Virus record (IMG/VR): IMGVR_UViG_3300044796_000056
Coordinates: 1-64,000 of that record
DNA from: a virus
Length of the DNA: 64,000 bases
Direction: 5' to 3' (one strand)
The notes below the pieces were generated by a model. The model was not told the DNA's origin, did not search any database, and was given only the letters and a program-made list of their open reading frames with translations. Numbering within the stretch: the first letter of the stretch is position 1; every line of letters begins with the position of its first letter. This document shows, piece after piece, positions 1-64,000 of the stretch. The translations under genes were made by a program, and so were the position numbers.

Positions 1-6
1 AAAGAA

Positions 7-189
7 ATGAACGCGATAAAAGTCATAGCAGTCAGTCTGCTTGTTATGCTAGGCGGCTGCGCTACCACGCAGATCGTCCCAGTTATGGTTATGCCAGATG
101 CGCCAGCCCAACTCTTAGTTCCTACTCAAGACTTGACGACCATCCCGGTTAAGAAGCCGGTAACTGAGACAAAGAATGCCACTGGATAA
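7..189 (+). CDS. small lipoprotein, probable o-spanin (Rz1-like)
   Basis: Signal peptide with lipobox LGGC followed by a Pro-rich 40 aa mature region. Confidence 0.6.
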   Translation: MNAIKVIAVSLLVMLGGCATTQIVPVMVMPDAPAQLLVPTQDLTTIPVKKPVTETKNATG

Positions 190-652
190 CGACGCACTCA
201 ACGAAAAGATTCATGGTATTGATCTGGATGTCAGTGTTCTAAAAAGGGACAATGAAATTCAGACCAAGATCTTGGATAAGCTTGATAGGACCGTTGACGG
301 TATCCACGAGCTTGCGCAATCTATGCACCGCATGGTTTCAATCCATGAGGAGAAGTTTGCCACACAAGCCGAGACCAACGACCGCGTCGAGCTATTGATC
401 GAAGAACGTCGCAACGAAACCAAAGAAGCTATGAGACAGGCCGTCGAGAAAATCGACGACGTAGTCAAGGCAGTGGAAGACTTGAAGACCAATCTGATGA
501 ACCCAACTGAATCCAAACCACACAAGGTGGGCTTTGGGGCTATTGTTGATTGGCTTGTGAACTATTGGAAGATCATCGCATTCGCTTTCGCCTTTGCCGC
601 AGGCATCATTACCCACAAATGGGGTATATTCGCTACTCTGTTTAACTCTTAA
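176..652 (+). CDS. coiled-coil protein with C-terminal TM helix (possibly holin-like)
   Basis: Heptad-rich body, hydrophobic C-terminus, adjacent to spanin-like gene. Confidence 0.4.
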   Translation: MPLDNDALNEKIHGIDLDVSVLKRDNEIQTKILDKLDRTVDGIHELAQSMHRMVSIHEEKFATQAETNDRVELLIEERRNETKEAMRQAVEKIDDVVKAVEDLKTNLMNPTESKPHKVGFGAIVDWLVNYWKIIAFAFAFAAGIITHKWGIFATLFNS

Positions 653-841
653 GGTCAAAAGACTATATACATGTGTATGGTGGGACTTTGGTGGCACGTG
701 ATACCAGGGTCTGAACACTCCATTTAGCCTCTTCAGTTTGTATAAAATGCGTCTGTAAGTTCCGTTCCGTTCATGACCGGCGCACTCATACTCACCCACT
801 CATACCTTACTCTTATACAAAACCCGCGTATAATAGAGGTA

Positions 842-1321
842 ATGTTCTACGTCTATATCTATTCCCATAACAATTCCCCGTTCTACGTGGGCAAAGGTTC
901 TGCGGATCGAGTGGCGTATCACAGACGTCGCAAAGACAAACATCCTTTCGTGCAGAAACTACAGAAACTCATAAGGGAAGGAACAGAGCCACAAGTTGGC
1001 CTGATAGCCTTTGATATTGAACTTGAAGCGTATGAGTTTGAGAATCTACTCATAATAGAAATAGGTCGCAAAGATTTGAACACCGGTCCGTTATTGAATT
1101 TGAACGACGGTGGTAAGGGTGGAATGAGAGGATACAAGAGAAGCGCAGAAACGAATCTCAAACATTCAAAGACTATAACAGGTGTTAAGAAGAGCGACAG
1201 TCACCGAGAAAATATAGCAAAGACGAAGAAGGGTTCATTAAACCCTATGAAGCGAATTGAATTGAGGAAAGCCCAAAGTGAAAGAATGATGGGTAATCAA
1301 CGAAGATTAGGTATACTATGA
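842..1321 (+). CDS. GIY-YIG homing endonuclease with NUMOD3-like tail
   Basis: FYVYIY...FYVGKG...R motif, GPLLNLNDGG, basic C-terminal repeats; ATG 842 follows TATAAT 829-834. Confidence 0.8.
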   Translation: MFYVYIYSHNNSPFYVGKGSADRVAYHRRRKDKHPFVQKLQKLIREGTEPQVGLIAFDIELEAYEFENLLIIEIGRKDLNTGPLLNLNDGGKGGMRGYKRSAETNLKHSKTITGVKKSDSHRENIAKTKKGSLNPMKRIELRKAQSERMMGNQRRLGIL

Positions 1322-2355
1322 GTTTGTATTTGGATAGAAAGTATTTATTGCTGACATCAGCGCGTCTTCGTAATTTTAAGCAAAAAAATGAGGATCTCTT
1401 CAACTTCAGTTGCCCTTTTTGTGGTGACTCGGAGAAGAACCGGCTAAAGGCTCGTGGCTACATATCCAAGAGCAAGAAGTTCAATGGCTATATCTTCACG
1501 TGCCATAACTGTAACGTCAGTACGAACTTCGATTCGTTTCTGAAGCACTTGGATACTGATAAACACAAAGAATATTTCATGGAAAAGTTCAAAGACATGA
1601 AGAAGCATGTCGAACCAACAGTGAAAGTCCCTGAGCCTGAATCCAAGCGTACCGGTATTCATGTTAGCGAGTTGGACCTACCCAAAATCAGCAGCCTGCC
1701 TGATAGTCATTACGCGCGTCAATACGTCACCAAGCGATTAATCCCGACTGAATACTGGGATGAGATATTCTTTGCGGCCGACTACAAGAAATTCCTGGAT
1801 GACCAATTCCCTGATCATGGCAAGGATACTCTTTTGGAAGACGATCCTCGGTTGGTCTTATGCTTCACTAATCTTAAGGGAGAGGTCACCAACGTCAGTG
1901 GTCGAAGTCTTACACTCGCCGATCAGAAGTTGCGTTATATAGTGGTCAAGGTGGGAGAGGGACGTAAGCTGTATGGCCTACATCGCCTCAACCTCAAGGA
2001 CCGCGTCTACGTCACCGAAGGGCAGTTCGACAGCATGTTTGTGTCCAACGCAGTCGCAGCAGGTGACTCTGCTCTTAACAAGGCCGCTGGTTGGTTGTTC
2101 GATACCCTCGGGATCAATCCTGTTCTGATCTTTGATAACGAACCGCGCAACCGTCAGATCGTTCAAACCATAAGAAATTCGATTGTGGAAGACAATTGGG
2201 ACGTCTGTATTCTTCCAAATAGTTTCCCAGGCAAGGACATCAATGAAGCAGTCCTGGCTGGCACGACACAGAAAGAATTGATGAAGGTGATTGAATCTAA
2301 CACGTTCAGCGGCCTAACCGCTCAACTGAAGCTTTCGTCTTGGAGTAAAGTCTAA
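1318..2355 (+). CDS. 61: T4 gp61-like DNA primase
   Basis: CPFCGDS..CHNC zinc finger; TOPRIM EGQFDSMF, FDNEPRN, KDINE. Confidence 0.95.
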   Translation: MSLYLDRKYLLLTSARLRNFKQKNEDLFNFSCPFCGDSEKNRLKARGYISKSKKFNGYIFTCHNCNVSTNFDSFLKHLDTDKHKEYFMEKFKDMKKHVEPTVKVPEPESKRTGIHVSELDLPKISSLPDSHYARQYVTKRLIPTEYWDEIFFAADYKKFLDDQFPDHGKDTLLEDDPRLVLCFTNLKGEVTNVSGRSLTLADQKLRYIVVKVGEGRKLYGLHRLNLKDRVYVTEGQFDSMFVSNAVAAGDSALNKAAGWLFDTLGINPVLIFDNEPRNRQIVQTIRNSIVEDNWDVCILPNSFPGKDINEAVLAGTTQKELMKVIESNTFSGLTAQLKLSSWSKV

Positions 2356-3170
2356 TGGGGATGTATGCTATCGGTTGCCCAACACCTGGTTGCGGTAATA
2401 CTCACATGTGGTTCTCTGGAAACCTGGATCAACGTTGTCCAGCTTGCAAGGAACCCAAAAAACAAGAAGAGAAAATAATGACAGATAAAATTGAAGTGTT
2501 GAATGGTGGTTATATTCGTTTGGTCGACCATATGGGCGGAGATCTTTCAGTTGTACGTTCAGCCCGCGTCTCCTATGATGCCGGTTGGCGCGAACCGGAA
2601 CTGGATGAAGTCATCGGCAAGGACGCCAAGCTGATTGCCTACTTGCTGAAGAACAAACACACATCACCATTCGAGTCCGTGACCTTCACATTTGAAGTCA
2701 AGGCTCCAATCTTTGTCTACCGCCAGTGGCATCGCCATCGTACCTGGGCATACAACGAAGTCAGTGCTCGTTACACTGAACTGGATATGGGCTTCTATAT
2801 TCCGGCTCTGGCTGACATCAATCAGCAGCACGCCAGCAACAAGCAGATGCGCACTGACGAGCAACATCCAGAGGCTCAGTGGATACAGACCCAGATGTAC
2901 TCCAGCATCATGCGCTCATATAAGACCTATCTGCGTCTATTGAACAAGGGAACGGCTCGTGAGCTCGCCCGCATTGTTCTACCAGTGGCCATGTACTCTA
3001 AGATGTTCGCCACGGTGAATCTGCACAACCTACTACACTTCCTGACGCTACGTGCGCACACTCATTCCCAGAAAGAGATCAGGGTGTATGCCGAAGCAAT
3101 CCTTCAATTGATCGAGCCAATCGTGCCGGTCACCATCAAGAACTTTAACGAACTACGCGGAGAAAAATAA
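2355..3170 (+). CDS. thyX: flavin-dependent thymidylate synthase ThyX (core probably starts at ATG 2478)
   Basis: RQWHRHRTWAYNEVSARY signature, HTSPFE, ARELARIVLP. Confidence 0.95.
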   Translation: MGMYAIGCPTPGCGNTHMWFSGNLDQRCPACKEPKKQEEKIMTDKIEVLNGGYIRLVDHMGGDLSVVRSARVSYDAGWREPELDEVIGKDAKLIAYLLKNKHTSPFESVTFTFEVKAPIFVYRQWHRHRTWAYNEVSARYTELDMGFYIPALADINQQHASNKQMRTDEQHPEAQWIQTQMYSSIMRSYKTYLRLLNKGTARELARIVLPVAMYSKMFATVNLHNLLHFLTLRAHTHSQKEIRVYAEAILQLIEPIVPVTIKNFNELRGEK

Positions 3171-3367
3171 TGTCAGCATATCAACAACAATTTGGTCGTG
3201 TCCTACCTGAAGCTTATGAGGAAGTTCAGGCATGCGCAGTTTGCGGTAAGGATCAACCTTGTGAGTGTGAAGGTATCACTGCTAGCACCATCATTACGCG
3301 TCGTGTAGACCGTAAACCTTTCGTGATGGATGACTTGAAAGTTCTGTTCCCAGAACGATACAAATAA
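3170..3367 (+). CDS. hypothetical small Cys-containing protein
   Basis: TAATG-coupled to thyX, GGAG RBS. Confidence 0.55.
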   Translation: MSAYQQQFGRVLPEAYEEVQACAVCGKDQPCECEGITASTIITRRVDRKPFVMDDLKVLFPERYK

Positions 3368-3489
3368 CAACGTCTTCTGACTTAAGAGTCGTCGAAACTA
3401 TATACGACTCAATACAAATAAATCAAGAAGAGTATTATGCGGTCAACGCATTTCCATCATATTGTTCCTAAACACATGGGTATGAAATA

Positions 3490-5406
3490 ATGTCCAACAT
3501 GTTACCTACTATTTATCAACAGTTCATTCACGTAAGCAGATATGCGCGCTTCTGTGATGACTTGGGTCGTAGGGAAACGTTTGAGGAAACCGTTGACCGC
3601 TACATTACCTTCTTCAAGGGACGTTCAGGAAAGAACAAAAGCAAGATTCCATTCGATGAATTGAAGGCCGCCATTCTTGGCTTAGAGATCATGCCTTCTA
3701 TGCGCGCACTAATGACTGCCGGTGAGGCGCTCGACAAAGACAACGTGGCTGGTTACAACTGCTCATATCTTCCAATTGACTCAGTCAAGTCCTTCGATGA
3801 GTTGATGTACATTAGCATGTGTGGTACAGGCGTCGGCTTCTCTGTTGAAAGTAAATACGTCAACAAGTTGCCCGAAGTTCCTGATGAACTTCACCCAACA
3901 GACACCAAGATCGTTTTCAAAGACTCCAAGCTGGGTTGGGCCAGTGGTTATCGTGAATTCATCTCGCTCCTTTACTCTGGCAAGATTCCTCAGTGGGACG
4001 TCTCTAAGTTGCGCCCATCCGGTGCTCGCCTGATGACCTTCGGCGGTCGTGCTAGCGGTCCAGAGCCTTTGATTGACTTGTTACAGTTCACCATCAATGT
4101 ATTCCAGAAGGCGCACGGTCGCAAGCTGAGCACCCTAGAGTGTCACGATATCGTTTGTAAGATTGCTGACATTGTAGTATCAGGAGGCGTCCGTCGCTCT
4201 GCCTTGATCTCCTTGACTGACTTAAACGATGACAAGCTACGTCACGCCAAGTCTGGTAACTGGTGGCTCGAAAACAACCAACGCGCATTAGCCAACATAT
4301 CTGCCGTGTATGAGAACAAGCCTGACATGGAAACCTTCATGCGTGAATGGTTCGCCCTACATGCTTCCCGCTCCGGCGAACGAGGTATCTTCTCACGAGA
4401 GGCTAGCCAGAAGGCTGCCGCCAAGTACGAGCGTCGTTCCGCGGACATCGACTACGGCACCAATCCTTGCTCAGAGATCATTCTACGCCCATATCAGTTC
4501 TGTAATCTAACGGAAGTGGTGGTCCGCGCCGATGATAGCCTTAAGGAATTGAAGCGCAAGGTTCGCTTGGCCACCATTCTGGGCACCCTACAATCTACTC
4601 TATCTGACTTCCGTTATCTGAACAAGAAGTGGAAGACCAATACAGAGGAAGAACGATTACTGGGCGTTAGTCTTACGGGCATCATGGATTGTAAAGTCAC
4701 CAACGGTCGTACCGGCAAGGTTGGATTCGGTTCAGGTGAAGAAGCACTTAAGGTTGCTTTGAGTATGCTTCGTGAAGAGGCCGTCGCCGTCAACAAAGAA
4801 TACGCTAAATTGATAGGAGTTGAGCCAAGTGCAGCAATCACCTGTGTTAAGCCAAGCGGAACTGTTAGCCAACTCGTGGATAGTGCGTCTGGCATACACC
4901 CTCGTTATGCCCAGTATTACATTCGTAGAGTACGTCTCGCCAAAACCGACCCACTAGGTCAGTTTATGATGACGAACGGCTACCTTGCCGAAGAAGACGT
5001 CCACAACAAGAACAATTGGGTGTTCGCCTTCCCTATGAAGGCACCAGCCGGTAGCGTACTAGTCAAGGACGTTTCAGCTATCACCCAATTGGAGTTATGG
5101 AAGGTATACCAAGAGCATTACTGCGAGCACAAGCCTTCTATTACCGTCTACGTCGGCGACGACGAGTGGATGGAAGTAGGATCCTGGGTTTACAAGAACA
5201 TGGACGGCATCTCTGGCGTCAGCTTCCTCCCTCGGGACACAGGCTCTTATCGTCAGGCACCATATGAAGAAATTGATGAGACTAAGTATAATGAGATACT
5301 GAAGACTCAGAATGTTTCAATTGACTGGACAAAGTTCAAAGAAGAAACAGATACCACGACGGCTGCCAAAGAATTGGCATGCAGCGCCGGTGTCTGTGAA
5401 TTGTAA
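3490..5406 (+). CDS. nrdJ: class II (B12-dependent) ribonucleotide reductase
   Basis: TNPCSEI, VKPSGTVS, C-terminal CSAGVCEL; no nrdB nearby. Confidence 0.92.
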   Translation: MSNMLPTIYQQFIHVSRYARFCDDLGRRETFEETVDRYITFFKGRSGKNKSKIPFDELKAAILGLEIMPSMRALMTAGEALDKDNVAGYNCSYLPIDSVKSFDELMYISMCGTGVGFSVESKYVNKLPEVPDELHPTDTKIVFKDSKLGWASGYREFISLLYSGKIPQWDVSKLRPSGARLMTFGGRASGPEPLIDLLQFTINVFQKAHGRKLSTLECHDIVCKIADIVVSGGVRRSALISLTDLNDDKLRHAKSGNWWLENNQRALANISAVYENKPDMETFMREWFALHASRSGERGIFSREASQKAAAKYERRSADIDYGTNPCSEIILRPYQFCNLTEVVVRADDSLKELKRKVRLATILGTLQSTLSDFRYLNKKWKTNTEEERLLGVSLTGIMDCKVTNGRTGKVGFGSGEEALKVALSMLREEAVAVNKEYAKLIGVEPSAAITCVKPSGTVSQLVDSASGIHPRYAQYYIRRVRLAKTDPLGQFMMTNGYLAEEDVHNKNNWVFAFPMKAPAGSVLVKDVSAITQLELWKVYQEHYCEHKPSITVYVGDDEWMEVGSWVYKNMDGISGVSFLPRDTGSYRQAPYEEIDETKYNEILKTQNVSIDWTKFKEETDTTTAAKELACSAGVCEL

Positions 5407-5415
5407 GGGGAGACG

Positions 5416-5610
5416 ATGAGCAAGGAAACTATCCAAATCGTATGTGAAGGCTGTGACTCTGAATATAAAGTCACATTCGACACCGCTATGACCGACGGCA
5501 TGCCGGATATGTGCTGCTTCTGTGGTAATCCAATTGACCTGGATACCGAAGAGCATGACGTAGACGATGACTCTGATACCGACGAGGACGAAGACACCAA
5601 CTGGGGTTAA
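5416..5610 (+). CDS. small zinc-ribbon protein with acidic tail
   Basis: CEGC...CCFC, GGGGAG RBS. Confidence 0.7.
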   Translation: MSKETIQIVCEGCDSEYKVTFDTAMTDGMPDMCCFCGNPIDLDTEEHDVDDDSDTDEDEDTNWG

Positions 5611-5613
5611 TTT

Positions 5614-6165
5614 GTGATTGTATCATTTGACTATAGTATGTCTTGCCCTTGTATGTGTATCCAGTTCAAACCGGACTGGAACAACAGCGAGTTCTATTTT
5701 CTTACGGACGTGAAGAAATATGAAGGACCCCACTTCCTAGGGCAAGTCAATGGTCAGTTACATTCTGAATACAAGACCCAGGAAGAGCGATTCCATCAGA
5801 TATCTGATTACTTCATCAAACAACTAGAGCGTTTAAGGGTGTCTCCAAACACTCCAGTCTACATTGAAGATTACTCCATGGGTAGTAAAGGACGCGTCTT
5901 TCATATCGCCGAGAATACCGGTTTGCTAAAGCACAAACTGTGGGCGCTCAACTACGGTATTACGACCATCCCTCCTACCGTCATCAAGAAGGTGGCAACC
6001 GGTAAGGGTAATGCCAAGAAGGAACAGATGTACGAAGCCTTCGTCAAGCAGACCGGCATCAAACTCCAGACCATGGGTTCCGGTAAGAACATCGGCTCTC
6101 CTGTCTCAGACATCGTTGACGCCTACTTCATCGCCCAGTACGGCTATACTCTTACACATCCATAG
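5614..6165 (+). CDS. RuvC-like Holliday junction resolvase
   Basis: DYSMSCP, IEDYS, IKKVATGKGNAKKEQM, DIVDAY motifs. Confidence 0.85.
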   Translation: MIVSFDYSMSCPCMCIQFKPDWNNSEFYFLTDVKKYEGPHFLGQVNGQLHSEYKTQEERFHQISDYFIKQLERLRVSPNTPVYIEDYSMGSKGRVFHIAENTGLLKHKLWALNYGITTIPPTVIKKVATGKGNAKKEQMYEAFVKQTGIKLQTMGSGKNIGSPVSDIVDAYFIAQYGYTLTHP

Positions 6166-6212
6166 AGTATAATAGAATCCTACAGTCGGATAAACCCTCT
6201 GAGGATTGAGCG

Positions 6213-6587
6213 ATGTCAAAATGTCCATTTACCGGTTGCGCACTGGAAAAAACCGGTGGTTGTGAACCTTCGTACAGAGAAATTTGCAAACATCATGCCG
6301 AGGAAATGAAGATGGATATTTCACAGTTACATGCCGCTCTTCGTCGAGGCGTCGTACATGTCGTGTTCACCAAGGCAAATGGCCAGGAACGCGCCATGAA
6401 GGCCACACTCAACGATGCTTTCCTTCCCGAGGAAAATCGTGGACGAAGCACCCTGACCGAGACAGATTCCACTGCAATCTCAGTATGGGATGTCGAAGCC
6501 AAGGGTTGGAGAGCCTTCCGCCTCGATTCTCTTAAGGAAATCAACGGTATCTCTGTTTCTTCTTCGGTTTCAATGCTTTCTGAGTGA
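6213..6587 (+). CDS. WYL_2/SH3-like (Sm-fold) domain protein
   Basis: VVFTKANGQERAMKATL...WDVEAKGWRAFR. Confidence 0.75.
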   Translation: MSKCPFTGCALEKTGGCEPSYREICKHHAEEMKMDISQLHAALRRGVVHVVFTKANGQERAMKATLNDAFLPEENRGRSTLTETDSTAISVWDVEAKGWRAFRLDSLKEINGISVSSSVSMLSE

Positions 6588-6628
6588 TCCTCTAAATAGA
6601 GGGTAGCCAACCCTCTTGGAGCCACCCG

Positions 6629-7189
6629 ATGCTGATAGTCAAGGGATTAGATAACCCTCGCGATGTCAAGCTTGTAAAACAGTTTGCACGCTATTGTCTC
6701 GGTCGATTCCTTACACCGTATCGCATCAAAAAGCTAACCATTCAAATTGACTTCGTTGACCGCAATGAAGTTGACCCTGACGAACGAGACGATCTCAACA
6801 AGTATGAAGCCTGGATGAATCCTTCATCTGACACCAAGGATCATTACTTCGTCACTCTAGCTAAGTTCGCCATCAGCAAAAAGGCAACCAAGCCGCTCAC
6901 GAAATACAAGAAGACCCTTCAGTATCTTGCCCATGAGCTAGTACACGTCAAGCAGTACGTCCTGGGTGAGATGAAGGATCTATATAAAGGTGAAAACATC
7001 ATTGGAACGATGTTCCATGGTGTTGAATATTTTGAACCCAAGCCAAAGAAAGCAGCCGGTCCATTCGCGGCCGAGTGGGCTTACTATGATTCCCCTTGGG
7101 AACTTGAAGCCTACGGTCGAACCGAAGGTCTCTACAACATGTTTTATGATGAGCACGGCAAGCCATGGCGAGTAGCGCAGAAAATCTAG
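6629..7189 (+). CDS. zincin-like metallopeptidase
   Basis: LAHELVHVKQY and PWELEAY; CTAAATA late-promoter motif upstream. Confidence 0.75.
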   Translation: MLIVKGLDNPRDVKLVKQFARYCLGRFLTPYRIKKLTIQIDFVDRNEVDPDERDDLNKYEAWMNPSSDTKDHYFVTLAKFAISKKATKPLTKYKKTLQYLAHELVHVKQYVLGEMKDLYKGENIIGTMFHGVEYFEPKPKKAAGPFAAEWAYYDSPWELEAYGRTEGLYNMFYDEHGKPWRVAQKI

Positions 7190-7366
7190 ACGTCTATACT
7201 CCGGTCCCAATGCCGTGGTTCTGTTTGAAGTGTAACGCCACCGTTGGTTGCGAACAAGTCCAACCATACCCTCCTATCTTTATGCCTGCTTCCAGATACT
7301 GGAAGTCACTCGGTCATCCAAACAAGACCATCGGTGCATTCTGCTCAGCCAACTGCGCAGCCGCGT

Positions 7367-7687
7367 ATGGTTAAGAAGCAGATTTGGATTGTGTATTGGA
7401 TACTTGCTGCCCTGAGTGTGGTTGACTTCCTAATAACCAAGACCATCCTTACCTTTGAGTCAGGTATGGAAGCCAACCCATCCATGGCCTATATTATAGC
7501 CCAGTTCGGCATTAATGGGATTCTGTTCGTAAAACTCTTCTGGTTGATCCTTCTCGCCGGTGGCATCCTAGCCATTGCGGATCGCCGCTACAAGATTTTG
7601 TTCTGGGCCATAGCCATCATCGATGTACTGATGTTGGTTAACTTAATATGGTCGGACAAAATACTCTTCCAAGTCTTTTACTCTTAA
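7367..7687 (+). CDS. membrane protein (DUF5658-like)
   Basis: DFLIT...EANP motif and three hydrophobic helices. Confidence 0.6.
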   Translation: MVKKQIWIVYWILAALSVVDFLITKTILTFESGMEANPSMAYIIAQFGINGILFVKLFWLILLAGGILAIADRRYKILFWAIAIIDVLMLVNLIWSDKILFQVFYS

Positions 7688-7705
7688 AGTTTGTTAGAGT
7701 ATAAT
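7679..7705 (+). promoter_or_regulatory. representative ACTCTTA-N13-TATAAT promoter (about 12 copies)
   Basis: Copies at 808, 6147, 7679, 9971, 10506, 18350, 21851, 25828, 29879, 34018, 38379, 39440. Confidence 0.8.
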
Positions 7706-7752
7706 TGAACGTGACGTTTGATTTGAATTGACTTTACATCAATGGAGATATC

Positions 7753-8679
7753 ATGAAATCTTTTCTAGGAGCCTTCCTGGCTCTAGCGCTCTTGGGCGCA
7801 ACGGCAGCGCAGGCTTGTAATGGCCCGCAACCGCCGAACTGTAACTGCAACCAGAGCACTGGCCAATGGGAAGTGAATGTATCGGCATCAGCCGGTGCGA
7901 GCTCTTCTTCTAAGGCAACTGGTGGGAATGCTTCTGCTACTGGCGGCAATGCCAATCAGCAGCAACAGCAATCCCTAAATAATTCGGGCAACAGTTCAAA
8001 CACCAACAATGTGAGCGCTACCGGTGGCACGAACACGAACAAAGTCAGCAATGCCAACACCAACAATGTTTCCAACGTTGCAAATGGTGGGACTGGTGGT
8101 GCCGGCGGTTCTGCTTCTAGCTCTATTGCCTCTGGTGCTGTTAAGAATACTAATACTCAAACCACTAGCATTGGTGCTGTTGGATCTACTTCATCTGTAG
8201 GCAACGTATCCGGTGGCACATCCAGTGCCTCTGCTGATGGCAATGGTAACGGTTCCAATAACACCAATGTGACCTATGAAGCTGCGAAGACCTATCGTCA
8301 GCCGGTAGCCACTGCTTATAGTGCGTCACTGACGAGTGGTATGGACACCTGCTTGGGTTCGGCTTCTGCCGGTGCTCAGACTCAAATCCTTGGCTTGACG
8401 TTTGGTAAGACTTACGTTGACAAGAATTGCGTCCTGATCAAGCAGACCAAACTACTGCGTGAGGCCGGTCTTGAGCGTTCAGCCTGTAAGCGTATGCAGA
8501 TGCATGCCGAAGGTGCGGACATCAAGGAAGCCATGGCAGAAGCTGGTGAGGATTGCCCTCCGCTGGCCGCTCCTACTCCGGTAGAGGCTCCTGTAGCCGC
8601 TGCTCCGGTCGATGCTGTGACTCATCAAGAGCTCCGCGTTGTAGAAGACCGCATCACCACGAAGGTGCTGAGCAAGTAA
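7753..8679 (+). CDS. secreted Gly/Ser/Asn-rich protein with Cys-containing C-terminal domain
   Basis: Signal peptide (AQA), low-complexity repeats ATGGNAS, GGAG RBS. Confidence 0.75.
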   Translation: MKSFLGAFLALALLGATAAQACNGPQPPNCNCNQSTGQWEVNVSASAGASSSSKATGGNASATGGNANQQQQQSLNNSGNSSNTNNVSATGGTNTNKVSNANTNNVSNVANGGTGGAGGSASSSIASGAVKNTNTQTTSIGAVGSTSSVGNVSGGTSSASADGNGNGSNNTNVTYEAAKTYRQPVATAYSASLTSGMDTCLGSASAGAQTQILGLTFGKTYVDKNCVLIKQTKLLREAGLERSACKRMQMHAEGADIKEAMAEAGEDCPPLAAPTPVEAPVAAAPVDAVTHQELRVVEDRITTKVLSK

Positions 8680-8680
8680 T

Positions 8681-9184
8681 ATGAAGAGCCTATTCGTAAT
8701 GATGGGCGTCATGGTGGCAGGGCTGGCATTAGCCGGTCCTGCCATTCACGATGACTCTACCGAAGCTAGTCGCCAATTGAGCGAGCAGTGCACTAAGGTA
8801 GGCAAGTTCGCTCAGGCGATTGCCACAATCAAGGCTACCGGAGTTGCCGAGTCTGATTTTGAACATTACATTTCACAACCGATTATCCAATCGTTCCCTA
8901 TTACACTTATCCGGCATCAGGTATACGCATCTAACATGCGACCCACGGACGCATTCCAGATCTACTATGAGCGTTGCCTTGTAGTGGGCTACGATAACAT
9001 TCTCCAATCCATGAAGGACGCTGACGAACTAGTCAATCTCCGGGAAGAGAACCGAACATTAAAGAGCCAGTTGGCACAAAAGCAAGACCAACTGAACCAG
9101 TTACAGCGTGCCCTGGATAACCAGCCGGTACGAACCAAAGAAGTGCTTGTGCCCACTTACGGCACACCAATCGAGAATCACTAA
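8681..9184 (+). CDS. secreted hypothetical protein with coiled coil
   Basis: Signal peptide ALA; translationally coupled. Confidence 0.65.
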   Translation: MKSLFVMMGVMVAGLALAGPAIHDDSTEASRQLSEQCTKVGKFAQAIATIKATGVAESDFEHYISQPIIQSFPITLIRHQVYASNMRPTDAFQIYYERCLVVGYDNILQSMKDADELVNLREENRTLKSQLAQKQDQLNQLQRALDNQPVRTKEVLVPTYGTPIENH

Positions 9185-9447
9185 TGCCAGCTAACCGTCG
9201 CGAAGAACTCCTACAGATCCTCCAAGAAGAAGCGGCCGAGGTCATCCAGGCAGCCTCCAAGCAGGTAAGGTTCGGTGTCAATACACGCAACCAAGATCAT
9301 CTTGAATTGGAGATGGGCGACCTAGCAGGTGTCATCAAGCTTCTCCTTATGGAAGGTTACGTCAGCGATGACAAGGTCTGTGAGAATGCCGAGGCCAAGA
9401 TAGTGAAGCTGGACGGCATTATGACGTTCAAGCGGGAGCCGGTATGA
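9184..9447 (+). CDS. MazG-like all-alpha NTP pyrophosphatase
   Basis: EEAAEVIQ..SK...ELEMGDL. Confidence 0.7.
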   Translation: MPANRREELLQILQEEAAEVIQAASKQVRFGVNTRNQDHLELEMGDLAGVIKLLLMEGYVSDDKVCENAEAKIVKLDGIMTFKREPV

Positions 9448-9824
9448 ACATCACCGAATACCAAGCCTGGGTTGCCAAGATGTGGTCCAGCAGCCGTCCT
9501 CTTAAGGCCGGCAAGCGCGAGTATACTCTCAAGGACAACTACGTCATGACGACCGGCTTGGCTGGCGAGACCGCCGAGGTTGTCGAGGCTGTCCTGAAGT
9601 TCGTGGTGGCGATAGGTAAGGTTACTGAACGATCCAAGAAGGACGTCCGGGACGAGCGGAAGCTAGAGAAGAAAGAACTTACGAAAGAGTTGGGCGACGC
9701 TCTCTACTATCTACTGGCCGTTGCTCATAAGAGTGATATCAAGGCTCAAGACATCATCAATGTCAACGTAGATAAACTCACAAAGCGTTACGCCAAGAAG
9801 AAATACGCACGAAAGGCTAAATAA
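9444..9824 (+). CDS. mazG: MazG-like nucleotide pyrophosphohydrolase
   Basis: GLAGETAEV...KELGDALYY...NVDKLTKRY. Confidence 0.85.
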   Translation: MNITEYQAWVAKMWSSSRPLKAGKREYTLKDNYVMTTGLAGETAEVVEAVLKFVVAIGKVTERSKKDVRDERKLEKKELTKELGDALYYLLAVAHKSDIKAQDIINVNVDKLTKRYAKKKYARKAK

Positions 9825-9844
9825 CTCCAGGGCAACCTGGAGTT
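9823..9844 (+). terminator. hairpin after mazG
   Basis: AACTCCAGG-GCAA-CCTGGAGTT perfect stem, weak U tract. Confidence 0.4.
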
Positions 9845-10004
9845 GACGTTGCGACTAGGATCGATCATTCTACTCATCTTTATACTAGGCATATTTGCCA
9901 TAGGTGAGACGTGGTTGCTCCAACACAAAGACGATCCCCGCATTCATGTCCATCACACCTGCCCAGACTTTACTTCTAAGACTGACCACGGTATAATATA
10001 AGCC

Positions 10005-10229
10005 ATGGACGTAAATACTGCCATAGAAATAGCTAACTCAGCGGGTGGCATCTACCGCTGGGAAGGCAAATTGAATTTACACGCGGTGTATTTCGATTAT
10101 GGTGGCATGTACTTCACGGTCAAAGAGCTAGCCGGTATGCCAGAAATGCAATACGAGGCTATCATCCATTCTGTAGCTGAACGAGAGGCCTATCTGGCCG
10201 AGACATATGGCGGACCCACGAAACACTGA
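10005..10229 (+). CDS. hypothetical protein
   Basis: ATG 7 nt after TATAAT (leaderless). Confidence 0.6.
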   Translation: MDVNTAIEIANSAGGIYRWEGKLNLHAVYFDYGGMYFTVKELAGMPEMQYEAIIHSVAEREAYLAETYGGPTKH

Positions 10230-10389
10230 GAAAGAGATCGACTACCGGAAGCCCACAAGGATTAACCGGAATGTCAGGAAGACGGAAAAGAAGCAGGCTG
10301 CTGCACCGCATCGGCGCTCGGAAGCCTATCACCGTGAACGGTTCGACACTCGCCGCGCGATTGACTTGATGGATGATGACGAATTTTAA
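10207..10389 (+). CDS. hypothetical basic protein
   Basis: Overlaps upstream ORF end. Confidence 0.5.
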   Translation: MADPRNTEKEIDYRKPTRINRNVRKTEKKQAAAPHRRSEAYHRERFDTRRAIDLMDDDEF

Positions 10390-10539
10390 GAGTTAGATCA
10401 ATTACTTAAGACTGAATTGACCTGATTCTACTATATAGGATACTTGAAGTACTTAACTTAAGACCTCAGAACATTACGAATTGATTAAGATCAATTCTTA
10501 GACTTTACTTCTGAGAAAACTAGAGTATAATAGTCTTCA

Positions 10540-11562
10540 TGGTTGAGGTAGCGGCACAAACCGCACCTGAACCTTCGATGGGGTCGTCAGAGAACCGCAC
10601 TAGAAGGTCGAACAGGATGTTCGATAGTCGAAACCGGGAGTCACCAACAAGGTGACGTTGACGACGCAACTCATGGGCCCTCTCCCATGCCAGGCACGCG
10701 GTCACTCTACCACAGAACCGCTGGAACAAGATTTCTTTTGATACGGTCAGCGTCCTCTCAACATGGACTAGCGTTTGGTTGTAAAGCCATCGATGACTCC
10801 GGATTACGTAACCGGAACATATTCTTCAATACATATGGGTGGGCAACGACCACCGCCGAAAATGCCAGGCTAATGTTGTTGAACTGTCTTTAAGTGTCCG
10901 TCTAGATAACGGTAACACCAAGACTCCGGATCAGTAACCGGAAATTATCTTCTGGGTTGCCTCCGCCGCCAACTTCTCTGGTCCATCCGCCAAAGGGTGG
11001 CACTGCTTGACAAAATTATATCCGCAGTGAAAGTGAGGAAATATTCCGATGGCTAACGCTGTCGTGACCAACAGGCCGGAAACGGTAAGCGTTGGTCTAG
11101 CCGTAAAGGTAGAAGTAAGAGCCAAGTGGATTGCCACCTTGAGGCTCATGAGCACTGCTGAGTGAGGCAACGTTGAGTTGCACCAGCACTCTTTAAGTAG
11201 GGTAGAGTGACATACTTGCCTGGTCGGATGATACGTGAGTAGGGTTGCAAACCGGAAACGTATCAGCGTGTGAAAATCATCGCCGTGCGGGACACCGAAA
11301 TGTCCCAGTCATTCAAGGTTTACTGGACCGGCTGCAACTGGTCCAGTAGAAGTCAGGCACGGCAAAGACTAAGCTTGCAGGTTGATGTCGAAACCGAGTA
11401 TGGTCGTCTAGTGGATAGGACGCTCCCGTTAAGGGGGAAACGAGTGTTCGAATCACTCTCATGCGTTGTCCTGACTTAAATTATCGAAGTGGGTTCAACT
11501 CCTACGGGTGCCCGGTGGCTAGCGTACATCGGCGAAACGATGTGACAGCCGGAGAGACGGCA
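10540..11562 (+). ncRNA. large ornate structured RNA, GOLLD-like
   Basis: ~1 kb without credible ORF after promoter 10506-10531; long-range helix 10690-10711 with 11201-11223; E-loop/GNRA hairpins; directly precedes the tRNA array. Confidence 0.65.
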
Positions 11563-11571
11563 AAGATTTAT

Positions 11572-11646
11572 TCCGACTGACGCGCAAGGTGTGCGGTGCC
11601 GCTGTTAACGGCCTGTGGATAGGTTCGATTCCTATAGTCGGAGCCA
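11572..11646 (+). tRNA. tRNA-Asn(GTT)
   Basis: Cloverleaf, loop CTGTTAA, CCA. Confidence 0.92.
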
Positions 11647-11650
11647 ATTT

Positions 11651-11726
11651 GGGTTTATAGCACAACGGCCAATGCATCCGGCTCTTAACCGGTAAGATCA
11701 GGGTTCGAATCCCTGTAAACCCACCA
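11651..11726 (+). tRNA. tRNA-Lys(CTT)
   Basis: Loop CTCTTAA, CCA. Confidence 0.95.
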
Positions 11727-11732
11727 GAAGAT

Positions 11733-11786
11733 TGATGTGTTGACCTTACGTCGCCGGTTGCGGAATGACGGGTCTAGACATCACCA
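11733..11786 (+). ncRNA. CCA-terminated hairpin RNA
   Basis: TGATGT/ACATCA stem plus CCA; internal GACC/GGTC and CGTC/GACG stems. Confidence 0.45.
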
Positions 11787-11835
11787 CGTCGAGTCGTGGC
11801 GTTTCGCGCAACAACGAAAGAGCGCGCTTGAATTC

Positions 11836-11909
11836 GGGCGGTTAGTATAGCGGGATTATGCCTGGCTTGCATCCAGGTGACAGGGGTTCGACTCCCCTAC
11901 TGTCCACCA
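11836..11909 (+). tRNA. tRNA-Ala(TGC)
   Basis: Loop CTTGCAT, G3-U70, CCA. Confidence 0.95.
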
Positions 11910-11914
11910 ATCCA

Positions 11915-11948
11915 TGGGCGAAGCGGCGAAAGCCTTAGTAGTCCACCA
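11915..11948 (+). ncRNA. 34-nt CCA-terminated minihelix
   Basis: TGGGC/GTCCA stem, GGC-GAAA-GCC, CCA end. Confidence 0.45.
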
Positions 11949-11954
11949 GTTTAT

Positions 11955-12035
11955 GTCCTGTCACACTCGGCGAGTGGTTGGCGTGCAGACGTGTACGTCA
12001 GACGAAGAAGGCTTCATTAACCTCGCAGGACTCCA
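11955..12035 (+). ncRNA. tRNA-like RNA without an anticodon loop
   Basis: GTCCTG/CAGGAC plus TCCA, D-like hairpin, 9-bp central stem with tetraloop, degenerate T arm. Confidence 0.55.
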
Positions 12036-12042
12036 AGTTTAC

Positions 12043-12117
12043 GCGGATGTGGCAGAATGGTAATGCCCAACTTTGCCAAAGTTGTGCTCGAGGGTTCGAT
12101 TCCCTTCGTCCGCTCCA
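12043..12117 (+). tRNA. tRNA-Gly(GCC)
   Basis: Loop TTGCCAA, TCCA. Confidence 0.93.
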
Positions 12118-12121
12118 TTTC

Positions 12122-12197
12122 GGGTTATTAGCTCAGAGGCAGAGCATCCGGCTTTTAACCGGTAAGGTCGAGATATCGTAATTCTCATAACCCACCA
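12122..12197 (+). tRNA. tRNA-Lys(TTT)
   Basis: Loop CTTTTAA, atypical T loop ATCGTAA, CCA. Confidence 0.9.
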
Positions 12198-12204
12198 AGT
12201 TTAT

Positions 12205-12279
12205 GGCGTGTCTATGGTTGAGGTTGGATCGCACCCAGCAGGACTTGAAGCAAGGAGTTAGTAGCTCTCCACGCCACCA
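12205..12279 (+). ncRNA. D-armless tRNA-like RNA (CGC in a 7-nt loop)
   Basis: GGCGTG/CACGCC plus ACCA; GTTGG-ATCGCAC-CCAGC arm. Confidence 0.5.
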
Positions 12280-12286
12280 GTATTAT

Positions 12287-12360
12287 TCACTGATCGTCCA
12301 GCGGCAGGACATCTGGCTCTGACCCAGAGAACCTAGGTTCGAATCCTAGTCGGTGATCCA
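12287..12360 (+). tRNA. tRNA-Gln(CTG)
   Basis: Loop CTCTGAC, CCA. Confidence 0.93.
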
Positions 12361-12374
12361 GACTATATAATCTC

Positions 12375-12677
12375 ATGCGCAAAGTAAGATTTCCTACTGA
12401 TATTGAACGTGCAGCCTACAGACGCAAAGTCGTCGCCCGTTTCAAACGGTTGAAAGGCTGTACTGACTGTGGCTACAAAGCCAATTCAGCAGCGTTAGAA
12501 TTTGATCATGTCGACGAAACTACCAAGACCAAAACGGTAGGATCGTTGATGTACAACGGATGGAAAGACATCAAGAATGAAATAGCAAAATGCGTCGTAC
12601 GATGTGCGAATTGCCACGCTATCAGAACACTTGAAAGAAACTACCGTAAGAAAGATTATGCCCGAGTGGTGGAATAG
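12375..12677 (+). CDS. small HNH endonuclease
   Basis: CTDC...LEFDH...CANCH; 3' end overlaps tRNA-Leu. Confidence 0.85.
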   Translation: MRKVRFPTDIERAAYRRKVVARFKRLKGCTDCGYKANSAALEFDHVDETTKTKTVGSLMYNGWKDIKNEIAKCVVRCANCHAIRTLERNYRKKDYARVVE

Positions 12678-12742
12678 GCAGACACACCGCGCTTAGAACG
12701 CGACGCGAAAGCATGCAGGTTCGATTCCTGTCTCGGGTACCA
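12660..12742 (+). tRNA. tRNA-Leu(TAG)
   Basis: Loop CTTAGAA, long V arm, CCA. Confidence 0.93.
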
Positions 12743-12748
12743 AGTTTT

Positions 12749-12808
12749 GCTAGCAGAACGTCCTCTCACACCAGGCAATTAGAGCCGAAATGTCAAGACG
12801 CTGCGGCT
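12749..12808 (+). ncRNA. repeated pseudoknot RNA motif, copy 1
   Basis: 36-nt core shared with copy 2, different but paired outer stem. Confidence 0.65.
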
Positions 12809-12814
12809 ACCGTT

Positions 12815-12891
12815 TGCGGGTTGGAGAAGTGGCTATCTCGCTTGCCTCATAAGCAAGAGATCCTGGGTTCGAGTCCCAGACTCCGCTACCA
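12815..12891 (+). tRNA. tRNA-Met(CAT), initiator-like acceptor end
   Basis: Loop CTCATAA, unpaired 1-72, CCA. Confidence 0.88.
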
Positions 12892-12998
12892 AATTTGTGG
12901 ACTATTCATCGGGCGAGAGCATCCGCTGTAACAGGCGCGTGATGCCAGTGCAGGTGCTCAATCCATCGTTCTGCCTGACGATACAGGCTTCTTATTCT

Positions 12999-13073
12999 GC
13001 CTTCAAAGCGTAAAAGGTGACGCGGTGGTTTTGTAATCCACAGAACACGGTTCGATTCCGTGTGAAGGCTCCA
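12999..13073 (+). tRNA. tRNA-Thr(TGT)
   Basis: Loop TTTGTAA, CCA. Confidence 0.9.
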
Positions 13074-13083
13074 AGTTTAGTTG

Positions 13084-13150
13084 CCAGTTCTACCGGTCTC
13101 CGAGCCGGTCACCCGACACTAGTGTGGCAGGGTGCACAAATACTGGACCA
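13084..13150 (+). ncRNA. CCA-terminated three-way-junction RNA
   Basis: CCAGT/ACTGG plus ACCA; ACCGG/CCGGT and CACCC/GGGTG arms. Confidence 0.5.
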
Positions 13151-13163
13151 ATTCAAAGTTTAT

Positions 13164-13249
13164 GCGTCGTTGTGTGAGTGGTTAAAACAATCTGTCTGTA
13201 AAACAGATCTCTTCGGGGTACGGTGGTTCGAATCCATCACGGCGCACCA
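13164..13249 (+). tRNA. tRNA-Tyr(GTA)
   Basis: Loop CTGTAAA, long V arm, CCA. Confidence 0.93.
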
Positions 13250-13259
13250 ATTTCAATAT

Positions 13260-13338
13260 GGCACCTTAGCATAGCCTGGCTTAATGCGCTACCCTGTCAC
13301 GGTAGAGATCACGGGTTCGAATCCCGTAGGTGTCGCCA
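13260..13338 (+). tRNA. tRNA-Asp(GTC)
   Basis: Loop CTGTCAC, GCCA. Confidence 0.93.
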
Positions 13339-13343
13339 ATTAT

Positions 13344-13418
13344 GCCTCGTTAGCTCAGCGATAGAGCGCCTCGTTTACACCGAGGATGTCGGCGGTTTGA
13401 TCCCGTCACGAGGTACCA
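13344..13418 (+). tRNA. tRNA-Val(TAC)
   Basis: Loop TTTACAC, CCA. Confidence 0.93.
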
Positions 13419-13424
13419 GTTTAT

Positions 13425-13499
13425 GCCTCACTCGTCCAAAGGCAAGGACGGCTGCCTGATTAGCGGCAAATCGCGGTTCGAGTCCGTGGTGAGGTACCA
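13425..13499 (+). tRNA. tRNA-Ile(GAT)
   Basis: Loop CTGATTA, CCA. Confidence 0.9.
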
Positions 13500-13505
13500 A
13501 TCAAT

Positions 13506-13579
13506 GTCCGTCAAGTGTTACGGTAGCACAGCTGTCTCCAAAACAGCGGGCCGGGGTTCGACTCCCTGGATGGACGCCA
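13506..13579 (+). tRNA. tRNA-Trp(CCA)
   Basis: Loop CTCCAAA, GCCA. Confidence 0.92.
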
Positions 13580-13583
13580 AATT

Positions 13584-13658
13584 GCCCTTATAGCATAACG
13601 GATAGTGTACAGTCCTGCGAAGACTGTGATCCAGGTTCGATTCCTGGTATGGGCGCCA
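13584..13658 (+). tRNA. tRNA-Arg(GCG)
   Basis: Loop CTGCGAA, GCCA. Confidence 0.9.
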
Positions 13659-13666
13659 ATTTGTAA

Positions 13667-13724
13667 AGCCGGAACAGGCCTCTCGCACCAGGCAATTAGA
13701 GCCAAAATGCCAAGCCTCCCGGCT
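13667..13724 (+). ncRNA. repeated pseudoknot RNA motif, copy 2
   Basis: AGCCGG/CCGGCT and AGGC/GCCT stems around the shared core. Confidence 0.65.
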
Positions 13725-13733
13725 AATTTATTT

Positions 13734-13807
13734 CAGGGTAAGGTGTTACGGTAGCATCCGAGTTTTGGAAACTTGTGGCCGGAGTTCAACTCTCCGTACC
13801 CTGACCA
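13734..13807 (+). tRNA. tRNA-Pro(TGG)
   Basis: Loop TTTGGAA, C1-G72, ACCA. Confidence 0.88.
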
Positions 13808-13813
13808 ATTTAT

Positions 13814-13887
13814 GCGGGATAAGTGTTTGGGTTACACGATAGTCTTCCAAACTATCATAGCGGGTTCGAGTCCCGCACTCCGCTCCA
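13814..13887 (+). tRNA. tRNA-Gly(TCC)
   Basis: Loop CTTCCAA, TCCA. Confidence 0.88.
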
Positions 13888-13894
13888 AGTTTAT

Positions 13895-13968
13895 GCTTCT
13901 TTCACACAACTGAATCAGTGTGTAAACCATGTGAGCGCGCAAGCGGGTCGTTGGTAGAGGAGCTCCCA
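13895..13968 (+). ncRNA. acceptor-stem-closed structured RNA
   Basis: GCTTCTTT/AGAGGAGC stem, CACAC/GTGTG arm, GCAA tetraloop arm. Confidence 0.4.
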
Positions 13969-13982
13969 ACCTCCTTTATTAT

Positions 13983-14057
13983 TCACTGATCGTCTAATTG
14001 GCAGGACGCGAGGCTTTGACCCTCTGAATCTAGGTTCGAGTCCTAGTCGGTGATCCA
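13983..14057 (+). tRNA. tRNA-Gln(TTG)
   Basis: Loop CTTTGAC, CCA. Confidence 0.92.
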
Positions 14058-14063
14058 GTTTTT

Positions 14064-14139
14064 GCTCCTATAGAATAGAGGCCCAGTTCGCGACCCTCTC
14101 AAGGTTGACACACCGGTTCGAATCCGGTTAGGAGCGCCA
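14064..14139 (+). tRNA. tRNA-Glu(CTC)
   Basis: Loop CTCTCAA, GCCA. Confidence 0.9.
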
Positions 14140-14146
14140 AATTATT

Positions 14147-14223
14147 CGGAGTGTAGCTCAGCCTGGTAGAGCGCGTGCCTTGGGCGCATGAGGTCGCAGG
14201 TTCGATTCCTGTCTCTCCGACCA
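14147..14223 (+). tRNA. tRNA-Pro(TGG), second copy
   Basis: Loop CTTGGGC, canonical CGGAGTG start, ACCA. Confidence 0.92.
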
Positions 14224-14346
14224 TCTTTAAGTTGACGAGAGTTGGCCGTGTCATGAGCGGCATCGCCTCAAGCTGGTACTGTCATGGGTATCACGGCGGA
14301 CTACCGAATATTCCCGGAACCGTTCAACTTAATCTTTTCAGTTTAT

Positions 14347-14423
14347 GCACTTATCGTCTAGTGGCTCAGGATACTCGCCTTTCAAGCGGGATGACTGGGG
14401 TTCGAATCCCCATAGGTGCGCCA
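14347..14423 (+). tRNA. tRNA-Glu(TTC)
   Basis: Loop CTTTCAA, GCCA. Confidence 0.93.
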
Positions 14424-14428
14424 ATTAT

Positions 14429-14503
14429 GCCTCTGAAGCTCAATGGAAGAGCAGCACGCTTCGAACGTGTTGGGTGCAGGTTCGAGTCCTGTCAGGGGTG
14501 CCA
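14429..14503 (+). tRNA. tRNA-Arg(TCG)
   Basis: Loop CTTCGAA, GCCA. Confidence 0.92.
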
Positions 14504-14580
14504 AATATGGACAAGGGTCCCGGTGAGTGTTCCACTTCACTGTACAACTAGAAGCCTGATGTATTTCAGGCAAGAATTAT

Positions 14581-14657
14581 GTCCTCTTAGCTCAACTGGA
14601 TAGAGCGCCGAGCTTCTACCTCGGATGTTACGGGTTCGAGTCCTGTAGAGGATGCCA
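14581..14657 (+). tRNA. tRNA-Arg(TCT)
   Basis: Loop CTTCTAC, GCCA. Confidence 0.94.
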
Positions 14658-14661
14658 TTTA

Positions 14662-14769
14662 TGACCGGTCTTGAGATGTAGGACACTACGATTTGATAGA
14701 CGGATAAGTTCAATCTTGCCGCATACATATCAGCAAGTGGATTCGCGACTCGCGCGAACACGGTCACCA
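14662..14769 (+). ncRNA. 108-nt CCA-terminated structured RNA
   Basis: TGACCG/CGGTCA plus CCA; internal T-loop-like AAG-TTCAAT-CTT. Confidence 0.5.
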
Positions 14770-14776
14770 AGTTTAT

Positions 14777-14852
14777 TCTCCTGTACGCCAATGCCAGAGC
14801 GGCTGCCCAATACGGCAGTGGAAGTGAAGGTACAGTCCTTCCGGGAGAGCCA
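14777..14852 (+). tRNA. non-canonical or pseudo tRNA (6-nt anticodon and T loops)
   Basis: TCTCCTG/CGGGAGA plus GCCA; CTGCC-CAATAC-GGCAG; GAAGG-TACAGT-CCTTC. Confidence 0.6.
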
Positions 14853-14857
14853 ATTAC

Positions 14858-14933
14858 GTCCTTGTAGCTCAGCGGATAGAGCGGCGATCTCCTACATCGC
14901 AGGTCGTGGGCTCGACTCCCACCAAGGACTCCA
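14858..14933 (+). tRNA. tRNA-Arg(CCT)
   Basis: Loop CTCCTAC, CCA. Confidence 0.92.
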
Positions 14934-15092
14934 AGTTGCTCCACATTCCGGCCGGAGTGTACCCAATCCGCTAACGCAGAACGGGGCAATGCCAGGGAGC
15001 ATTCAGTTTAGTCAGTACCGGTCACACGTCACCTGAAGACATAGGGCAGACCGGCTAAGAGATAGCATGCCAGACTACTGACATTTGATTAT

Positions 15093-15168
15093 GGAGTTTG
15101 TCAGCCAGCGGTTAGGCTCCCTCTCTGTGAAAGAGGTAACTCGGGTTCGAATCCCGACATTCTCCCCA
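15093..15168 (+). tRNA. tRNA-His(GTG)
   Basis: Loop CTGTGAA, G-1/C73, CCA. Confidence 0.85.
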
Positions 15169-15218
15169 ATAATTTTACCTTTCAATATATAAAAGTATCA
15201 TCACTCTTTGAGGGTACT

Positions 15219-15929
15219 TTGATGCGCAACCCGCTACTAGCTGCTTTGATGGCTCTGTTGTTTGGTTGTACGCAAAGTAATTACGAACAGTCACTGACAG
15301 CAATTCGACTAGACATGGATGACGGTAGCATTTGCTCCGGCACCATAGTGGGTCCTCACGTCCTATTGACAGCGGCGCACTGCCTTGAGCGAGAACCTAT
15401 CATCAATCTGGATAAGATCCAAGATGATCAACAGGGTCCTCCTGCTCCACCAAAGAAACCCGAACCAAAGAAGCCTAAGAAACCATTCAACTTCTTGGAC
15501 TTGATCACGATTCCTCCTCCATTCACGTCAGTGGCCATCAATGGCCGTGAAACAAAGATTCTGTCTATTGTGCCTGATCACAACGACCATGTCTTAGTCG
15601 AGGTAGACTACACGTTCAATCACTATGCCTCCTTGGCGGTCAACCGACCAGCTGTGGGTGGCAAAGTTCATTACTGGGGCAACCCTGCCGGTAAGCTCAT
15701 GGTCTACCGGGAAGGCTACGTCAGCTTCTACGATAAGACGATGATGGAAATGGATGTCAACGGTTTCTTCGGTGACAGTGGTTCCGGTATCTTCAATGAA
15801 GCCGGTCAGATTGTAGGAGTCATGAACGTCATAGACTTCGATCATCACCACGGTTTACAATTTTCATTGATGGGTTCTGAGCAGCTAGAATTTACTCCAC
15901 AACAGTTGGATATGCTCGGGATTCAATAA
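15219..15929 (+). CDS. trypsin-like serine protease, lipoprotein
   Basis: Lipobox LFGC; LTAAHC and GDSGS catalytic motifs. Confidence 0.88.
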   Translation: MMRNPLLAALMALLFGCTQSNYEQSLTAIRLDMDDGSICSGTIVGPHVLLTAAHCLEREPIINLDKIQDDQQGPPAPPKKPEPKKPKKPFNFLDLITIPPPFTSVAINGRETKILSIVPDHNDHVLVEVDYTFNHYASLAVNRPAVGGKVHYWGNPAGKLMVYREGYVSFYDKTMMEMDVNGFFGDSGSGIFNEAGQIVGVMNVIDFDHHHGLQFSLMGSEQLEFTPQQLDMLGIQ

Positions 15930-15936
15930 AGTATAT

Positions 15937-16028
15937 GGATGGTTGGCAGAGTCCGGCTTATTGCACTAGTCTTGAAAACTAGCAGACCAGAAATGGTCAC
16001 GTGGGTTCAAATCCTACACCATCCGCCA
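15937..16028 (+). tRNA. tRNA-Ser(TGA)
   Basis: Loop CTTGAAA, long V arm, GCCA. Confidence 0.94.
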
Positions 16029-16110
16029 GAGCAAGGGAGACATGTTGGTTCGACTCCAACCGTGAACAGTACGGCTGCACGCAGGATATCTGGAACATCC
16101 GCTCCCGCTT
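16029..16110 (+). ncRNA. T-arm-first (circularly permuted) tRNA-like RNA, YrlA-like topology
   Basis: GGGAG/CTCCC closing stem; perfect T arm GTTGG-TTCGACT-CCAAC at the 5' side. Confidence 0.45.
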
Positions 16111-16178
16111 GATCTAGACGCTCTCACTGCTTAGCGATACAGAGCAGTTGACCGGGAAGAAAGGTTCCCACGAATTAT

Positions 16179-16268
16179 GGGTGATTGGCCGAGCGGTTTA
16201 AGGCACCTGCCTAGAAAGCAGAAGAGGGCTAACGTCCTCCGTGGGTTCGAATCCTACATCACCCGCCA
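16179..16268 (+). tRNA. tRNA-Ser(AGA)
   Basis: Loop CTAGAAA, long V arm, G73, CCA. Confidence 0.88.
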
Positions 16269-16282
16269 GATTAAATGATTTT

Positions 16283-16359
16283 GCCCCACTGACGGAATTG
16301 GCATACGTACCACACTCAAAACGTGGGTTTTCAGGGTTCGACTCCCTGGTAGGGCACCA
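16283..16359 (+). tRNA. tRNA-Leu(CAA), short variable loop
   Basis: Loop CTCAAAA, ACCA. Confidence 0.85.
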
Positions 16360-16518
16360 GATGTCTTGATGTTGATGTTTACAAGGTGACTTATGCGATA
16401 GCAATACGACCCTTAATGAAATTTTACTTATAGAAAGTTTATAGATTGATTTTACATGTAATGGCGCAGAAAGTTGCCGGTCTCATAAACTGGCGATCAA
16501 TGGGCCATGAAGTGTAAC

Positions 16519-16591
16519 GACTTGCCAATTGTTAAGGCAGCATGCCCGGCTTTAAACCGGGAAGAGTTGGTTCGATTCCAACGACAAGTCA
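16519..16591 (+). tRNA. tRNA-like gene with TTA (ochre) anticodon
   Basis: CCCGG-CTTTAAA-CCGGG, perfect T arm, GACTTG/CAAGTC; no encoded CCA. Confidence 0.6.
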
Positions 16592-16744
16592 TAGAAGATT
16601 GTATGCATTCCTAATGTCCGAGTCTGGTTACAGGTATACAATCTACAGGTCTTAAGGATACGAGCAGGCAACGTTGTTCTCCTGCTACGTTTAGGAACAC
16701 GTCCTTACGGTGTGCTGGCCACATAAAAGGTTCCTACTTATTAC

Positions 16745-16819
16745 GGGTTCTTAGCTGAGACGGATTAGCGCTGGTCTGAAAAGCCGGAGAGGAAGGATCG
16801 TTACCTTCAGTGCCCACCA
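16745..16819 (+). tRNA. tRNA-Phe(GAA)
   Basis: Loop CTGAAAA, atypical T loop, ACCA. Confidence 0.88.
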
Positions 16820-16903
16820 ATTTCGATTTTGGGTTCGACACCCAACGTTCAAGGACACCCGCAAGGGTGACTTACACTTGCGGCAGGAGCAATCATTTAT
16901 TAC

Positions 16904-16981
16904 GGTGATGTGGCGGAGATGGCTCATCGCGCTTTCCTCATAAGAAAGAGAACACTGGTTCGAGTCCAGTTATCACCACCA
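16904..16981 (+). tRNA. tRNA-Met(CAT) (elongator or Ile2)
   Basis: Loop CTCATAA, ACCA. Confidence 0.9.
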
Positions 16982-17039
16982 AGTTTAGGTCTGCGTTAGA
17001 CCGTAAGGTCTCTATCTGGTTGACATGGGACGCAGTAAT

Positions 17040-17123
17040 CGCTAACACCAAAGGAACCGCTAAGAACCGCAATCGGTTCTTGATGAGCAATCATCAGTCG
17101 GTAACGAACCCCATTAGCGTCCA
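17040..17123 (+). ncRNA. CCA-terminated structured RNA
   Basis: CGCTAA/TTAGCG plus TCCA; AAGAACCG/CGGTTCTT and TGATGA/TCATCA arms. Confidence 0.5.
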
Positions 17124-17133
17124 ATCTTTATAT

Positions 17134-17228
17134 GCTCCATAGCTCAGGTGAGCGGGTGCGTTTTATAAGCGCGCGAGAGTGGCCGGACTGGCTGCAACGG
17201 GCAGGTTCGAGTCCTGTATGGAGTACCA
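17134..17228 (+). tRNA. tRNA-Ile(TAT) with long variable arm and short D arm
   Basis: GCTCCAT/ATGGAGT, loop TTTATAA, ~25-nt extra arm, ACCA. Confidence 0.8.
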
Positions 17229-17232
17229 TCAT

Positions 17233-17310
17233 GCCTCTGTGGCGAAACTGGCAAACGCGGCGAACTTAAAATCCGCTCCATTGTGGGTTCGACTCCCTCC
17301 TGAGGCACCA
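17233..17310 (+). tRNA. tRNA-Leu(TAA), short variable loop
   Basis: Loop CTTAAAA, ACCA. Confidence 0.85.
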
Positions 17311-17312
17311 TT

Positions 17313-17532
17313 TGATTGATCTCCCGGGATGTGCCGGGTGAAGATTCGGGTCGGCGAAAGCCGAGAGCGAGAGTGAGTGTAAGCCTGTAAGATCGGGTCA
17401 GCTGAGTACAGCACATGCTTCTAAAGAGTCGATGACAACTACCAGCGAAGACAGGGTCTTTGATACGCTGGGATACAAATCCTGAACTGTTGTCTAAAGC
17501 ACCACGAGCGGTAGTCCAATCCGCATCAATCA
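17313..17532 (+). ncRNA. 220-nt structured RNA of unknown class
   Basis: TGATTGAT/ATCAATCA closing helix filling an inter-tRNA gap; TCGGC-GAAA-GCCGA. Confidence 0.5.
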
Positions 17533-17540
17533 TCTTCTTC

Positions 17541-17614
17541 GACTGTATAGCTCAATGGTAGAGCAACGCCACGACACGGCGAAGACCAAGGCTCGATTCC
17601 TTGTACGGTCACCA
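17541..17614 (+). tRNA. tRNA-Val(GAC)
   Basis: Loop ACGACAC (non-U33), ACCA. Confidence 0.85.
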
Positions 17615-17616
17615 TA

Positions 17617-18144
17617 TCAATTCAAAGGCAATCCTCTTGACTTACGACCGTTGCCCCTATTCCTACCATGAGCAGTAGGAGTCATCGCGTGGCAATTAGG
17701 ACACAACAATCTAAGGTTTGATGGGAGATTATTCCCAGCATTCCCATCGATATGATCCAGTTCAAGTGGAATGGGTGATACTTTCCAATCTGTTAGAAGA
17801 CAGTCTTCACATTTATGTCCTCTCAAATCTATGAGATATCTTTTCAGATAATATCTATCGGTGTAGCTGCCAGAAAGTATTTTTTGCTCTCGATTATCAC
17901 GTATCTTTTCAAGGGTGAGTTTGTCTGATTTAGGCTTGCCTGTTCCTAATCTGTTATTGGTCAATTTGATAGCACAAGAATGAGAACAGAAAGTGTATTT
18001 CCTACGGTCATAATCTATCACCTTCCCACACCACTTACATAGTGTGGGATTTTCTAGATAGTGTTTTATATTCGCTGCTCGTTTTGCGTTGGATGTTGCT
18101 ATGGAGGCAGCGCCTCCCAATTTTCCCGCTTCTGATTTGTTCAT
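17617..18144 (-). CDS. HNH homing endonuclease
   Basis: CKWC/CSHSC, LELDHIDGN...NLRLLCPNCH; AT-rich and antisense to the array. Confidence 0.9.
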   Translation of the reverse strand: MNKSEAGKLGGAASIATSNAKRAANIKHYLENPTLCKWCGKVIDYDRRKYTFCSHSCAIKLTNNRLGTGKPKSDKLTLEKIRDNREQKILSGSYTDRYYLKRYLIDLRGHKCEDCLLTDWKVSPIPLELDHIDGNAGNNLPSNLRLLCPNCHAMTPTAHGRNRGNGRKSRGLPLN

Positions 18145-18146
18145 AT

Positions 18147-18220
18147 GCCCTTGTAGTCTAATGGTAAGACAGTTTCTTGGTAAGAAACAGTATTTAGTTC
18201 GATTCTAAACTAGGGCACCA
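18147..18220 (+). tRNA. tRNA-Thr(GGT)
   Basis: Loop TTGGTAA, ACCA. Confidence 0.88.
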
Positions 18221-18231
18221 TTATTCGTTCC

Positions 18232-18260
18232 TCACAGTTCGATTCTGTGTTGGGGCTCCA
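18232..18260 (+). pseudogene. orphan 3' half of a tRNA
   Basis: CACAG-TTCGATT-CTGTG-TTGGGGC-TCCA with no matching 5' half. Confidence 0.6.
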
Positions 18261-18383
18261 GTTTCGATGATTTGTCAAGTCCCATATTTCGTAGGAGTGT
18301 CTTCTAACGAGGATTCTCGAGACCAAACAAGCCATCGATCTCAATTGTTTACTCTTACAGTTAGATAGAGTATGATAGTATAC

Positions 18384-18539
18384 ATGAAGACGGTCGCTAT
18401 GGTGATTGTGTTCGCAGCCTTAACGGGCTGCGCCAATGCCCGTATCTATGCGTTTTGTGATAAACGTATCGACAAGGACCAGAAGACACATTATCATTGC
18501 GACAAACAACATATGATTGGTTTTGGCTATAAATTCTGA
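18384..18539 (+). CDS. small lipoprotein (51 aa, not in ORF track)
   Basis: MKTVAMVIVFAALTGC lipobox; ATG just after promoter. Confidence 0.6.
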   Translation: MKTVAMVIVFAALTGCANARIYAFCDKRIDKDQKTHYHCDKQHMIGFGYKF

Positions 18540-18547
18540 GGTGTGAC

Positions 18548-18877
18548 TTGAGCAACATTGTACTATTGAAATTGATCAGCGACGTTGATTTGGTCGCACA
18601 ACGAGTTTCCGAGCCGAACGTAGCACCGCTGAAGGTTCAGCATTGCGTTCAGCTATTGATGCAGCAGGATCCTCAATCCGGTAAGATTGGTTTCGTACCA
18701 ATGCCGTGGGGAGTGCTGGCAGGTTCTGATTTTATCTTCACGTTCGATGATACGAAGCTGGTCTATGGACTAGAGGCTCCGGCCGAACTTGAAGCACTGT
18801 ATCGTAAAATTCATGGTATGGTGGAATTGCCTTCCAAGGGACTGTTGATCCCAGGACAAGGTCCAAGCAAGAGATAA
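18548..18877 (+). CDS. conserved T4-like hypothetical protein
   Basis: GAGGTG RBS; LLKL..G/D and F.PW pattern. Confidence 0.6.
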   Translation: MSNIVLLKLISDVDLVAQRVSEPNVAPLKVQHCVQLLMQQDPQSGKIGFVPMPWGVLAGSDFIFTFDDTKLVYGLEAPAELEALYRKIHGMVELPSKGLLIPGQGPSKR

Positions 18878-18883
18878 GTTTAT

Positions 18884-18961
18884 GTTGTGGTGGCTGAGCG
18901 GCCCAAAGCATCTGTCTGCAAAACAGTAACACCATCGGTTCAAATCCGATCCACAACTCCA
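18884..18961 (+). tRNA. tRNA-Cys(GCA)
   Basis: Loop CTGCAAA, U73, CCA. Confidence 0.92.
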
Positions 18962-19013
18962 AATTCGCGCTGCGTGCTAAATAATATCATGATGTTACAT
19001 TGATAGGTGATTT

Positions 19014-19619
19014 ATGTCAGCGATGGATGTGTTGGTTGTCGATAAGGGTGGAAACCCTCGGGACTGGTTGAACTACCAGGACACCGTTAAGGCTTACGCA
19101 GAGGATAGGGTTATTTGTAACCTAGGATCTCACGTGCGCACTTATGTCGGTGGCCGCAATTCAACTGGCAAGCTCTCTAAGATTGAGATCTCATCTATTG
19201 TTATGGTCACCGGCCCAGTGCTTGGTGAGAAGTTCAAGTTCCGTGTAACCAAGTTCGCTGAGCGTCCTATTCTGTACGCTCGTGACTGCTACATGTGCGC
19301 TTACTGTGGTATCGTCCATAAGGACACGAAGTCAATTGATCTTCATTTGACCATTGATCATGTGATGCCTCGCTCACGCGGTGGTGATCACACTTGGACG
19401 AATACGGTAACGTCGTGCGCTGCTTGTAACCACGGTAAGGCAGACAGGACTCCGGAGGAAGCAGGAATGCAGCTTCTGTATGTTCCTTACGCACCTAACC
19501 TTCAGGAGAAGCTACTTCTGAAGAACCGCAAGGTGAAGGCCGATCAGATGGATTACTTGTTGTCTGTCATTCCGAAGACTTCAAGGATTCACCAGAACGT
19601 TCAACATTTGCGTAATTGA
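19014..19619 (+). CDS. HNH endonuclease (McrA-like)
   Basis: RDCYMCAYCG, TIDHVMPRSRGG..W.N.V.SC..CN. Confidence 0.9.
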   Translation: MSAMDVLVVDKGGNPRDWLNYQDTVKAYAEDRVICNLGSHVRTYVGGRNSTGKLSKIEISSIVMVTGPVLGEKFKFRVTKFAERPILYARDCYMCAYCGIVHKDTKSIDLHLTIDHVMPRSRGGDHTWTNTVTSCAACNHGKADRTPEEAGMQLLYVPYAPNLQEKLLLKNRKVKADQMDYLLSVIPKTSRIHQNVQHLRN

Positions 19620-19622
19620 TAT

Positions 19623-19712
19623 AGAAGGTTGCCAGAGTGGTCTAATGGCGCAGTTTGCTAAACTGATGGTTCCGAAAGGGGCACAAGGGTTCAAATCCCT
19701 TACCTTCTGCCA
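19623..19712 (+). tRNA. tRNA-Ser(GCT)
   Basis: Loop TTGCTAA, long V arm, GCCA. Confidence 0.94.
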
Positions 19713-20030
19713 GAGTTTCCGGTTAACCTCGTAAGAGGCCCAATCGGTTCGTTGAGTATAGAGGCTCAATGTTCAGGTATTGCAACCTGTGATAAGCCTT
19801 GGGACAAATAATGTCACTCCCGCCGTTGCTAAGTGGATAGGGCATAACAAACTCCGAGGATACATTTGATATGACGAGTAAAGAAGAGGTATGGGCCGAT
19901 CGTTGCTTCGTCATGATGGAGATAAGGAATCTTGTTCCACTACTCCAGGGAGAGCTCCTTGCCCGGTACAACGAGTTCCTTCTCAAGCCGATTGAGTACC
20001 GCAACTATATTCGTGAACTGGTGATACATT

Positions 20031-20498
20031 ATGACACGTGACGCACAAACAATCGCAAAAGAACTTCAAGAGATCGAACGCAAGAAGCGCGACCTTCAAG
20101 ATGAACAAACTAAGCTCTACTGGGCTTCCGAGCGCTTGAAGCGCCAAGCCAAGAAGAGCACATTGACGGCTGGTAGCTGGGTGAATGGCATAGGCCAGAT
20201 CATCACGACTGGAGATCTTTGTGTTGGTGTCACGGCTAACCGAGGAGCCAAAGTCACGGTTGGTACCTTTGCAGGATTCAGAGAACGTGGTGGCAAGGTC
20301 ACTTCAGTCAGTCTGAACATCATGAAGGAAGTCTATTACTACCAGACAACCGATGGTAAGCTTCACAAGCGATATCCTCTGGTTGATGGACGTAGGAACT
20401 ACAGCATCTCTTACTCCAGAATCAAGAAGCAAGAGATCCGCCGACAGTCATTCACACAGATGCGGGTTTACAAGATCCAACCGACGCAGACAGATTAA
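20031..20498 (+). CDS. hypothetical protein, paralog of 20846-21370
   Basis: Shared N.xG.II..GD motif. Confidence 0.6.
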   Translation: MTRDAQTIAKELQEIERKKRDLQDEQTKLYWASERLKRQAKKSTLTAGSWVNGIGQIITTGDLCVGVTANRGAKVTVGTFAGFRERGGKVTSVSLNIMKEVYYYQTTDGKLHKRYPLVDGRRNYSISYSRIKKQEIRRQSFTQMRVYKIQPTQTD

Positions 20499-20570
20499 CG
20501 CGGCTGGATTAGCAGCCAAACGGACGCCACACCGTCTGAGAGCCCAAGACCGGTTAAGGGTGCAGGAAAT

Positions 20571-20789
20571 GTGGCACTGATTCAACAAGTCGACCTAACG
20601 CGGCAGATAAGGATGTTTGTCGAGGAAGTTCGCGACTGGCGCAGAGGACGAGTAGGAGCGAAAGCGACAAACTACCGTGATACAGCCAGCAATCTAAACA
20701 GAACCAGGGAATCCTTTGCTTATTGGTTCGGGTTAGAGCACCCACTCAACGGAGTGGGATTGATCGAAAGGTCTTTAGGCAAATGTTAG
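20571..20789 (+). CDS. hypothetical protein
   Basis: AGGA RBS before GTG. Confidence 0.4.
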   Translation: MALIQQVDLTRQIRMFVEEVRDWRRGRVGAKATNYRDTASNLNRTRESFAYWFGLEHPLNGVGLIERSLGKC

Positions 20790-20845
20790 GATAGAACAGA
20801 ATCGCGGCTACGGACTTGTTGATAATTTATTAAGATGGAGTTAAT

Positions 20846-21370
20846 ATGGCATTGCGCAAACCAGTTGAACTTCCCTATGAGAATGATCTAGGTCACATCA
20901 TCAATGTTGGTGATAAGGTCTTGATCGTAACTACCGGCTACAGTCACAGCGTCTCGGTACGCATGGGCACCTACCTGGGCAAGATCCGCGACGACAAGGA
21001 CAGCGATTACGAATCTGGTTGTGTCGTGATGGTAGATGAAGAGCGCAGGGTTCTCCGTCACAAGGAAACCAATGAGGAGCTCGACTGGGAGAAACACATC
21101 GAACCGGCTACCGGTCCACGTCCTGAGTATCCCACACTACACCATGTGCAATGGCTGAGCAGAGTTCGTCTGACTGATGAACAGAACAAAGAGAATGCTG
21201 AACGCCAGGCAGCGCACAAGGTTGCCACCGATCTGTATAATGCTAAGCAGGTGGAAGTGATGAAGAACTTCCACCACGTCTATGAACCATACACTCGGCG
21301 CACAACTTTGCAGCGGAACCGGATCTATCCAGTGAACATGGGTCTCAAAGAGTTCATCCGACAGATCTAA
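20846..21370 (+). CDS. hypothetical protein
   Basis: GGAG RBS; paralog of 20031-20498. Confidence 0.65.
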   Translation: MALRKPVELPYENDLGHIINVGDKVLIVTTGYSHSVSVRMGTYLGKIRDDKDSDYESGCVVMVDEERRVLRHKETNEELDWEKHIEPATGPRPEYPTLHHVQWLSRVRLTDEQNKENAERQAAHKVATDLYNAKQVEVMKNFHHVYEPYTRRTTLQRNRIYPVNMGLKEFIRQI

Positions 21371-21385
21371 TAAATATCTGATAAC

Positions 21386-21460
21386 GCTCTGTAAGTGTTA
21401 CCGGTAGCACAGTTGTTTCGTAAGCAACAGGCTAGGGTTCGACTCCCTAACAGAGCACCA
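21386..21460 (+). tRNA. tRNA-Thr(CGT)
   Basis: Loop TTCGTAA, ACCA; TAAATA late-type motif upstream. Confidence 0.92.
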
Positions 21461-21474
21461 CTTCAAGGATCCGC

Positions 21475-21789
21475 ATGCTTCCGATGATCAAGTGGACGGA
21501 GAAGCGCTCCCGGCAGCGCAACATGACCCTACACAATCACGTAGCCGTCATGGTCATCAAAGATGGCAAACGTCTTTGGGGGAAAGTTCTCAACCTTTCA
21601 ATTGGTGGCGCATTGATTCACTTTGATGAAAGTTTGGAAGCCACTAAAAACAGTCGCTTGGAACTTGTTTTCACCAACGCGCTAAATAACGGCAAGCTAG
21701 TCAAGGTCTTCTTCAAGATGGGAACTGTGATCCACATCACAGGTGGCAATATTGGTCTAGCGATAGGAAATCGAACGATCAAACTCTAA
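21475..21789 (+). CDS. PilZ-domain (c-di-GMP-binding) protein
   Basis: EKRSRQR (RxxxR) and NLSIGGA (D/NxSxGG) motifs. Confidence 0.8.
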   Translation: MLPMIKWTEKRSRQRNMTLHNHVAVMVIKDGKRLWGKVLNLSIGGALIHFDESLEATKNSRLELVFTNALNNGKLVKVFFKMGTVIHITGGNIGLAIGNRTIKL

Positions 21790-21886
21790 ACCTTCCAGGA
21801 GCTCCATGCTCACCTTAATCACCATTTCTGCTGGTATTTTGGTCACACTTTACTTCTGTGCTGTGTTCGAGTATAATAGTCGTCAT

Positions 21887-22339
21887 ATGAACAAGACTCT
21901 CTACATCGTCCGAGGCCTGCCAGGTTCTGGTAAGTCTACTCTTGCGGCCCAAATGGCCGAGGAGAAGGGTATCACCTACCATGAGACCGACCAATTCCTC
22001 TACAACGATGCTGGTGTCTATGAATGGTCAGAGGAACGGCTGGGCCGAGCTATTGACCTTTGCTATGATCAGGTTTTGTCCAAGATCAACGACGGCAAGT
22101 CTGTGATAGCCGTTGGTTGCTACACCCGCTGGCGCGCCTTCCGTGACTATGTGGAATTGGGTCACAAGCACGGCTACCAGGTAGAGATCATCACTTGCCT
22201 GGGCGAGTTTGGATCCATCCACGGGATTCCAAAGGACAAGTACGAGAAGATGAAGACCCGTTTCATCGCCAGCAAGGCTCTCCCTCAGCAAGCCGGTATC
22301 AAGTACACCGAGCATCTGCCAGAACCGTGCTTGTTTTGA
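21887..22339 (+). CDS. P-loop kinase (AAA_33 / polynucleotide-kinase-like)
   Basis: LYIVRGLPGSGKST, SIHGIP. Confidence 0.85.
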   Translation: MNKTLYIVRGLPGSGKSTLAAQMAEEKGITYHETDQFLYNDAGVYEWSEERLGRAIDLCYDQVLSKINDGKSVIAVGCYTRWRAFRDYVELGHKHGYQVEIITCLGEFGSIHGIPKDKYEKMKTRFIASKALPQQAGIKYTEHLPEPCLF

Positions 22340-22540
22340 CCAGATTCTGTTCTTACAGAACCGGATAGACGAACTGTCGGAGGAGATCTCCTCCCTTCGG
22401 GCATTAAGTAAAATGACTCAGTCACAAGGCCACCTCTCTGCCATCCGGCTCCTAGAGACGAGGAGAGATTCCTTTCTACAGGCCATCGAGCTATGGCGCG
22501 CCGTTCTGAAGGTCTACCCGAACATTGAAGAAGTTCAGAA

Positions 22541-22621
22541 CCGTTAACTAGCGCTCGAAAATATCTTAAGAATAAGTTAAATCAGCAACTATTCATAAGA
22601 ATTAGGCGTATAATAGTCCAC
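22541..22621 (+). repeat. promoter cassette repeat copy 1
   Basis: CGTTAACTAG...TAAGTTAAATCAGC...GCGTATAAT-7nt-ATG. Confidence 0.75.
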
Positions 22622-22846
22622 ATGAATAAAGAAATACCTGCTCGTTTCGTCGGCCGCGTCGGTGATCGTCTCCTAGTGAATGCTAGTGAGTTCCTCGGTA
22701 CTCCGGCTGCTATGTCCACCGTCGTTGAAGTCACTGACTTCGGCTATCTGGTTCACGTTGACGGTGATGAGCCTGAGTGGTTTGGTCCTGTGGATTTCGA
22801 CGGTAACGTCCTGATTGAATCTCCCTCCGGCTTGGTGCGCGCCTAA
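22622..22846 (+). CDS. hypothetical protein
   Basis: Leaderless start after cassette repeat. Confidence 0.65.
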   Translation: MNKEIPARFVGRVGDRLLVNASEFLGTPAAMSTVVEVTDFGYLVHVDGDEPEWFGPVDFDGNVLIESPSGLVRA

Positions 22847-23088
22847 TGTACAAAGTCTTCGACAAGCGTATTTCTGGAATGAAGTACGAGCTCCGTGAGA
22901 TCCAGCCTACCCTCGGCAAGAACTACTGGATCGTCCGCGATGAGACCGGCAAGATGGTCGCTCTTTGCTTCGACAACATCTACCTTTTCCCTCTCGCTTC
23001 CCACTACGCTCTGATCTTGGATGAGAAAGCTCAGCAGGCGTATGATCTTGCCCGCGATCAACAGGACGCGGCTGAAGCGTACCGCTGA
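22846..23088 (+). CDS. hypothetical protein
   Basis: TAATG coupling. Confidence 0.65.
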   Translation: MYKVFDKRISGMKYELREIQPTLGKNYWIVRDETGKMVALCFDNIYLFPLASHYALILDEKAQQAYDLARDQQDAAEAYR

Positions 23089-23140
23089 CGAAGATGAAGA
23101 GCGTGCACGACGTGCACTGTACGACACCGTCATCGTGTGC

Positions 23141-23231
23141 TAAACCGGTACTAGTTAACGTTCTGGAAATATTGTTCGCTATTAAGTTAAATTAGCACCC
23201 TAAGTGACAGATTAAGCGTATAATACTTCCC
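23141..23231 (+). repeat. promoter cassette repeat copy 2
   Basis: CGGTACTAGTTAACGTT...TGTTCG...TAAGTTAAAT...GCGTATAAT. Confidence 0.9.
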
Positions 23232-23474
23232 ATGACTACAGAAACTGAAAAGCGCAAGGAAGCCACCCAGGCCAAGGCCGCTGCGTTCATCGCCGCTGTC
23301 CAGGCTGTGATGAAGGCTCATGAAGTCACCGAGTTTGCGGTGCACATGGAGTCTGGTCGCGGCTGGGAAGGTTACACTGGCGCGCACATTGAGATCGAGT
23401 TTGCGTCGCATTCGACGGAAGCCGGTTACGAGTACTTCGACACGACTGAGATTTCTGGGATTGAGGTAAAGTAA
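23232..23474 (+). CDS. hypothetical protein
   Basis: Leaderless start after repeat. Confidence 0.65.
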   Translation: MTTETEKRKEATQAKAAAFIAAVQAVMKAHEVTEFAVHMESGRGWEGYTGAHIEIEFASHSTEAGYEYFDTTEISGIEVK

Positions 23475-23847
23475 TGACTCTCAAGATCAAGTGGAAGGTT
23501 GCCGATGCGCCGACTGGCCGGTATCGTTCTTTTCAGAGCCGCTCCTGGCCGTCTGCGTCTGTGAACGACAAGCAGGTCGCCTATGTGGTCTGCAAGTTCA
23601 CCGGTGATCAGGGTGCCCTCTTCGCTGACTACAAAGCGCGTCTGGCCAAGGACTGCTCTTCTGGTTGGGGTCCCGCTGAGTTGATCGTGAAGATCGCTGA
23701 CTACCATGGTGATCCTCTCAACCCAACGCCTCCTTCGTCTGGAAGCAGTTGAAGGCTCGTTTTCAGAACATGGATGATGTGAAGGCTGCCGTGCTGGCGT
23801 TCTACACCAAGAATCCTGACTGGTTGCCCAAGGAACAAGTCAAGTGA
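23474..23847 (+). pseudogene. hypothetical protein, apparent frameshift near 23722
   Basis: Alternative frame continues NASFVWKQLKARF... to TGA 23845-23847, overlapping the next GTG start. Confidence 0.5.
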
Positions 23848-24044
23848 TACTCGAAGGCATTACACAGAAAGGCCGGAACCGCGTCAACGAGCTAGGCTCG
23901 GAATGGCAGTTGGTGCGGGTGGCCGATTCTGTTCAATTCAATCCGGAGCGCGGCCCATGGCTGCTGGTTCAACCTCCCGGTCGGCCGGACAAGAGCCGCT
24001 GGGTGCATCACCGCCATGATCCTGACTTCAAAGTGATCCAGTAA
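23844..24044 (+). CDS. hypothetical protein
   Basis: GTGA coupling; ends at next repeat. Confidence 0.6.
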   Translation: MILEGITQKGRNRVNELGSEWQLVRVADSVQFNPERGPWLLVQPPGRPDKSRWVHHRHDPDFKVIQ

Positions 24045-24131
24045 ACGGTACTAGTTAACGTTTCGTAAATGTTGTTCGAAAATAAGTTAAATCAGCACCC
24101 TAAGTGACCGATTAAGCGTATAATACTCTGT
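24042..24131 (+). repeat. promoter cassette repeat copy 3
   Basis: Near-identical to copy 2. Confidence 0.9.
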
Positions 24132-24350
24132 ATGCTAACTACTAAACAACAGATTGAAATGTGCGGTGAAACCTTCGCCGATCTTAAGGCCGGATACGAG
24201 CAGGCGCTCGGTCACAAATTGGTCTACGTTTCCGGTTTCCTCAGCGACGCCCAGGAAATGATGGTCCACGGTCAGACGGAGGGTGCCCGCAAGATTCTGA
24301 ACGCGGCCAAATACCTCCTGTCCCTTCAAGTCGAAAAGGATCTGTCGTAA
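24132..24350 (+). CDS. hypothetical protein
   Basis: Leaderless start after repeat. Confidence 0.65.
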   Translation: MLTTKQQIEMCGETFADLKAGYEQALGHKLVYVSGFLSDAQEMMVHGQTEGARKILNAAKYLLSLQVEKDLS

Positions 24351-24715
24351 TGATCAGCAAACAGCATGCGCAACTCGTCCACAGGGACCTCCTGGCCGCT
24401 ATCGACGCGGTTTGTAAGGACCACGGACTGACGCGCGTCAAGAGCTCCCTCTCCTACGGTGCCATGTTTGACATGCGCCTGCAATTGCAGACAGCCGGTG
24501 GACCTACCAAGGAAGAGGTCACCTACAACCGGTATGCGCCGTTCCTGCGTCTGCCGCCGCTCCACACCAAGTTCAACCACGACAGCTTCGAAGTTGTGGG
24601 TCTGCGCGTTGGTGGTCCGTACAAGTCGCTGATCTACAAGAATCTGGCGAACAACAAGCTGTACAAGATGTCCGTCCAAGACGCCATCACAACCTACCCG
24701 GATCTGCGCAAGTGA
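24350..24715 (+). CDS. hypothetical protein
   Basis: TAATG coupling. Confidence 0.65.
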   Translation: MISKQHAQLVHRDLLAAIDAVCKDHGLTRVKSSLSYGAMFDMRLQLQTAGGPTKEEVTYNRYAPFLRLPPLHTKFNHDSFEVVGLRVGGPYKSLIYKNLANNKLYKMSVQDAITTYPDLRK

Positions 24716-24939
24716 GTGGTTTCGTGTTCAAAGCCGGTCCGCCCAAGGCATGTGAGGCAGCTTCGATCAAACAGATCGAGGCGCTCGCCAACCAGAAGGC
24801 AGCGGCTATCACTGGCGCGAAGTCGGTTGGCGGTGGCACCATCAAGGTGTTCACGGCTCCACACGTTCCCTTCAATTACTACATCAAGGACAGCGCGGCT
24901 CTCCGTAAGATCCTCGCGCGGTTCGGAGTGGAAATCTAA
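24712..24939 (+). CDS. hypothetical protein
   Basis: GTGA coupling. Confidence 0.55.
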   Translation: MSGFVFKAGPPKACEAASIKQIEALANQKAAAITGAKSVGGGTIKVFTAPHVPFNYYIKDSAALRKILARFGVEI

Positions 24940-25163
24940 TGTACGGCATCACTGTCACCAACTGGACCGAGGCAACTCGCACGCGACTTCAATTCGGTTG
25001 CTTCGATGTGGCACAGGTCGTCAAGACCAAGCTGGAAGCATTGGACCTACGCTCCATGAATTGGGACATCGGCCCGATCGAACAGATCAGCACAGCCGGT
25101 TACGATCGCGGCAGCAATGAGAAGGCTCGTGCCGACCTGATCATGTACATCCTTCTGTCATAA
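24939..25163 (+). CDS. hypothetical protein
   Basis: TAATG coupling. Confidence 0.6.
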   Translation: MYGITVTNWTEATRTRLQFGCFDVAQVVKTKLEALDLRSMNWDIGPIEQISTAGYDRGSNEKARADLIMYILLS

Positions 25164-25250
25164 ACCGGTACTAGTTAACGTTCCGGTAATTCTGTTCGCA
25201 ATTAAGTTAAATCGTGCCCCTTTCTGTACGATTCAGCGTATAATGGCTAC
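25161..25250 (+). repeat. promoter cassette repeat copy 4
   Basis: Same motif blocks and spacing. Confidence 0.85.
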
Positions 25251-25267
25251 ATGATTAAGAGAACACC

Positions 25268-25561
25268 ATGCGCTTCAAACCTCTGAAAAACACGACACGA
25301 CTTTGTTTCCGTTTCGATGATTGTCATGAGTACAACGTCAGCATCACGACGCTGGACCGGACCATCGGCTCGGCACACCATCTGCGAGCAGCCCATGCGG
25401 CGTTGCGTGCGCTCGAAGCAGTCCGGCGCGTTTCCTATGAAATCGGCGATCGTCTGGATGATAAAGTCAAGGATGATACGGAAGTCTGGTCTCCCAAGGT
25501 CGAAGGTTGCTGGGATGGTGAGAACGTCTCTGTGGAGATCCTTCCCAAGCGAAAACGTTAA
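25268..25561 (+). CDS. hypothetical protein
   Basis: Fills the cassette between repeats. Confidence 0.55.
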   Translation: MRFKPLKNTTRLCFRFDDCHEYNVSITTLDRTIGSAHHLRAAHAALRALEAVRRVSYEIGDRLDDKVKDDTEVWSPKVEGCWDGENVSVEILPKRKR

Positions 25562-25641
25562 CTCGTCACGCTTTCAAAAGATTGTTCGGGAATAAGTTAA
25601 ATCAGGAACCTTTCCGCCAAAACAGGCGTATAATACCTCCC
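25553..25641 (+). repeat. promoter cassette repeat copy 5 (upstream box inverted)
   Basis: AACGTTAACTCGT...TGTTCG...TAAGTTAAATCAG...GCGTATAAT. Confidence 0.8.
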
Positions 25642-25827
25642 ATGATCAAGCTAACGAAAGAACAGAAGAAAGCGCTCACCGCGTACAACTACGCGCTGCA
25701 GCAGGAAGACCGTTACATGGGCTCTGTGTTTGTCACGGCCCACGGCCAGCGGCTCCAGGAAGCCAAGACCAAGGTAGCCTATGACGCCTGCAAGGCTCTC
25801 GGCATGACCCACGAACACGGTCTGTAA
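25642..25827 (+). CDS. hypothetical protein
   Basis: Leaderless ATG after repeat. Confidence 0.6.
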   Translation: MIKLTKEQKKALTAYNYALQQEDRYMGSVFVTAHGQRLQEAKTKVAYDACKALGMTHEHGL

Positions 25828-25864
25828 AACTCTTACAACAGAACAAGGTATAATAGGAACCATC

Positions 25865-26737
25865 ATGTCATTCTCACCCATGCTCGCGGACAACGCACCG
25901 AAAGTGCTCAAGTATCCGCTCCTGGCTTCCTCCAAGCTTGACGGCATCCGATGTACCGTGATCAACGGTGTGGCCATGAGCCGCTCCTTCAAACCGCTGC
26001 CCAACCAACACATCCAAAAGATGCTGTCGGAAGGCTTCGACGGTTTGGACGGTGAATTGATCGTCGGTCCGGTCGGCGCGAAGGACGTCTTCAACAAGAC
26101 CACCAGCGCCGTCATGCGCCGTGAAGGCACTCCGGACTTCGTGTTCTACGTGTTCGACAACATCTACGCGGGCGACGGTGTACCTTTCTGCGAGCGCTAT
26201 GAATCGCTCCTGAAGATGGATATCCCGGCTCCTGGTCAAGTGCTCCGGCACAACCTGATCACCAACGAAGACGAGCTCAATGCCTATGAGTCCAGCGTGC
26301 TGGCCAATGGCTTGGAGGGTCTCATCGTTCGTGATCCGCAGGGTCCGTACAAGAATGGCCGCAGCACTGCCAAGCAGGGCTGGATGCTGAAGATCAAACG
26401 TTTCACCGACTCGGAAGCTGAAATCATCGACTTCCAAGAGGAAATGGAGAATGGCAACGTGGCGACGAAGGATGCCTTCGGTCGCACGGAACGCTCCAGC
26501 CACCAGGACAACCTGATCCCGAAAGGCACCCTTGGTGCGCTCGTGGTCAAGGACATCAAGACTGGCGTCAAGTTCAACATTGGAACCGGCTTCACAGCTG
26601 CTATGCGCAAGGACTACTGGGACAGCCGCAAGAAATTGATGGGCAAGCTAGTCAAGTACAAGTTCTTTGAGGTCGGCACCAAGGACGCTCCGAGGCATCC
26701 AGTTTTTATAGGATTTCGGGACAGGATGGACCTGTGA
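25865..26737 (+). CDS. minimal ATP-dependent DNA ligase
   Basis: KLDGIR, LDGEL, EGLIVR, LKIK, GTGFT, PRHPVF. Confidence 0.95.
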   Translation: MSFSPMLADNAPKVLKYPLLASSKLDGIRCTVINGVAMSRSFKPLPNQHIQKMLSEGFDGLDGELIVGPVGAKDVFNKTTSAVMRREGTPDFVFYVFDNIYAGDGVPFCERYESLLKMDIPAPGQVLRHNLITNEDELNAYESSVLANGLEGLIVRDPQGPYKNGRSTAKQGWMLKIKRFTDSEAEIIDFQEEMENGNVATKDAFGRTERSSHQDNLIPKGTLGALVVKDIKTGVKFNIGTGFTAAMRKDYWDSRKKLMGKLVKYKFFEVGTKDAPRHPVFIGFRDRMDL

Positions 26738-26949
26738 TGGACAAGCAACCTGCTCAAACACTCGAGATTCTGAGAGAATGGATGAAACCCATCGTTCAGA
26801 AGCGTGCCGAAGCAAAGGCTGAAGAAAGTGCTCGGTTCCGGGAGAACCTACTCACCGAAATCTGCTACCGAGGATTTGCTTACAACGTGCGTTCCCAGTC
26901 CGGTATTGATAGTTTGCGTCGAGCGATTGAACGTAATGGTGAAGCATGA
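26734..26949 (+). CDS. hypothetical protein
   Basis: Coupled to ligase. Confidence 0.5.
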   Translation: MMDKQPAQTLEILREWMKPIVQKRAEAKAEESARFRENLLTEICYRGFAYNVRSQSGIDSLRRAIERNGEA

Positions 26950-27335
26950 AGAACATTATGAAAACTATGATCGCTTTGTTGATGTTTTCCGCTGTTGCAT
27001 CGGCCGCTGATTGGCAATACGTGGACACTAACGGCCAGCCGTTCACGAATCGGGGAAATAATATTTTCTATGACAAGGCATCCGTTGTCATTAACGGCGA
27101 CAGTAGAAAGGTATGGTTGAAGTTCCATCCTGTGGGACCAAAAGCTTCTGGTCCCGATAGCGACCAACTGTGGTCCATACGTTGCCACGACCGGCAGTAC
27201 AAGATACTGGTTTTAATGGATGGGAGAGGAAATGATCTCGCGGCTCCCGACAATCCATATCTTCGCCACGACTACATAGACATTGAACCAGACACGTGGA
27301 TGGAAGACTTATTGACCCAAGTTTGCGCTCACTGA
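26946..27335 (+). CDS. secreted protein (surface-adhesin-E-like fold possible)
   Basis: Signal peptide ASA-ADW; terminal Cys pair. Confidence 0.6.
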   Translation: MKNIMKTMIALLMFSAVASAADWQYVDTNGQPFTNRGNNIFYDKASVVINGDSRKVWLKFHPVGPKASGPDSDQLWSIRCHDRQYKILVLMDGRGNDLAAPDNPYLRHDYIDIEPDTWMEDLLTQVCAH

Positions 27336-27410
27336 TCACTTCATCAAACACCTCATCGAAAAGATTAGATCATGAACCACAGGAACCGGCTTGAACAACA
27401 AGGTGATTGT

Positions 27411-27761
27411 ATGACTTTCGAGGAATGGTGGGACTTTACATACGTCCGCAAGGGTTTCATGGGAGACCAACCAGGTGTCATGGGCGCGGCCTTCAAAGAG
27501 GTCGCCGAGAAAGCCTGGGACGCGGCACTTAGTATGGACGCTCAGCAACCGTTGCCACCACGGCAAGGTGCGATCGTCAAGTGGGTGGCACATCATGACT
27601 ATGTGCCGCCACCAGGTGACGCGCGCAACGAGCGATCCCTGGTTTTTATTGGAGAAATACCCAACATGCCAGGCCATGGTGTCTTTGCCGGTGGATCAGG
27701 AAAGATGCACATAGGCTACCACATCAACGAGTTCGTTGAGTTAACAGAGGATGAAGTATGA
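27411..27761 (+). CDS. hypothetical protein
   Basis: AGGTG RBS; MTFEEWW; FIGEIPNMPGH. Confidence 0.6.
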   Translation: MTFEEWWDFTYVRKGFMGDQPGVMGAAFKEVAEKAWDAALSMDAQQPLPPRQGAIVKWVAHHDYVPPPGDARNERSLVFIGEIPNMPGHGVFAGGSGKMHIGYHINEFVELTEDEV

Positions 27762-27973
27762 GTCAAAATCAATCCAGCACTGGCGGTTCCGCTAGCGCTA
27801 CTGGTGGAAGCAGTGAATCGAGCTCTAGCTCGTATTCATCCACCACTACCTATTACGGCCATGGTGTCTCCCCGACCCAATGCCCTGAGATCAGTGCCAG
27901 CGGTGCAGCTGCCGGGCTGACGATCCTTTTGATGGGTCTTGCCATCGCCATGGGTCGCCGTAGGAAGGTCTAA
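27758..27973 (+). CDS. Ser/Gly-rich peptide with VPEID/PEP-CTERM-like sorting signal
   Basis: CPEISASGAAAGLTILLMGLAIAMGRRRKV: PEI motif, TM helix, Arg cluster. Confidence 0.65.
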   Translation: MSQNQSSTGGSASATGGSSESSSSSYSSTTTYYGHGVSPTQCPEISASGAAAGLTILLMGLAIAMGRRRKV

Positions 27974-28212
27974 TGAAAGTCCCTTCACCAGCAGCGGTTA
28001 TACTCGCCCGTAAGGGTAATGACGCCAATGTTCCTGTCCTAGATCGGATGGTGGCACTCGCCACACTTGGGGCCATGGCCGAGGCCGGTGAAGTCTTCAT
28101 TGAAGTCCCAGACGACTTGATCCTGGCCGTGCGCCTATCATCTCCAAAGGAAGACAAACCCAAGGAAGAATACGTTTGGCGAAATGGTGCGTGGGTCAAG
28201 AAACGGTACTAG
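27973..28212 (+). CDS. hypothetical protein
   Basis: TAATG coupling. Confidence 0.55.
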   Translation: MKVPSPAAVILARKGNDANVPVLDRMVALATLGAMAEAGEVFIEVPDDLILAVRLSSPKEDKPKEEYVWRNGAWVKKRY

Positions 28213-28289
28213 TTAACGTTTTCAAAAGATTGTTCGTAATTAAGTTAAATCAGCACCCTAAGTGCTAGATTTGGCGTATAATAGTCTTC
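28201..28289 (+). repeat. promoter cassette repeat copy 6
   Basis: Same motif blocks and spacing. Confidence 0.9.
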
Positions 28290-28460
28290 ATGAAATACAG
28301 AATCTATTGGACGAATTTCGGCTACTACAGCCAGGACGAATTCACCACTCTGGCCGAAGCCATCGCCTACGGCAAAAGCAAGTGTTTCGAGTTCCAAATC
28401 TCCCACGACTGTAACGTCGTCGCTTCCTGGTCGCCGATCGGCGGTCTGAGGACTATCTAA
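28290..28460 (+). CDS. hypothetical protein (56 aa, not in ORF track)
   Basis: MKYRIYWTNFGYY..., leaderless after repeat. Confidence 0.6.
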   Translation: MKYRIYWTNFGYYSQDEFTTLAEAIAYGKSKCFEFQISHDCNVVASWSPIGGLRTI

Positions 28461-28461
28461 G

Positions 28462-29124
28462 ATGAACACTCCTGTGTACACTGACCAGCAGCTGGTCCTC
28501 CAGTCTCTCCTCGAATCTGGTCTTGTGCCGGCTTGGCGTCAAGACTTCGCTCGCAGCATCTCGCTGGAGCCGCGCCTCTCGCCCAAGCAGGCCATGTGGT
28601 TGGACAAGATCGTCACCGAGGTCTGTAATGCTCCTCCGGCTGCGGCTCCGATCAACGGTAACTTTGACGCCATCTTCAACATGTTCGCGACCGCCAGCAA
28701 ACATCTGAAATTCCCCAAGGTCCAGTTGGATTCTGATGTCGGTCACGTGAAACTGTCTGTGGCTTCCAAGAATGCCAAGTATCCCGGTTCGATCAGCATC
28801 GTCCTGGACGGTTCGCGCGGTTTCGTTGGTCGCATTCGGTTGGATGGTACGGTTGACATCAATCGCCAGGGCACGGACATCAGCCAAGAGATCATCGCTT
28901 TCCTGGTCGAGTTCAACAAGGATCCGGTCAAGATGTCGGTCGAGCAGGGCAAGCTTCACAGCCGCTGCTGCTTCTGCGCCTTGCCGTTGAAGACCCAGGA
29001 GAGCCTCGCGGTCGGCTACGGTGACGTCTGTGCCAAGCACTGGGGTTTGCCGTGGGGTAAGAAGAAGATCACGGATCCTGAGATCCTTGAGGCTGCTCAT
29101 CTTACCTTTCAACGGGTGAAATAA
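28462..29124 (+). CDS. DUF6011-like zinc-binding protein
   Basis: CCFCALPL...ESLAVGYGDVCAKHWG. Confidence 0.75.
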   Translation: MNTPVYTDQQLVLQSLLESGLVPAWRQDFARSISLEPRLSPKQAMWLDKIVTEVCNAPPAAAPINGNFDAIFNMFATASKHLKFPKVQLDSDVGHVKLSVASKNAKYPGSISIVLDGSRGFVGRIRLDGTVDINRQGTDISQEIIAFLVEFNKDPVKMSVEQGKLHSRCCFCALPLKTQESLAVGYGDVCAKHWGLPWGKKKITDPEILEAAHLTFQRVK

Positions 29125-29275
29125 TGACGCAGGTTCAACTCCGCAACCGGCGCTCGATCATCGTGAACGAGCTCACCAAGATGTCATACGACGGTTGGCA
29201 CAAATACAAGGGTGTGGACTATCTGCCTTTGGAAGCAGAGCTCCGTCAGATTGAACCCAAGATTCATAGGAACAG

Positions 29276-29785
29276 ATGAGTCTGAAATTCACTCCGCTCT
29301 TTCTTTTGGGTTCCTATGCGTTCGCAGGGACGCCGGATACCTATGTCCGTTCTGATTCTCCTGCTTTCGATACCCTGAATCAAGCAGCCCAGGCCGCGCT
29401 CCAAAATGCCGTCTATGACTCTAGGATGCAGGGTTTCGAGTATGGTGGAGCTATCATACAGGTAGACAATAAATTCTACTACACATACCCGGTGACGATT
29501 GGAGATCCGCTCAAGGTGGAGTTTACAATCAAATTCCATCACACGGATAAACTGGTGGGTTTGTATCATACGCACCCTGAAAATAGGTCGAGCCTAGATG
29601 TCTGCGATACAACACGGTTCTCTAATGAGGACATAGTGATGGCCAGACAGTTGAAGGTTCCTTCCTATATCTGGGTAGAGAAGACCAACAGTTATCGGGT
29701 TTTCTTACCAGGTCAAAGCATCACGTCCCTAATAAGGAATGAACATGATGTCTTGGAATACACGTCAATAGGACAAGCTATATGA
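29276..29785 (+). CDS. secreted JAB/MPN-like (DUF4329) protein
   Basis: Signal peptide AFA; EYGGAI...YHTHP...FSNEDI. Confidence 0.7.
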   Translation: MSLKFTPLFLLGSYAFAGTPDTYVRSDSPAFDTLNQAAQAALQNAVYDSRMQGFEYGGAIIQVDNKFYYTYPVTIGDPLKVEFTIKFHHTDKLVGLYHTHPENRSSLDVCDTTRFSNEDIVMARQLKVPSYIWVEKTNSYRVFLPGQSITSLIRNEHDVLEYTSIGQAI

Positions 29786-29911
29786 GCATCCGCATTATCT
29801 GGCCTGAGAATAAAAGAGTCTCAGATATGCAGATCACTATTTGGTTCGAAGACATTCGGGCTCTGGCGGATGCCGCTTAACTCTTAAGATAGAACAGAGT
29901 ATAATTGATAC

Positions 29912-30799
29912 ATGGATGAATTGCGTGAGTTCGTTGAGAACAACCCTAAGCTGGTGACTCGTCGTGAGTCTGTCCGGTATCCGGGTCTATACGTCATCAA
30001 ATACACCCGAAAGGTGTTCTACGATGCTCTCTGGAATGACGTTCTAGAAGAGTGTCGAGGTCTTGTTGTCGATGCGGAATGGAACCGCGTCGTCAATCCC
30101 TTCCGAAAGATCTACAATCGCGGCGAGCGGGGAACGGATTTCCCGCTTGACGAGCCGGTGGTAGCCGTCCAGAAAGTCAATGGCTTCATGGCGGGAGCAA
30201 CTTACATTGAAGGATATGGAGTCGTGGTGTCAACTACCGGCTCCCTGGACTCACCATTTGTGGAGATCGCGGAACGTCATCTGCGGTCCAAGATTTGTAA
30301 TTGGATAGACAAGGTTGGTCACAAGATCACTTGGCTATTCGAGATTTGTGATCCCTCTGACCCGCACATCATCCAGGAGACTCCTGGCGCCTATCTAATA
30401 GGCGCGCGTTACGTGACCGGTGATATGATGTCAGAGGGAGCGCTAGATTCTATGGCTCCTGGTATGGGTGCAATGCGGCCTAACCATCTGCGTATACCGT
30501 TCGAGTCCGTCCTGTTGGCTATGACCAACTGCCGACTCGAAGGCTTTGTGGTTCACTCCCATCGCCTGCAGAAGTCACTGAAGATCAAGTCACCATACTA
30601 TTTGGTGACCAAGTTCCTTGCTCGTATGCGGGCGGAACGTTTCCTGGAGCGGATCAATGATCCAAAGCTGCGGGAGACCGTCGATGAGGAGTTCTACCCT
30701 CTGTTGGACCATTTATGGGCCAACCAGATATCATTCAACCTACTAAACGATGAGCAGGCCAAGATTGCCGTCATCCGTAAATTCTTGGAGACTATGTAA
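29912..30799 (+). CDS. RNA ligase 1-like protein
   Basis: EECRGLV, PFRKIYN, KVNGF (motif I), FEI, EGFVV, KIKS. Confidence 0.85.
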   Translation: MDELREFVENNPKLVTRRESVRYPGLYVIKYTRKVFYDALWNDVLEECRGLVVDAEWNRVVNPFRKIYNRGERGTDFPLDEPVVAVQKVNGFMAGATYIEGYGVVVSTTGSLDSPFVEIAERHLRSKICNWIDKVGHKITWLFEICDPSDPHIIQETPGAYLIGARYVTGDMMSEGALDSMAPGMGAMRPNHLRIPFESVLLAMTNCRLEGFVVHSHRLQKSLKIKSPYYLVTKFLARMRAERFLERINDPKLRETVDEEFYPLLDHLWANQISFNLLNDEQAKIAVIRKFLETM

Positions 30800-30953
30800 T
30801 GACTAAAGCCGAATTGAAGAAGAAAATGGAAGATTTCATCCAATCACAAGATAACCGTGATAGAGATGAAGCATATGGGACTGATCGAACATTCGCAATA
30901 TCAGTGCTGAAAGAATTTGCCGAAACTATCAACATAGAATTGGGAGTGGAATA

Positions 30954-31574
30954 ATGGATAAGTCTTTGATGCCTGTTGGTTTGGGTATGATTCCTGCCGT
31001 CATCGAATCCGGTGCGCGCGGTGAACGAACTTATGACATCTATTCACGCTTGATGCGTGAACGGGTCGTCTTTCTGGTTGGACCTATCGACGACTGGTGC
31101 GCCAACGTGCTGGTCGCCCAGCTGCTGTATTTGGAGCATGAGAGTCCTGAGCAGACCATCAGTCTCTACATCAATTCTCCAGGCGGCTCAGTAACATCAG
31201 GTCTGGCAATCTATGACACGATGAAGTTCATCCGCGCACCCATCAGCACGATCTGTATCGGTGAGGCGGCAAGCATGGGAGCATTCATCCTGGCGTCAGG
31301 TACTAAGGGCAAGCGCTTCATTCTACCCAACGCCGAGGTTATGATTCACCAGCTGTCCGCCGGTTTCGCCGGTCAGGGAACCGACATCGCTATCCACGCG
31401 GCTATGATTGCTCGCACCAAAGCGAAGCTGAACCGCATCATGGCGACCGAAACTGGTCACACTGCAGAAGAGGTAGAGAAGGCTTCTGAGCGTGATAATT
31501 TCTTGACCGCTGAAGAGGCTTTGGGTTTTGGTATCGTTGACCGAATCGTGACGAGAGCTCCTTCTGAAGACTAA
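30954..31574 (+). CDS. clpP: ClpP protease subunit
   Basis: YDIYSRL, YINSPGGSV, AASMG, MIHQ, RDNF. Confidence 0.96.
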   Translation: MDKSLMPVGLGMIPAVIESGARGERTYDIYSRLMRERVVFLVGPIDDWCANVLVAQLLYLEHESPEQTISLYINSPGGSVTSGLAIYDTMKFIRAPISTICIGEAASMGAFILASGTKGKRFILPNAEVMIHQLSAGFAGQGTDIAIHAAMIARTKAKLNRIMATETGHTAEEVEKASERDNFLTAEEALGFGIVDRIVTRAPSED

Positions 31575-31580
31575 ATATAG

Positions 31581-31653
31581 AAAACGTTAACGAGTACCGT
31601 TAATAAGTTAAATTCGACTTGACTTCTCGTACAGATTAGGTATAATAGTTCAT
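31581..31653 (+). repeat. promoter cassette repeat copy 7 (short; upstream box inverted)
   Basis: AACGTTAACGAGTACCG-TTAA-TAAGTTAAAT...TATAAT. Confidence 0.7.
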
Positions 31654-31826
31654 ATGTTTAAAGTGATTGTTTTGATCCATATCATAGCCAGCGGGCACGT
31701 CGATATAGTAGAGACTATTATGCCCGTTCAGACATATGAGAGAGCACAGCAAGTTTGCGCTTATCAACTGCACCAAATTCAGCCCGCAGTAGGAACGTAT
31801 CTTACATGTGATATAGAAGGAATAAG

Positions 31827-32347
31827 TTGAACTATTCCCTTCATTATAAACGGTTGGTAACGAGGTCTCCTCAGAGGAAACCCAAGGAGGGTTACTTTGA
31901 ACGGCACCATATCGTCCCGAAGTGTATGGATGGATCAGATTTGGTTTCCAATCTGGTCTATCTAACACCAGAAGAACACTATGTCGCTCATCAGTTGCTG
32001 GTAAAGATGTATCCGGAAATCTGGGATTGATACGAGCCGCTAACGTGATGAATAAGGGTAGCGGTAACAGTAAAACATATGGTTGGCTTCGACGGCAACT
32101 TAGCTCGGCGCAAACAGGTAGCAAGAATCATATGTTTGGGGTTAGAGTATTTGGAAAAGTCAATCCTAATTTCGGTCGTAAATGGTCTGAAGAAAAGAAA
32201 CAGGCTATGAGCGCCCTAAAGAAAGGTTGTCGTGATAGTAGTGAAACGAAAGCAAAGAAGAGTAAGTCTAAGAGCGCCACCCATAGGGCGAACATAGCCA
32301 AGAGCAAGTTAGGTAATATAAATGGCTTCAAGCGGAAAGTAGCATGA
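31827..32347 (+). pseudogene. HNH (Mob-like) homing endonuclease split by a frameshift near 32014
   Basis: ERHHIVPKC..G.D..SNLV.LT.EEH..AH in one frame; NUMOD3-like tail in the -1 frame. Confidence 0.8.
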
Positions 32348-32913
32348 GTATCTGGTTCACGAGCGATTTGCATTTTTCTCATAAGAATATAGCCAAGTTC
32401 TGTCCGAAGACTCGACCGCATTCTGATCCTATGGAAATGGACAACCATATGATTAATCGCTGGAATACTCAAGTTAAACCAGAAGATACGGTTTGGGCAC
32501 TCGGAGATATTTTCTTCTGCCAGGCCGACCGGGCCAAGACCATCATGGAGCGCCTGAATGGGCACAAGCATCTGGTCTACGGCAACCACGACCAAGTGAT
32601 ACGCGGAGACAAGGTCCTTCAGGGCATGTTCGACTCAATCCATGAGTACAAGGAAATACACGTTGACGGCAACATGTTGTGCTTGTTCCATTATCCTATC
32701 TATGAGTGGAACAAGATCCACCACAACGCCATCCACTTACATGGTCACATCCATGAGCGGTTGAGCGGCGTGCCGGGCAAGATCTTGAACGTCTGTGTTG
32801 ACTCACCTACGTTCGGTGACGGCTCTTATTCTTTGTACCACAGTGACATCGTTTTGGCGGCGGCTAGGAAGTTGCCTGAGCGTCCTCATGGTTCAGCCGG
32901 GAAGACACAATAA
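32344..32913 (+). CDS. calcineurin-like metallophosphoesterase
   Basis: SDLH, LGD, GNHD, HGHIH. Confidence 0.92.
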   Translation: MSIWFTSDLHFSHKNIAKFCPKTRPHSDPMEMDNHMINRWNTQVKPEDTVWALGDIFFCQADRAKTIMERLNGHKHLVYGNHDQVIRGDKVLQGMFDSIHEYKEIHVDGNMLCLFHYPIYEWNKIHHNAIHLHGHIHERLSGVPGKILNVCVDSPTFGDGSYSLYHSDIVLAAARKLPERPHGSAGKTQ

Positions 32914-33512
32914 TGGCACGACGTAATTACATGGTGGACGTTGAGACCCTGGACGTGGAAAGTACGTCCGTGGTCCTCTCCTGCGCCATCATCGAGTTCA
33001 GCCTGGATGAAGTTCCAGACTATCAGAAGATCTTCGGCCGCGCTCTCTTTGTCAAGTTTGACGTGGAAGAGCAGGTCGCCAAGTTTAAGCGCACGATCAA
33101 GAAGAGCACTCTTGAGTGGTGGGCGACTCAGCCTCTGAGCACCCGCACAAAGAGTTTGGTGCCGTCAACCTTTGATGTGGATGCGGCTACCGGCTTACAG
33201 ATGATTCGCGACTATGCGGACCTGGACTCCAATTCTGACAAGAACCGGAACGTCAAGTTCTGGGCACGTGGTATCCTTGACCAGAGCACTCTGGATAGCC
33301 TGAGCAACGCAACGAGCGGTGATATCCTGGTCCCGTACAACAATTGGTTTGATGTACGCACGTTCTTGTTCGCTCTGTACGAGAGTGAGAGCGGCTACAT
33401 TACAGTGCCTGGTTTCGACCACAGGAACGTGGTCACCAAGCACGACCCGGTGCATGACTGTGCCAACGATTTGATGATGATTTTGAGTGGCAATTTGCCC
33501 AAGGCAGAATAA
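32913..33512 (+). CDS. DEDDh 3'-5' exonuclease (DexA/Rv2179c-like)
   Basis: DVETLD, WARG..D, DVRT, HDPVHD. Confidence 0.85.
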   Translation: MARRNYMVDVETLDVESTSVVLSCAIIEFSLDEVPDYQKIFGRALFVKFDVEEQVAKFKRTIKKSTLEWWATQPLSTRTKSLVPSTFDVDAATGLQMIRDYADLDSNSDKNRNVKFWARGILDQSTLDSLSNATSGDILVPYNNWFDVRTFLFALYESESGYITVPGFDHRNVVTKHDPVHDCANDLMMILSGNLPKAE

Positions 33513-34014
33513 GTTGAAGTATTTGTTTCTGGACATCGACGGTGTCCTCAATAATTATCCATGGTATGAAAAGATGTACAAGGAGAATCCTCCTTCCATC
33601 CGTAATAACATGACACCTGAAGAGCGCGCCCTGATTGACTTTGATCCGGCCAACGTTGCTCAGCTGGAACGCATCGTCGTTTCTCAACCAGACCTTTGGA
33701 TCATCATATCTTCTTCCTGGCGTCGTCTCCATTCTTTGGCCGAAATACGCGGCTACATAATCAATAAGGGTGGAATAGAAGCCGGCAAGCGTGTCAAGGA
33801 TAAGACGACCCACCAGCCGGCATTGTTCAAGATTCGCGGTCAAGAGATCAATCACTGGTTGGAGAATTATTCCGACGAGCCGCACCCTTATGTAATCTTG
33901 GATGACGACAGTGACATGCTTCCTGAACAGAAAGCCGGTCATTTTGTACAGACACATTATTTGGGTGGACTAACACCGGAATTGGCAGACGAAGCCATCA
34001 AGATCTTAGGGTAG
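33487..34014 (+). CDS. HAD phosphatase (RNA-repair HAD_SAK_2-like)
   Basis: FLDIDGVLN, ISSSWR, RG.EI..W, YVILDD. Confidence 0.88.
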   Translation: MAICPRQNKLKYLFLDIDGVLNNYPWYEKMYKENPPSIRNNMTPEERALIDFDPANVAQLERIVVSQPDLWIIISSSWRRLHSLAEIRGYIINKGGIEAGKRVKDKTTHQPALFKIRGQEINHWLENYSDEPHPYVILDDDSDMLPEQKAGHFVQTHYLGGLTPELADEAIKILG

Positions 34015-34049
34015 ATATACTCTTAAGGTTGAACGGAGTATAATAAGTT

Positions 34050-34235
34050 ATGTGGAAGAATTTCAAAGAATTCCTTGATCGTGAACAGAAAGTCGTCGGC
34101 GTAGTCGGCAACTTCTTGGTACCATTCACCATAGGTTACTTACTCAACTCCGTCATGACGATTCACAATTGGCGGTTTTGGGTTATCATTGTTTTAGTAT
34201 TGGCGTATCGAGGCACTAGAGGCAAAAATGGCTAA
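34050..34235 (+). CDS. small membrane protein
   Basis: Two hydrophobic segments; leaderless after promoter. Confidence 0.55.
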   Translation: MWKNFKEFLDREQKVVGVVGNFLVPFTIGYLLNSVMTIHNWRFWVIIVLVLAYRGTRGKNG

Positions 34236-34635
34236 GCAGACTCAATCTTTTCGTTTATTCCAGCTGCTAAAGAGCGGCGAACCGGTCAAGACTCAGGTTT
34301 TGTCCGAGACTCTGAAGATCCATATCTTCTCAGTGCCGGTCTACATCCATGAACTGAAGAACCAGTTCAAGGCTGAGATCAAGTCCATCCGCGAAGGCCG
34401 CAAGGTTGTTGCGTATCAGCTGATCAACGCCGACAAGGTAAAGGTGCCAGAGTTCCGCAAGAACAGCTATGGTGAAGTGCCAAAGGCTAAGACCAGCGTC
34501 GTGCAGTCCATTGCCGAGGAACTGGAGTCAGCCAACACTGGTGTGGTCGGCGAGCGCGAGTTCGCGGACATTAAGTCCAGTCTTGGTCTTGGCGGCGGCT
34601 TTGGTGGCTTTGGTAATACCGGCAGCGACTACTAA
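34228..34635 (+). CDS. putative winged-helix DNA-binding protein
   Basis: HTH-like N-terminus and REGRKVVAYQL wing. Confidence 0.55.
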   Translation: MAKQTQSFRLFQLLKSGEPVKTQVLSETLKIHIFSVPVYIHELKNQFKAEIKSIREGRKVVAYQLINADKVKVPEFRKNSYGEVPKAKTSVVQSIAEELESANTGVVGEREFADIKSSLGLGGGFGGFGNTGSDY

Positions 34636-34823
34636 TGCTGTTGGCGCAGACCGCCAGAGGCATCCTAAGCGGGGATATCGGTGCCACGTTTCAAGACAAG
34701 ATTGAAGCGTACAAATTCTACAACGACAACTTCATGTTGGGAGAGCTAACACCATCCCAAACAGAAGAGTTCAGAACACTGGTTGAGGGTGGAATAATCG
34801 AAGTTCCTGCTTTCCAGTCATAA
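34635..34823 (+). CDS. hypothetical protein
   Basis: TAATG coupling. Confidence 0.55.
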   Translation: MLLAQTARGILSGDIGATFQDKIEAYKFYNDNFMLGELTPSQTEEFRTLVEGGIIEVPAFQS

Positions 34824-35005
34824 TGGCACGCAAGGTAGAATACATCGTCATAGACGATTACGGGGACGATTGGGAAGAAGGTTCAATTGCTTTCGGACCA
34901 TTCGATACACGAGAAGAAGCAGATGAACAAGCCGAGGCAGAGAATTATCACTCTGCTTCCATCGTCAAGGTGGTAAACGGTAAGCGTGTGGAGCAATTAC
35001 GATGA
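34823..35005 (+). CDS. hypothetical acidic protein
   Basis: TAATG coupling. Confidence 0.55.
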   Translation: MARKVEYIVIDDYGDDWEEGSIAFGPFDTREEADEQAEAENYHSASIVKVVNGKRVEQLR

Positions 35006-35406
35006 TTTACCAATTTAAATTACTTCAACCACAAGAGTACGCGGGCCAAACCCTACCTATCGGCACGATCATCGAGATAGAGATGAAGTATGCCGAATAC
35101 GATGAGTTCTTCAAGGACAATGAAAAGACCCTTGAACGTTACATCGGCACGGCTCCTTCTGTGGTTTGGGATGGTGTCCATTACGGCACCACAACATCTG
35201 ATCGAGCCAGCGATGGCTTCAAGGAAGTCCTGGCCAAGATCGGTGAGAATCATCCATCCAGTCCTCTGGCCGACCGGTTCCGCAAGAACAAGACCATCAA
35301 AGAGATCAGGACCAAAGAGACGGTCAAGAAGCATCGCGACAAGGCAGCTAAGGCCGCCAAAGATGCGGTATCCAAGCGCAAGGGTAAGATGTGGGATAGA
35401 CCTTGA
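35002..35406 (+). CDS. conserved T4-like hypothetical (FmdB-like)
   Basis: GFKEVLAKIGENHPSSPLA motif upstream of exonuclease. Confidence 0.6.
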   Translation: MIYQFKLLQPQEYAGQTLPIGTIIEIEMKYAEYDEFFKDNEKTLERYIGTAPSVVWDGVHYGTTTSDRASDGFKEVLAKIGENHPSSPLADRFRKNKTIKEIRTKETVKKHRDKAAKAAKDAVSKRKGKMWDRP

Positions 35407-36116
35407 TCTTCACCCATAGCTTCGTAGAGGCTCCTCCCCTGCCGGTAGAGACGGCTGCTGATGGTGTACGACATTACGTCACACCTGCCGGCAACCAATA
35501 CGAGAGCGTGACTACGTTCATCTCCCGTCATTGGGACAAGGCTTTCTTAGAGGCATGGAAGAAGCGTATCGGTGAGGCTAAGGCCAACAGTGAGAGCGCC
35601 AGAGCAAGGAACCGAGGCAGTATCTTACACAAGAGCATTGAGCACTATCTGCGCAATGAAGAATTGGATCTAAGAAAGACGCTATCAGCACATGTGCTGA
35701 CGAAGACTCTCTTCATCCAGGTCAAGCCTCTACTAAACCGGATCAATAACATTCGGCTGATTGAAAAACCACTTTGGAGCGACGAGTTAAAGCTAGCCGG
35801 TACTCCTGACACGATTGCAGATTTTGATGGCTTGCTTTCCACGATTGACTTTAAGGGGAGCACGCGAGACAAGAAAGAAGAGTACATTACAACGTATTGG
35901 TTGCAGTGCGCAATCTACAACACGATGTACAATGAGCGCTATGGTGAGATGCCTAGCCAGTCTGTGATTATTATGGCGGTTGAGGATAACCCTCAACCGC
36001 ATTTGTTTGTTGAACCTTCTTACAAGGGTCTCCAGCGGCTCCAAGAGTTCGTAGAAGACCCGGTGAAGTTTCAAGCCGATTTGGTGAAAGCAAAGAAAGC
36101 AGTGGCCAAGAAATGA
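35403..36116 (+). CDS. PD-(D/E)XK (Cas4-like) exonuclease
   Basis: YESVTT, RG..LH..IE, AGTPD, IDFK, QCAIY. Confidence 0.88.
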   Translation: MIFTHSFVEAPPLPVETAADGVRHYVTPAGNQYESVTTFISRHWDKAFLEAWKKRIGEAKANSESARARNRGSILHKSIEHYLRNEELDLRKTLSAHVLTKTLFIQVKPLLNRINNIRLIEKPLWSDELKLAGTPDTIADFDGLLSTIDFKGSTRDKKEEYITTYWLQCAIYNTMYNERYGEMPSQSVIIMAVEDNPQPHLFVEPSYKGLQRLQEFVEDPVKFQADLVKAKKAVAKK

Positions 36117-36319
36117 ACCATTATCATGATCAGTTTCCTTTCAGGATTCAACTGAACCGGGATTACTATCCAAAGATATCGGAGATCTACCAGCAACTTC
36201 GTACGTTCGGTGAAATAGGCGGCGAGTGGACGGCATATGATATGTTCGGGTATCAGCATATCTACTTCAAGAAGGAAGAAGATTTGAAGAACTTCCAGGA
36301 ATGGGTCAAGACGCTGTGA
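36113..36319 (+). CDS. hypothetical protein
   Basis: ATGA coupling. Confidence 0.55.
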   Translation: MNHYHDQFPFRIQLNRDYYPKISEIYQQLRTFGEIGGEWTAYDMFGYQHIYFKKEEDLKNFQEWVKTL

Positions 36320-36741
36320 AAGAGAAGAATTGGCAGGCTTGGAAGTATCTCATGGTCAAAGACAATGAGCACGGCCAATCTGGTTTGTATGCGATGATTG
36401 ATATTCCATACAAGACAGTCATAGGCGCATTTGGTGGCAAGATAGAATGCGTCAGTCCTATACCTGAAAGGATCACCAACTCTATCATTCAGATTGCGAT
36501 CAACCGAGAGCAGGACATACTTTTGATCCTGACCGGAGAGAAAGATTTTCGGTGGGAGGGTATCAGCTATATGAACCACTCCTGTGAACCTAACGCCAAC
36601 ATGGTTGCTCAAACTATAATCGTTGCCAATCGAGACATCAAACGTGGCGAAGAGATTACGGTAGACTACAACAGTTGGAACTTCATTGGTGAGGGTGTGC
36701 CTTGCTGGTGCCCAAAGTGTGATGGTAAGGTGACCATATGA
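36301..36741 (+). CDS. SET-domain protein-lysine methyltransferase
   Basis: G.GLYA, NHSCEPN, RDI..GEEITVDY, post-SET CWC..C. Confidence 0.9.
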   Translation: MGQDAVKEKNWQAWKYLMVKDNEHGQSGLYAMIDIPYKTVIGAFGGKIECVSPIPERITNSIIQIAINREQDILLILTGEKDFRWEGISYMNHSCEPNANMVAQTIIVANRDIKRGEEITVDYNSWNFIGEGVPCWCPKCDGKVTI

Positions 36742-37112
36742 ACAATCCCATGGGACCTATGGAGTTCGAGGAGTGCCCAAAGTGCACTGGCCGTTCCCAT
36801 GAAACATTGTGCGACAGCTGCAAACACAATAAGGAAACGATCAATTCTCTGTGGAAAATGATTCAGCAGCCCGAGGAAGCCTACCTTACTCCGCCACCCA
36901 TAAAAGGCGACGTGGCGCTTCCGAACGGCTGCCATCTTTTCTGGCATATGACCGAACAGGGACGTGAGTATTTCTCAGACGAGATAGGCGGTGGTGTCTA
37001 TGTCTGGCACACAGCGCTGGTAGATAGTGAAACACTGATAGCTGCAGTGAATCAAGAGAACATATTTCGCCGCCGAGAGTACGAGATAGAACAACGAAAA
37101 GCGAAAGGCTAA
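36738..37112 (+). CDS. hypothetical protein with CxxC pairs
   Basis: ATGA coupling. Confidence 0.55.
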   Translation: MNNPMGPMEFEECPKCTGRSHETLCDSCKHNKETINSLWKMIQQPEEAYLTPPPIKGDVALPNGCHLFWHMTEQGREYFSDEIGGGVYVWHTALVDSETLIAAVNQENIFRRREYEIEQRKAKG

Positions 37113-37121
37113 ATAGAACAT

Positions 37122-37197
37122 CGATGTGTAGCTCAAACTGGCTAGAGCAGGATCTCTAAAATCCAAGATCAGGGTTCGATGCCCTGCACAACGGCCA
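37122..37197 (+). tRNA. amber suppressor-type tRNA (CTA)
   Basis: GGAT-CTCTAAA-ATCC arm, canonical D and T arms, GCCA; follows CTAAATA. Confidence 0.85.
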
Positions 37198-37213
37198 AAT
37201 TCAGGGGAAAAGA

Positions 37214-37675
37214 ATGCTAGTATCACTTGTCAAAGATCTTCATGACACACGCACATCAGTCACCACGATTGATGAAGTTCATTTGCCAAATACGGCTGTG
37301 AACACTGGTCATACCACTCCACAGGGCTGGGCTATTTGGAGCATCGTTCCCGAGCACATCGAGCAATGGGGTAAGAAGGTTGCCGCTGAAGTCAAGGCAA
37401 AGGTAGAGGTCAAGGCCAACACCGTCGTCACTGAAGTCAAGACTGAAGTGAAGAAAGTCGAAGCAGAGGTTAAGGTTGCTCCAGTAAAGACTGAAGTTGC
37501 CAATGTTGCTGCTAAGGTCGAAACGGTAGCCAACACGGTTGCCACAGAAGTCAAGACTGAAGTGAAGAAGGTTGTTGCTGAAGTCAAGGCCGAAGCCAAC
37601 ACCGTCGTAACAGAAGTCAAAGCCGAGGCAGCTAAGGTTGTCACCGCAGTTGAGAACTTGGTCAAGAAGATCTAA
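37214..37675 (+). CDS. Val/Lys/Glu/Ala repeat protein
   Basis: ANTV(V/A)TEVK(T/A)E repeated three times. Confidence 0.7.
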   Translation: MLVSLVKDLHDTRTSVTTIDEVHLPNTAVNTGHTTPQGWAIWSIVPEHIEQWGKKVAAEVKAKVEVKANTVVTEVKTEVKKVEAEVKVAPVKTEVANVAAKVETVANTVATEVKTEVKKVVAEVKAEANTVVTEVKAEAAKVVTAVENLVKKI

Positions 37676-37794
37676 ATGAACGGCACAGAAACAATCATCA
37701 GAGTAGAAGTATAATCATGGCGACCAAGATATAGAAAGTTCCTGACACGTAGAACTTTTGTTATGCACGAGGTCTAAGTTACCTATATAGGAGT

Positions 37795-38346
37795 ATGCCA
37801 GCATATTCTTATCTCTTGCACCATAAACCTACAAACACATTTTACTACGGTGTTCGCTGGGCTAAAGATTGTCACCCAGATGAATTTTGGAGAACATATT
37901 TTACATCAAGTAAAAAGAACGTTCCATTACTTCGCACACTATTTGGTGATGATAGTTTCGAGTTTGAGATCCGGAGGGTATTCAAGTCTGGTAAGAAAGC
38001 GGCAGACTGGGAACACAAAGTATTGCGTAGAATGCGCGTATTGGATAAACCCGATCTTTGGTTGAATAGGACAACAAACACATCTTGGTTATATGATATA
38101 AATCCATTCAAAGGGAAACACCACTCAAACGAAACCAGGCAGCGTATAGCCACCACTCTTGTTCAGAAAAGCATAAGACCGCCCAATACAAGGGGTATGA
38201 CTCCTTGGAATAAGGGCATCCCACATTCAGAAGAACAAAAGAAGAAAATGAGTGGAAAGAAGTGGATCAACAACGGTACTCTTGAGCGTAAAATACATAA
38301 TGAAGAAAAGATACCGACCGGTTGGAAAAAAGGCAGAATGTTGTAG
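37795..38346 (+). CDS. GIY-YIG (Seg-like) homing endonuclease
   Basis: YSY...FYYGVR, YFTSS, TPWNKG, WINNG, GW.KGR; AT-rich. Confidence 0.85.
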   Translation: MPAYSYLLHHKPTNTFYYGVRWAKDCHPDEFWRTYFTSSKKNVPLLRTLFGDDSFEFEIRRVFKSGKKAADWEHKVLRRMRVLDKPDLWLNRTTNTSWLYDINPFKGKHHSNETRQRIATTLVQKSIRPPNTRGMTPWNKGIPHSEEQKKKMSGKKWINNGTLERKIHNEEKIPTGWKKGRML

Positions 38347-38421
38347 AATTACATCAGAGGACCTCCCTCGTTGTAATTGACTCTTACGAAAGATTCAGTT
38401 ATAATAGATGGAGACTCAAAA

Positions 38422-39126
38422 ATGATGAATTTCAAAGCAGCATTCAAAGCGTGTGCCGACGCCAAGGATATTTCCAGCGTTGACATCGTACAATACGCTA
38501 TCCTTCGCGCCATGAAAGCGAAGACGGCTCAGACTATTGAGGACCGTATCAAGATAGCATCAACCTTTATCCGCCGGCACTTTCGTTCTGTGAAGAATAG
38601 AAAGATGCTCGATAATGGGGTTGATCCAGAAAGAGCGGTTAGGAGAGCGACCGAAATTACTAAGAGTGCTAAGGTCATCTGTGGCATTCTAGAAAAGAGT
38701 ATGTTTACTGATGAACGTGAGCGCATCCTCTACAAAAACATCGCGGTGGCTTTATATGAGCAGTACAAGATCCCTGCGGATCTTTACACCAGACATTACG
38801 TCTACATCTTCGTGCGTCAAGATATGACGCCGGAGTATCAGCTAGTCCAGGCTAGCCATGCGGCGGCTCGCATGGGACAACGTCTAGGATCCAATGGCAT
38901 TGACCAGGGCAAGTTTGATGAGTTGTATTTCAGTGTGATTGGTGTCCCTGATCTTCATGGTCTTGCCAAAGCATTGGAAGACTTCAAGCAGCGCGGTATC
39001 AAGACCTATCCGTTCATTGAGCCAGACATCGGAAACGTGATGACAGCATTCGCTTCCGACCCGGTTTGGTCACATGATCGTAAGGGATTGCTATCTTACA
39101 AGAGATTGGTCTTCAAGAAGGACTAA
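38422..39126 (+). CDS. protein with C-terminal peptidyl-tRNA hydrolase 2-like domain
   Basis: YIFVRQDM....LVQASHAA...FIEPDIGN..TAFA. Confidence 0.7.
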   Translation: MMNFKAAFKACADAKDISSVDIVQYAILRAMKAKTAQTIEDRIKIASTFIRRHFRSVKNRKMLDNGVDPERAVRRATEITKSAKVICGILEKSMFTDERERILYKNIAVALYEQYKIPADLYTRHYVYIFVRQDMTPEYQLVQASHAAARMGQRLGSNGIDQGKFDELYFSVIGVPDLHGLAKALEDFKQRGIKTYPFIEPDIGNVMTAFASDPVWSHDRKGLLSYKRLVFKKD

Positions 39127-39129
39127 ATA

Positions 39130-39415
39130 GGTTTGAATGATTGTAAACGCCTGACTAAAGGCATGTTGGACTGGGGTTCGATTCCCCACGGTTCCACCAA
39201 ATTTCAGGACCATGCTAGAGGGTCCATTATGGGGCCGATCGGTTTCGACAGCGTGAGTAATACACCAAGTGCAATCCGGTATGCTACGACCGTAACAGTG
39301 CAAAACCATAAATGCATCTAACGATGACATCTATGACACCGTAGAGTTGGCTCTAGCAGCCTAACCCTCGGGTCTGAGTTTCGGCCGCTTCCTTGTAAAC
39401 AGAATAAGCGGCCAC
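39130..39415 (+). ncRNA. ssrA: two-piece (circularly permuted) tmRNA
   Basis: T arm plus CGGTTCCACCA ends at 39199 before GGGGCCGA..GGTTTCGAC at 39231; tag ORF 39314-39364 ASNDDIYDTVELALAA*. Confidence 0.9.
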
Positions 39416-39502
39416 TCTTTAACTTAATCAGGCCAGTTTTACTCTTACAGTTTCCAGGCGTATAATAGATAATGTGAACTCCCTTAAACAAGGAAATACA
39501 TT

Positions 39503-40168
39503 ATGAAAACCGCGCAGTGGTTATACCGGCTGTCGATGGTTATTATGGTTGGAGTGTTGATCTACGCATTGTATCAGACTTATTTGACTGTGAAGTGGTG
39601 GCACAATTTCCACCAGCAACATCAACAGATGGAACAAACCATCACTGATCAATCGGGTAAGATCACAGAACTGGAACGGAAAGAAAAGTTCTACGAAGAT
39701 ATAGTCGTGACTCAACAGAATGAGATCGCGGCGAAAGCAGCCGCCAAGAAAGCCAAGGCCGACTTTGTGGCTTCTGAATTGAGATGTCTTGCGGATAATA
39801 CGTATGCAGAGGCCGGGTTTGAACCGGCTGATGGCCAGTTGGCTGTAGCAACGGTGGTGATGAACCGGGTGGTTGATCCTCAGTATCCAAAGACAGTTTG
39901 TGGTGTTGTTTACGAGCGGCACTTGAATAAAATGAACAACAAGATCGTTTGTCAGTTCAGTTGGACGTGTAAGCCTCGCCATCGTATGGCCACGGCAGTT
40001 TACAAGTCCATTATGGAGATGGTGAAGGGTGTTTATTTCAAACATGTACGCAGTGACGAAGTTGCCGACGCAACCCTCTACCACGCCGACTATATCCAGA
40101 CTCCTAACTGGGCAACCGATGAAACCAAGCTGGCTCAGATCGGTCATCACATTTTCTATTCCCACTGA
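39503..40168 (+). CDS. SleB/Hydrolase_2 cell-wall hydrolase, membrane anchored
   Basis: CLA.N.Y.EA, AVA.VVMNRV, CQFSW, IGHHIFY. Confidence 0.9.
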   Translation: MKTAQWLYRLSMVIMVGVLIYALYQTYLTVKWWHNFHQQHQQMEQTITDQSGKITELERKEKFYEDIVVTQQNEIAAKAAAKKAKADFVASELRCLADNTYAEAGFEPADGQLAVATVVMNRVVDPQYPKTVCGVVYERHLNKMNNKIVCQFSWTCKPRHRMATAVYKSIMEMVKGVYFKHVRSDEVADATLYHADYIQTPNWATDETKLAQIGHHIFYSH

Positions 40169-40176
40169 GGTCTATT

Positions 40177-40491
40177 ATGTTTGATATGAGTCCTCCTTTG
40201 AATGACGTGGAGCGCATGACTCCCGTAAGCACCGAACCTCTTAAGTTTCCACGTTGGGAAGTTCCCTCCTGGAACGAGTCACCCGACTCTGATCGCACCG
40301 ACGAAGAATACTTCGATGCTGATGGCCGTATGGTGGGCGGAGTCCGCCCTTTCGGCAACAAGTGGTCTGCCTGGCGATTCAATAACACTAGTGTGACCGA
40401 TAACACATCACACGTTGTGGGTGTTGATCTAGGTATCTATTATACCAAAGAACAGGCCAAGGCATCTGTGGTAGCTTTCTCTCTGAAATGA
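40177..40491 (+). CDS. hypothetical protein
   Basis: GAGG RBS. Confidence 0.55.
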   Translation: MFDMSPPLNDVERMTPVSTEPLKFPRWEVPSWNESPDSDRTDEEYFDADGRMVGGVRPFGNKWSAWRFNNTSVTDNTSHVVGVDLGIYYTKEQAKASVVAFSLK

Positions 40492-40754
40492 AATCGATCA
40501 TCCACGTCAATGCCCAGCTGATCAAGCGCAATATTAAGAACAAGACCACTCATCCGGTGGTCCGCGTTCAGCAGGGTTCCAAACAACGTTACTGCTCGGA
40601 AGCCATCATAGATGGTCCTAGCAGGATCGTATACAGTCCAGAGCGACCGCTAAGTTGTGGCGCCAGGCTTTGGATTGAGACAGAGGCAGACGTCACTCTC
40701 GTTGACGAGACAACCTACGCAAAGATGCGGGAGATCATGAATGATAAGAATTGA
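40488..40754 (+). CDS. conserved phage hypothetical protein
   Basis: IHVN..., PLSCGARLWIET. Confidence 0.65.
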   Translation: MKSIIHVNAQLIKRNIKNKTTHPVVRVQQGSKQRYCSEAIIDGPSRIVYSPERPLSCGARLWIETEADVTLVDETTYAKMREIMNDKN

Positions 40755-41877
40755 TCCGGCTCCTAAGCTCGATTATTCCCAGGTGATGTTGGTTCCCCGT
40801 TATAGCCAAGATGGGCCCTCATCCCGCAATAGTGTATACCTAAAAAACAAGGATTACATCATCCCTGTAATCGCCGCCAACATGGATGGTGTCGGTACAT
40901 TTGAGATGGCCCGCGAACTTTGTCGCTGGGACTTGATGACGGCACTCCAGAAGCACTACACGTTAGAAGAACTGTTAGAGTTCTATCTTCATACTCTTGA
41001 AGAAGGCTATACCAAGAACGTGGTCTATTCCATGGGGATCAATCAACCTGATTTGATCAAATGGAAAAACTTCTATGAAGAGTTAACGGCTCGCGGTCAC
41101 GTTATTCCTACGGTCTGTGTTGATGTGGCTAATGGCTATACAGAAGCAACGGCGGATGCCATACGCTGGATCAAGTCTTCATTCAACACAACCATCATGG
41201 CTGGTAATGTGGTCACCAGAGAGGGAGTCTTCCGTCTCGCCGAGGCCGGTGCCAACATAATCAAGATTGGTGTGGGTCCGGGCTCTGTTTGTACGACCCG
41301 TAAGCTGACAGGTACAGGTTATCCTCAATTTAGCGCAGTACTGGAATGCGTCCAGGCAGCCAAGGCATGGGTAGAGAAGTTCCCATTCCCTATTACACAT
41401 GGACCTCGTGTGATGCAACCTCCCAAGATTGTAGCAGACGGTGGTATTACATGTCCTGGTGATGTGGCCAAAGCCTTTGCGGCCGGTGCCGATTACGTCA
41501 TGATCGGCGGTATGTTCGCTGGTCATGATGAGGGTGGTGGCACGCCATGTGATGCCCTAGGCAATGAGAAATACATTCAAGGTGCTACCGGTACGATTTT
41601 CAACTATGCGCCAATGTCTCATCGTAAGTTTTATGGTATGGCCAGCAAGTGTGCTCAAGATAAACACAATGGCGGTGTGGCTGAGTATCGAGCCAGTGAA
41701 GGTAAAGAGGTCGTGGTGCCCTATAGGGGCAAGGTCTCCAACACTGTAAAGGAATTGCTGGGCGGTCTACGGAGCGCCTGTGCCTATCAGGGATGCCAGC
41801 ATCTAGAGGACATAAGTAGTGATGTCCAATTCATCCAGGTAGCCAACCAGACAAATAATATCTTTGGGGCATCATAA
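40741..41877 (+). CDS. guaC: GMP reductase
   Basis: [33 protein letters not shown]. Confidence 0.93.
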
Positions 41878-42110
41878 TGGCCGAGCAAAAGTTTCCTTAT
41901 CGCATTATCATCTACTTGGTTGGCACGGATGAGCGCCGAGTGTACGGTCCTCCTATGGATTACTCCGAGGCCCAGTTCAAAGATCTTCAGTTGAAGATCG
42001 CCAAGACCCACAAGGATCCTAACAGCACGTTCGAGACCGTGGATCTTGACGGCAACGCGGTCTTTGTTCCATCACGAAACATTCAATACATAGTATTAGA
42101 GAAGGGCTAA
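41877..42110 (+). CDS. hypothetical protein
   Basis: TAATG coupling. Confidence 0.55.
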   Translation: MAEQKFPYRIIIYLVGTDERRVYGPPMDYSEAQFKDLQLKIAKTHKDPNSTFETVDLDGNAVFVPSRNIQYIVLEKG

Positions 42111-42331
42111 TGCCAACTTTAGCAGAAAAAGAAGCTTTCAGTCTCCTAATTCAGGAGAATGCTCAGAAGCAAGGAATAGAGCATATGGAGGCGATCATAG
42201 ACTATTGCGAAAAGACTGGTTTAGAAGTAGAAGTGGCCGCGACCTTGCTTTCAGCAACTCTTAGGAGTATAATTGAAATAGAGGCGCGCAAAAAGCGTTA
42301 CCTACAGAAGAGCAGCCAGTTACCGGTATGA
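42110..42331 (+). CDS. 33: late transcription coactivator gp33
   Basis: FS..I...MEAIIDYCE...IEIEA; synteny with gp59 and gp32. Confidence 0.85.
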   Translation: MPTLAEKEAFSLLIQENAQKQGIEHMEAIIDYCEKTGLEVEVAATLLSATLRSIIEIEARKKRYLQKSSQLPV

Positions 42332-42939
42332 GCCAGCACAACATTGACCCGTTCAAGATCTTTCAGATTTACCACGCGGTCTTGTTGCACTACACAACCG
42401 ACTACGACTATCAACTGTACCATGGCCAGACTTCCTACAAAGAAGCAACCTTTGAACGCCGCAAAGACAAGTATGCCTACCACAAGATGGTGCGCATGTT
42501 CGATGACGGGTACAGCGCCAAGGATATTGAATACTACTTTGCTTGGATGTTCTTTAGGACAGACAAGTGGGTAACGACACGAGAGATAAGTAACAACACG
42601 CTGCTCAGTTATGAGCTAGAGTGGAAGAACTACAGTGTGGGTGGCCGGTTGACTTGCTTCAACATGGACATCAAACACATTCAGGAAGCCGGAGGGTTTG
42701 ATCCACAGACAGTTTTCAATCTTTGTTATCAGGGTGATGTACATTGGGCATCAATGCTCATCCTGGATAAGCTAAGAGGCGCTTTCGCCGTCATGGATAA
42801 GAAGCTGCAAGGTCAACTCCTTTGGGATGACAAATACAAGAAGCTGAAGAAATTCAGACCGTTTTACAATAGCATAGAACCGATACACGAAATTGATTTT
42901 AGACATCACATACCGGAGAACTTGATATGTCAAGAGTGA
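42328..42939 (+). CDS. 59: helicase loader gp59
   Basis: Y.A..LHYT..YDY..Y.G, FE.RKDKY; synteny. Confidence 0.85.
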   Translation: MSQHNIDPFKIFQIYHAVLLHYTTDYDYQLYHGQTSYKEATFERRKDKYAYHKMVRMFDDGYSAKDIEYYFAWMFFRTDKWVTTREISNNTLLSYELEWKNYSVGGRLTCFNMDIKHIQEAGGFDPQTVFNLCYQGDVHWASMLILDKLRGAFAVMDKKLQGQLLWDDKYKKLKKFRPFYNSIEPIHEIDFRHHIPENLICQE

Positions 42940-43862
42940 ATAATAAGGTTGACGACGATGAGCCAAGCGATCGCGTTGGTGAAGTCAATGAGTTCTATAA
43001 AGGGACTCAAATGTGGGCAGTCAGCAACGGTGACTCCTACTTCCCTTGCGCGACCACGGAGCCAAAGCTTCCACCTGGTCAATACGTCATCAACTTCAGC
43101 GACCAGAAGGGTATCTTCTTCGTAAAGAAAGACATCAATCTGGACAAGCTGTTGGTACTTCCCGACTCAAAGGCCGAGCGGGTTCTAGAGTCCATCAATC
43201 ACTTTTGGGCATGTGAGCCCAAGTTCCGCGAGCATGGCTTCCTTTGGAAGCGTGGCATTATGCTTTGGGGTCCTCCTGGCTCTGGCAAGACCGTCCTGTG
43301 TCAGCAGCTTTCCAAGCAGATCGTCGACAAGGGTGGCATCAGTGTCTACTTGAACGATCCAGGCTTCACGGCCGAGGGTCTGCGGGTTCTCCGCATGATC
43401 GAGAAGACCCGTCCCATCGTTGTTATGATAGAGGACATTGACGCTATCGTTGACAAGAAGGGTGAGAGCGCGATGCTGGCCCTGTTGGACGGCGAACTAC
43501 AGATCGACAACGTCGTATTCGTAGCCACGACCAACTATCCAGAGCGCCTGGACAAGCGTCTAGTCAATCGGCCCAGCCGGTTTGACGAGATCATCAAGAT
43601 TGGAATGCCTTCTGCGGCCGCACGTGAGCAGTACATCAAGTACAAGGTTCCTCGTTTGGCGAAGGACGAGCATGCCGAGGAACTTGCGAAGTGGATTGCT
43701 GGCTCAGACAACATGAGCATTGCGCACATCCGCGAGATCATCATCTCCATCGAGTGCTTGGGTAACAGCGTCGACCAGACTCTGGCTCGCATTCGTAAGA
43801 TGAATCAGACGAAGCCTTCTTCTACTCAGGAATCTGACAAGAGTTTCGGCTTCGGCGAGTAA
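42927..43862 (+). CDS. AAA+ ATPase
   Basis: GPPGSGKT, IEDID, TTNYPERLD..L..RPSRFD. Confidence 0.9.
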   Translation: MSRVNNKVDDDEPSDRVGEVNEFYKGTQMWAVSNGDSYFPCATTEPKLPPGQYVINFSDQKGIFFVKKDINLDKLLVLPDSKAERVLESINHFWACEPKFREHGFLWKRGIMLWGPPGSGKTVLCQQLSKQIVDKGGISVYLNDPGFTAEGLRVLRMIEKTRPIVVMIEDIDAIVDKKGESAMLALLDGELQIDNVVFVATTNYPERLDKRLVNRPSRFDEIIKIGMPSAAAREQYIKYKVPRLAKDEHAEELAKWIAGSDNMSIAHIREIIISIECLGNSVDQTLARIRKMNQTKPSSTQESDKSFGFGE

Positions 43863-43970
43863 ATAAAGTTGAGAATTTAGGTCGGTTCGGTGGCGGACCG
43901 ACCTAAATAACCCTATATTATGAAGACTGTGAAACCACAATAAAACTGATACAACATAAAGGATAATAGC

Positions 43971-44990
43971 ATGTCTAGTCTAGCAAATCTTAAGAAGAAT
44001 TCAAGCCTGTCCAAGTTGACAAAGGCTCTGAAAGATACCCAACAGGGTTCCAACCGTTCCGATGACCGATACTGGCAACCAGAAGTGGATAAGGCCGGCA
44101 ACGGTTTTGCCATCATTCGTTTCCTTGACGCTCCTGCCGTAGATGGTGAGGATGGTCTGCCTTGGGTGACTCTGTTCACACATGGCTTCCAAGGTCCAGG
44201 CGGATGGTATATCGAAAACTCCCGCACGACCCTTGGCCGTGACTTCCAGGATCCAGTAAGCGACTTCAATAGCAAGTTGTGGGATTCAGGCGTCGAAGCC
44301 AACAAGGAAATTGCCCGTAAGCAAAAGCGTCGCTTGAGCTACATCAGCAACATCCTTGTGATCAAGGATCCAGTACACCCTGAGAATGAAGGCAAAGTGT
44401 TCCTATATTCTTACGGCAAGAAGATCTTCGACAAGATCAGGATGCAGATCAACCCAACCGACGAAGAGATCGCCGGTGCGGCATTGGAAGGCAACAAGCT
44501 TGAGCCAGTGAACGTGATCAGCTTCTGGGAAGGTAAGAACTTCCGCTTGAAGATCCGCAAGGTCGAAGGCTACCGCAATTATGACACGTCTCACTTTGAG
44601 GACGCGGTCACAGCGGTTGCTGATACCGACAAGGAGATCGAAGCGATCTGGAAGAAAGAATACAGCCTGAAGGACTTGGTCGCTGCCGATAAGTTCAAGA
44701 CGTACGAAGAGCTTGAGGCTCGTCTGAACAAGGTCCTGGGATTGGACGGCGCTCCTCCTGCTCCAAAGAGCACAGTGAAGAGCAAGCCAGTCACCACGGA
44801 TGAGGACAACACTCCTCCATGGGACGACGCGAAGCCAGCCGCACAGGCTCCAACTGCCAAGGTCCAGGAGAAGGAAGTTGCCAAGACTCCAGTGAAGAAG
44901 CAAGCTGCTCCTGCGAAGGAACCAGTAGCTGCCGGTGATGACGACGATAGCATGTTGAACATGTTCCGTGGTCTAGCTGATCAGGAGTAA
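43971..44990 (+). CDS. 32: single-stranded DNA-binding protein gp32
   Basis: DKAGNGFAIIRFL, HGFQGPGGWYIENS, acidic tail. Confidence 0.96.
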   Translation: MSSLANLKKNSSLSKLTKALKDTQQGSNRSDDRYWQPEVDKAGNGFAIIRFLDAPAVDGEDGLPWVTLFTHGFQGPGGWYIENSRTTLGRDFQDPVSDFNSKLWDSGVEANKEIARKQKRRLSYISNILVIKDPVHPENEGKVFLYSYGKKIFDKIRMQINPTDEEIAGAALEGNKLEPVNVISFWEGKNFRLKIRKVEGYRNYDTSHFEDAVTAVADTDKEIEAIWKKEYSLKDLVAADKFKTYEELEARLNKVLGLDGAPPAPKSTVKSKPVTTDEDNTPPWDDAKPAAQAPTAKVQEKEVAKTPVKKQAAPAKEPVAAGDDDDSMLNMFRGLADQE

Positions 44991-45016
44991 TCCAAAGACA
45001 ATCTTCGGATGGGATC

Positions 45017-45044
45017 AGGGACTCGAAAGAGTCCCTTTTCTTTT
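45017..45044 (+). terminator. rho-independent terminator
   Basis: AGGGACTC-GAAA-GAGTCCCT-TTTCTTTT between convergent genes. Confidence 0.9.
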
Positions 45045-46866
45045 ACATTGAATAAACGCCAGCGAAGCTGACGGGATGATCGAACAATTGAGCAGTTGGA
45101 CCGGCAAATGATGATTCATCATTGCGTGTCTTGATCACGACGTCGCCGCTAGAGTCTTGATTGCCTGCTACAATCGTCTTATTGATGACTGGAGCAACAA
45201 CCGTCATCTCTGGTAGGGACTCAGTTGCTTCTGCTCTTTCTGGAACAAGACTGCTGGCCGTTGCCGCAGACTTACCATCATGGGCTGCATAATAGGCCAC
45301 ACGAGCAGCATCACGAGCAGCACCAGTCAGTGCTGTACCGGCTGCGGCAGGTTCTGCTGTAGCAACCTTAGAGATAGCAGCCTTGGTGTATTGCTCAGGG
45401 TGAGCCTTCATGCGCGCCTTGGCTTCCATTGTCTCATGATCACGACCCATCAGAGGGTTAGCAGCAATCTGAGAGAAACCGATGACGTCTTTCTGAGCTT
45501 GTGTAAGATCCTTGGCATCTACTTCCTTGCCACCGATCAGATACTTGCCGTTGGTGAAACCTTTGCCGTCGCGCTCTACCTTGATGCCATACTGCTCCAG
45601 GTACTTGTCAACAGCACTCTTAGCCTCCAGAGCATCCTTACCAGAGGCCATTCGATATGTGCCATAGGCTACTACACCCAGAGCTCCTGTCTCTACAGCG
45701 GCAGTTCCGGCAGCGATAATACCCTCGGCTCCTTCGAGACCTCCGGTCAAGAGCTTCCACAGCTGCTTGCCACCCATCTTAATAGCAGAGCCGATCTTAC
45801 CAATCACCTTGAGTAACTGCTCACCAACCCACTTGGCCGTTGAAGCGAAGGCACCAAGGAGCTTCTTACCTAGCCATGCTAGAGCATCAGAAAGCAGACC
45901 TGATAGAATCTGATTCAGATTCTTGTTCATCAGTCCTTTCATAATCTTGTCGAGCTTGTCTTCGATCTCTTTATCTCTTTCCTTCTGTTCCTTCTCTACC
46001 TTGATCTGATGCTGCACCATCTTCATGGTTGCGGCTTCTTTTACGTCATCGTTCTTAACTTCAGTATGAACCGGTTGGATCTGGGCAGAGGAAACAGGGA
46101 TAGCAGGAGCCGGCACGACAGCTTCAGGACGAGCGGCTTCTACAGCAGCAGGACGAGCAGCTTCTACAGCAGCAGGAACCTCGGCAGGAGTCAGCTTGGT
46201 AGCCTTACCATTCGCGATGTTGTCCTTTGCTTTGAGAGCCATCCTTACAATCTCTGAAACGTCATCGACGTTTGCAGGGACATGTTGAATCATCGCATGG
46301 GCTTCGGCTTTCTTGAAACCAAGACCCTGAAGAGCGGTTACAGCATCATTGACAGCTTCAGTATTACGAGACATGTGCCCATTGACGACGCGCTGCGCAG
46401 ACATTACCTGGGCTTGTGCGGTTGCCTGATGAAAGGAAGCAGGAGCCGGTTGACGCAACCTCTCCGCTTTATACTGTCTTACTTCAGTGTAGAGATAGTC
46501 AACCTTCTTTACCAGGTCGGCTATCTGCTTGGAGATTTGTGAGGAAGGATCTGCGGCGGCAAGAGTATTGTTATGCTGAGCAAGGATCTGGGCAGAGCGC
46601 TCCATTTCATTCTTGTTAGCCATAGAGGCGGAGATGGATCCACCAATACCCTTACCCAATACACGAGTCAATAGACCGTGACGGAAGGCGCCACCATTGT
46701 TAGACATAGTGGCTTGTGCATTCTTGACTTCTTTGGCACGAGCCTGAGCATCCTCAAATTTCATCTGAGGATTGGCAGCCTTTAGTTGTAGAGCAATCTC
46801 ATTGATGGATGCACCGGTGCCACCCTTCACTGATACTCTTCGTCTTGGTCTCTTTCTATCTGCCAT
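45043..46866 (-). CDS. probable baseplate hub / tape-measure (gp29-like) protein with RuvA-C-like insert
   Basis: Position after gp26-gp51; Ala/Gly-rich helical; DAVTALQGLGFKKAEA. Confidence 0.55.
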   Translation of the reverse strand: MADRKRPRRRVSVKGGTGASINEIALQLKAANPQMKFEDAQARAKEVKNAQATMSNNGGAFRHGLLTRVLGKGIGGSISASMANKNEMERSAQILAQHNNTLAAADPSSQISKQIADLVKKVDYLYTEVRQYKAERLRQPAPASFHQATAQAQVMSAQRVVNGHMSRNTEAVNDAVTALQGLGFKKAEAHAMIQHVPANVDDVSEIVRMALKAKDNIANGKATKLTPAEVPAAVEAARPAAVEAARPEAVVPAPAIPVSSAQIQPVHTEVKNDDVKEAATMKMVQHQIKVEKEQKERDKEIEDKLDKIMKGLMNKNLNQILSGLLSDALAWLGKKLLGAFASTAKWVGEQLLKVIGKIGSAIKMGGKQLWKLLTGGLEGAEGIIAAGTAAVETGALGVVAYGTYRMASGKDALEAKSAVDKYLEQYGIKVERDGKGFTNGKYLIGGKEVDAKDLTQAQKDVIGFSQIAANPLMGRDHETMEAKARMKAHPEQYTKAAISKVATAEPAAAGTALTGAARDAARVAYYAAHDGKSAATASSLVPERAEATESLPEMTVVAPVINKTIVAGNQDSSGDVVIKTRNDESSFAGPTAQLFDHPVSFAGVYSM

Positions 46867-47060
46867 TAGCCTCTGCCTGTCTTCTTAGCCGCTCTTCTAG
46901 CCGCGTTCTCGAGCTTGATCTTCTCATTCTCAGCCGCTACCGTGCTCGTTATCATAGCAACGTAAGCGTCCCGTTCCCAGGGCATCATATCATCAAATCT
47001 AGTAAAGTCAATTTTTTGATGATAAAGCAAACTGAAGTTCAATTTGAATTGAGCTTCCAA
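46866..47060 (-). CDS. 51: baseplate hub assembly catalyst gp51-like
   Basis: NFSL..H...DMMPWERDAY. Confidence 0.8.
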   Translation of the reverse strand: MEAQFKLNFSLLYHQKIDFTRFDDMMPWERDAYVAMITSTVAAENEKIKLENAARRAAKKTGRG

Positions 47061-47077
47061 AGTATCATGACAAAAGC

Positions 47078-47881
47078 CTACACGAAAAAATCTTGGATTC
47101 CCTCCAAGACGATTTTGTGATCATAGCCGCACTTGGCGCACTTGATTCCTGTTTCCAATCTCGTCTGGGGCGCGTTCTTAATAAACTCGCGAATCTTTTC
47201 GTATTTATCACCAGGTAGTGCAAGGAGGAATTCTTTCAACTCCTGCTCTGTACAATCGCTGGCTGGATAGGCACTATCCTTATCATAGATCACATCCAAA
47301 CAGTTAGATGCGACCACCAACTCTACATCGTTCTCAGGGACACCCTGGAGCTTACGGAATAGGTCGAAGGTTGGAAACTTCATCCTGACACCGATATCAT
47401 CAGTAAACTTGATCTGAAGCTGGGTGTCTTTATTGACAACAGGGATGTTCAGGAAGTCAACCGGTACGTCTAGCACCATACCACAGTCTACCATTTCAGG
47501 TGGAGCACTAGGATCTGGTGGAGGAGCATCAACCAGTGTCATTACACCATTGGACATAACCTTTACAGGCTTTGGCTTCTTGACGACTTTGTTCTTACAT
47601 TGAAAATGAGTCGTTCCTCTTTCACCGATACTTCGAGCACGGAGAGCCAAGAAGATCATCTCCAGGTCGATCATCGCCATCTGGTCTACGTTGAACTCAC
47701 CAATGACGCAGTTGGAAATAATCTGCTTCAGCGATTCGGTTGTAGTACCAATATCACCAGCACTAACGGCCATGAGCATTAGCTTCTCTTCACGGACTGT
47801 GAATGGGCGAATCTTGATGGGATCTTTCTGGGAAAGTAGTTGGACATCATATATTGGATATGCTATTTGTGGTAGCTTCAT
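47078..47881 (-). CDS. 26: baseplate hub protein gp26
   Basis: LPQI..P.Y, RPFTVREEK, LRARSIGE, LEGIQDFF. Confidence 0.9.
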   Translation of the reverse strand: MKLPQIAYPIYDVQLLSQKDPIKIRPFTVREEKLMLMAVSAGDIGTTTESLKQIISNCVIGEFNVDQMAMIDLEMIFLALRARSIGERGTTHFQCKNKVVKKPKPVKVMSNGVMTLVDAPPPDPSAPPEMVDCGMVLDVPVDFLNIPVVNKDTQLQIKFTDDIGVRMKFPTFDLFRKLQGVPENDVELVVASNCLDVIYDKDSAYPASDCTEQELKEFLLALPGDKYEKIREFIKNAPQTRLETGIKCAKCGYDHKIVLEGIQDFFV

Positions 47882-47897
47882 TATAAATCACCTTGAA

Positions 47898-48764
47898 TTA
47901 AATAGATTGAATCAACTTGTTGACCTGTTGGCTGACGGCAGCACCTGCAGTACGCAGGTCAGTTTGTACAGCGGTTGTGATACCAGCCGTAGATAGGACA
48001 CCTGAAGGGAACGGCAATTGGAATGGTTGACCGAACTGTGTTGCAGAATTTGTGACGGTCGTATCAGATATCCACTTGCGGAATTGGAAGCCCAATTGTA
48101 GACGATGAATAGAATCATTGTCCCATGACTGGCTTAACGGCGCGCAAGATATAGGACATGCGTCAATAAGTTTGACAGCATAGGCAGGATTACCTTCGTT
48201 GTCGTATTGGAAGCACGTGATATCTGCTTCCCAGTTACGCTGACCATCAGATGTCTCTGCGTAATTTACCAGACCTGTCTGGGCAGGAACCATGTAGTCC
48301 ATCCACGCATCAAAGAATCTCTTTTCCCACATGTCGCCGGTTACGACAACTGTGAAAGATGCTTGCCCATATTGGTTGTGGTGAGGAATACGTTCAATGA
48401 AAGAATACTTGCGATACTCAATCATGTTGATATCGCGCCCAGGAAGCTCGGAGACTTCACACTGGAGACTAAGATCCTGCATACTCACGCCTGGATCTAT
48501 CGTACCGGATGAGCGCAGACCACTAGGCACAGAGAAACGCACATCGAACTTATCAGCACGAGCCGTTTCACGGTGCTTGTGTAGATTACCAACGAACTTG
48601 TTAATATTAAAGTTCTGATTCTGTAGAGGAGCCGTCAGGTTGGTGATCCCGATTCCATTACGATTCAATTGAATGTCGAATACACCTGGCAACCCTGGGA
48701 TAGCCAACTGCGCCTCAGCACTTGAGTCAAGTGGGTTAAAGGGGTTTAGGTTGAAGTCAGCCAT
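47898..48764 (-). CDS. 54: tail tube initiator gp54-like
   Basis: C...ELPGR, RFFDAWMD, tube-protein pattern; synteny. Confidence 0.75.
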   Translation of the reverse strand: MADFNLNPFNPLDSSAEAQLAIPGLPGVFDIQLNRNGIGITNLTAPLQNQNFNINKFVGNLHKHRETARADKFDVRFSVPSGLRSSGTIDPGVSMQDLSLQCEVSELPGRDINMIEYRKYSFIERIPHHNQYGQASFTVVVTGDMWEKRFFDAWMDYMVPAQTGLVNYAETSDGQRNWEADITCFQYDNEGNPAYAVKLIDACPISCAPLSQSWDNDSIHRLQLGFQFRKWISDTTVTNSATQFGQPFQLPFPSGVLSTAGITTAVQTDLRTAGAAVSQQVNKLIQSI

Positions 48765-49291
48765 TAGTAGGGTTTGCCTTTCTTAAATTGCGTCACAGGA
48801 AGCATGATCATGTTCTCCCAATATTTAGGGTCAATGTCTAAGAACGGAGAACGAACATGATTGAACAGGTATCGCTTGATGCAGACCTTGTATGCGTCTA
48901 GTTGTGGTACGTCGCGCAGAGTTGGATATTCAACCTTCAGTTTGCTACTCAGGTTATAGGTTTTCTTGAAGCCATCAAACATCTTACGATTAGAGGCGAA
49001 GGCTTCCAACTGCTCAAAGAAAGACAGCCGCGCGCCTGGTGGTAGATAGTGAAAGTTTAACCCAAGGAAGCCATCAGCATAATAGTTGAGCGGCAATACC
49101 AGAGGGAACCGGTCATAGTAAGGCAATTCTTTCTTGAGCTTTGGATCATACCAGAAGAAGTTCAGTCGACCCAGCTTAGGGACTCCAAGGATCTTACCGA
49201 TACCCTGAGCCTGAAGCATTGATGCATTGGTAGCGAATCCAAGAATGACCTTCTTGAACCACGCGATAGAATTGTCTTGGGGATTTGCCAT
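48764..49291 (-). CDS. 2: DNA end protector gp2
   Basis: YDPKLKKELPYYDRFPLV, GLNFHYLP, CIKRYL. Confidence 0.92.
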   Translation of the reverse strand: MANPQDNSIAWFKKVILGFATNASMLQAQGIGKILGVPKLGRLNFFWYDPKLKKELPYYDRFPLVLPLNYYADGFLGLNFHYLPPGARLSFFEQLEAFASNRKMFDGFKKTYNLSSKLKVEYPTLRDVPQLDAYKVCIKRYLFNHVRSPFLDIDPKYWENMIMLPVTQFKKGKPY

Positions 49292-49294
49292 GGA

Positions 49295-49741
49295 TTATTT
49301 AGTGCCTTTCTTGAAGATGTCATCTTCCGTCAGAATCTGAAAACCCCAGCCCTGAGTCTCGGCAAAAGCCTTAGCGAACTTCCATTTGGCCTGGTTCTTG
49401 GCAAACTCTGCAAGCTCTCCATAGTAACGCTTCGTCTTACGCTTTGGTGTCTTAGGAGGAGAGCAATATTTCTTTGGCTTGACTTCTAGGATCAGGCGCT
49501 TCTCTGTGCCATTAGGTAGCTTGGCTAACACAACAAAGTCAGGGAAGTACCGGTGGACCTTATTATCTATCGGTGACATGTACGGTATGGCTAGCTCTTC
49601 AGATGACCATTCGATGATCTGGTCCCATTCGTCTAGTTTCACCATCACATTGCGTTCCCAAAGAGAGCGCCACACAATCTGCTCCACTTTGCCCCTGTAC
49701 TTAGCCGGGTTCCGAGGAGTAAAGATCCCTTTGTAGGACAT
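49295..49741 (-). CDS. 4: head completion nuclease gp4
   Basis: P.NP.KY.G, RSLWE, WSSEE, RYFPDF, EVKP, NQAKW. Confidence 0.94.
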   Translation of the reverse strand: MSYKGIFTPRNPAKYRGKVEQIVWRSLWERNVMVKLDEWDQIIEWSSEELAIPYMSPIDNKVHRYFPDFVVLAKLPNGTEKRLILEVKPKKYCSPPKTPKRKTKRYYGELAEFAKNQAKWKFAKAFAETQGWGFQILTEDDIFKKGTK

Positions 49742-49754
49742 GGTCTAGAATACC

Positions 49755-49762
49755 TATAAATA
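49755..49762 (+). promoter_or_regulatory. T4-type late promoter TATAAATA
   Basis: Exact gp55 consensus upstream of gp48; CTAAATA variants at ~6592, 18977, 37109, 39123, 43903, 54932, 60142. Confidence 0.8.
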
Positions 49763-49788
49763 GACAGTAATCATCTATGTAGGTCTCC

Positions 49789-50952
49789 ATGGCACTACCT
49801 GTTCAAGTAAACCCCTCTTTGTCTTCCACGACACCGACCGCGCAGTCTCAATCAGCAGGCTCCGGTCCTTTGTCTGCTGCGGACGGAGATCCATTTGGCC
49901 TTCAACAGCTTCAGTACCCTCTGTCCGGTATCGGTCAAGAGGTTCCTAACTATGTGGTGTTCTACATAAACTTGCCGACTGCGTCCAAATATGTGACGAG
50001 CGCCAACAAGGTAGCCGGTGCTAAGAGCGCATCCACACAGAACTATGACACTCTATTAAGCCAGGGTGGTACATATCAACCCGTAGCCAATAATCAGGCC
50101 ATAGGTTCTTCTGCGCTATTAAATGGTGCGGTGACTGCCTTAACTAAGAGTCCGGCAGCCGGTATTAGTAGTCTAGCTCCAACTGCCATCGGTTCTGCTG
50201 TAACCGAGACCCTGAACCTACGTCCACGTCTATCACGCATCAAGCAGACAGTTGCTCTGTATATGCCTGATACTCTAGCCACAACTTACGAGCACGACTA
50301 TTCTGGTATTGATGCAACGACTGCTTACGGTGATGCCGCACGATTTGCTGCTCTAGCTGGTAGCGTTCAACAGATAGGAGACACTATCAAGGACATCATT
50401 GGTACGGGCCAGCGCGTCATAACCAATGCTCCTAACAAACAGTTTAACAAAGCTGCCAGCGCTGAGTTGGTCAGCAGAGCAGCAGAAGATGCAAATGCAG
50501 GTGTGGTGGGCCCAGGTTTCACAGATCTTCAAATGAAGTCTATGGGTCGTGCCATTAACCCTCATGCTGAGATGGTCTTCAAGGCGACCAAGAATCGTGG
50601 ATACAATTTCGTATTCGACTTGGTACCTCGTTCCCAGGCAGAAGCAATAGCGATCCAGAACATCATCAAGACGTTCAAATTATATGCTGCTCCAGAAGTA
50701 ACAAGTGAGAACGCAGGTCGTTATTACATTCCACCCGCACTATTCGATATCAAGTTCTATTTCCAAAGCCAAGAGAACCCAACCATAGCTCGCGTATCTA
50801 CTTGTGCACTTACAAGTCTGAACGTCAACTATAATGGTGGCAACCAGTTTGCTACGTTCAATGACGGTTCTCCAATCTTTATCAACATCACTCTCTCATT
50901 CACAGAAGTCGATATCATCACTAGACAACTTATCGATCAGTTTGGCTATTAA
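49789..50952 (+). CDS. 48: baseplate tail-tube cap gp48
   Basis: LQYP, LYMP, NPH.EM.FK, PRS..EA, L.F.E. Confidence 0.88.
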   Translation: MALPVQVNPSLSSTTPTAQSQSAGSGPLSAADGDPFGLQQLQYPLSGIGQEVPNYVVFYINLPTASKYVTSANKVAGAKSASTQNYDTLLSQGGTYQPVANNQAIGSSALLNGAVTALTKSPAAGISSLAPTAIGSAVTETLNLRPRLSRIKQTVALYMPDTLATTYEHDYSGIDATTAYGDAARFAALAGSVQQIGDTIKDIIGTGQRVITNAPNKQFNKAASAELVSRAAEDANAGVVGPGFTDLQMKSMGRAINPHAEMVFKATKNRGYNFVFDLVPRSQAEAIAIQNIIKTFKLYAAPEVTSENAGRYYIPPALFDIKFYFQSQENPTIARVSTCALTSLNVNYNGGNQFATFNDGSPIFINITLSFTEVDIITRQLIDQFGY

Positions 50953-50953
50953 T

Positions 50954-51628
50954 ATGGAATACTTCGACCAATTCCCCAATTTGTACTATACGTTCGACCC
51001 AGAGCGTATTGAGTTCTACACGCTGAAAAACATATTCACACGCGTGAACTTGTTGAGTTCAGTGATGCAGAATTCTCTTGTATATTATCAGTACAGTTTT
51101 AAGGACTCTGATACCCTTGAGAATCTGGCCTATAAGTATTACGGTGATGCCAAGCGTCATTGGATAATCATATTTGCTAACTTGATCATTGATCCTTACT
51201 TCGATTTACCTTTGCGTCAAGATGACTTCGCTAACAACGTAATCCTAGCGTATGGGTCAGAGGCTAATGCTCAGAGTACTCTGTTTGGTTACCAACAGAA
51301 CACTACTGTCACAACGAGTTTCCAAGGCCAGTCAAACACTCAGAGCACACTCGCTTGGTTGACTCCTACACCATTTACATTCAATTTCACTACAGGGGAA
51401 GTCGTTCCTGCAAGCCTACCAGGTCTCGGTGAGAGCATTACAACGTACACAGGTACGGCTCAAGCACCAGACGGAAGCATCGTTACGACGACCACGACCT
51501 TGACAGGTGTTAGTGTTTACGACAATCTAGTAGCCGTCAATGAAGCCAAGCGCAATATAGTTTTGATTGACGCAAGCTACGCTCCACAGATAGAGGCTCA
51601 ATTCCAGTCCCTATTGTCTTCATCTTAA
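50954..51628 (+). CDS. 53: baseplate wedge gp53
   Basis: YF..FP, LAYKYYGD...HWII..N.I.DP, E.KR.I. Confidence 0.9.
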   Translation: MEYFDQFPNLYYTFDPERIEFYTLKNIFTRVNLLSSVMQNSLVYYQYSFKDSDTLENLAYKYYGDAKRHWIIIFANLIIDPYFDLPLRQDDFANNVILAYGSEANAQSTLFGYQQNTTVTTSFQGQSNTQSTLAWLTPTPFTFNFTTGEVVPASLPGLGESITTYTGTAQAPDGSIVTTTTTLTGVSVYDNLVAVNEAKRNIVLIDASYAPQIEAQFQSLLSSS

Positions 51629-51642
51629 TGGCTCCCTAGATC

Positions 51643-52947
51643 ATGACTGATACATCCTCTTCAGATACACAAGGTCTACTGAATACTACAGACTACCAAC
51701 TAAACACGTTGGTGGTAGTAACCAGTGACGGTGCGTACAATGATATTACCCAGCTGATGGTTGAATTGAATATCTATGAGGATATCTGGTCACCCACTAT
51801 GTCTGGTATGATGATCATGGGTGATGCTTTGGATATGATCAGCAGCAACAAGATGCACGGTAATGAGTATCTACTAATCAGCGTAGACAAGCCTGGTTTG
51901 AATAATCCAATCGTTAAGACGTTCCGTATATACAAGATTGGCGAACGTTCACTGGGCTCCAACGGTCTACAGAACTACAAGGTCTTCTTCTGTTCAGAAG
52001 AGTTCTTCCTATCTGCTCAGACGTTGGTCAGCAAGTCATACAAAGGTTTGACTGTCGGTAAGATGGTAGAGGATCTTTTGTTGCGCAAGTTGAAGGTACT
52101 CCAGTCTAAGATCGCTATGATAGAACAGACCGGTGGCAATTTCGACTTTATCATTCCTCGTATGCAGCCACTACAAGCGATAAGTTGGCTATGTCCACGC
52201 GCCTACAATACGAATCGTAACCTCTACTTTTTCTTTGAGAATAGAGATGGCTTCAACTTCGTTTCCTATGAGACGTTGCTGGGTATAGTTCCATATGGCA
52301 CGTTTACCTACGGCATCAAGACCGACCAAGACCCTGTAAAGAACAGCGGCATGTTCAATATATTGACTGTGGTCGAGGACTTCGACGGTCTGAAGGCTCT
52401 ACGCTCAGGAGCCTTCTCTTCAACACTTGCAACATTTGATGTCATCAATCGAAAATATACGGCTAAGAACTTCAATGTGACCCAGTTAGCTAACAATGCT
52501 ACTCTGAACTCTGACCTGCCCGCGAACGACTTCAACAATCGTCTAGGCGCGAGCTTCTACAATACCACTGATAACATGTTGAAGTATGTGATAATGAATG
52601 ATGCTGATCCTACCAGGAATCCTCAGCGTTACGACAAGTGGCTGCCTCAAACCGCTAGCCGACTTGGCTTGCTAAATAGTTTTAAGATGATCGGTGTGCT
52701 ACCAGGAGACGTCAACATCAAGGTAGGTATGACCATCAATGTGAATATCCTGAAACAAGAAGTCCAAGATGGTACGACTGCTTTGAACAAAATGCGATCA
52801 GGCCGCTACCTGATTGCAAGCGTTCACCACAAGTTCATCCAAAGCATTATGTCTACGGTCGTTGAGTTGCTATCTGATACTACGAGTGTGTCCATGAACG
52901 CTCCTCTAGCAACATCACCAACCATAGCCCAAGTGATTACACAGTAA
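51643..52947 (+). CDS. baseplate hub gp27-like
   Basis: NIYEDI, FFFEN..GF.F.S, SGRYLI..V.H; lies between gp53 and gp5. Confidence 0.7.
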   Translation: MTDTSSSDTQGLLNTTDYQLNTLVVVTSDGAYNDITQLMVELNIYEDIWSPTMSGMMIMGDALDMISSNKMHGNEYLLISVDKPGLNNPIVKTFRIYKIGERSLGSNGLQNYKVFFCSEEFFLSAQTLVSKSYKGLTVGKMVEDLLLRKLKVLQSKIAMIEQTGGNFDFIIPRMQPLQAISWLCPRAYNTNRNLYFFFENRDGFNFVSYETLLGIVPYGTFTYGIKTDQDPVKNSGMFNILTVVEDFDGLKALRSGAFSSTLATFDVINRKYTAKNFNVTQLANNATLNSDLPANDFNNRLGASFYNTTDNMLKYVIMNDADPTRNPQRYDKWLPQTASRLGLLNSFKMIGVLPGDVNIKVGMTINVNILKQEVQDGTTALNKMRSGRYLIASVHHKFIQSIMSTVVELLSDTTSVSMNAPLATSPTIAQVITQ

Positions 52948-54935
52948 TGACACAGCTTAACAAATACTTCTCCGGAGAGGATACCTTCCAGTGGTTTATT
53001 GGCGTCGTTGAATCGCGCCAAGATCCTATGGAGCTCGGTCGTCTCCAGGTTCGTATCTTCGGTGTTCATAACCCGGCTTTGACTGAGGTTCCTTCTGTTG
53101 ATCTTCCTTGGGCTGTCGTTCTTCAGGGAACGAGCGGCAAAGCCTTCTCCACACCAAAAGAGTCAGACGTAGTAGTCGGTTTCTTCCTAGACTCTAGCAA
53201 GCAAGTCCCTTGTATCTGGGGTGTGGTACCTGGTATTGAAACGAATCCTCCTAACTTGGGATCAGGTTTTCACGACTTGCGTCCAGAGTCAGTTATCGCC
53301 TTGGCTCCAAAGGTTCCTGCGGGTCGCACATACAGCACAGATGGCTCCGGCATCAAGATAGACGAAGCTAACGTAGCAGATCCTGCTGTCCTTGAGTCTC
53401 TTCGCCATCCTAATGCTGATGAACTAAATCAGCCGTCTATCAGTGGTGTTTCCCGTTACCAGAACTTAGCTAATACCGTCATCGCGGCTCGTAAGGCTAA
53501 CCTGGATAAGAACGTTCCTATTGCTGGCGGTGGTCAATGGTCTGAGCCTTATCCAGCATACAACCCTGAGTATCCTTATGATGTGGCTACCGTTACTGAA
53601 TCGGGCCATGTCTTCGAGTTAGATGATACACCTGGCAGCGAACGTATCCATGCAGCGCATCGCAGCGGATCATTCTATGAATACTATCCAACAGGCACAC
53701 TGGTAGAGAAAATCACCAAGAGCCGTTACACCATAGTCATGGCAGATGATTATGTCCACGTAATGGGGGATGTCAACCTAACAGTTGGTGCGGGTGTCTA
53801 CATAAAAGTAGCAGGCGATGCTGTGATTGAAGTGGGTAATGATGCTAGCATGAATGTGGCTGGCGACTTCAACACGTCCGTTGGAGGAGGTTTCAACGTC
53901 AAGGCTCAGAGTATCAATCTAGAAGCAGAAGAGGATATCACTCTTATATCTGATACCCAGTTCCTGACGGCAGCGGCTACTCTGGACATCACGAGCGCGG
54001 CGACCACGTTCGGCTCTGATGGTGATATGAACATCACAGGCAGCGGCCACGTCAACATGCAGGCAGCAACTCTTAACCTTCTAGCCACAGAGCAAGCTGC
54101 TCTTACAGGAGCAACTGTAGGAATTAGCGGTCTGATCCAGCTAGACCAATTGGTCTCTGTGAACCAGGGAGCTCCTTCTGCCGGAGGAGCCTCTACGCCT
54201 GCCTCTGGGCAGAGTGCAGGTCTACCTGGTGCGATCGCCAAGGGTACACCCAACACAGGAGAGGCGGATCCCGAGGTCGTGCCTGTCCCTTATGATATCC
54301 AAAGAGTTACATTGGATGCATACACAGGCACCTCTTACGTTCAACAGCAATTCTTACAGCCTGGTGCAAACAACACCATGGTTGCTCCGACGGCACCAGC
54401 CAACACGGCTGCTTGTCAGTACGATGCTTCTACGAAGACGTTCCTTTCTCCTCCAAGCTCTTGGGCTATCAGCGAGAACGGTCTGGGACTGATCCAGAGC
54501 TTCGAAGGTTTTGCCAAGGTAACGTCTCCAAACATGGCTACAGCATATCCAGATCCTGCTACGGGTGGCGAGCCTATAACTATCGGCTACGGCACCACGG
54601 CAGTCGCTATTGGTCAACCAATCACCTTGGGTGAGATGATCAGTCGCGCAACGGCTCAAAGCTACCTGGAGACGGCAATCAACACGAACTTCTTACCAAC
54701 ACTTCAGCAGGCAATCACGGTGCCTCTGACCCAGAACATGATCGATGCTTGCTTGAGTCTGATCTACAATATTGGACCGGGCAACTTCCTGAAGTCTTCA
54801 GTAAGAACGTTCGCCAATCAGCAGAACTGGTGCGCAGCCGGTAATGCCTTCTTGTTGTGGAACAAAGCAGCCGGGCAGGTTGTGGCTGGTTTGACCTCTC
54901 GTCGCACGCAGGAAAGAGCTCTCTTCTTAACCTAA
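52947..54935 (+). CDS. 5: gp5 baseplate spike with C-terminal GH24 lysozyme
   Basis: WFIGVVE..DP..LGR.QVR OB fold; TESGH.FE.DDTPG.ERI; FEG..AYPDP..TIGYG; WNKA..GL..RR..E. Confidence 0.92.
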   Translation: MTQLNKYFSGEDTFQWFIGVVESRQDPMELGRLQVRIFGVHNPALTEVPSVDLPWAVVLQGTSGKAFSTPKESDVVVGFFLDSSKQVPCIWGVVPGIETNPPNLGSGFHDLRPESVIALAPKVPAGRTYSTDGSGIKIDEANVADPAVLESLRHPNADELNQPSISGVSRYQNLANTVIAARKANLDKNVPIAGGGQWSEPYPAYNPEYPYDVATVTESGHVFELDDTPGSERIHAAHRSGSFYEYYPTGTLVEKITKSRYTIVMADDYVHVMGDVNLTVGAGVYIKVAGDAVIEVGNDASMNVAGDFNTSVGGGFNVKAQSINLEAEEDITLISDTQFLTAAATLDITSAATTFGSDGDMNITGSGHVNMQAATLNLLATEQAALTGATVGISGLIQLDQLVSVNQGAPSAGGASTPASGQSAGLPGAIAKGTPNTGEADPEVVPVPYDIQRVTLDAYTGTSYVQQQFLQPGANNTMVAPTAPANTAACQYDASTKTFLSPPSSWAISENGLGLIQSFEGFAKVTSPNMATAYPDPATGGEPITIGYGTTAVAIGQPITLGEMISRATAQSYLETAINTNFLPTLQQAITVPLTQNMIDACLSLIYNIGPGNFLKSSVRTFANQQNWCAAGNAFLLWNKAAGQVVAGLTSRRTQERALFLT

Positions 54936-54960
54936 ATAGTTGATTCAAGAAGGTAGCAGC

Positions 54961-55380
54961 ATGCCAGGACCGGTCAATCTTTCAACTCCTCTTCAGACAA
55001 GAATCTACTCAGACTTCAATGTAGACTTCTTACCTCATCCAATAACAGGTGATCTGTTGAAGGTAACGGGTGTCAACTCTGTCATTCAGTCTATCGCAGA
55101 CTTGGTACAGACGAACCACTATGAGAGACCATTCCATCCCGAGATTGGTGGAAACGTTCGCAAGTTGCTGTTTGATCTTCTGAACCCGATTACCGCTAAC
55201 TTGATCAGCGAAGAGATCAAGGACGTCTTGGCGAACTATGAGCCACGTGCTACAGTACAAGATGTCATCGTTGCGACAAACTCGCAATTGAATGGTTACA
55301 ACATAACGATTATATTCACAGTCGCTGGTGGAATATCTACTCCGATCGAAATCAGCGTCTTCTTACAACGGTTGAGATAA
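54961..55380 (+). CDS. 25: baseplate wedge gp25
   Basis: YSD...F..HP.TGD, ERPFHPEIG, YEPR. Confidence 0.93.
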   Translation: MPGPVNLSTPLQTRIYSDFNVDFLPHPITGDLLKVTGVNSVIQSIADLVQTNHYERPFHPEIGGNVRKLLFDLLNPITANLISEEIKDVLANYEPRATVQDVIVATNSQLNGYNITIIFTVAGGISTPIEISVFLQRLR

Positions 55381-55381
55381 T

Positions 55382-57451
55382 ATGGCAGCCACAGCAAATA
55401 CTAGCAAGCTTCAATTAACCAGTCTTGACTTCGATAGCATCAAGACGAATCTGGTCACGTTCCTTCAGGGACAAGAACAGTTTGCTGACTACGACTTCAC
55501 TGGGTCTGCCTTCAATGTCTTGATCGACTTGCTTGCTTACAACACTCATTACAATGCAATTTACTTGAACCTTGTAGCCAATGAAATGTTCTTGGATACT
55601 GCGGTCCTACGCTCCACGGTGGTTTCTCATGCTAAAGCACTGGGCTATACTCCTCGCTCTACAACTTCTCCCCAAGCAACTGTCAATGTATCCATCACAC
55701 CAGCCGTCACGGACAACACGTCCATATTGACACTGCCTCGTTTCAGTCAGTTTTCTTCTGACTCTTTGAATGGTACCAGCTATAACTATGTGACCTTGGA
55801 TGACCAGACAGTTACGATCGACGGCGGCACATTCAACTTTACTGAAGTTCAGATTGCAGAAGGACAACCAGTCGTTGTGACCTTCCAAGTCGATAGCCTA
55901 ACGAATCCAAACCAGATGTTCCCTATCACTAGCGCGAACGTCGACACGGCTACATTCCAAGTCATTGTCCAGACTAGTCAGACCAACACTACGAAGCAAA
56001 CATTCACGCTGGCTACCGATCTGACGACTATCGATGCGAACGCATCTGTATACTTCCTTGAGGAAGGTGCTAATGGTTCATATCAGATTTATTTCGGCGA
56101 CGGAGTGATTGGCCAAGCTTTATCTGATGGTAATATTTTGGTTGTGTCTTACCTAACTACAGCAGGTGATGCATCAAATGGGCTTGACGGATTTGCACTA
56201 CAATCTAATCTATTGGCGGGCTCAACGGCTAACGTTACTACTGTCAATCCGTCCGCAGGCGGATCTCCAATTGAGTCTGTTGCTTCTATCAAGTTCACAG
56301 CGCCCAAAGCATATGTGGCCCAAAACCGCGCAGTCACAGTCAACGACTACGTCGCGCTGATCAATAAGAATTATCCGTTCTTCGATGCTGTTACTGTTTG
56401 GGGCGGTGAGACTGAATCACCTCCTGTATACGGAACGGTGTTCGTATCTGGTAAGCCTAAGAACGGTTATGGTATTACAGTACAACAACAGCAATACATC
56501 ATACAGAACGTCATTAACCCTATCAGTGTGCTGACGGTTACTCCAGTCTTCGTTCTACCAGACTACAACTATTTGAACTTCAGCTTTGACGTTGACTATG
56601 ACTCAACACAAACGCAGCTGACAGAGACCCAAGTCATCGGCGAGATCACGGCAGCCGTCGAAAATTTTGCTAACTTGAATTTCAACACATTCAATTCTAC
56701 GTTCCGTCTGTCACGTTTATTGAGCTCTGTCGACTCTGCTGATAACAGCATTCTGGGCTCTGACTGCTCTATCTTAATTCAGAAGCAGATCATACCTGCT
56801 TTGGGTGTGAGCCAGACCTACCAGATGAACACAGGCGTCCAGTTGCTACCCGGCACTCCTGCTGCTCACTTGTATAGCTCTCCAAGCTTTACGATCAACG
56901 ATGCCGGTGGTGTTCCTCGAGCCGCATTCATTGAAGAGACACCAAACTCTTACTCTGGTTTGAACAATATCAACATCGTTCAGCCAGGCAGCGGTTACTC
57001 ATCGCCTCCAACTCTAACAGTTACGGGAGATGGAGTAGGTGGCAATGCCTATGCAACGATCGTCAATGGCCAGGTCCACTCTGTCATCATCGATAATGCC
57101 GGCTCTGAATATACGACCGCAACTGTTACAGCATCTGGTGGCGGTGGTCTGGGCGCAAGCTTCTCTGTCATTCTACAAGGACAGTATGGCACGCTGCGCA
57201 CATACTACTATGATGCGACGAACAACAAGGTCATTCTAAATCCTAATGCCGGAACTATCGACTACATAAACGGTATCATTACACTGAACAACTTTGCGCC
57301 GATAGCGATCAACAATCAATTTGGCCAATTGAATATCTACGTGCCACCAGCAGCACTATCATTCTCTTCAAGCAGGAACATTATCCTGACATTGAATCCA
57401 AATGACCAGAACGCTGTGCGTGTTACAATGAACGATGAGAACAATTACTAA
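55382..57451 (+). CDS. 6: baseplate wedge gp6
   Basis: LDFD.IK, DYDF.GS, LAYNTHY, QNRAVT..DY, WGGE. Confidence 0.95.
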   Translation: MAATANTSKLQLTSLDFDSIKTNLVTFLQGQEQFADYDFTGSAFNVLIDLLAYNTHYNAIYLNLVANEMFLDTAVLRSTVVSHAKALGYTPRSTTSPQATVNVSITPAVTDNTSILTLPRFSQFSSDSLNGTSYNYVTLDDQTVTIDGGTFNFTEVQIAEGQPVVVTFQVDSLTNPNQMFPITSANVDTATFQVIVQTSQTNTTKQTFTLATDLTTIDANASVYFLEEGANGSYQIYFGDGVIGQALSDGNILVVSYLTTAGDASNGLDGFALQSNLLAGSTANVTTVNPSAGGSPIESVASIKFTAPKAYVAQNRAVTVNDYVALINKNYPFFDAVTVWGGETESPPVYGTVFVSGKPKNGYGITVQQQQYIIQNVINPISVLTVTPVFVLPDYNYLNFSFDVDYDSTQTQLTETQVIGEITAAVENFANLNFNTFNSTFRLSRLLSSVDSADNSILGSDCSILIQKQIIPALGVSQTYQMNTGVQLLPGTPAAHLYSSPSFTINDAGGVPRAAFIEETPNSYSGLNNINIVQPGSGYSSPPTLTVTGDGVGGNAYATIVNGQVHSVIIDNAGSEYTTATVTASGGGGLGASFSVILQGQYGTLRTYYYDATNNKVILNPNAGTIDYINGIITLNNFAPIAINNQFGQLNIYVPPAALSFSSSRNIILTLNPNDQNAVRVTMNDENNY

Positions 57452-60144
57452 TGACGCAGCCAGTAGGTATTGGTCCATTTGACGGAAACGTCATAACCAA
57501 TACGGTCAGCACTTTTGTCTTCTCTCAATTCCCTGAGTTTATCCGGGAAGGTTCTCCTACGTTCGTAGCCTTCCTCCAGGCTTACTTCGAGTTCCTAGAG
57601 ACGGTAGAGTTGCCTTCTCCAAATGCTAATAACGTCATCTACAATGCGAAAAACTTGCTGAACTATAAGGACGTGGATAATACCACGGACCTGTTCATCC
57701 AATACTTCATCAATGACTTCTTACCCTACTTCCCAAATGATGTAGCCCTTGATGAACGTAAGCTGATCAAGGTCGCCCGTCAGTTCTACCAGCAGAAGGG
57801 CACTCCACAGTCTATTCAGTTCTTGTTCCGCGTCCTATACAACAAGGAAGCGGACATCTATTTCCCAAAGAATAACATTCTGAAGTTGTCTGATGGTAAG
57901 TGGACTCTTCCACAGGCTCTACGTTTGTTGCTTGACGCTAACAACATCAGTTTCCCGGTTCAATCTCTGGTCAATCTGATAGGTACGGGTAGCGAGTCAG
58001 GAGCACAATGCGTCATTGAAGCAGCCAACAAGGTTGTGGATCCAAACTTGGGTTTCGAGATCGTTGAGGTCTATGTCTCTGGTATTACAAAGCCTTTCGA
58101 TGACTTAGAGTCTTTGATTGTCAATTATGGTACAGACGCCAACGGCAATCCTCTGATCTTTGAAGAGAAGATCATCGCCGCTCTATCCAGCATCCAGATA
58201 GATCCACACAACCAAGGTCTGACCTACGTCACTGGTGATCCTGTCGTATTGACCGGAGGTCTTGAACCTAACGATCCTCAAGCACAAAAGGCTGTAGCCT
58301 ACGTCGGCAACGTCACGACTGGTTCTGTGACTTCTATTAACGTGAATTTCGGTGGCTATGACTACCGTGACAACCCTAACACGCTGGTCACATTCACTGC
58401 GGCTCCTGGAGACAACGGAGTAGGTGCAGAGGCAATCGTCTCTTCTATCGACACAGCCAATGCTGTATACTTAGAAGTCAATATAGATTGTTTGGAGTTT
58501 CATCAGAACAATACGCTTGGTGGTTCTGGTTGGGGATTCGCCAATGACTCTGTTGCTAATGGCAACACTCCTATGAGTCGGGCATTGACGTTTGCTAACC
58601 TAGAGTTTGCGCCTATCCGCACAATGACTGTAACTCAACAGGGTGGTGGTTATGGGAAGGTGCCTTCTGTTGATATGGAAGTCATCTATTACACTGACCT
58701 GACAAACGCTTTGATTGAAGCAGATGATCCTACAGCCAACACTACGTTCCAGAACATCGATGACTTGGGTCTATTCGCAGCGGTCCAGGTACTGAACAGT
58801 GGCAGTGGTTACTCTAATGCATCAGACTCTATCTATCTGAACACCAATATTGGTAGCAACGCTGCCTTCGGGTTCTCTACCGGAGTCAATGGAGCTATCA
58901 CCAGCGTCACTGTAAATAATCCAGGACGTGGCTACATCGACATCCCTAACGTCGGTCTATACCTAGCCAACACCGCTAACCGTAATGCTCCTTCTTTGGG
59001 AACCGGTGCCGTGCTCGAGGCTTTCGGTTACGGCCAGGGTGCCAACCTGACGATCGGTGTCAACAAAATCGGTCAGATTATAGACTTCAACCTAGTCAAC
59101 CGTGGCTTCGATTACATCGCGGCTCCTAACGTATCTCTACGCATACAAGACGTCACCATCAATCCATTGGGTGCTGAGCAGTTCCCTGAACCAGATGCTA
59201 TTATCTATCAGGGAGCCAATGCCAATGTCGCAACCTACACAGGATATGTAGACTCAGAGCAACCAAACAACGTTATCCGCATCTACAACTACAAGGGAGC
59301 CATCAACGTCTTCCAGAACTTGGTAATGACGTTGACGAACGAGACTGTGATCAATGTGTCTATTAACACATATGCTACACAACCTGTAGTCACCTACGGC
59401 AACGGTCTGGCTAAGGCAAACGCAATCTTCTTGAACGGTTTGATTCAGTACCCAGGATTCTACCTGAACACTGACGGTATGATGTCTGCTGATCAATACT
59501 TCCAGGATGCCAACACATATCACAACTACAGCTATCAGATCATCGTAGAGGAAGCTCTAGCAACATACAAGAGTGTCCTGATGCAATTGGCTCATCCAGC
59601 CGGTATGTCTATGCTGGGTATCTATGCTGTCCCTGCTACCGAAGAAGTATCTACAGCATTCAGTTCTAACATCCAGTACACGAATGACTTGACTGGTACG
59701 ATCAACGTTTCTAACAACTTGGTCACTGGACTTGGTACTCAGTTCAGCACCTGGGGAATCAAGGCAGGCGATTTGATCACGTTCGACACGAGTGGTCCAT
59801 CTACTCGCCAAGTCACCAAGGGCATCATCTCTGTTGCTAACAACACGAGTCTAACTCTGGAGTCTAACACCCAGTATGTTTACAACGGCTCTGCCTCTGT
59901 TGCTAACAGCAGCAATGTAATCACTCTATCTGTAAATGACGTATCAGGCAACCTGGTCATCGGTGATAACGTAGCGATCTTGATCGACAACGTCGTTACG
60001 TCTCTATACATCACGGTATTGAATCCTCCTAACCAGATCAACGTCAATGCAGCTATCGTTGTTGGTGGAAACGATGTACCAATCGCATTCACGCGTGAGT
60101 ACACAGGCGCAAGCTTCGTAATCACTGCTCCTGTAGCAACCTAA
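57451..60144 (+). CDS. 7: baseplate wedge gp7-like
   Basis: Q.PEF.RE, FY..KGT..S..FLFR.LY, YHNYSY, HPAG. Confidence 0.85.
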   Translation: MTQPVGIGPFDGNVITNTVSTFVFSQFPEFIREGSPTFVAFLQAYFEFLETVELPSPNANNVIYNAKNLLNYKDVDNTTDLFIQYFINDFLPYFPNDVALDERKLIKVARQFYQQKGTPQSIQFLFRVLYNKEADIYFPKNNILKLSDGKWTLPQALRLLLDANNISFPVQSLVNLIGTGSESGAQCVIEAANKVVDPNLGFEIVEVYVSGITKPFDDLESLIVNYGTDANGNPLIFEEKIIAALSSIQIDPHNQGLTYVTGDPVVLTGGLEPNDPQAQKAVAYVGNVTTGSVTSINVNFGGYDYRDNPNTLVTFTAAPGDNGVGAEAIVSSIDTANAVYLEVNIDCLEFHQNNTLGGSGWGFANDSVANGNTPMSRALTFANLEFAPIRTMTVTQQGGGYGKVPSVDMEVIYYTDLTNALIEADDPTANTTFQNIDDLGLFAAVQVLNSGSGYSNASDSIYLNTNIGSNAAFGFSTGVNGAITSVTVNNPGRGYIDIPNVGLYLANTANRNAPSLGTGAVLEAFGYGQGANLTIGVNKIGQIIDFNLVNRGFDYIAAPNVSLRIQDVTINPLGAEQFPEPDAIIYQGANANVATYTGYVDSEQPNNVIRIYNYKGAINVFQNLVMTLTNETVINVSINTYATQPVVTYGNGLAKANAIFLNGLIQYPGFYLNTDGMMSADQYFQDANTYHNYSYQIIVEEALATYKSVLMQLAHPAGMSMLGIYAVPATEEVSTAFSSNIQYTNDLTGTINVSNNLVTGLGTQFSTWGIKAGDLITFDTSGPSTRQVTKGIISVANNTSLTLESNTQYVYNGSASVANSSNVITLSVNDVSGNLVIGDNVAILIDNVVTSLYITVLNPPNQINVNAAIVVGGNDVPIAFTREYTGASFVITAPVAT

Positions 60145-60168
60145 ATATGTGAAATCACAGGTATTCTC

Positions 60169-61833
60169 ATGGCCAATCCTCTTCTACAATCTCAACCATT
60201 CCCAACCGTCGAAGGTCGCGTAAAGCGAGCTCTTGACGCTATCCAAGAACTTGGTGGAGAGACCGGTGATAATGTCTACTTGGGCATAGGCCATGGCTAT
60301 CCCTGGGCAGCCAACGATACGATGATTCCTGTTCCTCAGAATACTACAGACTATGCCAACCAGGTCCACCGCGACTTGGTTGCTCTTAAGAAGCTTTCTA
60401 TCTCTACCGCCTCTCTGGTTGTTCAACGCCATGACTGGGTGGCCAACACTTACGTCTACGATCCATATCAAGAGTCTGTAGATATGTTTGCAACCGAACA
60501 GGACATTGCTTGTAACGGAACGGTCAGCGTGACCAACAGCAACATTCTGGTCGGCGTTAATACGACCTTCAACGTAGACTTCAGCATTGGCCAAACGGTC
60601 CAGTTGAACGGTGACGATATCTTCTCTATTGACCAACGCTTCCAAGTTATCAATATAGCTGGTCCAAACTTGATGACTATAAATTCTAATACAGTCGGCA
60701 CATTCACCAATGCTACATTGACAAAGGTCATCGATACCTCTCCAAACTACGCATTGAATTTCTATGTGCGTAACATCTATGACCAGGTCTTCATCTGCTT
60801 GGCAAATAACAACGGCAGCGTTTCTACGGCTATGCCTCAGATCAGTCTTGGTGGTCAGCTACCACAAGATCCATACATCATCGCGGATGATGGTTATCTT
60901 TGGAAGTATCTATACACGATGTCTAGTGGTTCAAAAAAGTTGTTCTTCACTGAGAACTGGATGCCTATCGGTTCAGATCCTAGCGTTCTTGGAGCAGCTG
61001 TCGATGGTCGTTTAGATATCATCAACATCCTGGATGGTGGAGAAGGATACAACAGCAATGTTGCTGCTTGCTCTGCTCCAATTCTTGTCCTTGTAGGAGA
61101 TGGTACAGGTGCTAACCTTACGGCTCAAGTGGACTCCAACGGTACGATCACCGCAGTCAATATCCTCAATGGTGGACAGAACTACACTACCGCACAACTC
61201 TATGCTAACACTGGAGCTAATGGGGTTGGTGCCCTATTTGATGTTGTTATCGGACCACGTGGAGGATACGGAAGCAATGTGGCCCTGGAGTTAGGTGCCA
61301 CAACTCTTATGGTCAGCACGAGTTTGACGGACACAGAAAATGGTACTGTTCCTGTACAAGACATCTCTGGCGCCTATTTCACATATCGTCAGTTGTCTCT
61401 GATCTTGAATCCAGAGACCTCTAGCAGCAATGTCGCAAGCAACACCAACTATGATATGACACTGGCTATTCAGGTGTCTCCATTGGGTAATGCTATCTTC
61501 AATATGGGTGACATTGCTTACCAAAACTTCGCCAATGGTGTGCTCCAGGGCGCAACCTTCACGAGCACGGTTGTGTGGTATGATGCAAGTACGCAAGAAT
61601 TACACCTAAATAACATCGGTGGTACGGGTGTGTACACTCCTAATCAACCTATCAAGGGTGTTACACGAGGATCTTCATTGAATGCAGCGCCTTACATCAC
61701 GGCTGCTGGATTCGCTGCAACAGAACCAGAGGTTGATACGTTTAGCGGTGTGGACATCTACTTCGAGAACGTTGCTCCAATTCAAAGATTCCCTCTACAG
61801 ACCGAAGAGATCAGATTGATCATAAGCTTCTAA
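60169..61833 (+). CDS. 8: baseplate wedge gp8-like
   Basis: YLGIG, R.DW, FYV.N...VF.CL.N, DGYLWKYLYT, E.IRLII.F. Confidence 0.85.
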   Translation: MANPLLQSQPFPTVEGRVKRALDAIQELGGETGDNVYLGIGHGYPWAANDTMIPVPQNTTDYANQVHRDLVALKKLSISTASLVVQRHDWVANTYVYDPYQESVDMFATEQDIACNGTVSVTNSNILVGVNTTFNVDFSIGQTVQLNGDDIFSIDQRFQVINIAGPNLMTINSNTVGTFTNATLTKVIDTSPNYALNFYVRNIYDQVFICLANNNGSVSTAMPQISLGGQLPQDPYIIADDGYLWKYLYTMSSGSKKLFFTENWMPIGSDPSVLGAAVDGRLDIINILDGGEGYNSNVAACSAPILVLVGDGTGANLTAQVDSNGTITAVNILNGGQNYTTAQLYANTGANGVGALFDVVIGPRGGYGSNVALELGATTLMVSTSLTDTENGTVPVQDISGAYFTYRQLSLILNPETSSSNVASNTNYDMTLAIQVSPLGNAIFNMGDIAYQNFANGVLQGATFTSTVVWYDASTQELHLNNIGGTGVYTPNQPIKGVTRGSSLNAAPYITAAGFAATEPEVDTFSGVDIYFENVAPIQRFPLQTEEIRLIISF

Positions 61834-61843
61834 GAGTACAAAT

Positions 61844-64000
61844 ATGACAGGTTTTCCAATATCACTGAACGTTGCTCCATACTACGATGATGCAAACACT
61901 GCCATCGAGAACAACTATGTTCAGATACTCTTTAAGCCAGGTCTAGCTCTACAGACTCGTGAAGCAACTCAGTTGCAGGACATCCTGCAAAACCAGATCA
62001 GCCAGTTGGGAGATTTCGTTCTGGCAGATGGTTCCCCGGTCCAAGGTGGGCACGTTTCTTTCGACGGAACGGCCCAAGCACTAACACTGCAGCAACAGTA
62101 TGCCAATGCCGACATAAATCTATCTGACTTCTTTGTCAATGGCGAGCCTACTTTAATCATCAATGCCTCTGGTAATACGATCATCAAGGCAGTCGTCATC
62201 GGTGTCGATACGACACAGACCAATCCTGTTATCGTTGTCAAGTATCTGACCGGCACCCAGTTCGCTGACGGTGCGGTTATCCAGGTTGCTACCGGTGTTC
62301 AGTCTCAGGCTCAACTACAAGCAAACAACTCTAGTTCAGAGGCCTCTGTTGCTTCTATCAGCGCTGGCGTGTTTTACTCTGGCGGCTACTTCGTAACCGT
62401 CCAACCAACGACTATCGTTATCTCTTCTAGCAACTCAGCACCAACCTGCTATGTTGGTCTAGAGATCGAAGCCTCTATCATCAATTCTGGTGAAGACTCA
62501 TCTCTATTGGATCCTGCTCAGGGTAGCTTCAACTACCAGGCTCCTGGCGCCGACCGTGCACAATACAATCTGAACCTGGCATACAGAACGTTCGATTCTA
62601 CAGACACGACTGCCTTCTACAACTTGGTCACCATAGAGAATGGTTTGATCACGAGCCAAGTAGAGTATCCAGTCCTTGGAACGATCAACAACACGCTAGC
62701 AAAGCGTACCTATGACACCAATGGTGACTTCGTTGTCAAACCATTCATCATCACAACCGGTGTCAACCAGGCGAACGCCGAGCAATACGGTATCACCGTC
62801 TCTCCAGGTGAAGCATTCGTCAAGGGTTTCGAGTTCGAGACCGTCGGTGCGCAGACTCTGTATGCTGACAAGGCTTTGGATACCAACACCATTTCTGATT
62901 ACACGTTCTCCCTAGAGTACGGTAACATTCTGACTGTAACCAACCTGTATGGTGGTAACACTTCAGGATCATTCAACATCGCTGGTTACCAGAACGTAGA
63001 CGTTCACTGCGTTGCCTCTGGTCAAATCGTCAATGGTCCATTCGCTGGTGATTATGCCGCTACCAAGATGGGTACGGCTCGTGTCCGTGACATCGAGACC
63101 AATGGAACGGGCGGCTCTTACTTCGCATACATCCTTGACTTGAACCTGACACCAAACACCTTGATTGCTACTGCCGGTAGCGCAAACAGCTTCACGTTCC
63201 CTGCGACCTTCGCTAACGTAGCGTCTAACGCATACGCCAATGTACAGGTGACTATCAACACTGGCGGTTTCATCGATCAAGCAACTATCCTTTCTTACAA
63301 TTCTTCAAACAGAATCGCAACTCTGGATCGCTTGCTTTCTACCGCAGCAAACTCTACCTCTAACGTCAGCTTGAACTACGGTATCAGTGACATTGACTCT
63401 TTGGTTATCCAGCCAAGCGGTCAGGGCAACACCTATTACACGCAGGAAGCGGCCAACGCTGTCGATGCTTGTATGGATGTCAGCTTCCTAGGCCGCAACA
63501 TCAATGGTAACACTCAGCTATTGGATCAACAGTTCAACAAGTTGATCTGGGCTCTACCACAGAGTCCGGTTGAGCAAAACTCTATCAATGACGCAAGCTT
63601 CGGTGCTCGTAACTGTCTGTTGAATCAGAGTTTCGCCAACACCTCTTTGACCATTAGCTCTGGCTCTGGTCTAGGCACACAGCAGTTCTTCCCTTACGGT
63701 TTCGAGAACCAGTTGCTACCTGATGCTGTAGCCACCGAGAACTTCATTGTTATCGTCCGCAACGCTCTGTCTAGCAACTTGTCTAACGGACAAGTTCTGG
63801 TAATGAACCGCAACCAGCTGGGTGGATCTGCCGGCAATGGTGTGTTCCAGGTAGATACAACCCACGTCACGATAGCAACTAGCGCAAGCTCTGCCTTCAA
63901 TGGCGACGTCTACTTCACGGTATCTCAGGCAAATGCTTCTACCTCTGTTCGTCGTACTAAGACTCTGTTCGGTAACACGAGCAACGTGGTCCTAGCAGCA
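61844..64000 (+). CDS. DUF4815/VrlC-like large virion (tail) protein, truncated by window end
   Basis: NVAPYYDD, ILFKPG..LQ.RE.TQLQ.ILQNQ, L.DPAQGS.NYQAPGADR, LA.RTYD..G.F; open to the end. Confidence 0.88.
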   Translation, partial: MTGFPISLNVAPYYDDANTAIENNYVQILFKPGLALQTREATQLQDILQNQISQLGDFVLADGSPVQGGHVSFDGTAQALTLQQQYANADINLSDFFVNGEPTLIINASGNTIIKAVVIGVDTTQTNPVIVVKYLTGTQFADGAVIQVATGVQSQAQLQANNSSSEASVASISAGVFYSGGYFVTVQPTTIVISSSNSAPTCYVGLEIEASIINSGEDSSLLDPAQGSFNYQAPGADRAQYNLNLAYRTFDSTDTTAFYNLVTIENGLITSQVEYPVLGTINNTLAKRTYDTNGDFVVKPFIITTGVNQANAEQYGITVSPGEAFVKGFEFETVGAQTLYADKALDTNTISDYTFSLEYGNILTVTNLYGGNTSGSFNIAGYQNVDVHCVASGQIVNGPFAGDYAATKMGTARVRDIETNGTGGSYFAYILDLNLTPNTLIATAGSANSFTFPATFANVASNAYANVQVTINTGGFIDQATILSYNSSNRIATLDRLLSTAANSTSNVSLNYGISDIDSLVIQPSGQGNTYYTQEAANAVDACMDVSFLGRNINGNTQLLDQQFNKLIWALPQSPVEQNSINDASFGARNCLLNQSFANTSLTISSGSGLGTQQFFPYGFENQLLPDAVATENFIVIVRNALSSNLSNGQVLVMNRNQLGGSAGNGVFQVDTTHVTIATSASSAFNGDVYFTVSQANASTSVRRTKTLFGNTSNVVLAA

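Follow-up and report, generated by a model that had tools for sequence, protein, structure and literature searches.

A probable family of large modular RNAs heading the tRNA array of uncultured T4-like peat and soil phages

GOLLD and ROOL are very large RNAs of tRNA-island phages that assemble into RNA-only cages and whose function is unknown. Smaller RNAs also accompany phage tRNAs; for example, the stable 'species 1 and 2' RNAs of phage T4, which are ~120-140 nt in length, are not tRNAs themselves and lie inside the tRNA cluster, where they are co-transcribed with the phage tRNAs and excised by the tRNA-processing machinery. The HK022 put elements are about 70 nt and consist of two stem-loops. 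GOLLD is large, often over 800 nt, and ornate, and occurs in phages and prophages, in many cases next to or inside tRNA islands; tRNAs are sometimes present in its linker, and its 3' region is conserved (PMC12286853). ROOL is about 580 nt in length, contains several multistem junctions, is found near tRNAs in phages and prophages and has no known protein partner (PMC5737381, PMC12286853). The RNA described here heads a tRNA array and represents a new class of phage RNA, large and modular, that is analogous to GOLLD and ROOL in context only. It was found in the first 64 kb (the window, i.e. the whole stretch of DNA that was analysed) of an IMG/VR viral record that is 76 kb long and has a completeness estimate of 44%. 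Positions 10540-11571 (+) are probably the largest known copy of an undescribed structured non-coding RNA family that forms the 5' leader of the tRNA-array transcript. The members of the family are from T4-like phages of peat and soil that belong to one uncultured clade.

The window is a fragment of a T4-like phage and carries genes for a class II ribonucleotide reductase (RNR), ThyX, a primase, MazG and T4-type baseplate proteins. No cultured phage close to the window was found, with RNR identities below 60%. The region 10540-11571 (+) is bordered on its 5' side by a promoter-like site and ends at the first gene of the tRNA array:

10504-10531, + strand: sigma-70-like promoter, TTTACT, 16-nt spacer and TATAAT, 10/12 matches, called by consensus match only
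11572-11646, + strand: tRNA-Asn(GTT), the first tRNA of the array (ARAGORN)
11572-21460, + strand (all genes): tRNA array with 36 tRNA genes

Based on the promoter-like site, transcription is predicted to start near 10538-10540. The largest ORF in 10540-11571 is 79 aa, and no reading frame is conserved across the members of the family, which are similar in several frames and on both strands simultaneously. In peat run X2, which is labelled metatranscriptomic, the region is present on the same 13,391-nt contig and has the same flat depth as in DNA run X1.

Nine relatives of the leader RNA were found in peat and soil phage contigs, resulting in ten members including the window. The initial annotation had proposed a large structured non-coding RNA heading the tRNA operon, and the ten members, with strong covariation among them, support this proposal. 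The first relative, L004, was found through RNR-based loci and contains a 76-nt block equal to window 10661-10733. Further relatives were obtained by motif scans of viral and metagenome contigs, which were filtered by blastn and a covariance model (R1). The relatives are L004, L194 and L195, which are near-identical to one another, L190, L186, L196, L193, L192 and L079, plus the divergent L213 on a 126 kb contig; all ten members are from one clade. With R1, the window scores 113.9 bits, eight relatives 124-159 bits and L213 44.4 bits, versus at most 18.5 bits for chance motif matches. Gapped-motif matches in six coding sequences of viral contigs, five metagenome contigs and 16 bacterial genomes were rejected as non-members at this level (18.5 bits or less).

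In every member with enough sequence, the promoter-like site is followed by the core and then by the array, whose first tRNA is tRNA-Asn(GTT), and the TTTACT...TATAAT arrangement is also observed 5' of the RNA in L192 and L213. The family signature, which consists of core helices P1-P3 and the invariant ACGCAACUC...CACGCGGU...ACCGCUGGAACAAGA upstream of tRNA-Asn(GTT), is present in the window. The leader varies from ~330 nt to 1,030 nt across the members, that of the window being the longest, and 841 nt separate the core from tRNA-Asn in the window versus 179-480 nt in the relatives. The shortest member, L079, stops right after module C and abuts tRNA-Asn, indicating that the minimal family unit is ~330 nt. 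The core and B-C parts that are common to all close members lie within ~470 nt (10580-11045). In the record of the window, the leader RNA is single-copy.

A blastn search with the region in 50,697 phage genomes and a search with the core model near the RNR loci of phages with ~55% RNR identity both gave no match, and no related loci were found via the 308-aa neighbour protein. Nearly all matches of 15-mer scans were due to chance, and a scan with the 3'-domain motif gave AT-rich chance matches only. The genome search with R1 missed the G002 copy, which was then recovered by cmsearch. A contig of run X3, from a related strain in another peat sample, matches window 9619-10740 and stops at the end of the conserved core, which is consistent with sequence divergence downstream of the core.

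The surroundings of the RNA contain several other elements. Directly 5' of it, at 10005-10389, two small ORFs encode 74 aa and a very basic 60 aa with an acidic tail. Both are syntenic in L004, L079, L190 and L193-L195 at an identity of only 24-47%, and no Pfam family matched them. The basic 60-aa protein could be an RNA-binding partner of the leader RNA. A permuted tmRNA of the two-piece type is present at 39098-39455 (Rfam tmRNA_permuted 129 bits; ARAGORN tag peptide ASNDDIYDTVELALAA), and a lone tRNA of the amber-suppressor type with the anticodon CTA (labelled 'Pyl' by ARAGORN) is located outside the main array at 37122-37197. In addition, many spacers of the array (11733-21400) are 55-220 nt in length and look structured, and these may be further small RNAs freed by tRNA processing.

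The 5' part of the leader RNA contains the most strongly conserved elements:

10541-10573, + strand: 5' hairpin, in some members only (window, L192 and L079)
10580-10735, + strand: conserved core (alignments A1 and A5; R1 113.9 bits)
10583-92/10656-65, + strand: core P1, an 8-11 bp closing helix around a variable insert
10666-67/10694-95, + strand: core GC/GC pair (2 bp)
10672-77/10684-89, + strand: core hairpin P2
10698-702 + 10706-08 / 10714-21, + strand: core two-part hairpin P3, followed by the invariant tail UGGAACAAGAUU

Across nine distinct sequences, 94.8% of the cells of the core are paired, and 20 of the 28 pairs show changes on both sides. None of 500 shuffles was as good on any measure, and pairing fell to 35-42% when the partners were slid by 1-3 columns as a control. 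The single-sequence minimum free energy (MFE) structure of the window core alone is exactly the consensus fold. Between the helices, the stretches ACGCAACUC, CCAGGCAC and UGGAACAAGAUU are unpaired and invariant. The nucleotide identity of the core is 79-91%, versus 24% for the adjacent 74-aa protein, indicating strong selection on the RNA itself.

A second conserved structure is located downstream of the core:

10955-11043, + strand: B-C multi-helix junction (alignment A2)
10955-64/11033-43, + strand: long-range B-C helix
10968-71/10979-82 and 11000-07/11024-30, + strand: further B-C helices
10983-87/10995-99, + strand: B-C hairpin

In this junction, 91.2% is paired and 14 of the 24 pairs are altered on both sides; this was matched by none of 500 shuffles, and pairing in the slid controls was 32-44%. 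The numerous G-U pairs in the core and the B-C junction indicate that the + strand is the RNA strand.

The remainder of the window RNA consists of parts that are absent from, or shared with few of, the relatives:

10736-10949, + strand: expansion A, window-specific, gaps in all relatives, occupying the site of the variable hairpin P4
11050-11345, + strand: expansion B, a window-specific string of hairpins with no counterpart in the relatives
11350-11477, + strand: tRNA-like domain, with a cloverleaf at 11397-11466 that is closed by the 8-bp helix 11350-57/11470-77
11478-11571, + strand: 3' tail, consisting of the linker AAAUUAUCGAA, a T-loop-like hairpin (11490-11506), GGGUGCCCGG, two small hairpins and a GAUUUAU leader

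Beyond module C, the sequence comprises 0 nt in L079, ~135-145 nt in L192 and L004, ~245 nt in L193 and ~520 nt in the window, and because of this variation from 0 to 520 nt, the 3' half may not belong to one functional unit. In expansion A, a hairpin unit of ~35 nt is duplicated (10796-10830 and 10922-10956), without copies elsewhere. An origin of this expansion by recent tandem duplication was rejected, since just the ~35-nt hairpin is doubled and TRF finds nothing. Expansion B includes a hairpin at 11229-65 with an AGUA/GAA internal loop and a 13-bp hairpin at 11319-50. The former had been described as an E-loop hairpin; an 8-bp stem with the internal loop is present (z = -2.2), and the name 'E-loop' is plausible from the motif only. 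The latter had been given as an 11-bp hairpin at 11321-48, which agrees with the 11 bp found there (including one G-U), or 13 bp if extended (z = -5.8).

The cloverleaf at 11397-11466 matches the Rfam tRNA model RF00005 at 32.7 bits (gathering score 29), and its counterpart in L193 scores 38.7 bits. ARAGORN calls no tRNA at 11397-11466. Its 'anticodon' loop is 5 nt in the window and 6 nt in L193 instead of 7 nt, indicating that the tRNA-like cloverleaf cannot decode. The cloverleaf lies within an additional 8-bp helix and is accompanied by an additional hairpin, and the fold of the domain has a z of -3.1. The enclosing helix (11350-57/11470-77, helix 4) had been considered a pseudoknot-type pairing but is nested instead, closing the tRNA-like domain, and is kept in L193 via two double changes (AAGTCAGG/CCTGACTT versus AAGTCGC/GCGACTT). 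The T-arm is also compensated in L193. Overall, the 3' domain is common to the window and L193 at 77% column identity. In the 3' tail, a 43-nt match to L193 was found (E = 1e-6), the A/U-rich linker AAAUUAUCGAA is invariant, and the GAUUUAU leader abuts tRNA-Asn. The stem of the T-loop-like hairpin is fully compensated in the comparison of the window with L193 (GUGGG/CCUAC versus ACAGG/CCUGU).

Other tRNA-like pieces are observed among the relatives. In L004 (16205-16353), L186 (about 2940-3131) and L196 (about 985-1100), the pieces are swapped, with a T-arm-like hairpin (GGTTCGAATCC) before a D-arm-like hairpin (TCGTCTAGTGG), whereas the order is normal in the window and L193. In L213, a tRNA-like element (4008-4079, minus strand) with an Rfam score of 45 bits is located directly upstream of tRNA-Asn, and ARAGORN makes no call for it.

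The check proposed in the initial annotation, cmsearch with the GOLLD and ROOL models, gave no match in the window or the relatives. These models were applied at the gathering score to the 64 kb window, at E<=10 to 10300-11700 and at E<=1 to seven relatives. Across Rfam 15, the region of the window gave nothing at E<=10 except the weak tRNA match at 11397-11466, and the bacterial RNase P RNA models of Rfam gave no match at E<=10. Permuted RNase P RNA or SRP-like motifs were a by-eye idea that is unsupported by Rfam; with respect to P4 and CR-I/CR-V of RNase P RNA, GAGGAAA and AGAACCGC are present but their order is wrong, and they form no pairing with one another. No papers describing the leader RNA were found in the literature searched. 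The suggestion of a new class thus agrees with the lack of any match in Rfam 15 or these papers, and the suggestion of a GOLLD variant was abandoned, given the lack of a GOLLD or ROOL match and a polarity opposite to that of GOLLD.

The likenesses to GOLLD (RF01998) are the location of a phage RNA beside a tRNA island, here abutting a 36-tRNA array, and the large size and ornateness with one conserved and one variable domain. Embedded tRNA-like elements in the leader RNA are a likeness to both GOLLD and ROOL. The conserved part is 3' in GOLLD, whereas here the 5' core and the B-C junction are conserved and the 3' part varies; in addition, and unlike GOLLD, the leader RNA always comes first after the promoter. 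ROOL (RF03087) is likewise located near tRNAs in phages but has a different consensus sequence, and the habitats differ, i.e. T4-like phages of peat and soil versus rumen organisms or Firmicutes. Compared by description with the T4 species 1 and 2 RNAs, the leader RNA differs in being 330-1,030 nt long, in heading the cluster and in having a multi-domain fold.

The window contains one further element, which overlaps expansion B:

11174-11223, + strand: 'anti-core', three blocks complementary to core 10666-73, 10690-96 and 10701-11 (helices 1-3)

Four pairings had been proposed for this RNA, and all are exact reverse complements: 10690-96/11217-23 and 10701-11/11201-11 (helices 1 and 2), 10666-73/11174-81 (helix 3) and the nested helix 4. 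Singly, exact inverted repeats are not enriched in the region (8-mers, 13 versus 9.0 +/- 4.0 in shuffles; 11-mers, 1 versus 0.33). Helix 3 is no better than expected by chance, and its bases can form a competing local GCAAC/GUUGC hairpin. The compound helices 1+2 (10690-96 + 10701-11 / 11201-11 + 11217-23) form 18 bp around a 4x5 internal loop with an energy of -35.5 kcal/mol versus -26.5 +/- 2.6 kcal/mol in dinucleotide shuffles; of 1,000 such shuffles, 2 attained this energy, a figure that carries selection bias because the arm was chosen by eye. They form the strongest duplex among all 28-nt arms of the region and are present in the full-length MFE and centroid structures. Cofolding of the core and anti-core segments gains -24 kcal/mol, and forcing the family helices on the full-length window RNA costs 48 kcal/mol (-336.1 versus -384.4). 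As the thermodynamic model favours the anti-core over the consensus core by this amount, the mature fold in the window phage is uncertain.

The 3' arms of the anti-core pairings sit in the window-only expansion B. No clean counterpart of the 3' arm was found in the relatives, where the best duplexes are irregular (-20 to -31 kcal/mol), and the exact anti-core motif is absent from the viral contigs. The 5' arms of helices 1-3 overlap the GC/GC pair, P2 and P3, and these helices therefore exclude the covarying pairs. The idea that helices spanning 500 nt define the architecture was thus not sustained, since the relatives are without the 3' arm and the 5' arm is part of local covarying hairpins. 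An origin of the anti-core by simple inverted duplication was rejected because the order of the blocks differs.

Related repeats of core sequence are present in some relatives. A second same-sense core motif, (T)AGGCACGCG, is found in the 3' region of L186 (about 3055-3070) and L004 (about 16290-16305), and the corresponding element of the window is antisense, i.e. the anti-core. In L193, the best duplex between the core and downstream sequence is a perfect 8-mer of core CCAGGCAC with GUGCCUGG in the 3' tail (GGGTGCCTGG). The equivalent in the window, GUGCCCGG (11507-11516), differs by a single mismatch, and the 5' and 3' parts of the RNA may thus be in contact in the subgroup of the window and L193.

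Several steps can be proposed for the formation of the leader RNA. Transcription would start at the promoter-like site at 10504-31, the core would fold locally first, during transcription, and the leader RNA and the tRNAs would be made as one precursor. By analogy with established tRNA processing, RNase P would cut at the 5' end of tRNA-Asn (11571/72) and free the leader RNA, and a second cut may be possible at the conserved A/U-rich linker (11478-88). The freed RNA is tentatively proposed, by analogy with GOLLD and ROOL, to be a stable RNA particle that folds by itself and has a trans-acting role in the tRNA and translation programme of the phage. The tRNA-like modules would be handles or decoys for tRNA-binding factors, as suggested by the same analogy of context. 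In the window, the anti-core, which is made ~500 nt after the core, may re-pair the core as a lineage-specific clamp or switch.

The main rival to a trans-acting RNA is antitermination or attenuation in cis, which is considered unlikely. Here, the core would be a put-like processive antiterminator or attenuator acting on RNA polymerase or the nascent RNA, aiding transcription through the roughly 10 kb of untranslated tRNA/RNA array, and the rest of the leader would be a processing scaffold. Like put and leader antiterminators, the RNA is a structured 5' RNA that is followed by terminator-like hairpins in some relatives, and in all ten members its core lies at the extreme 5' end of the operon. 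Directly after the core, L004, L190, L193 and L194 carry a covarying hairpin with a U-run, as does L079 in a weaker form, with no promoter-like site between this hairpin and tRNA-Asn in these five members, and the long invariant unpaired stretches of the core fit a binding surface. However, the window, L186, L192, L196 and L213 are without a U-run hairpin after the core, and no terminator was found there in the window. The family conserves more than 300 nt, with the B-C junction, 150-300 nt downstream, being equally conserved and covarying, which is far beyond the needs of a put-type element. A boxA (Nus) motif is absent within 3 mismatches in any member. In addition, highly structured RNA is a poor Rho substrate, which also speaks against this rival.

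A leader made up of a chain of small RNAs, each processed separately, and of decayed tRNA genes, resembling the structured spacers of the array and with the 5' domain as the sole functional unit, seems more improbable still. The gain and loss of the 3' region in modules (0 to 520 nt), the self-closing nature of every module, the normal or swapped order of the tRNA-like pieces among relatives and the resemblance of the invariant A/U-rich linker to the UUUAU leaders before true tRNAs fit such a chain. Against it, the differences between the window and L193 are compensatory in the tRNA-like domain, in the helix that closes it and in the T-loop hairpin, which are thereby maintained, indicating that the tRNA-like domain and the T-loop hairpin are not debris, and the anti-core complementarity ties the 5' and 3' parts together in the window. 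One integrated giant RNA of roughly 1 kb, a GOLLD variant or GOLLD-like RNA with an architecture based on 500-nt helices and pseudoknots, is very unlikely: helices 1+2 in the full-length MFE and centroid structures, their rarity in shuffles (2/1,000), the cofold gain of -24 kcal/mol and the hint of a 5'-3' contact from the L193 duplex of CCAGGCAC with 3'-tail GUGCCUGG favour it, but the 3' arm occurs in no relative, helices 1-3 are incompatible with the covarying pairs of P2, P3 and GC/GC, with helix 3 at chance level, the GOLLD and ROOL models do not match, and a 330-nt member (L079) exists.

The trans-acting leader RNA can be taken one step further, to a proposal that is more speculative and rather doubtful. 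The family would then be a third unrelated class of giant RNA at tRNA arrays, built on a ~350-nt 5' domain that takes up expansions and tRNA-like modules to reach ~1 kb and forms a higher-order particle like GOLLD and ROOL, and the anti-core of the window would be a post-transcriptional conformational switch. If a third unrelated family shares the niche of GOLLD and ROOL, this would point to a general need rather than a curiosity. The natural size variants, from 330 to 1,030 nt, are a ready-made deletion set, in which the minimal L079-type RNA can be compared with the expanded RNA of the window. This size series makes it testable whether the RNA acts in cis or in trans on the expression of the tRNA operon and whether the tRNA-like modules serve as handles.

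Follow-up and report, generated by a model that had tools for sequence, protein, structure and literature searches.

What occupies the gaps between the tRNA genes of a T4-like phage from peat? The window analyzed here (64,000 nucleotides, positions 1 to 64,000 of IMG/VR record IMGVR_UViG_3300044796_000056) contains T4-type baseplate genes and a tRNA operon of about 10 kb. All tRNAs of this array (at least 36) have an encoded CCA, each is preceded by the leader (A/G)TTTAT or ATTAT, and together they already cover 20 of 20 amino acids; six or seven extra, non-decoding genes lie among them. Our analysis leans towards reading these units as non-decoding "tRNA-end" RNA genes of the polycistronic tRNA operon, derived from tRNAs and keeping their processing ends. 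The units and the weaker candidates are as follows.

11734..11786, + strand: 53-nt mini unit; 5-6 bp end helix, A and CCA around one irregular hairpin, beginning 7 nt past the CCA of tRNA-Lys(ctt)
11915..11948, + strand: doubtful 34-nt minihelix of 4-5 bp only (z -1.45), with 3' end CCACCA and no clean discriminator; in permafrost run X4, one contig links 11901 to 11941 and so skips most of it
11955..12035, + strand: 81-nt unit; TTTAT leader, 7-bp end helix, T and CCA; three interior hairpins with 3-4 nt loops in a cloverleaf-like outline, the central 10-bp stem capped by a tetraloop
12205..12279, + strand: 75-nt unit filling the entire Lys(ttt)-Gln(ctg) gap; TTTAT leader, 6-bp end helix, A and CCA (minimum free energy [MFE] z 0.06)
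13084..13150, + strand: 67-nt unit; 5-bp end helix, A and CCA (z -1.65), offset leader (agtttagttg), internal 6-bp stem with a 6-nt loop
13895..13968, + strand: weak unit; TTTAT leader, 7-bp end helix with three G-U pairs, 3' end T-CCCA
14663..14769, + strand: 107-nt unit; TTTAT leader, 5-bp end helix, A and CCA (z -2.4); three internal branches, with AGTTTAT and then the next unit on the 3' side
14777..14852, + strand: 76-nt tRNA-derived unit; TTTAT leader, cloverleaf outline, 7-bp acceptor, G and CCA; the "anticodon" loop has 6 nt and the D and T loops are degenerate; tRNA-Arg(cct) 5 nt downstream
14937..15005, + strand: doubtful unit; 6-bp end helix, 3' end TTCA, without CCA
17040..17123, + strand: 84-nt unit; 6-bp end helix, T and CCA, two tetraloop hairpins (interior z -2.9), tRNA-Ile(tat) 10 nt downstream; with a different 5' strand, at 16994, the unit would span 130 nt and take up the whole gap

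The sequence-only reading had described CCA-terminated units in tRNA-like slots, and this stands for seven of them, which combine an acceptor-type helix of 5-7 bp with one further base and CCA. Four (11955, 12205, 14663 and 14777) start exactly after TTTAT and are separated by 5-7 nt from the tRNA or unit that follows; three (11734, 13084 and 17040) are docked on at least one side. It does not stand for 11915..11948 with its short helix, for 13895..13968, which ends in TCCCA outside the NCCA register, or for 14937..15005. The unit first placed at 14662-14769 keeps its leader, 5-bp helix, A and CCA with a start shifted by 1 nt.

Six of seven pairs plus NCCA, taken as the sole criterion, gave 571 matches on the plus strand and 579 on the minus strand of the whole window; because this background of bare stems is so high, the significance of the pattern lies in register alone. 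At a fixed register, five pairs are expected by chance in about 0.7% of cases. A helix of at least 5 bp closed by NCCA was found at 4 of 11 gap positions preceded by the tRNA-type leader, against 1.2% of random ones (binomial p = 6e-6). GTTTAT itself occurs nine times in the array, and eight of these copies directly adjoin a tRNA (four) or a unit (four). Across the 19 gaps, units were docked on the 5' side in 6, on the 3' side in 7 and on both in 3 (shuffle means 2.1, 1.5 and 0.28), and docking exceeded that on the reverse strand as well as that in shuffles. Such units exactly filled 17 of 162 gaps in 34 phage arrays, where 0.45 were expected, an enrichment of about 40-fold over shuffles; roughly half of these are non-decoding, and about half have proper 7-nt anticodon loops. 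Together with the peat phage units, this excess suggests a general, under-annotated feature of phage tRNA operons.

None of the units in the window is a decoding tRNA. No unit matched the Rfam tRNA model (RF00005) at E <= 1, and a 5-bp hairpin with a 7-nt loop, U33 and R37 at the anticodon position is absent from all of them (loops of 3-6 nt), in agreement with the original observation that a normal cloverleaf and anticodon are missing. ARAGORN called no unit by default; with -ps85 it called 14777..14852 alone among them, as tRNA-??? (at) with a 6-nt anticodon loop, and its mitochondrial mode and thresholds of 60-70% did not recover the units at their coordinates. A T-arm scan of the window (5 bp + TTCRANN) returned 30 sites; each belongs to a tRNA, to the tmRNA or to one of four orphan fragments, and the units contain none. 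The interiors are mutually unrelated, as had been claimed (mean pairwise z 0.1), and no common body motif was found. Their description as well paired was overstated: MFE z-scores of the units (+0.06 to -4.0) resemble those of true tRNAs (mean -1.6), the only outliers in stability being 17040..17123 (-4.0) and 11734..11786 (-2.6), and interior-only scores lie mostly between -1 and +0.8. Further "closed stems" proposed in the array are mostly unremarkable (z -0.3 to -2.25).

One unit, 14777..14852, is clearly a tRNA that has diverged. In a related IMG/VR phage, its ortholog (L037:11432-11514) likewise lies 5' of tRNA-Arg(cct); conservation between the two covers the leader, the acceptor, the 3' T-stem, the CCA and the spacer but not the interior, which has diverged. 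A tRNA-type D arm (GCTC/GAGC) and T arm (T-loop TCCGAAT) are retained in the L037 copy, a hairpin with a 6-nt loop occupies the anticodon position in both, and acceptor pair 5 shows a compensatory change (C-G to T-A). Residual similarity to tRNAs reaches z 3.4 in this unit and ranges from -1.6 to 1.7 in the others. A near-identical relative was identified for one other unit: 11955..12035 is kept in a permafrost relative (X4) with six substitutions and one deletion, its end helix and CCA unchanged, two of the six substitutions disrupting predicted pairs. Because homologs of the remaining units were not found in four related arrays (L001, L037, L089 and L092), the case for selection on those units consists of within-genome statistics.

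The array also holds remnants of tRNA genes:

12941..12991, + strand: probable decayed paralog of the 14777..14852 body, without end helix or CCA (33/51 identical; z 4.1 among 120 pairs)
16044..16060, + strand: orphan T-arm (5 bp + TTCGACT) found in the T-arm scan, tRNA debris
18233..18262, + strand: tRNA truncated to its 3' half, with T-arm, 3' strand of the acceptor, T and CCA but no 5' half

Orphans resembling the T-arm at 16044..16060 are also present at 11489-11505 and 16829-16845.

The orphan T-arms, the truncated 3' half and the decayed copy of the 14777 body show that tRNA genes have come and gone within the array. The window also offers a staged series, from intact tRNA through a tRNA frame with a closed loop and units with ends only to fragments, that illustrates how such RNAs can derive from tRNA genes. 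For annotation, the units are neither tRNAs nor empty spacers.

We propose that each unit retains a tRNA processing module consisting of a U-rich leader (U at -1), an acceptor-type helix of 5-7 bp from +1, one discriminator base, the encoded CCA and a spacer of 4-7 nt before the next gene, and that its body is no longer an anticodon-bearing cloverleaf. The units would have arisen by duplication and divergence of the array's tRNA genes, as the comparison shows for 14777..14852 and as is probable for the others. Host RNase P would be expected to cleave at +1 of each unit, and 3' exonucleases would then trim back to the CCA, since the next gene begins within a few bases; the predicted products are CCA-ended RNAs of 50-110 nt, released alongside the tRNAs. 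Bacterial RNase P is reported to cut model substrates other than tRNAs, with cleavage dependent on a 3' RCCA (PMC12710915). The sequence-only reading had suggested that the phage uses tRNA processing to release non-tRNA RNAs, a suggestion consistent with the shared leader, the helix at +1, the discriminator, the CCA, the tiling with tRNA genes and the T4 and T5 precedents. Because the visible selection acts on the ends, the minimum role would be in cis: a dead but cleavable tRNA gene would spare its upstream neighbor a long structured 3' trailer. A role in cis only leaves the retention of whole units, rather than their simple deletion, unexplained, and an additional role in trans is possible by analogy with the abundant T4 species 1/2 and T5 RNAI RNAs.

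Those RNAs also decide how new the units are. [quoted passage not shown] In T5 (AY692264), six annotated non-tRNA RNAs lie between tRNAs (RNAI, RNAIII, RNA1, RNA2H, RNAIV and rna2), tiled on one strand among tRNA and HNH endonuclease genes. RNAI (107 nt), folded here, is closed by a 5-bp end helix, has G as discriminator before its encoded CCA, and its body is not a cloverleaf; units 11955, 12205, 14663 and 17040 share this architecture. T4 species 1/2 (rnaC and rnaD) are likewise small RNAs, encoded where the tRNA cluster of this T4-type myovirus ends, and derive from the primary transcript of the tRNAs. The units of the window have two features of this class, namely the same-strand position in the cluster, tiled with tRNA genes, and the terminal helix with NCCA on a non-cloverleaf body as in RNAI. 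The set is therefore real but belongs to the long-known kind of T4/T5 small stable RNAs, not to the new system that had been proposed.

Differences remain: T4 has two such genes and the window six or seven; rnaC, RNA1 and rna2 have retained a canonical T-arm, absent from the units of the window; and the T5 record lists its RNAs as RNA genes, whereas the units are known here from sequence alone. In an nhmmer search of the window with eight T4/T5 RNAs (including rnaC and rnaD), no unit was matched at E <= 10. Canonical tRNAs (RF00005) resemble the units in operon position, leader, acceptor helix, discriminator and CCA, and one unit is of tRNA descent, but the units lack an anticodon loop and the conserved D/T-loop elbow. 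Plant mitochondrial t-elements, the mascRNA of MALAT1 and the tRNA-like genes of murine gammaherpesvirus 68 are tRNA-shaped modules for RNase P and 3' cutting that excise or punctuate non-tRNA RNA, and their products are CCA-ended and outside decoding. They differ in their eukaryotic or organellar settings and in the post-transcriptional addition of CCA, and are not known to be related by descent to the units.

Small stable RNAs of the T4 and T5 tRNA clusters have been known, without a function, for some fifty years, and a trans-acting role has to be weighed. The units might form a panel of stable RNAs freed by tRNA processing that serve as decoys or sponges for readers of the acceptor end or CCA (anticodon nucleases, CCA-modifying toxins, synthetases or RelA), a reading we regard as unlikely. 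With tRNA-like ends on bodies lacking an anticodon loop, such RNAs would evade anticodon nucleases and still offer a CCA; by the same token, they would not titrate anticodon nucleases. Several distinct units in a single array and a closed central hairpin of unit 14777 maintained in two diverged phages are consistent with decoys, as are the accumulation in vivo of the T4 and T5 stable RNAs (PMC9697503) and the known use of phage tRNAs against tRNA-targeting defenses, including a suggested decoy role for a phage tRNA-Tyr (PMC13096335). Against this, the units are not conserved across related arrays, share no body motif and mostly have no excess fold stability, and no linked defense-related or RNA-repair gene was found in 76 kb of a record that is about 44% complete. 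Still less probable is the generalization that large phage tRNA operons carry fast-turnover, non-decoding RNAs with acceptor/CCA ends that are selected in trans, for example by occupying host enzymes or defense toxins that target tRNA 3' ends; if true, it would give the T4 species 1/2 and T5 RNAI class a job. The units are relevant to testing phage tRNA-end mimics against tRNA-targeting defenses.

Neutral debris, that is, dead tRNA genes and chance hairpins under zero selection whose ends survive because internal replacements were recent, is in our view a doubtful account of the set. The array visibly holds debris, the units are lineage-specific, bare stems with NCCA have a high background, and the weak units 11915, 13895 and 14937 have the look of such debris. 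The sequence-only reading had itself set "unconserved decayed tRNAs" against its proposal, and this is partly borne out by the one diverged tRNA, the debris and the units without homologs in four arrays. The retained end helices nevertheless speak against plain neutral decay, which would not keep them, given how rarely five pairs fall in fixed register by chance. Six unit bodies have no residual tRNA similarity, which implies age, yet their end helices of 5-7 bp, leaders and CCA stay in perfect register, so that uniform decay of all parts is not seen; the compensatory change in the 14777 acceptor and the enrichment across 34 arrays point the same way. An interior recently replaced by insertion or deletion, with ends intact by descent, could imitate such selection.

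It is very unlikely that some units are functional tRNAs of a highly non-canonical form, lacking arms or carrying odd T-loops, that gene finders overlook. ARAGORN did miss genes of this sort in related arrays: CAT-anticodon genes in L001 and L037 and, at L037:10529-10619, a Tyr-like one with loop CTGTAAA and T-loop ATCGTTA. About half of the docked units elsewhere have 7-nt anticodon loops, and a 5-bp stem with loop ATCGCAC is possible in unit 12205, but that hairpin is off-register, no unit has the required hairpin at the anticodon position, relaxed searches miss the units and all amino acids are already served.

Two further features lie in the array:

12375..12677, + strand: HNH homing endonuclease gene (PHROG HNH, E 6e-25)
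16126..16169, + strand: two-hairpin element without CCA, directly 5' of tRNA-Ser(aga)

The stretch 12361-12652, which spans most of the HNH gene, is replaced by AGTTTAT in one contig of run X3. The sole RNA run containing the region has it as contigs of 3.6-13.4 kb, which may be DNA. The two-hairpin element is kept in metagenome locus L001, with compensatory changes in 3 of its 12 pairs.

The window is part of a virus record of 76 kb whose source is a peat metagenome assembly. Baseplate genes of T4 type are present in the record, and the gp6-like wedge protein has 39% identity to the counterpart in Pelagibacter phage HTVC008M. Searches of the GenBank phage collection (megablast and blastn) found no close relatives, the matches being to tRNAs only. 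The tRNA array extends on one strand from 11397 to 21460 and comprises 36 tRNAs predicted by ARAGORN, with three further tRNA-like genes recognized by Rfam or relaxed ARAGORN; the genes for an HNH endonuclease and for a trypsin-like protease interrupt it, as do a few small ORFs. CCA is encoded in all array tRNAs, (A/G)TTTAT or ATTAT precedes each of them, and neighbouring tRNAs lie 4-10 nt apart. A scan of the array for promoters and terminators stayed at the level of shuffled sequence.

Several tRNA genes are unusual. Two tRNA-like genes (11397-11469 and 16519-16593; 32.7 and 31.8 bits with Rfam) have the anticodon TTA, which would read UAA; both are called by relaxed ARAGORN, and in both the CCA is not encoded and the usual leader is absent. 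At 37122-37197 lies a tRNA with the anticodon CTA, and two tRNA-Leu genes (16283-16359 and 17233-17310) are only 77-78 nt long, without a long variable arm. T-loops of ATCGTTA, ATCGTAA, or AGCGTTA replace TTCGAAT in several tRNAs of the window (12122-12197 and 16745-16819) and of other phages (L037:10529-10619; L029, L071, and others); ARAGORN overlooks some of these genes, among them a Tyr-like gene in L037 and genes with a CAT anticodon in L001 and L037.

Interspersed with the tRNAs are CCA-ended units, graded as follows.

11955-12035, secure unit
12205-12279, secure unit
14663-14769, secure unit (start first placed at 14662)
14777-14852, secure unit
11734-11786, probable unit
13084-13150, probable unit
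17040-17123, probable unit
11915-11948, weak unit
13895-13968, weak unit, ending TCCCA
14937-15005, weak unit, ending TTCA

These units are not decoding tRNAs. The Rfam tRNA model found nothing in them at E<=1, and ARAGORN at default settings called none; at the 85% threshold it called 14777-14852 only, with a two-base "anticodon" reflecting a 6-nt loop, and neither lower thresholds nor mitochondrial mode brought up the other units at their positions. Hairpin loops in the units measure 3-6 nt, the sole 7-nt candidate (ATCGCAC, in 12205-12279) being off register, and a TTCRANN-type T-arm is absent from every unit. Other phage arrays also include CCA-ended tRNA genes that are canonical except for an anticodon loop of 6 nt (L048:1897-1973, the same as L061:8677-8753; L076:874-948; L092:545-614).

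When folded, the listed units have an end helix of 5-7 bp, then one base and CCA. The window has 571 cases of six of seven pairs plus NCCA within 30-130 nt on its + strand and 579 on its - strand; because an end helix with NCCA is so common on both strands, the non-chance signal lies in register. Among 19 gaps of 30-260 nt, with docking defined as 3-14 nt from a tRNA CCA or from the next tRNA, units docked on the 5' side (after a tRNA CCA) in six, on the 3' side (CCA before the next tRNA) in seven, and on both in three, against dinucleotide-shuffle means of 2.1, 1.5, and 0.28 and reverse-strand counts of 2, 2, and 1, respectively. GTTTAT is eight times as dense in the array as in the rest of the window, and eight of its nine array occurrences abut the 5' terminus of a tRNA (four) or a unit (four). 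A helix of at least 5 bp closed by NCCA follows at 4 of 11 leader-preceded gap positions, compared with 1.2% of random gap positions (p=6e-6). The feature is judged real, and beyond chance, for six or seven of the proposed units; 11915-11948, 13895-13968, and 14937-15005 remain weak.

Fold z-scores of the units (+0.06 to -4.0) are similar to those of real tRNAs (mean -1.6), and the well-paired interiors originally described are borne out only in part, the two outliers being 17040-17123 (z -4.0) and 11734-11786 (z -2.6). The additional "closed stems" of the same reading score -0.3 to -2.25. Comparison of the unit interiors with each other bore out that they are unrelated.

The origin of one unit is indicated by a related locus. 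A 20-nt D-arm word of tRNA-Leu(caa), identical across otherwise diverse contigs, retrieved 58 IMG/VR loci (L020-L077), including L037; this locus is a true relative, which carries 30 tRNAs and shares with the window the HNH gene, the pseudoknot motif, and the non-coding region upstream. Its ortholog of 14777-14852 (L037:11432-11514) immediately precedes tRNA-Arg(cct), the position that the unit also has in the window, and was the sole find of an IMG/VR pattern scan with the 3' end of the unit. The leader, 5' acceptor strand, 3' T-stem, 3' acceptor strand, discriminator G, CCA, and ATTAC spacer are near-identical, and acceptor pair 5 changes from C-G to T-A in the L037 copy; the interiors have diverged and differ by an 8-nt indel. 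Since MAFFT misaligns them, seemingly compensatory changes in the central hairpin are given no weight. A D-arm (GCTC/GAGC) and a T-loop (TCCGAAT) persist in the L037 copy, and both copies have a hairpin with a 6-nt loop in the position of the anticodon arm. This comparison shows that 14777-14852 is a former tRNA gene in which decoding is gone and the ends are kept, with most elbow nucleotides lost in the window copy.

The other units have no residual similarity to any array tRNA and no homolog in L001, L037, L089, or L092. Across about 620 kb of phage arrays, nhmmer searches with every unit and gap matched only 14777-14852 (in L037), 16029-16178 (in L001), and the pseudoknot motif; a match of unit 14662 to L019 (E 0.01), a locus with no tRNAs at that place, was judged spurious. 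IMG/VR pattern scans with the Met-tRNA, unit 11955-12035, and an HNH-like ORF (19014-19619) gave nothing useful. The protease gene (15219-15929) had no IMG/VR match; as a query it retrieved 19 metagenome loci, of which L001 alone has a syntenic array. Unit 11955-12035 is present on a permafrost-run contig, where it differs by six substitutions and one deletion that leave the end helix and CCA untouched (two changes in loops, two pair-preserving, two breaking predicted pairs); this contig also joins across most of 11915-11948. Contigs of run X4 were not alignable around 11572-11830 and 13741-13860, which is not evidence of absence; the X2 metatranscriptome contains 99% of words as identical contigs of 13.4, 3.6, and 7.7 kb and informs neither transcription nor ends. 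Plain tRNA debris also occurs in the array (three orphan T-arms, and a 3' half tRNA with CCA and no 5' half), and 12941-12991 is probably a decayed copy of the 14777-14852 body.

If the bodies drifted beyond recognition while end helix, discriminator, CCA, and leader stayed in perfect register, selection would act on the unit ends. Bacterial RNase P and 3' trimming enzymes read tRNA ends. Since these are the parts that appear selected, the units are read as tRNA-derived "tRNA-end" RNAs, predicted to be excised still from the operon transcript. RNase P cleavage of non-tRNA substrates is reported to depend on RCCA (PMC12710915). A cis role would be the minimum selective reason for keeping the ends: where CCA is encoded and spacers measure 4-7 nt, RNase P cleavage of one gene would at the same time release the preceding tRNA at its 3' end, and a dead gene that escaped cleavage would burden its neighbour with a structured trailer of 80 nt. 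A role in trans may exist but is unsupported by these data, and the decoy function first suggested is speculation; unit bodies gave no antisense match above shuffles in the 76-kb phage genome. The 76 kb showed no gene for a CCA-adding enzyme, for Ro/TROVE, or for RtcB or other RNA repair, which is uninformative because the record is about 44% complete.

The units had been put forward as a candidate new system; they are instead new examples of a known, unexplained kind. At the end of the T4 tRNA cluster lie rnaD and rnaC (species 2 and species 1 RNAs), which share a 1.75-kb precursor with eight tRNAs (PMC2330249) and whose function is still unknown (PMC9697503); rnaC keeps a canonical T-arm, unlike the window units. 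A T5 record has six annotated non-tRNA RNAs (RNAIII, RNAI, RNA1, RNA2H, RNAIV, and rna2) tiled with tRNAs and HNH genes, and RNAI folds into a 5-bp end helix, G, and CCA around a non-cloverleaf body, the architecture of the window units. None of these T4 and T5 RNAs has sequence homology to the window, so the units belong to this kind and not to the T4 or T5 families. The gap-filling tRNA-end pattern is general across phage arrays: in 34 CCA-encoding arrays, 17 of 162 gaps were exactly filled by a unit (a helix of at least 6 bp plus NCCA, docked on both sides), whereas shuffles gave 0.45 and the reverse strand 2. Of the 17, about half are real non-canonical tRNAs missed by ARAGORN; the rest are non-decoding, some being mini units of 48-51 nt that resemble 11734-11786.

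Other elements accompany the array. A pseudoknot-type core of about 36 nt, which contains CACCAGGCAATTAGAGCC, closely follows two window tRNAs on their 3' side; its flanks covary, and Rfam has no match to it; an 18-nt conserved word from it (two gaps) retrieved four further IMG/VR loci. Its occurrences are listed here.

Window 12743-12815 and 13659-13733
L037:12468-12495
L089, L090, L091, and L092
L096-L100

The core is again beside tRNAs in four other IMG/VR contigs, and it occurs without a nearby tRNA in five bacterial or MAG contigs (Undibacterium, Cyanobacteriota, Erythrobacter). The HNH gene is polymorphic: peat run X3 has a contig in which 12361-12652 is replaced by AGTTTAT, the standard 7-nt spacer, between tRNA-Gln and tRNA-Leu, as expected of a homing element. 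The region 20582-20822 had no match to Rfam RNase P at E<=10; 20782-20821 is conserved in the L092 contig, and 20602 is joined to 20781 in contigs from runs X4 and X6. A two-hairpin element without CCA lies directly 5' of tRNA-Ser in the window (16126-16169) and in L001 (980-1016); between these diverged phages, 3 of 12 pairs are changed on both sides and the 9-nt loop TAGCGAYAC is kept.

What the first reader, a model, noticed from the sequence alone, without database searches (positions are those of the whole stretch)
12749..13724. Duplicated compact pseudoknot motif with covarying outer stem
Seen: the 36-nt core CCTCTCRCACCAGGCAATTAGAGCCRAAATGYCAAG occurs at 12762 and 13679 with 3 differences. 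The flanks differ but pair in both copies (GCAG-AA-CGTC/GACG-CTGC versus AGCCGG-AAC-AGGC/GCCT-C-CCGGCT). In the core, CTCT pairs with AGAG and GGCA with TGYC in H-type topology. Each copy lies just 3' of a tRNA. I do not recognise it as a known riboswitch or ribozyme. Inference: a new self-cleaving ribozyme for tRNA processing, or a ligand/protein-binding aptamer.
Basis: partly seen in the sequence, partly recalled or inferred. Interest (0 to 1): 0.8.

Follow-up and report, generated by a model that had tools for sequence, protein, structure and literature searches.

The report
Phage hairpin RNA linked to RNase toxin
The two repeats are copies of a widespread small hairpin RNA that Rfam does not hold; bacteria and plasmids encode it beside a predicted RNase-toxin gene, and phages carry it alone inside tRNA arrays, so it is probably an RNA antidote that phages have borrowed.

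Summary
The 36-nt core is present twice (12762-12797, 13679-13714), each on a different closing stem and 6-8 nt after a tRNA's CCA. The H-type pseudoknot and the ribozyme reading are not supported. I collected 110 distinct relatives. They show three fully nested helices: a variable P1, then P2 (ACA/UGU), then P3 (GGC/GCC). The conserved unpaired parts are CCA opposite RAAA and a 7-nt loop AANNRRA. All 16 modelled pairs show compensatory changes.

No Rfam 15 family matches. In bacteria and one plasmid the RNA is a single-copy small gene, often with a sigma-70-like promoter and in some copies a U tract. In 18 loci it abuts a roughly 150-aa gene with Pfam MuF_C (PBECR), whose predicted fold resembles BrnT, colicin D and RelE RNase toxins. 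No conserved protein antidote lies beside that gene.

Phages carry the RNA alone: in tRNA arrays (23 of 56 viral copies), in the excised spacer of permuted tmRNA genes (at least 5), or behind their own promoter. Two complete Aeromonas phage genomes hold a hairpin nearly identical to that of an Aeromonas plasmid module, but not the protein.

Best reading (about 0.45, inferred): an RNA partner, probably an inhibitor, of this RNase, used by phages as an antitoxin mimic. No binding, toxicity or expression was shown.

The parts
12753..12804 (+). Copy 1 of the hairpin RNA. P1 outer is GCAG 12753-12756 with CUGC 12801-12804, and the AA bulge is 12757-12758. P1 inner is CGUC 12759-12762 with GACG 12797-12800. 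The 5' junction CUCUC is 12763-12767. P2 is ACA 12768-12770 with UGU 12791-12793. CCA is 12771-12773. P3 is GGC 12774-12776 with GCC 12784-12786. The loop AAUUAGA is 12777-12783, GAAA is 12787-12790, and the 3' junction CAA is 12794-12796. RNAfold adds three more pairs, 12749-12751 with 12805-12807.
   Evidence: Sequence; pattern match; covariance model 58.2 bits, E 1e-16; fold; helices supported by family covariation.
13667..13724 (+). Copy 2 of the hairpin RNA. P1 outer is AGCCGG 13667-13672 with CCGGCU 13719-13724, with an AAC bulge at 13673-13675 and a C bulge at 13718. P1 inner is AGGC 13676-13679 with GCCU 13714-13717. The 5' junction CUCUC is 13680-13684. P2 is GCA 13685-13687 with UGC 13708-13710. 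CCA is 13688-13690. P3 is GGC 13691-13693 with GCC 13701-13703. The loop AAUUAGA is 13694-13700, AAAA is 13704-13707, and the 3' junction CAA is 13711-13713.
   Evidence: Sequence; pattern match; covariance model 51.4 bits, E 1.9e-14; the minimum-free-energy fold gives the same nested helices, z -2.1.
12660..12742 (+). tRNA-Leu(UAG) with encoded CCA at 12740-12742. It is the upstream neighbour of copy 1. Its 3' end would define the 5' side of the released hairpin RNA (inferred).
   Evidence: ARAGORN; Rfam tRNA 50.7 bits.
12816..12887 (+). tRNA-Met(CAU), the downstream neighbour of copy 1. RNase P cleavage at its 5' end would free the 3' side of the hairpin RNA (inferred).
   Evidence: ARAGORN; Rfam tRNA.
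13584..13658 (+). tRNA-Arg(GCG) with encoded CCA at 13656-13658, the upstream neighbour of copy 2.
   Evidence: ARAGORN; Rfam tRNA.
13734..13807 (+). tRNA-Pro(UGG), the downstream neighbour of copy 2.
   Evidence: ARAGORN; Rfam tRNA.

Best explanation
Both elements belong to a widespread family of small hairpin RNAs that I could not find described. A variable closing helix P1 carries a conserved apical module: 3-bp P2, an asymmetric internal loop (CCA opposite RAAA), 3-bp P3, and a 7-nt loop AANNRRA.

In bacteria, a provirus and a small plasmid, the RNA is its own gene of about 60-75 nt. It repeatedly sits next to a gene for a roughly 150-aa BECR-fold protein (Pfam MuF_C, also called PBECR) that has no conserved protein antidote.

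I infer that the conserved apical module is the recognition surface for this RNase-like protein. I infer that the RNA holds the protein in check, as a toxin-antitoxin or abortive-infection pair of the RNA-protein (type III-like) kind.

Phages carry the RNA without the protein. In the window, the two copies are transcribed within the tRNA-array precursor. I infer that the host tRNA-processing enzymes cut them out (RNase P at the next tRNA, 3' maturation at the previous CCA). They would then act as antitoxin mimics that keep a host RNase of this family silent during infection.

Shown here: the family, its fold, its strand, its gene contexts and the predicted protein fold. Inferred: binding, inhibition, toxicity, processing and the benefit to the phage.
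For: Structure. 95 aligned members give 89% paired cells against at most 41% for slid controls. All 16 of 16 pairs have changes on both sides, and 0 of 500 shuffles reach the observed values. When the search pattern leaves P3 free, P3 reads GGC/GCC 19, CGC/GCG 13, AGC/GCU 9, GAC/GUC 4, UGC/GCA 3, plus four other Watson-Crick forms. P2 variants GCA/UGC, AGA/UCU and ACU/AGU are compensated.

Strand. P1 holds 173 G-U pairs against 10 A-C single mismatches. tRNAs lie next to 23 of 56 viral copies on the same strand, and none was found on the opposite strand.

Own gene in bacteria.
- There is one copy per genome.
- The RNA was found in 4 of 151 Burkholderiales genomes.
- A promoter-like site lies upstream on the RNA's strand in 18 of 47 bacterial or metagenome copies, mostly with the -10 box ending 29-34 nt before P3. 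The figure is 1 of 27 for viral copies and 0 of 76 in a mirror control (tool scans).
- A run of at least 6 T in the 9 nt after the stem follows 12 of 51 bacterial or metagenome copies and 1 of 28 viral copies (the stem ends were set automatically and are noisy).

Link to the protein.
- A MuF_C open reading frame lies within 1.5 kb in 18 loci. Sixteen are convergent, with the stop codon 41-45 nt after P3 in most full-length cases. Two are in tandem.
- Reciprocal test: a tblastn search with the protein found a 3.6-kb Aeromonas veronii plasmid. That plasmid carries the RNA (70.6 bits) 3 nt from the open reading frame's stop codon.
- No conserved small open reading frame lies upstream of the gene.

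Protein fold. The model has pLDDT 94. Its best structural matches are BrnT (Z 6.3), a CdiA-CT tRNase (Z 6.2), colicin D (Z 5.3 and 5.0), RelE, YoeB and HigB. A Lys and a His are invariant, in the order that a BECR preprint describes for colicin-like active sites. The MuF-C domain was predicted to be an RNase or RNA-binding domain by Iyer et al. 2017 (PMC5512222).

Phage copies stand alone.
- Two complete Aeromonas phage genomes have a hairpin nearly identical to the plasmid's, with unrelated flanks.
- Those two genomes have no homologue of the protein, while the positive controls in the same search did match.
- The window's 76-kb record has no homologue either.

Precedent. Phage PhiTE escapes ToxIN with a pseudo-ToxI RNA (PMC3475682, listed).
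Against: - No experiment or expression data bears on this. The only RNA-library run that holds the region is kept as contigs, and these have the same lengths and depth as those of the DNA run.
- Only 18 of 110 members have the protein gene nearby. Many bacterial copies sit beside unrelated genes, so the RNA may have another partner or several partners.
- The structural matches are modest (Z 5-6.3), and Foldseek gave nothing at E<=0.001. Toxicity of the protein is assumed, not shown.
- The protein is absent from PADLOC.
- In the convergent layout, a cis-antisense effect on the mRNA 3' end could do the regulating without any RNA-protein contact.
- The host of the window's phage is unknown. The beta-type tmRNA match only hints at a betaproteobacterium. 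No host PBECR gene was shown.
- The seed patterns fixed parts of the core, so the invariance of CCA and RAAA is partly due to ascertainment.
Confidence: 0.45

Rival explanations
1. Cis-antisense (type I-like) control, or simply a shared bidirectional terminator. The small RNA converges on the MuF_C gene. It acts by pairing with the complementary 3' end of that mRNA, or only by terminating both transcripts. The conserved apical module would then serve a general host factor, such as an RNase or an RNA chaperone, rather than the neighbouring protein.
For: Sixteen of 18 linked loci are convergent, with the stop codon at the foot of the hairpin. Some bacterial copies have a long stem followed by a U tract. 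Many copies follow ordinary genes where a terminator would be expected: a formyltransferase, a glycosyl hydrolase, a prohead protease.
Against: Cis-antisense pairing is perfect whatever the sequence. It therefore does not explain a roughly 30-nt core kept from Aeromonas to Burkholderiales to diverse phages while P1 changes freely. The two tandem loci (L126, L317) place the RNA downstream on the same strand, where it cannot be antisense. Phage copies lie in tRNA arrays and tmRNA spacers, where no terminator is wanted. The partner is a 150-aa soluble fold, not a small membrane peptide.
Confidence: 0.15
2. The RNA is a substrate, cofactor or activator of the PBECR protein rather than its inhibitor. 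For example, it could be a processed guide-like RNA. Alternatively, it could be an immunity RNA that protects a phage from an RNase it brings in itself.
For: The same linkage data apply. PBECR domains occur in virion-delivered phage proteins (PMC5512222). The window's record is only 44% complete, so a phage-borne PBECR protein could lie outside it.
Against: Stx phage phi24B has a MuF_C domain inside a 2811-aa open frame but no copy of the RNA. Two complete Aeromonas phages have the RNA but no such protein. No homologue was found in the window's 76 kb.
Confidence: 0.15
3. A self-cleaving ribozyme that trims the 3' end of the upstream tRNA, by analogy with the HDV-like theta ribozymes found next to phage tRNAs.
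For: The element sits directly 3' of a CCA end in the window, in 23 of 56 viral copies, and after the acceptor piece of permuted tmRNAs. About 20 unpaired nucleotides are conserved. Theta ribozymes show that phages do use ribozymes beside tRNAs (PMC10879173).
Against: No ribozyme family in Rfam matches at E<=10. The fold is a plain nested hairpin with no crossing helices or multi-helix junction. Free-standing bacterial and plasmid copies start about 7 nt after a promoter-like -10 box, so there is little 5' of the hairpin to cleave off. The segment between the CCA and P1 is neither conserved nor paired.
Confidence: 0.05
4. A small-molecule aptamer or riboswitch, or a passive structural spacer or processing signal of stable-RNA precursors.
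For: It has a compact, conserved internal loop and apical loop. It is placed in spacers that are removed during tRNA and tmRNA maturation.
Against: Bacterial copies have no downstream gene on the same strand to control, because the neighbour converges on them. A passive spacer would not keep a 30-nt core across phyla. It would not exist as a promoter-driven single-copy gene on a 3.6-kb plasmid.
Confidence: 0.07

Closest known systems
Type III toxin-antitoxin systems (ToxIN, CptIN, TenpIN) and the pseudo-ToxI RNA of phage PhiTE
   Same: A protein predicted to be an endoribonuclease is encoded next to a structured non-coding RNA, with no protein antidote. The modules occur on plasmids, on a provirus and near restriction genes. 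Phages carry the RNA alone, as PhiTE does with pseudo-ToxI (PMC3475682).
   Different: ToxI-type antitoxins are tandem direct repeats upstream of the toxin on the same strand, and the toxin itself processes them. Here there is one hairpin, either convergent with the gene or downstream of it, often with its own promoter. The protein fold is BECR (RelE/colicin D-like), not the ToxN/AbiQ fold. Binding and neutralisation are not shown.
AvcID (small RNA AvcI with the deaminase toxin AvcD)
   Same: [quoted passage not shown]
   Different: The toxin there is a deoxycytidylate deaminase, not an RNase. I found no sequence or structural relation between the RNAs.
HDV-like theta ribozymes next to phage tRNAs (Kienbeck et al. 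2024, PMC10879173)
   Same: A small structured RNA placed right beside tRNA genes in phage tRNA clusters.
   Different: Theta ribozymes are described as HDV-like. From my own knowledge, that fold is a nested double pseudoknot with a catalytic C. This RNA is a fully nested hairpin. It matches no HDV-type Rfam model and also occurs far from any tRNA.
BECR-fold RNase toxins with protein partners (BrnT/BrnA, RelE/RelB, colicin D/ImmD, CdiA-CT/CdiI)
   Same: These are the best structural matches of the neighbouring protein. A Lys and a His are invariant in the family.
   Different: All of these are neutralised by a protein. Here no conserved protein partner is found, and an RNA gene takes that position.
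Stable non-tRNA RNAs in the phage T4 tRNA cluster (species 1 and 2; from my own knowledge, not checked here)
   Same: Small stable RNAs co-transcribed and processed with phage tRNAs, with no settled function.
   Different: Those RNAs are longer (about 120-140 nt). I did not test any sequence similarity.

Membership tests
Any Rfam 15 family (riboswitches, ribozymes, small RNAs) | Covariance-model match to the element | tested here: not met
   No match overlaps either window copy at E<=10. None overlaps the plasmid, Variovorax or Aeromonas-phage copies.
   55% of cells are paired. The first pair forms in only 12 of 67 sequences. Loop G-to-A changes are not compensated.
   No pair has a change on both sides. 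L071 and L241 break this stem while keeping the nested P2. GGC instead covaries with the GCC that closes the 7-nt loop.
HDV-like / theta ribozyme | Nested double pseudoknot in which the 5' strand next to the cleavage site pairs with a segment after P3 (fold recalled from my own knowledge) | tested here: not met
   All supported helices are nested. The segment between the tRNA's CCA and P1 is neither conserved nor paired with the core. No HDV-type Rfam model matches.
HDV-like / theta ribozyme | Cleavage site within about 5 nt of the tRNA | tested here: inconclusive
   The hairpin starts 6-8 nt after the CCA. No cleavage site is known.
HDV-like / theta ribozyme | Self-scission in vitro | not testable with these tools
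   This needs transcription and cleavage assays.
Hammerhead ribozyme | Three-way junction with CUGANGA and GAAA core (from my own knowledge) | tested here: not met
   There is no CUGANGA. The fold is a single unbranched hairpin. The Rfam hammerhead models are silent.
Type III toxin-antitoxin system | Non-coding RNA gene adjacent to the toxin gene, with no protein antitoxin | tested here: met
   Eighteen loci have the MuF_C open reading frame within 1.5 kb. The same holds on a plasmid found through the protein. No conserved upstream small open reading frame was found.
Type III toxin-antitoxin system | The toxin is an endoribonuclease | tested here: inconclusive
   Pfam MuF_C at E 1e-10 to 1e-15. 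The fold matches BECR RNase toxins at Z 5-6.3. Activity was not tested.
Type III toxin-antitoxin system | The antitoxin is an array of tandem direct repeats upstream of the toxin, processed by it | tested here: not met
   There is one hairpin per locus. It is convergent with the gene or downstream of it.
Type III toxin-antitoxin system | The RNA binds and neutralises the protein | not testable with these tools
   The complex tool offered here takes no RNA chains.
Type I toxin-antitoxin system | Small hydrophobic toxin peptide whose mRNA is silenced by an antisense RNA | tested here: not met
   The partner is a 146-218-aa alpha/beta protein. The two tandem loci cannot be antisense.

The most novel reading that the evidence does not exclude
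This is a previously unrecognised RNA-protein toxin-antitoxin or abortive-infection system. A BECR-fold (PBECR/MuF-C) RNase is kept silent by a single conserved hairpin small RNA. Many phages defeat the system by carrying the hairpin as a free rider in tRNA arrays and tmRNA spacers, so that the host's own tRNA-processing enzymes manufacture the antidote.
Probability: 0.35. Interest if true: 0.9.

Novelty: new variant of a known kind. Interest (0 to 1): 0.78.

Why it matters
If the inference holds, three things follow.
- It adds a new RNA family with more than 100 members, found in soil, peat and freshwater phages, Burkholderiales, and Aeromonas plasmids and phages.
- It gives a first functional partner to the stand-alone PBECR/MuF-C proteins, which so far have only been predicted to be RNases.
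- It shows a general trick: phages use the spacers of tRNA arrays and permuted tmRNA genes as expression and processing slots for an anti-defence RNA.

It would also offer one explanation for some of the non-tRNA filler in large phage tRNA arrays. It is directly testable with a two-plasmid toxicity and rescue assay plus a gel shift.

Tried and rejected
- Rfam at the gathering threshold and at E<=10 gave nothing on the element, either in the window or on plasmid, bacterial and phage copies.
- blastn of the tRNA region against isolate phages found only tRNA similarity.
It was largely filled by an unrelated high-copy repeat that shares the pattern by chance. I excluded that repeat because its P2 and P1 do not pair.
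- The pseudoknot readings were counted and dropped (the structure string was mistyped and was redone).
- Expression: one metatranscriptome run holds the stretch, but only as contigs with the same lengths and depth as the DNA run. It shows neither transcription nor RNA ends.
The word-based protein search returned only 5 relatives. A search of 401 Burkholderiales genomes found one close homologue, in the genome the query protein came from.
- PADLOC has no model for the protein.
- Foldseek against the PDB gave nothing at E<=0.001.
- PHROGs annotation of the L126 neighbourhood was uninformative.
- A tree of the proteins did not resolve whether the two tandem, CUCUC/CACUC-junction loci form a clade (38% of bootstrap trees).
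- Pfam found nothing in the open reading frame at 12375-12674.
- Searches of this scan's earlier findings returned only first-reader notes on this same window.
Full report
**1. The observation**

The window is a phage-like tRNA array. ARAGORN finds 37 tRNA genes and one permuted tmRNA, and Rfam agrees. The record is an IMG/VR virus contig of 76,220 bases, estimated 44% complete.

It had no match in 100 shuffles. tRNA-Leu ends with its encoded CCA at 12742, and tRNA-Arg ends with its CCA at 13658. Each hairpin starts 6-8 nt later, and the next tRNA follows 9-12 nt after it. A covariance model built later finds no third copy in the window or in the full record.

**2. Relatives**

An 18-mer from the core hit five IMG/VR contigs. 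These had the same core on completely different closing stems. Looser patterns in viral contigs, metagenomes and GTDB genomes brought the collection to 110 distinct members.

The metagenome scan was largely filled by an unrelated repeat, which I removed because it does not form the helices.

**3. The fold**

The relatives show three nested helices.
- P1 is variable in sequence and length. It has every kind of compensatory change.
- P2 is usually ACA/UGU. Variants are GCA/UGC, AGA/UCU and ACU/AGU, plus G-U intermediates.
- P3 is GGC/GCC in the window. My first patterns fixed P3, so I ran a pattern that leaves it free. It then read GGC/GCC 19, CGC/GCG 13, AGC/GCU 9, GAC/GUC 4 and UGC/GCA 3, plus UGG/CCA, GAG/CUC, GGG/CCC and AUC/GAU once each.

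On 95 aligned members, 89% of cells are paired, against at most 41% when the partners are slid. All 16 pairs have changes on both sides. No shuffle out of 500 reaches the observed values.

The conserved unpaired parts are:
- a C before P2 and a C after it;
- CCA opposite RAAA between P2 and P3;
- the loop AANNRRA.

The third is the R of RAAA.

CUCU:AGAG exists only in a subset, is paired in 55% of cells, and is never compensated. GGCA:UGYC has no change on both sides, and it is broken in L071 and L241, where P2 is kept.

One caveat applies. The invariance of CCA and RAAA is partly built into my search patterns. Only L071 (CUA) shows a variant.

**4. Strand and kind of molecule**

P1 helices contain 173 G-U pairs but only 10 A-C single mismatches. 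The strand that carries the tRNAs is therefore the strand under selection, and the selection acts on RNA.

No Rfam 15 family matches any copy at E<=10.

**5. Context in bacteria and plasmids**

The RNA is single-copy where present, and it is rare. It was found in 4 of 151 Burkholderiales genomes searched.

A sigma-70-like promoter lies upstream on the RNA's strand in 18 of 47 bacterial or metagenome copies. In most, the -10 box ends 29-34 nt before P3, which puts the start of transcription at the foot of P1. The same test gives 1 of 27 for viral copies and 0 of 76 in a mirror-image control. The tool scan agrees in three of the four loci tried.

P1 is followed by a run of at least 6 T in 9 nt in 12 of 51 bacterial or metagenome copies (the stem ends were set automatically and are noisy). 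Where both a promoter and a U tract are present, the RNA looks like a self-contained small-RNA gene of about 60-75 nt.

**6. The recurrent neighbour**

In 18 loci an open reading frame of 146-218 aa with Pfam MuF_C (PF18819) lies within 1.5 kb.
- Sixteen are convergent. In most full-length cases the stop codon lies 41-45 nt after the first base of P3, at the foot of the hairpin.
- Two (L126, and L317 in a complete provirus) have the gene upstream on the same strand. In L317 the RNA has its own promoter-like site by eye.

Some of these loci sit beside type III restriction-modification genes. No conserved small open reading frame precedes the gene.

The reciprocal test worked. A tblastn search with the protein found a 3.6-kb mobilisable, ColE1-like plasmid of Aeromonas veronii. 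Its annotated genes are RepB, a mobilisation protein and this open reading frame. The RNA scores 70.6 bits there. It ends 3 nt before the open reading frame's stop codon on the other strand, behind a promoter-like site that matches 10 of 12 consensus positions.

**7. What the protein is**

Iyer et al. (2017) defined MuF-C as a phage-BECR (PBECR) domain, predicted to be an RNase or RNA-binding domain (PMC5512222).

An AlphaFold model built from 16 sequences has a mean pLDDT of 94. Foldseek gave nothing significant.

The all-against-representatives aligner ranks the following highest: BrnT (Z 6.3), a CdiA-CT tRNase (Z 6.2), the colicin D tRNase domain (Z 5.3 and 5.0), RelE, YoeB, MqsR, HigB and ParE. 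These Z values are modest, but the list is consistent.

A Lys and a His five residues later are invariant. A 2026 BECR preprint describes a semi-conserved Lys preceding the active-site His in colicin-like members.

Whether the protein is toxic was not tested.

**8. Context in phages**

Of 56 viral copies, 23 lie within 140 nt of a tRNA on the same strand, and none was found near one on the opposite strand.

At least five lie inside permuted tmRNA genes, directly after the CCA of the acceptor piece. That is the intervening segment. From my own knowledge, this segment is removed during maturation.

Others follow late genes such as a prohead protease.

Two complete Aeromonas phage genomes carry a hairpin almost identical to the plasmid's. 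The similarity includes the inner seven pairs of P1, while the flanks are unrelated and a promoter-like site of the phages' own lies upstream. Neither genome encodes a homologue of the protein, although the same search found it in the positive controls. The window's record has none either.

Conversely, Stx phage phi24B has a MuF_C domain inside a 2811-aa open frame but lacks the RNA.

**9. Interpretation**

What is shown:
- a new structured RNA family;
- its fold and its strand;
- its two lifestyles, as a free-standing gene beside a BECR-fold gene and as a passenger in phage stable-RNA precursors.

What is inferred: the conserved apical module is the recognition surface for the PBECR protein. 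The RNA restrains that protein, as in type III toxin-antitoxin pairs. Phage copies act as antitoxin mimics, as pseudo-ToxI does for phage PhiTE (PMC3475682).

For the window, the likely path is this. The RNA is transcribed within the tRNA-array precursor. It is released by RNase P at the next tRNA and by 3' maturation of the previous one. It then acts in trans.

Placing such an RNA among tRNA genes fits the theme, because the best structural matches include tRNA-cleaving toxins (colicin D, CdiA-CT). This last point is only an analogy.

I put the whole chain at about 0.45. The weak links are:
- there is no binding or toxicity data;
- the protein gene is nearby for only 18 of 110 members;
- a cis-antisense mechanism remains possible in convergent loci.

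**10. Rivals**

A ribozyme for tRNA 3' processing is unlikely, at about 0.05. The fold is an unbranched hairpin. No ribozyme model matches. Free-standing copies with a promoter have little 5' of the hairpin to cleave off.

A riboswitch is unlikely, because bacterial copies have no downstream gene on their strand.

A role as substrate, cofactor or self-immunity RNA of a PBECR protein remains open, at about 0.15.

**11. Limits**

- The only RNA-library run is kept as contigs and cannot show expression.
- The collections could be searched only with exact patterns, which biases the apparent conservation of the core.

Noticed in passing
L041:3293-3346 (-); also L285, L289, L298, L304: The hairpin lies inside permuted (beta-type) tmRNA genes of phage contigs, directly after the CCA of the acceptor piece. 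The Rfam model expects an 18-nt stretch at that point, and L041 has 52 nt.
   Followed up: partly
L077-L194, e.g. L082 (four copies), L080, L107, L133, L166: An unrelated high-copy repeat of at least 100 nt filled much of the metagenome scan. It runs from GGCCTAGCGGTTGGGCCCT through AGACCAGGC and GCCAAAATGA to ACTTATGACGTCA. Several copies per contig occur in samples Ga0210059 and JGI2402x/JGI2415x. It looks like a mobile or MITE-like element.
   Followed up: no
window 37122-37197 (+): A tRNA with anticodon CUA, which would read the amber codon. ARAGORN labels it tRNA-Pyl. It lies far from the main array. L011 has two such tRNAs.
   Followed up: no
window 39098-39455 (+): A phage-borne permuted tmRNA. 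It matches Rfam tmRNA_permuted at 129 bits and beta_tmRNA at 92 bits, which hints at a betaproteobacterial host. It carries no copy of the hairpin.
   Followed up: partly
window 12375-12674 (+): A 100-aa open reading frame sits between tRNA-Gln and tRNA-Leu, with paired-cysteine motifs and an HNH-like look. Pfam found nothing at E<=0.01.
   Followed up: partly
window 11397-11466, 16528-16582, 17541-17611 (+): Rfam tRNA matches that ARAGORN did not list. The one at 17541-17611 scores 58 bits; the other two are near the threshold. An earlier first-reader note (e1-6091740) also reports CCA-ended non-tRNA units in other slots of this array.
   Followed up: no
L208, L217, L200, L199, L226: In Polaromonas and Rhodoferax MAGs the RNA sits directly beside type III restriction (res) genes, and in L217 also a DNA methylase gene. 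In L200 the convergent neighbour is a 414-aa protein with an HATPase_c_4 domain instead of MuF_C.
   Followed up: partly
L283:2656-3231 (-): In Aeromonas phage 4_D05 the hairpin is convergent with a 191-aa hypothetical gene that has no Pfam match. The gene after that one carries DUF7265. Either might be another partner of the RNA.
   Followed up: no
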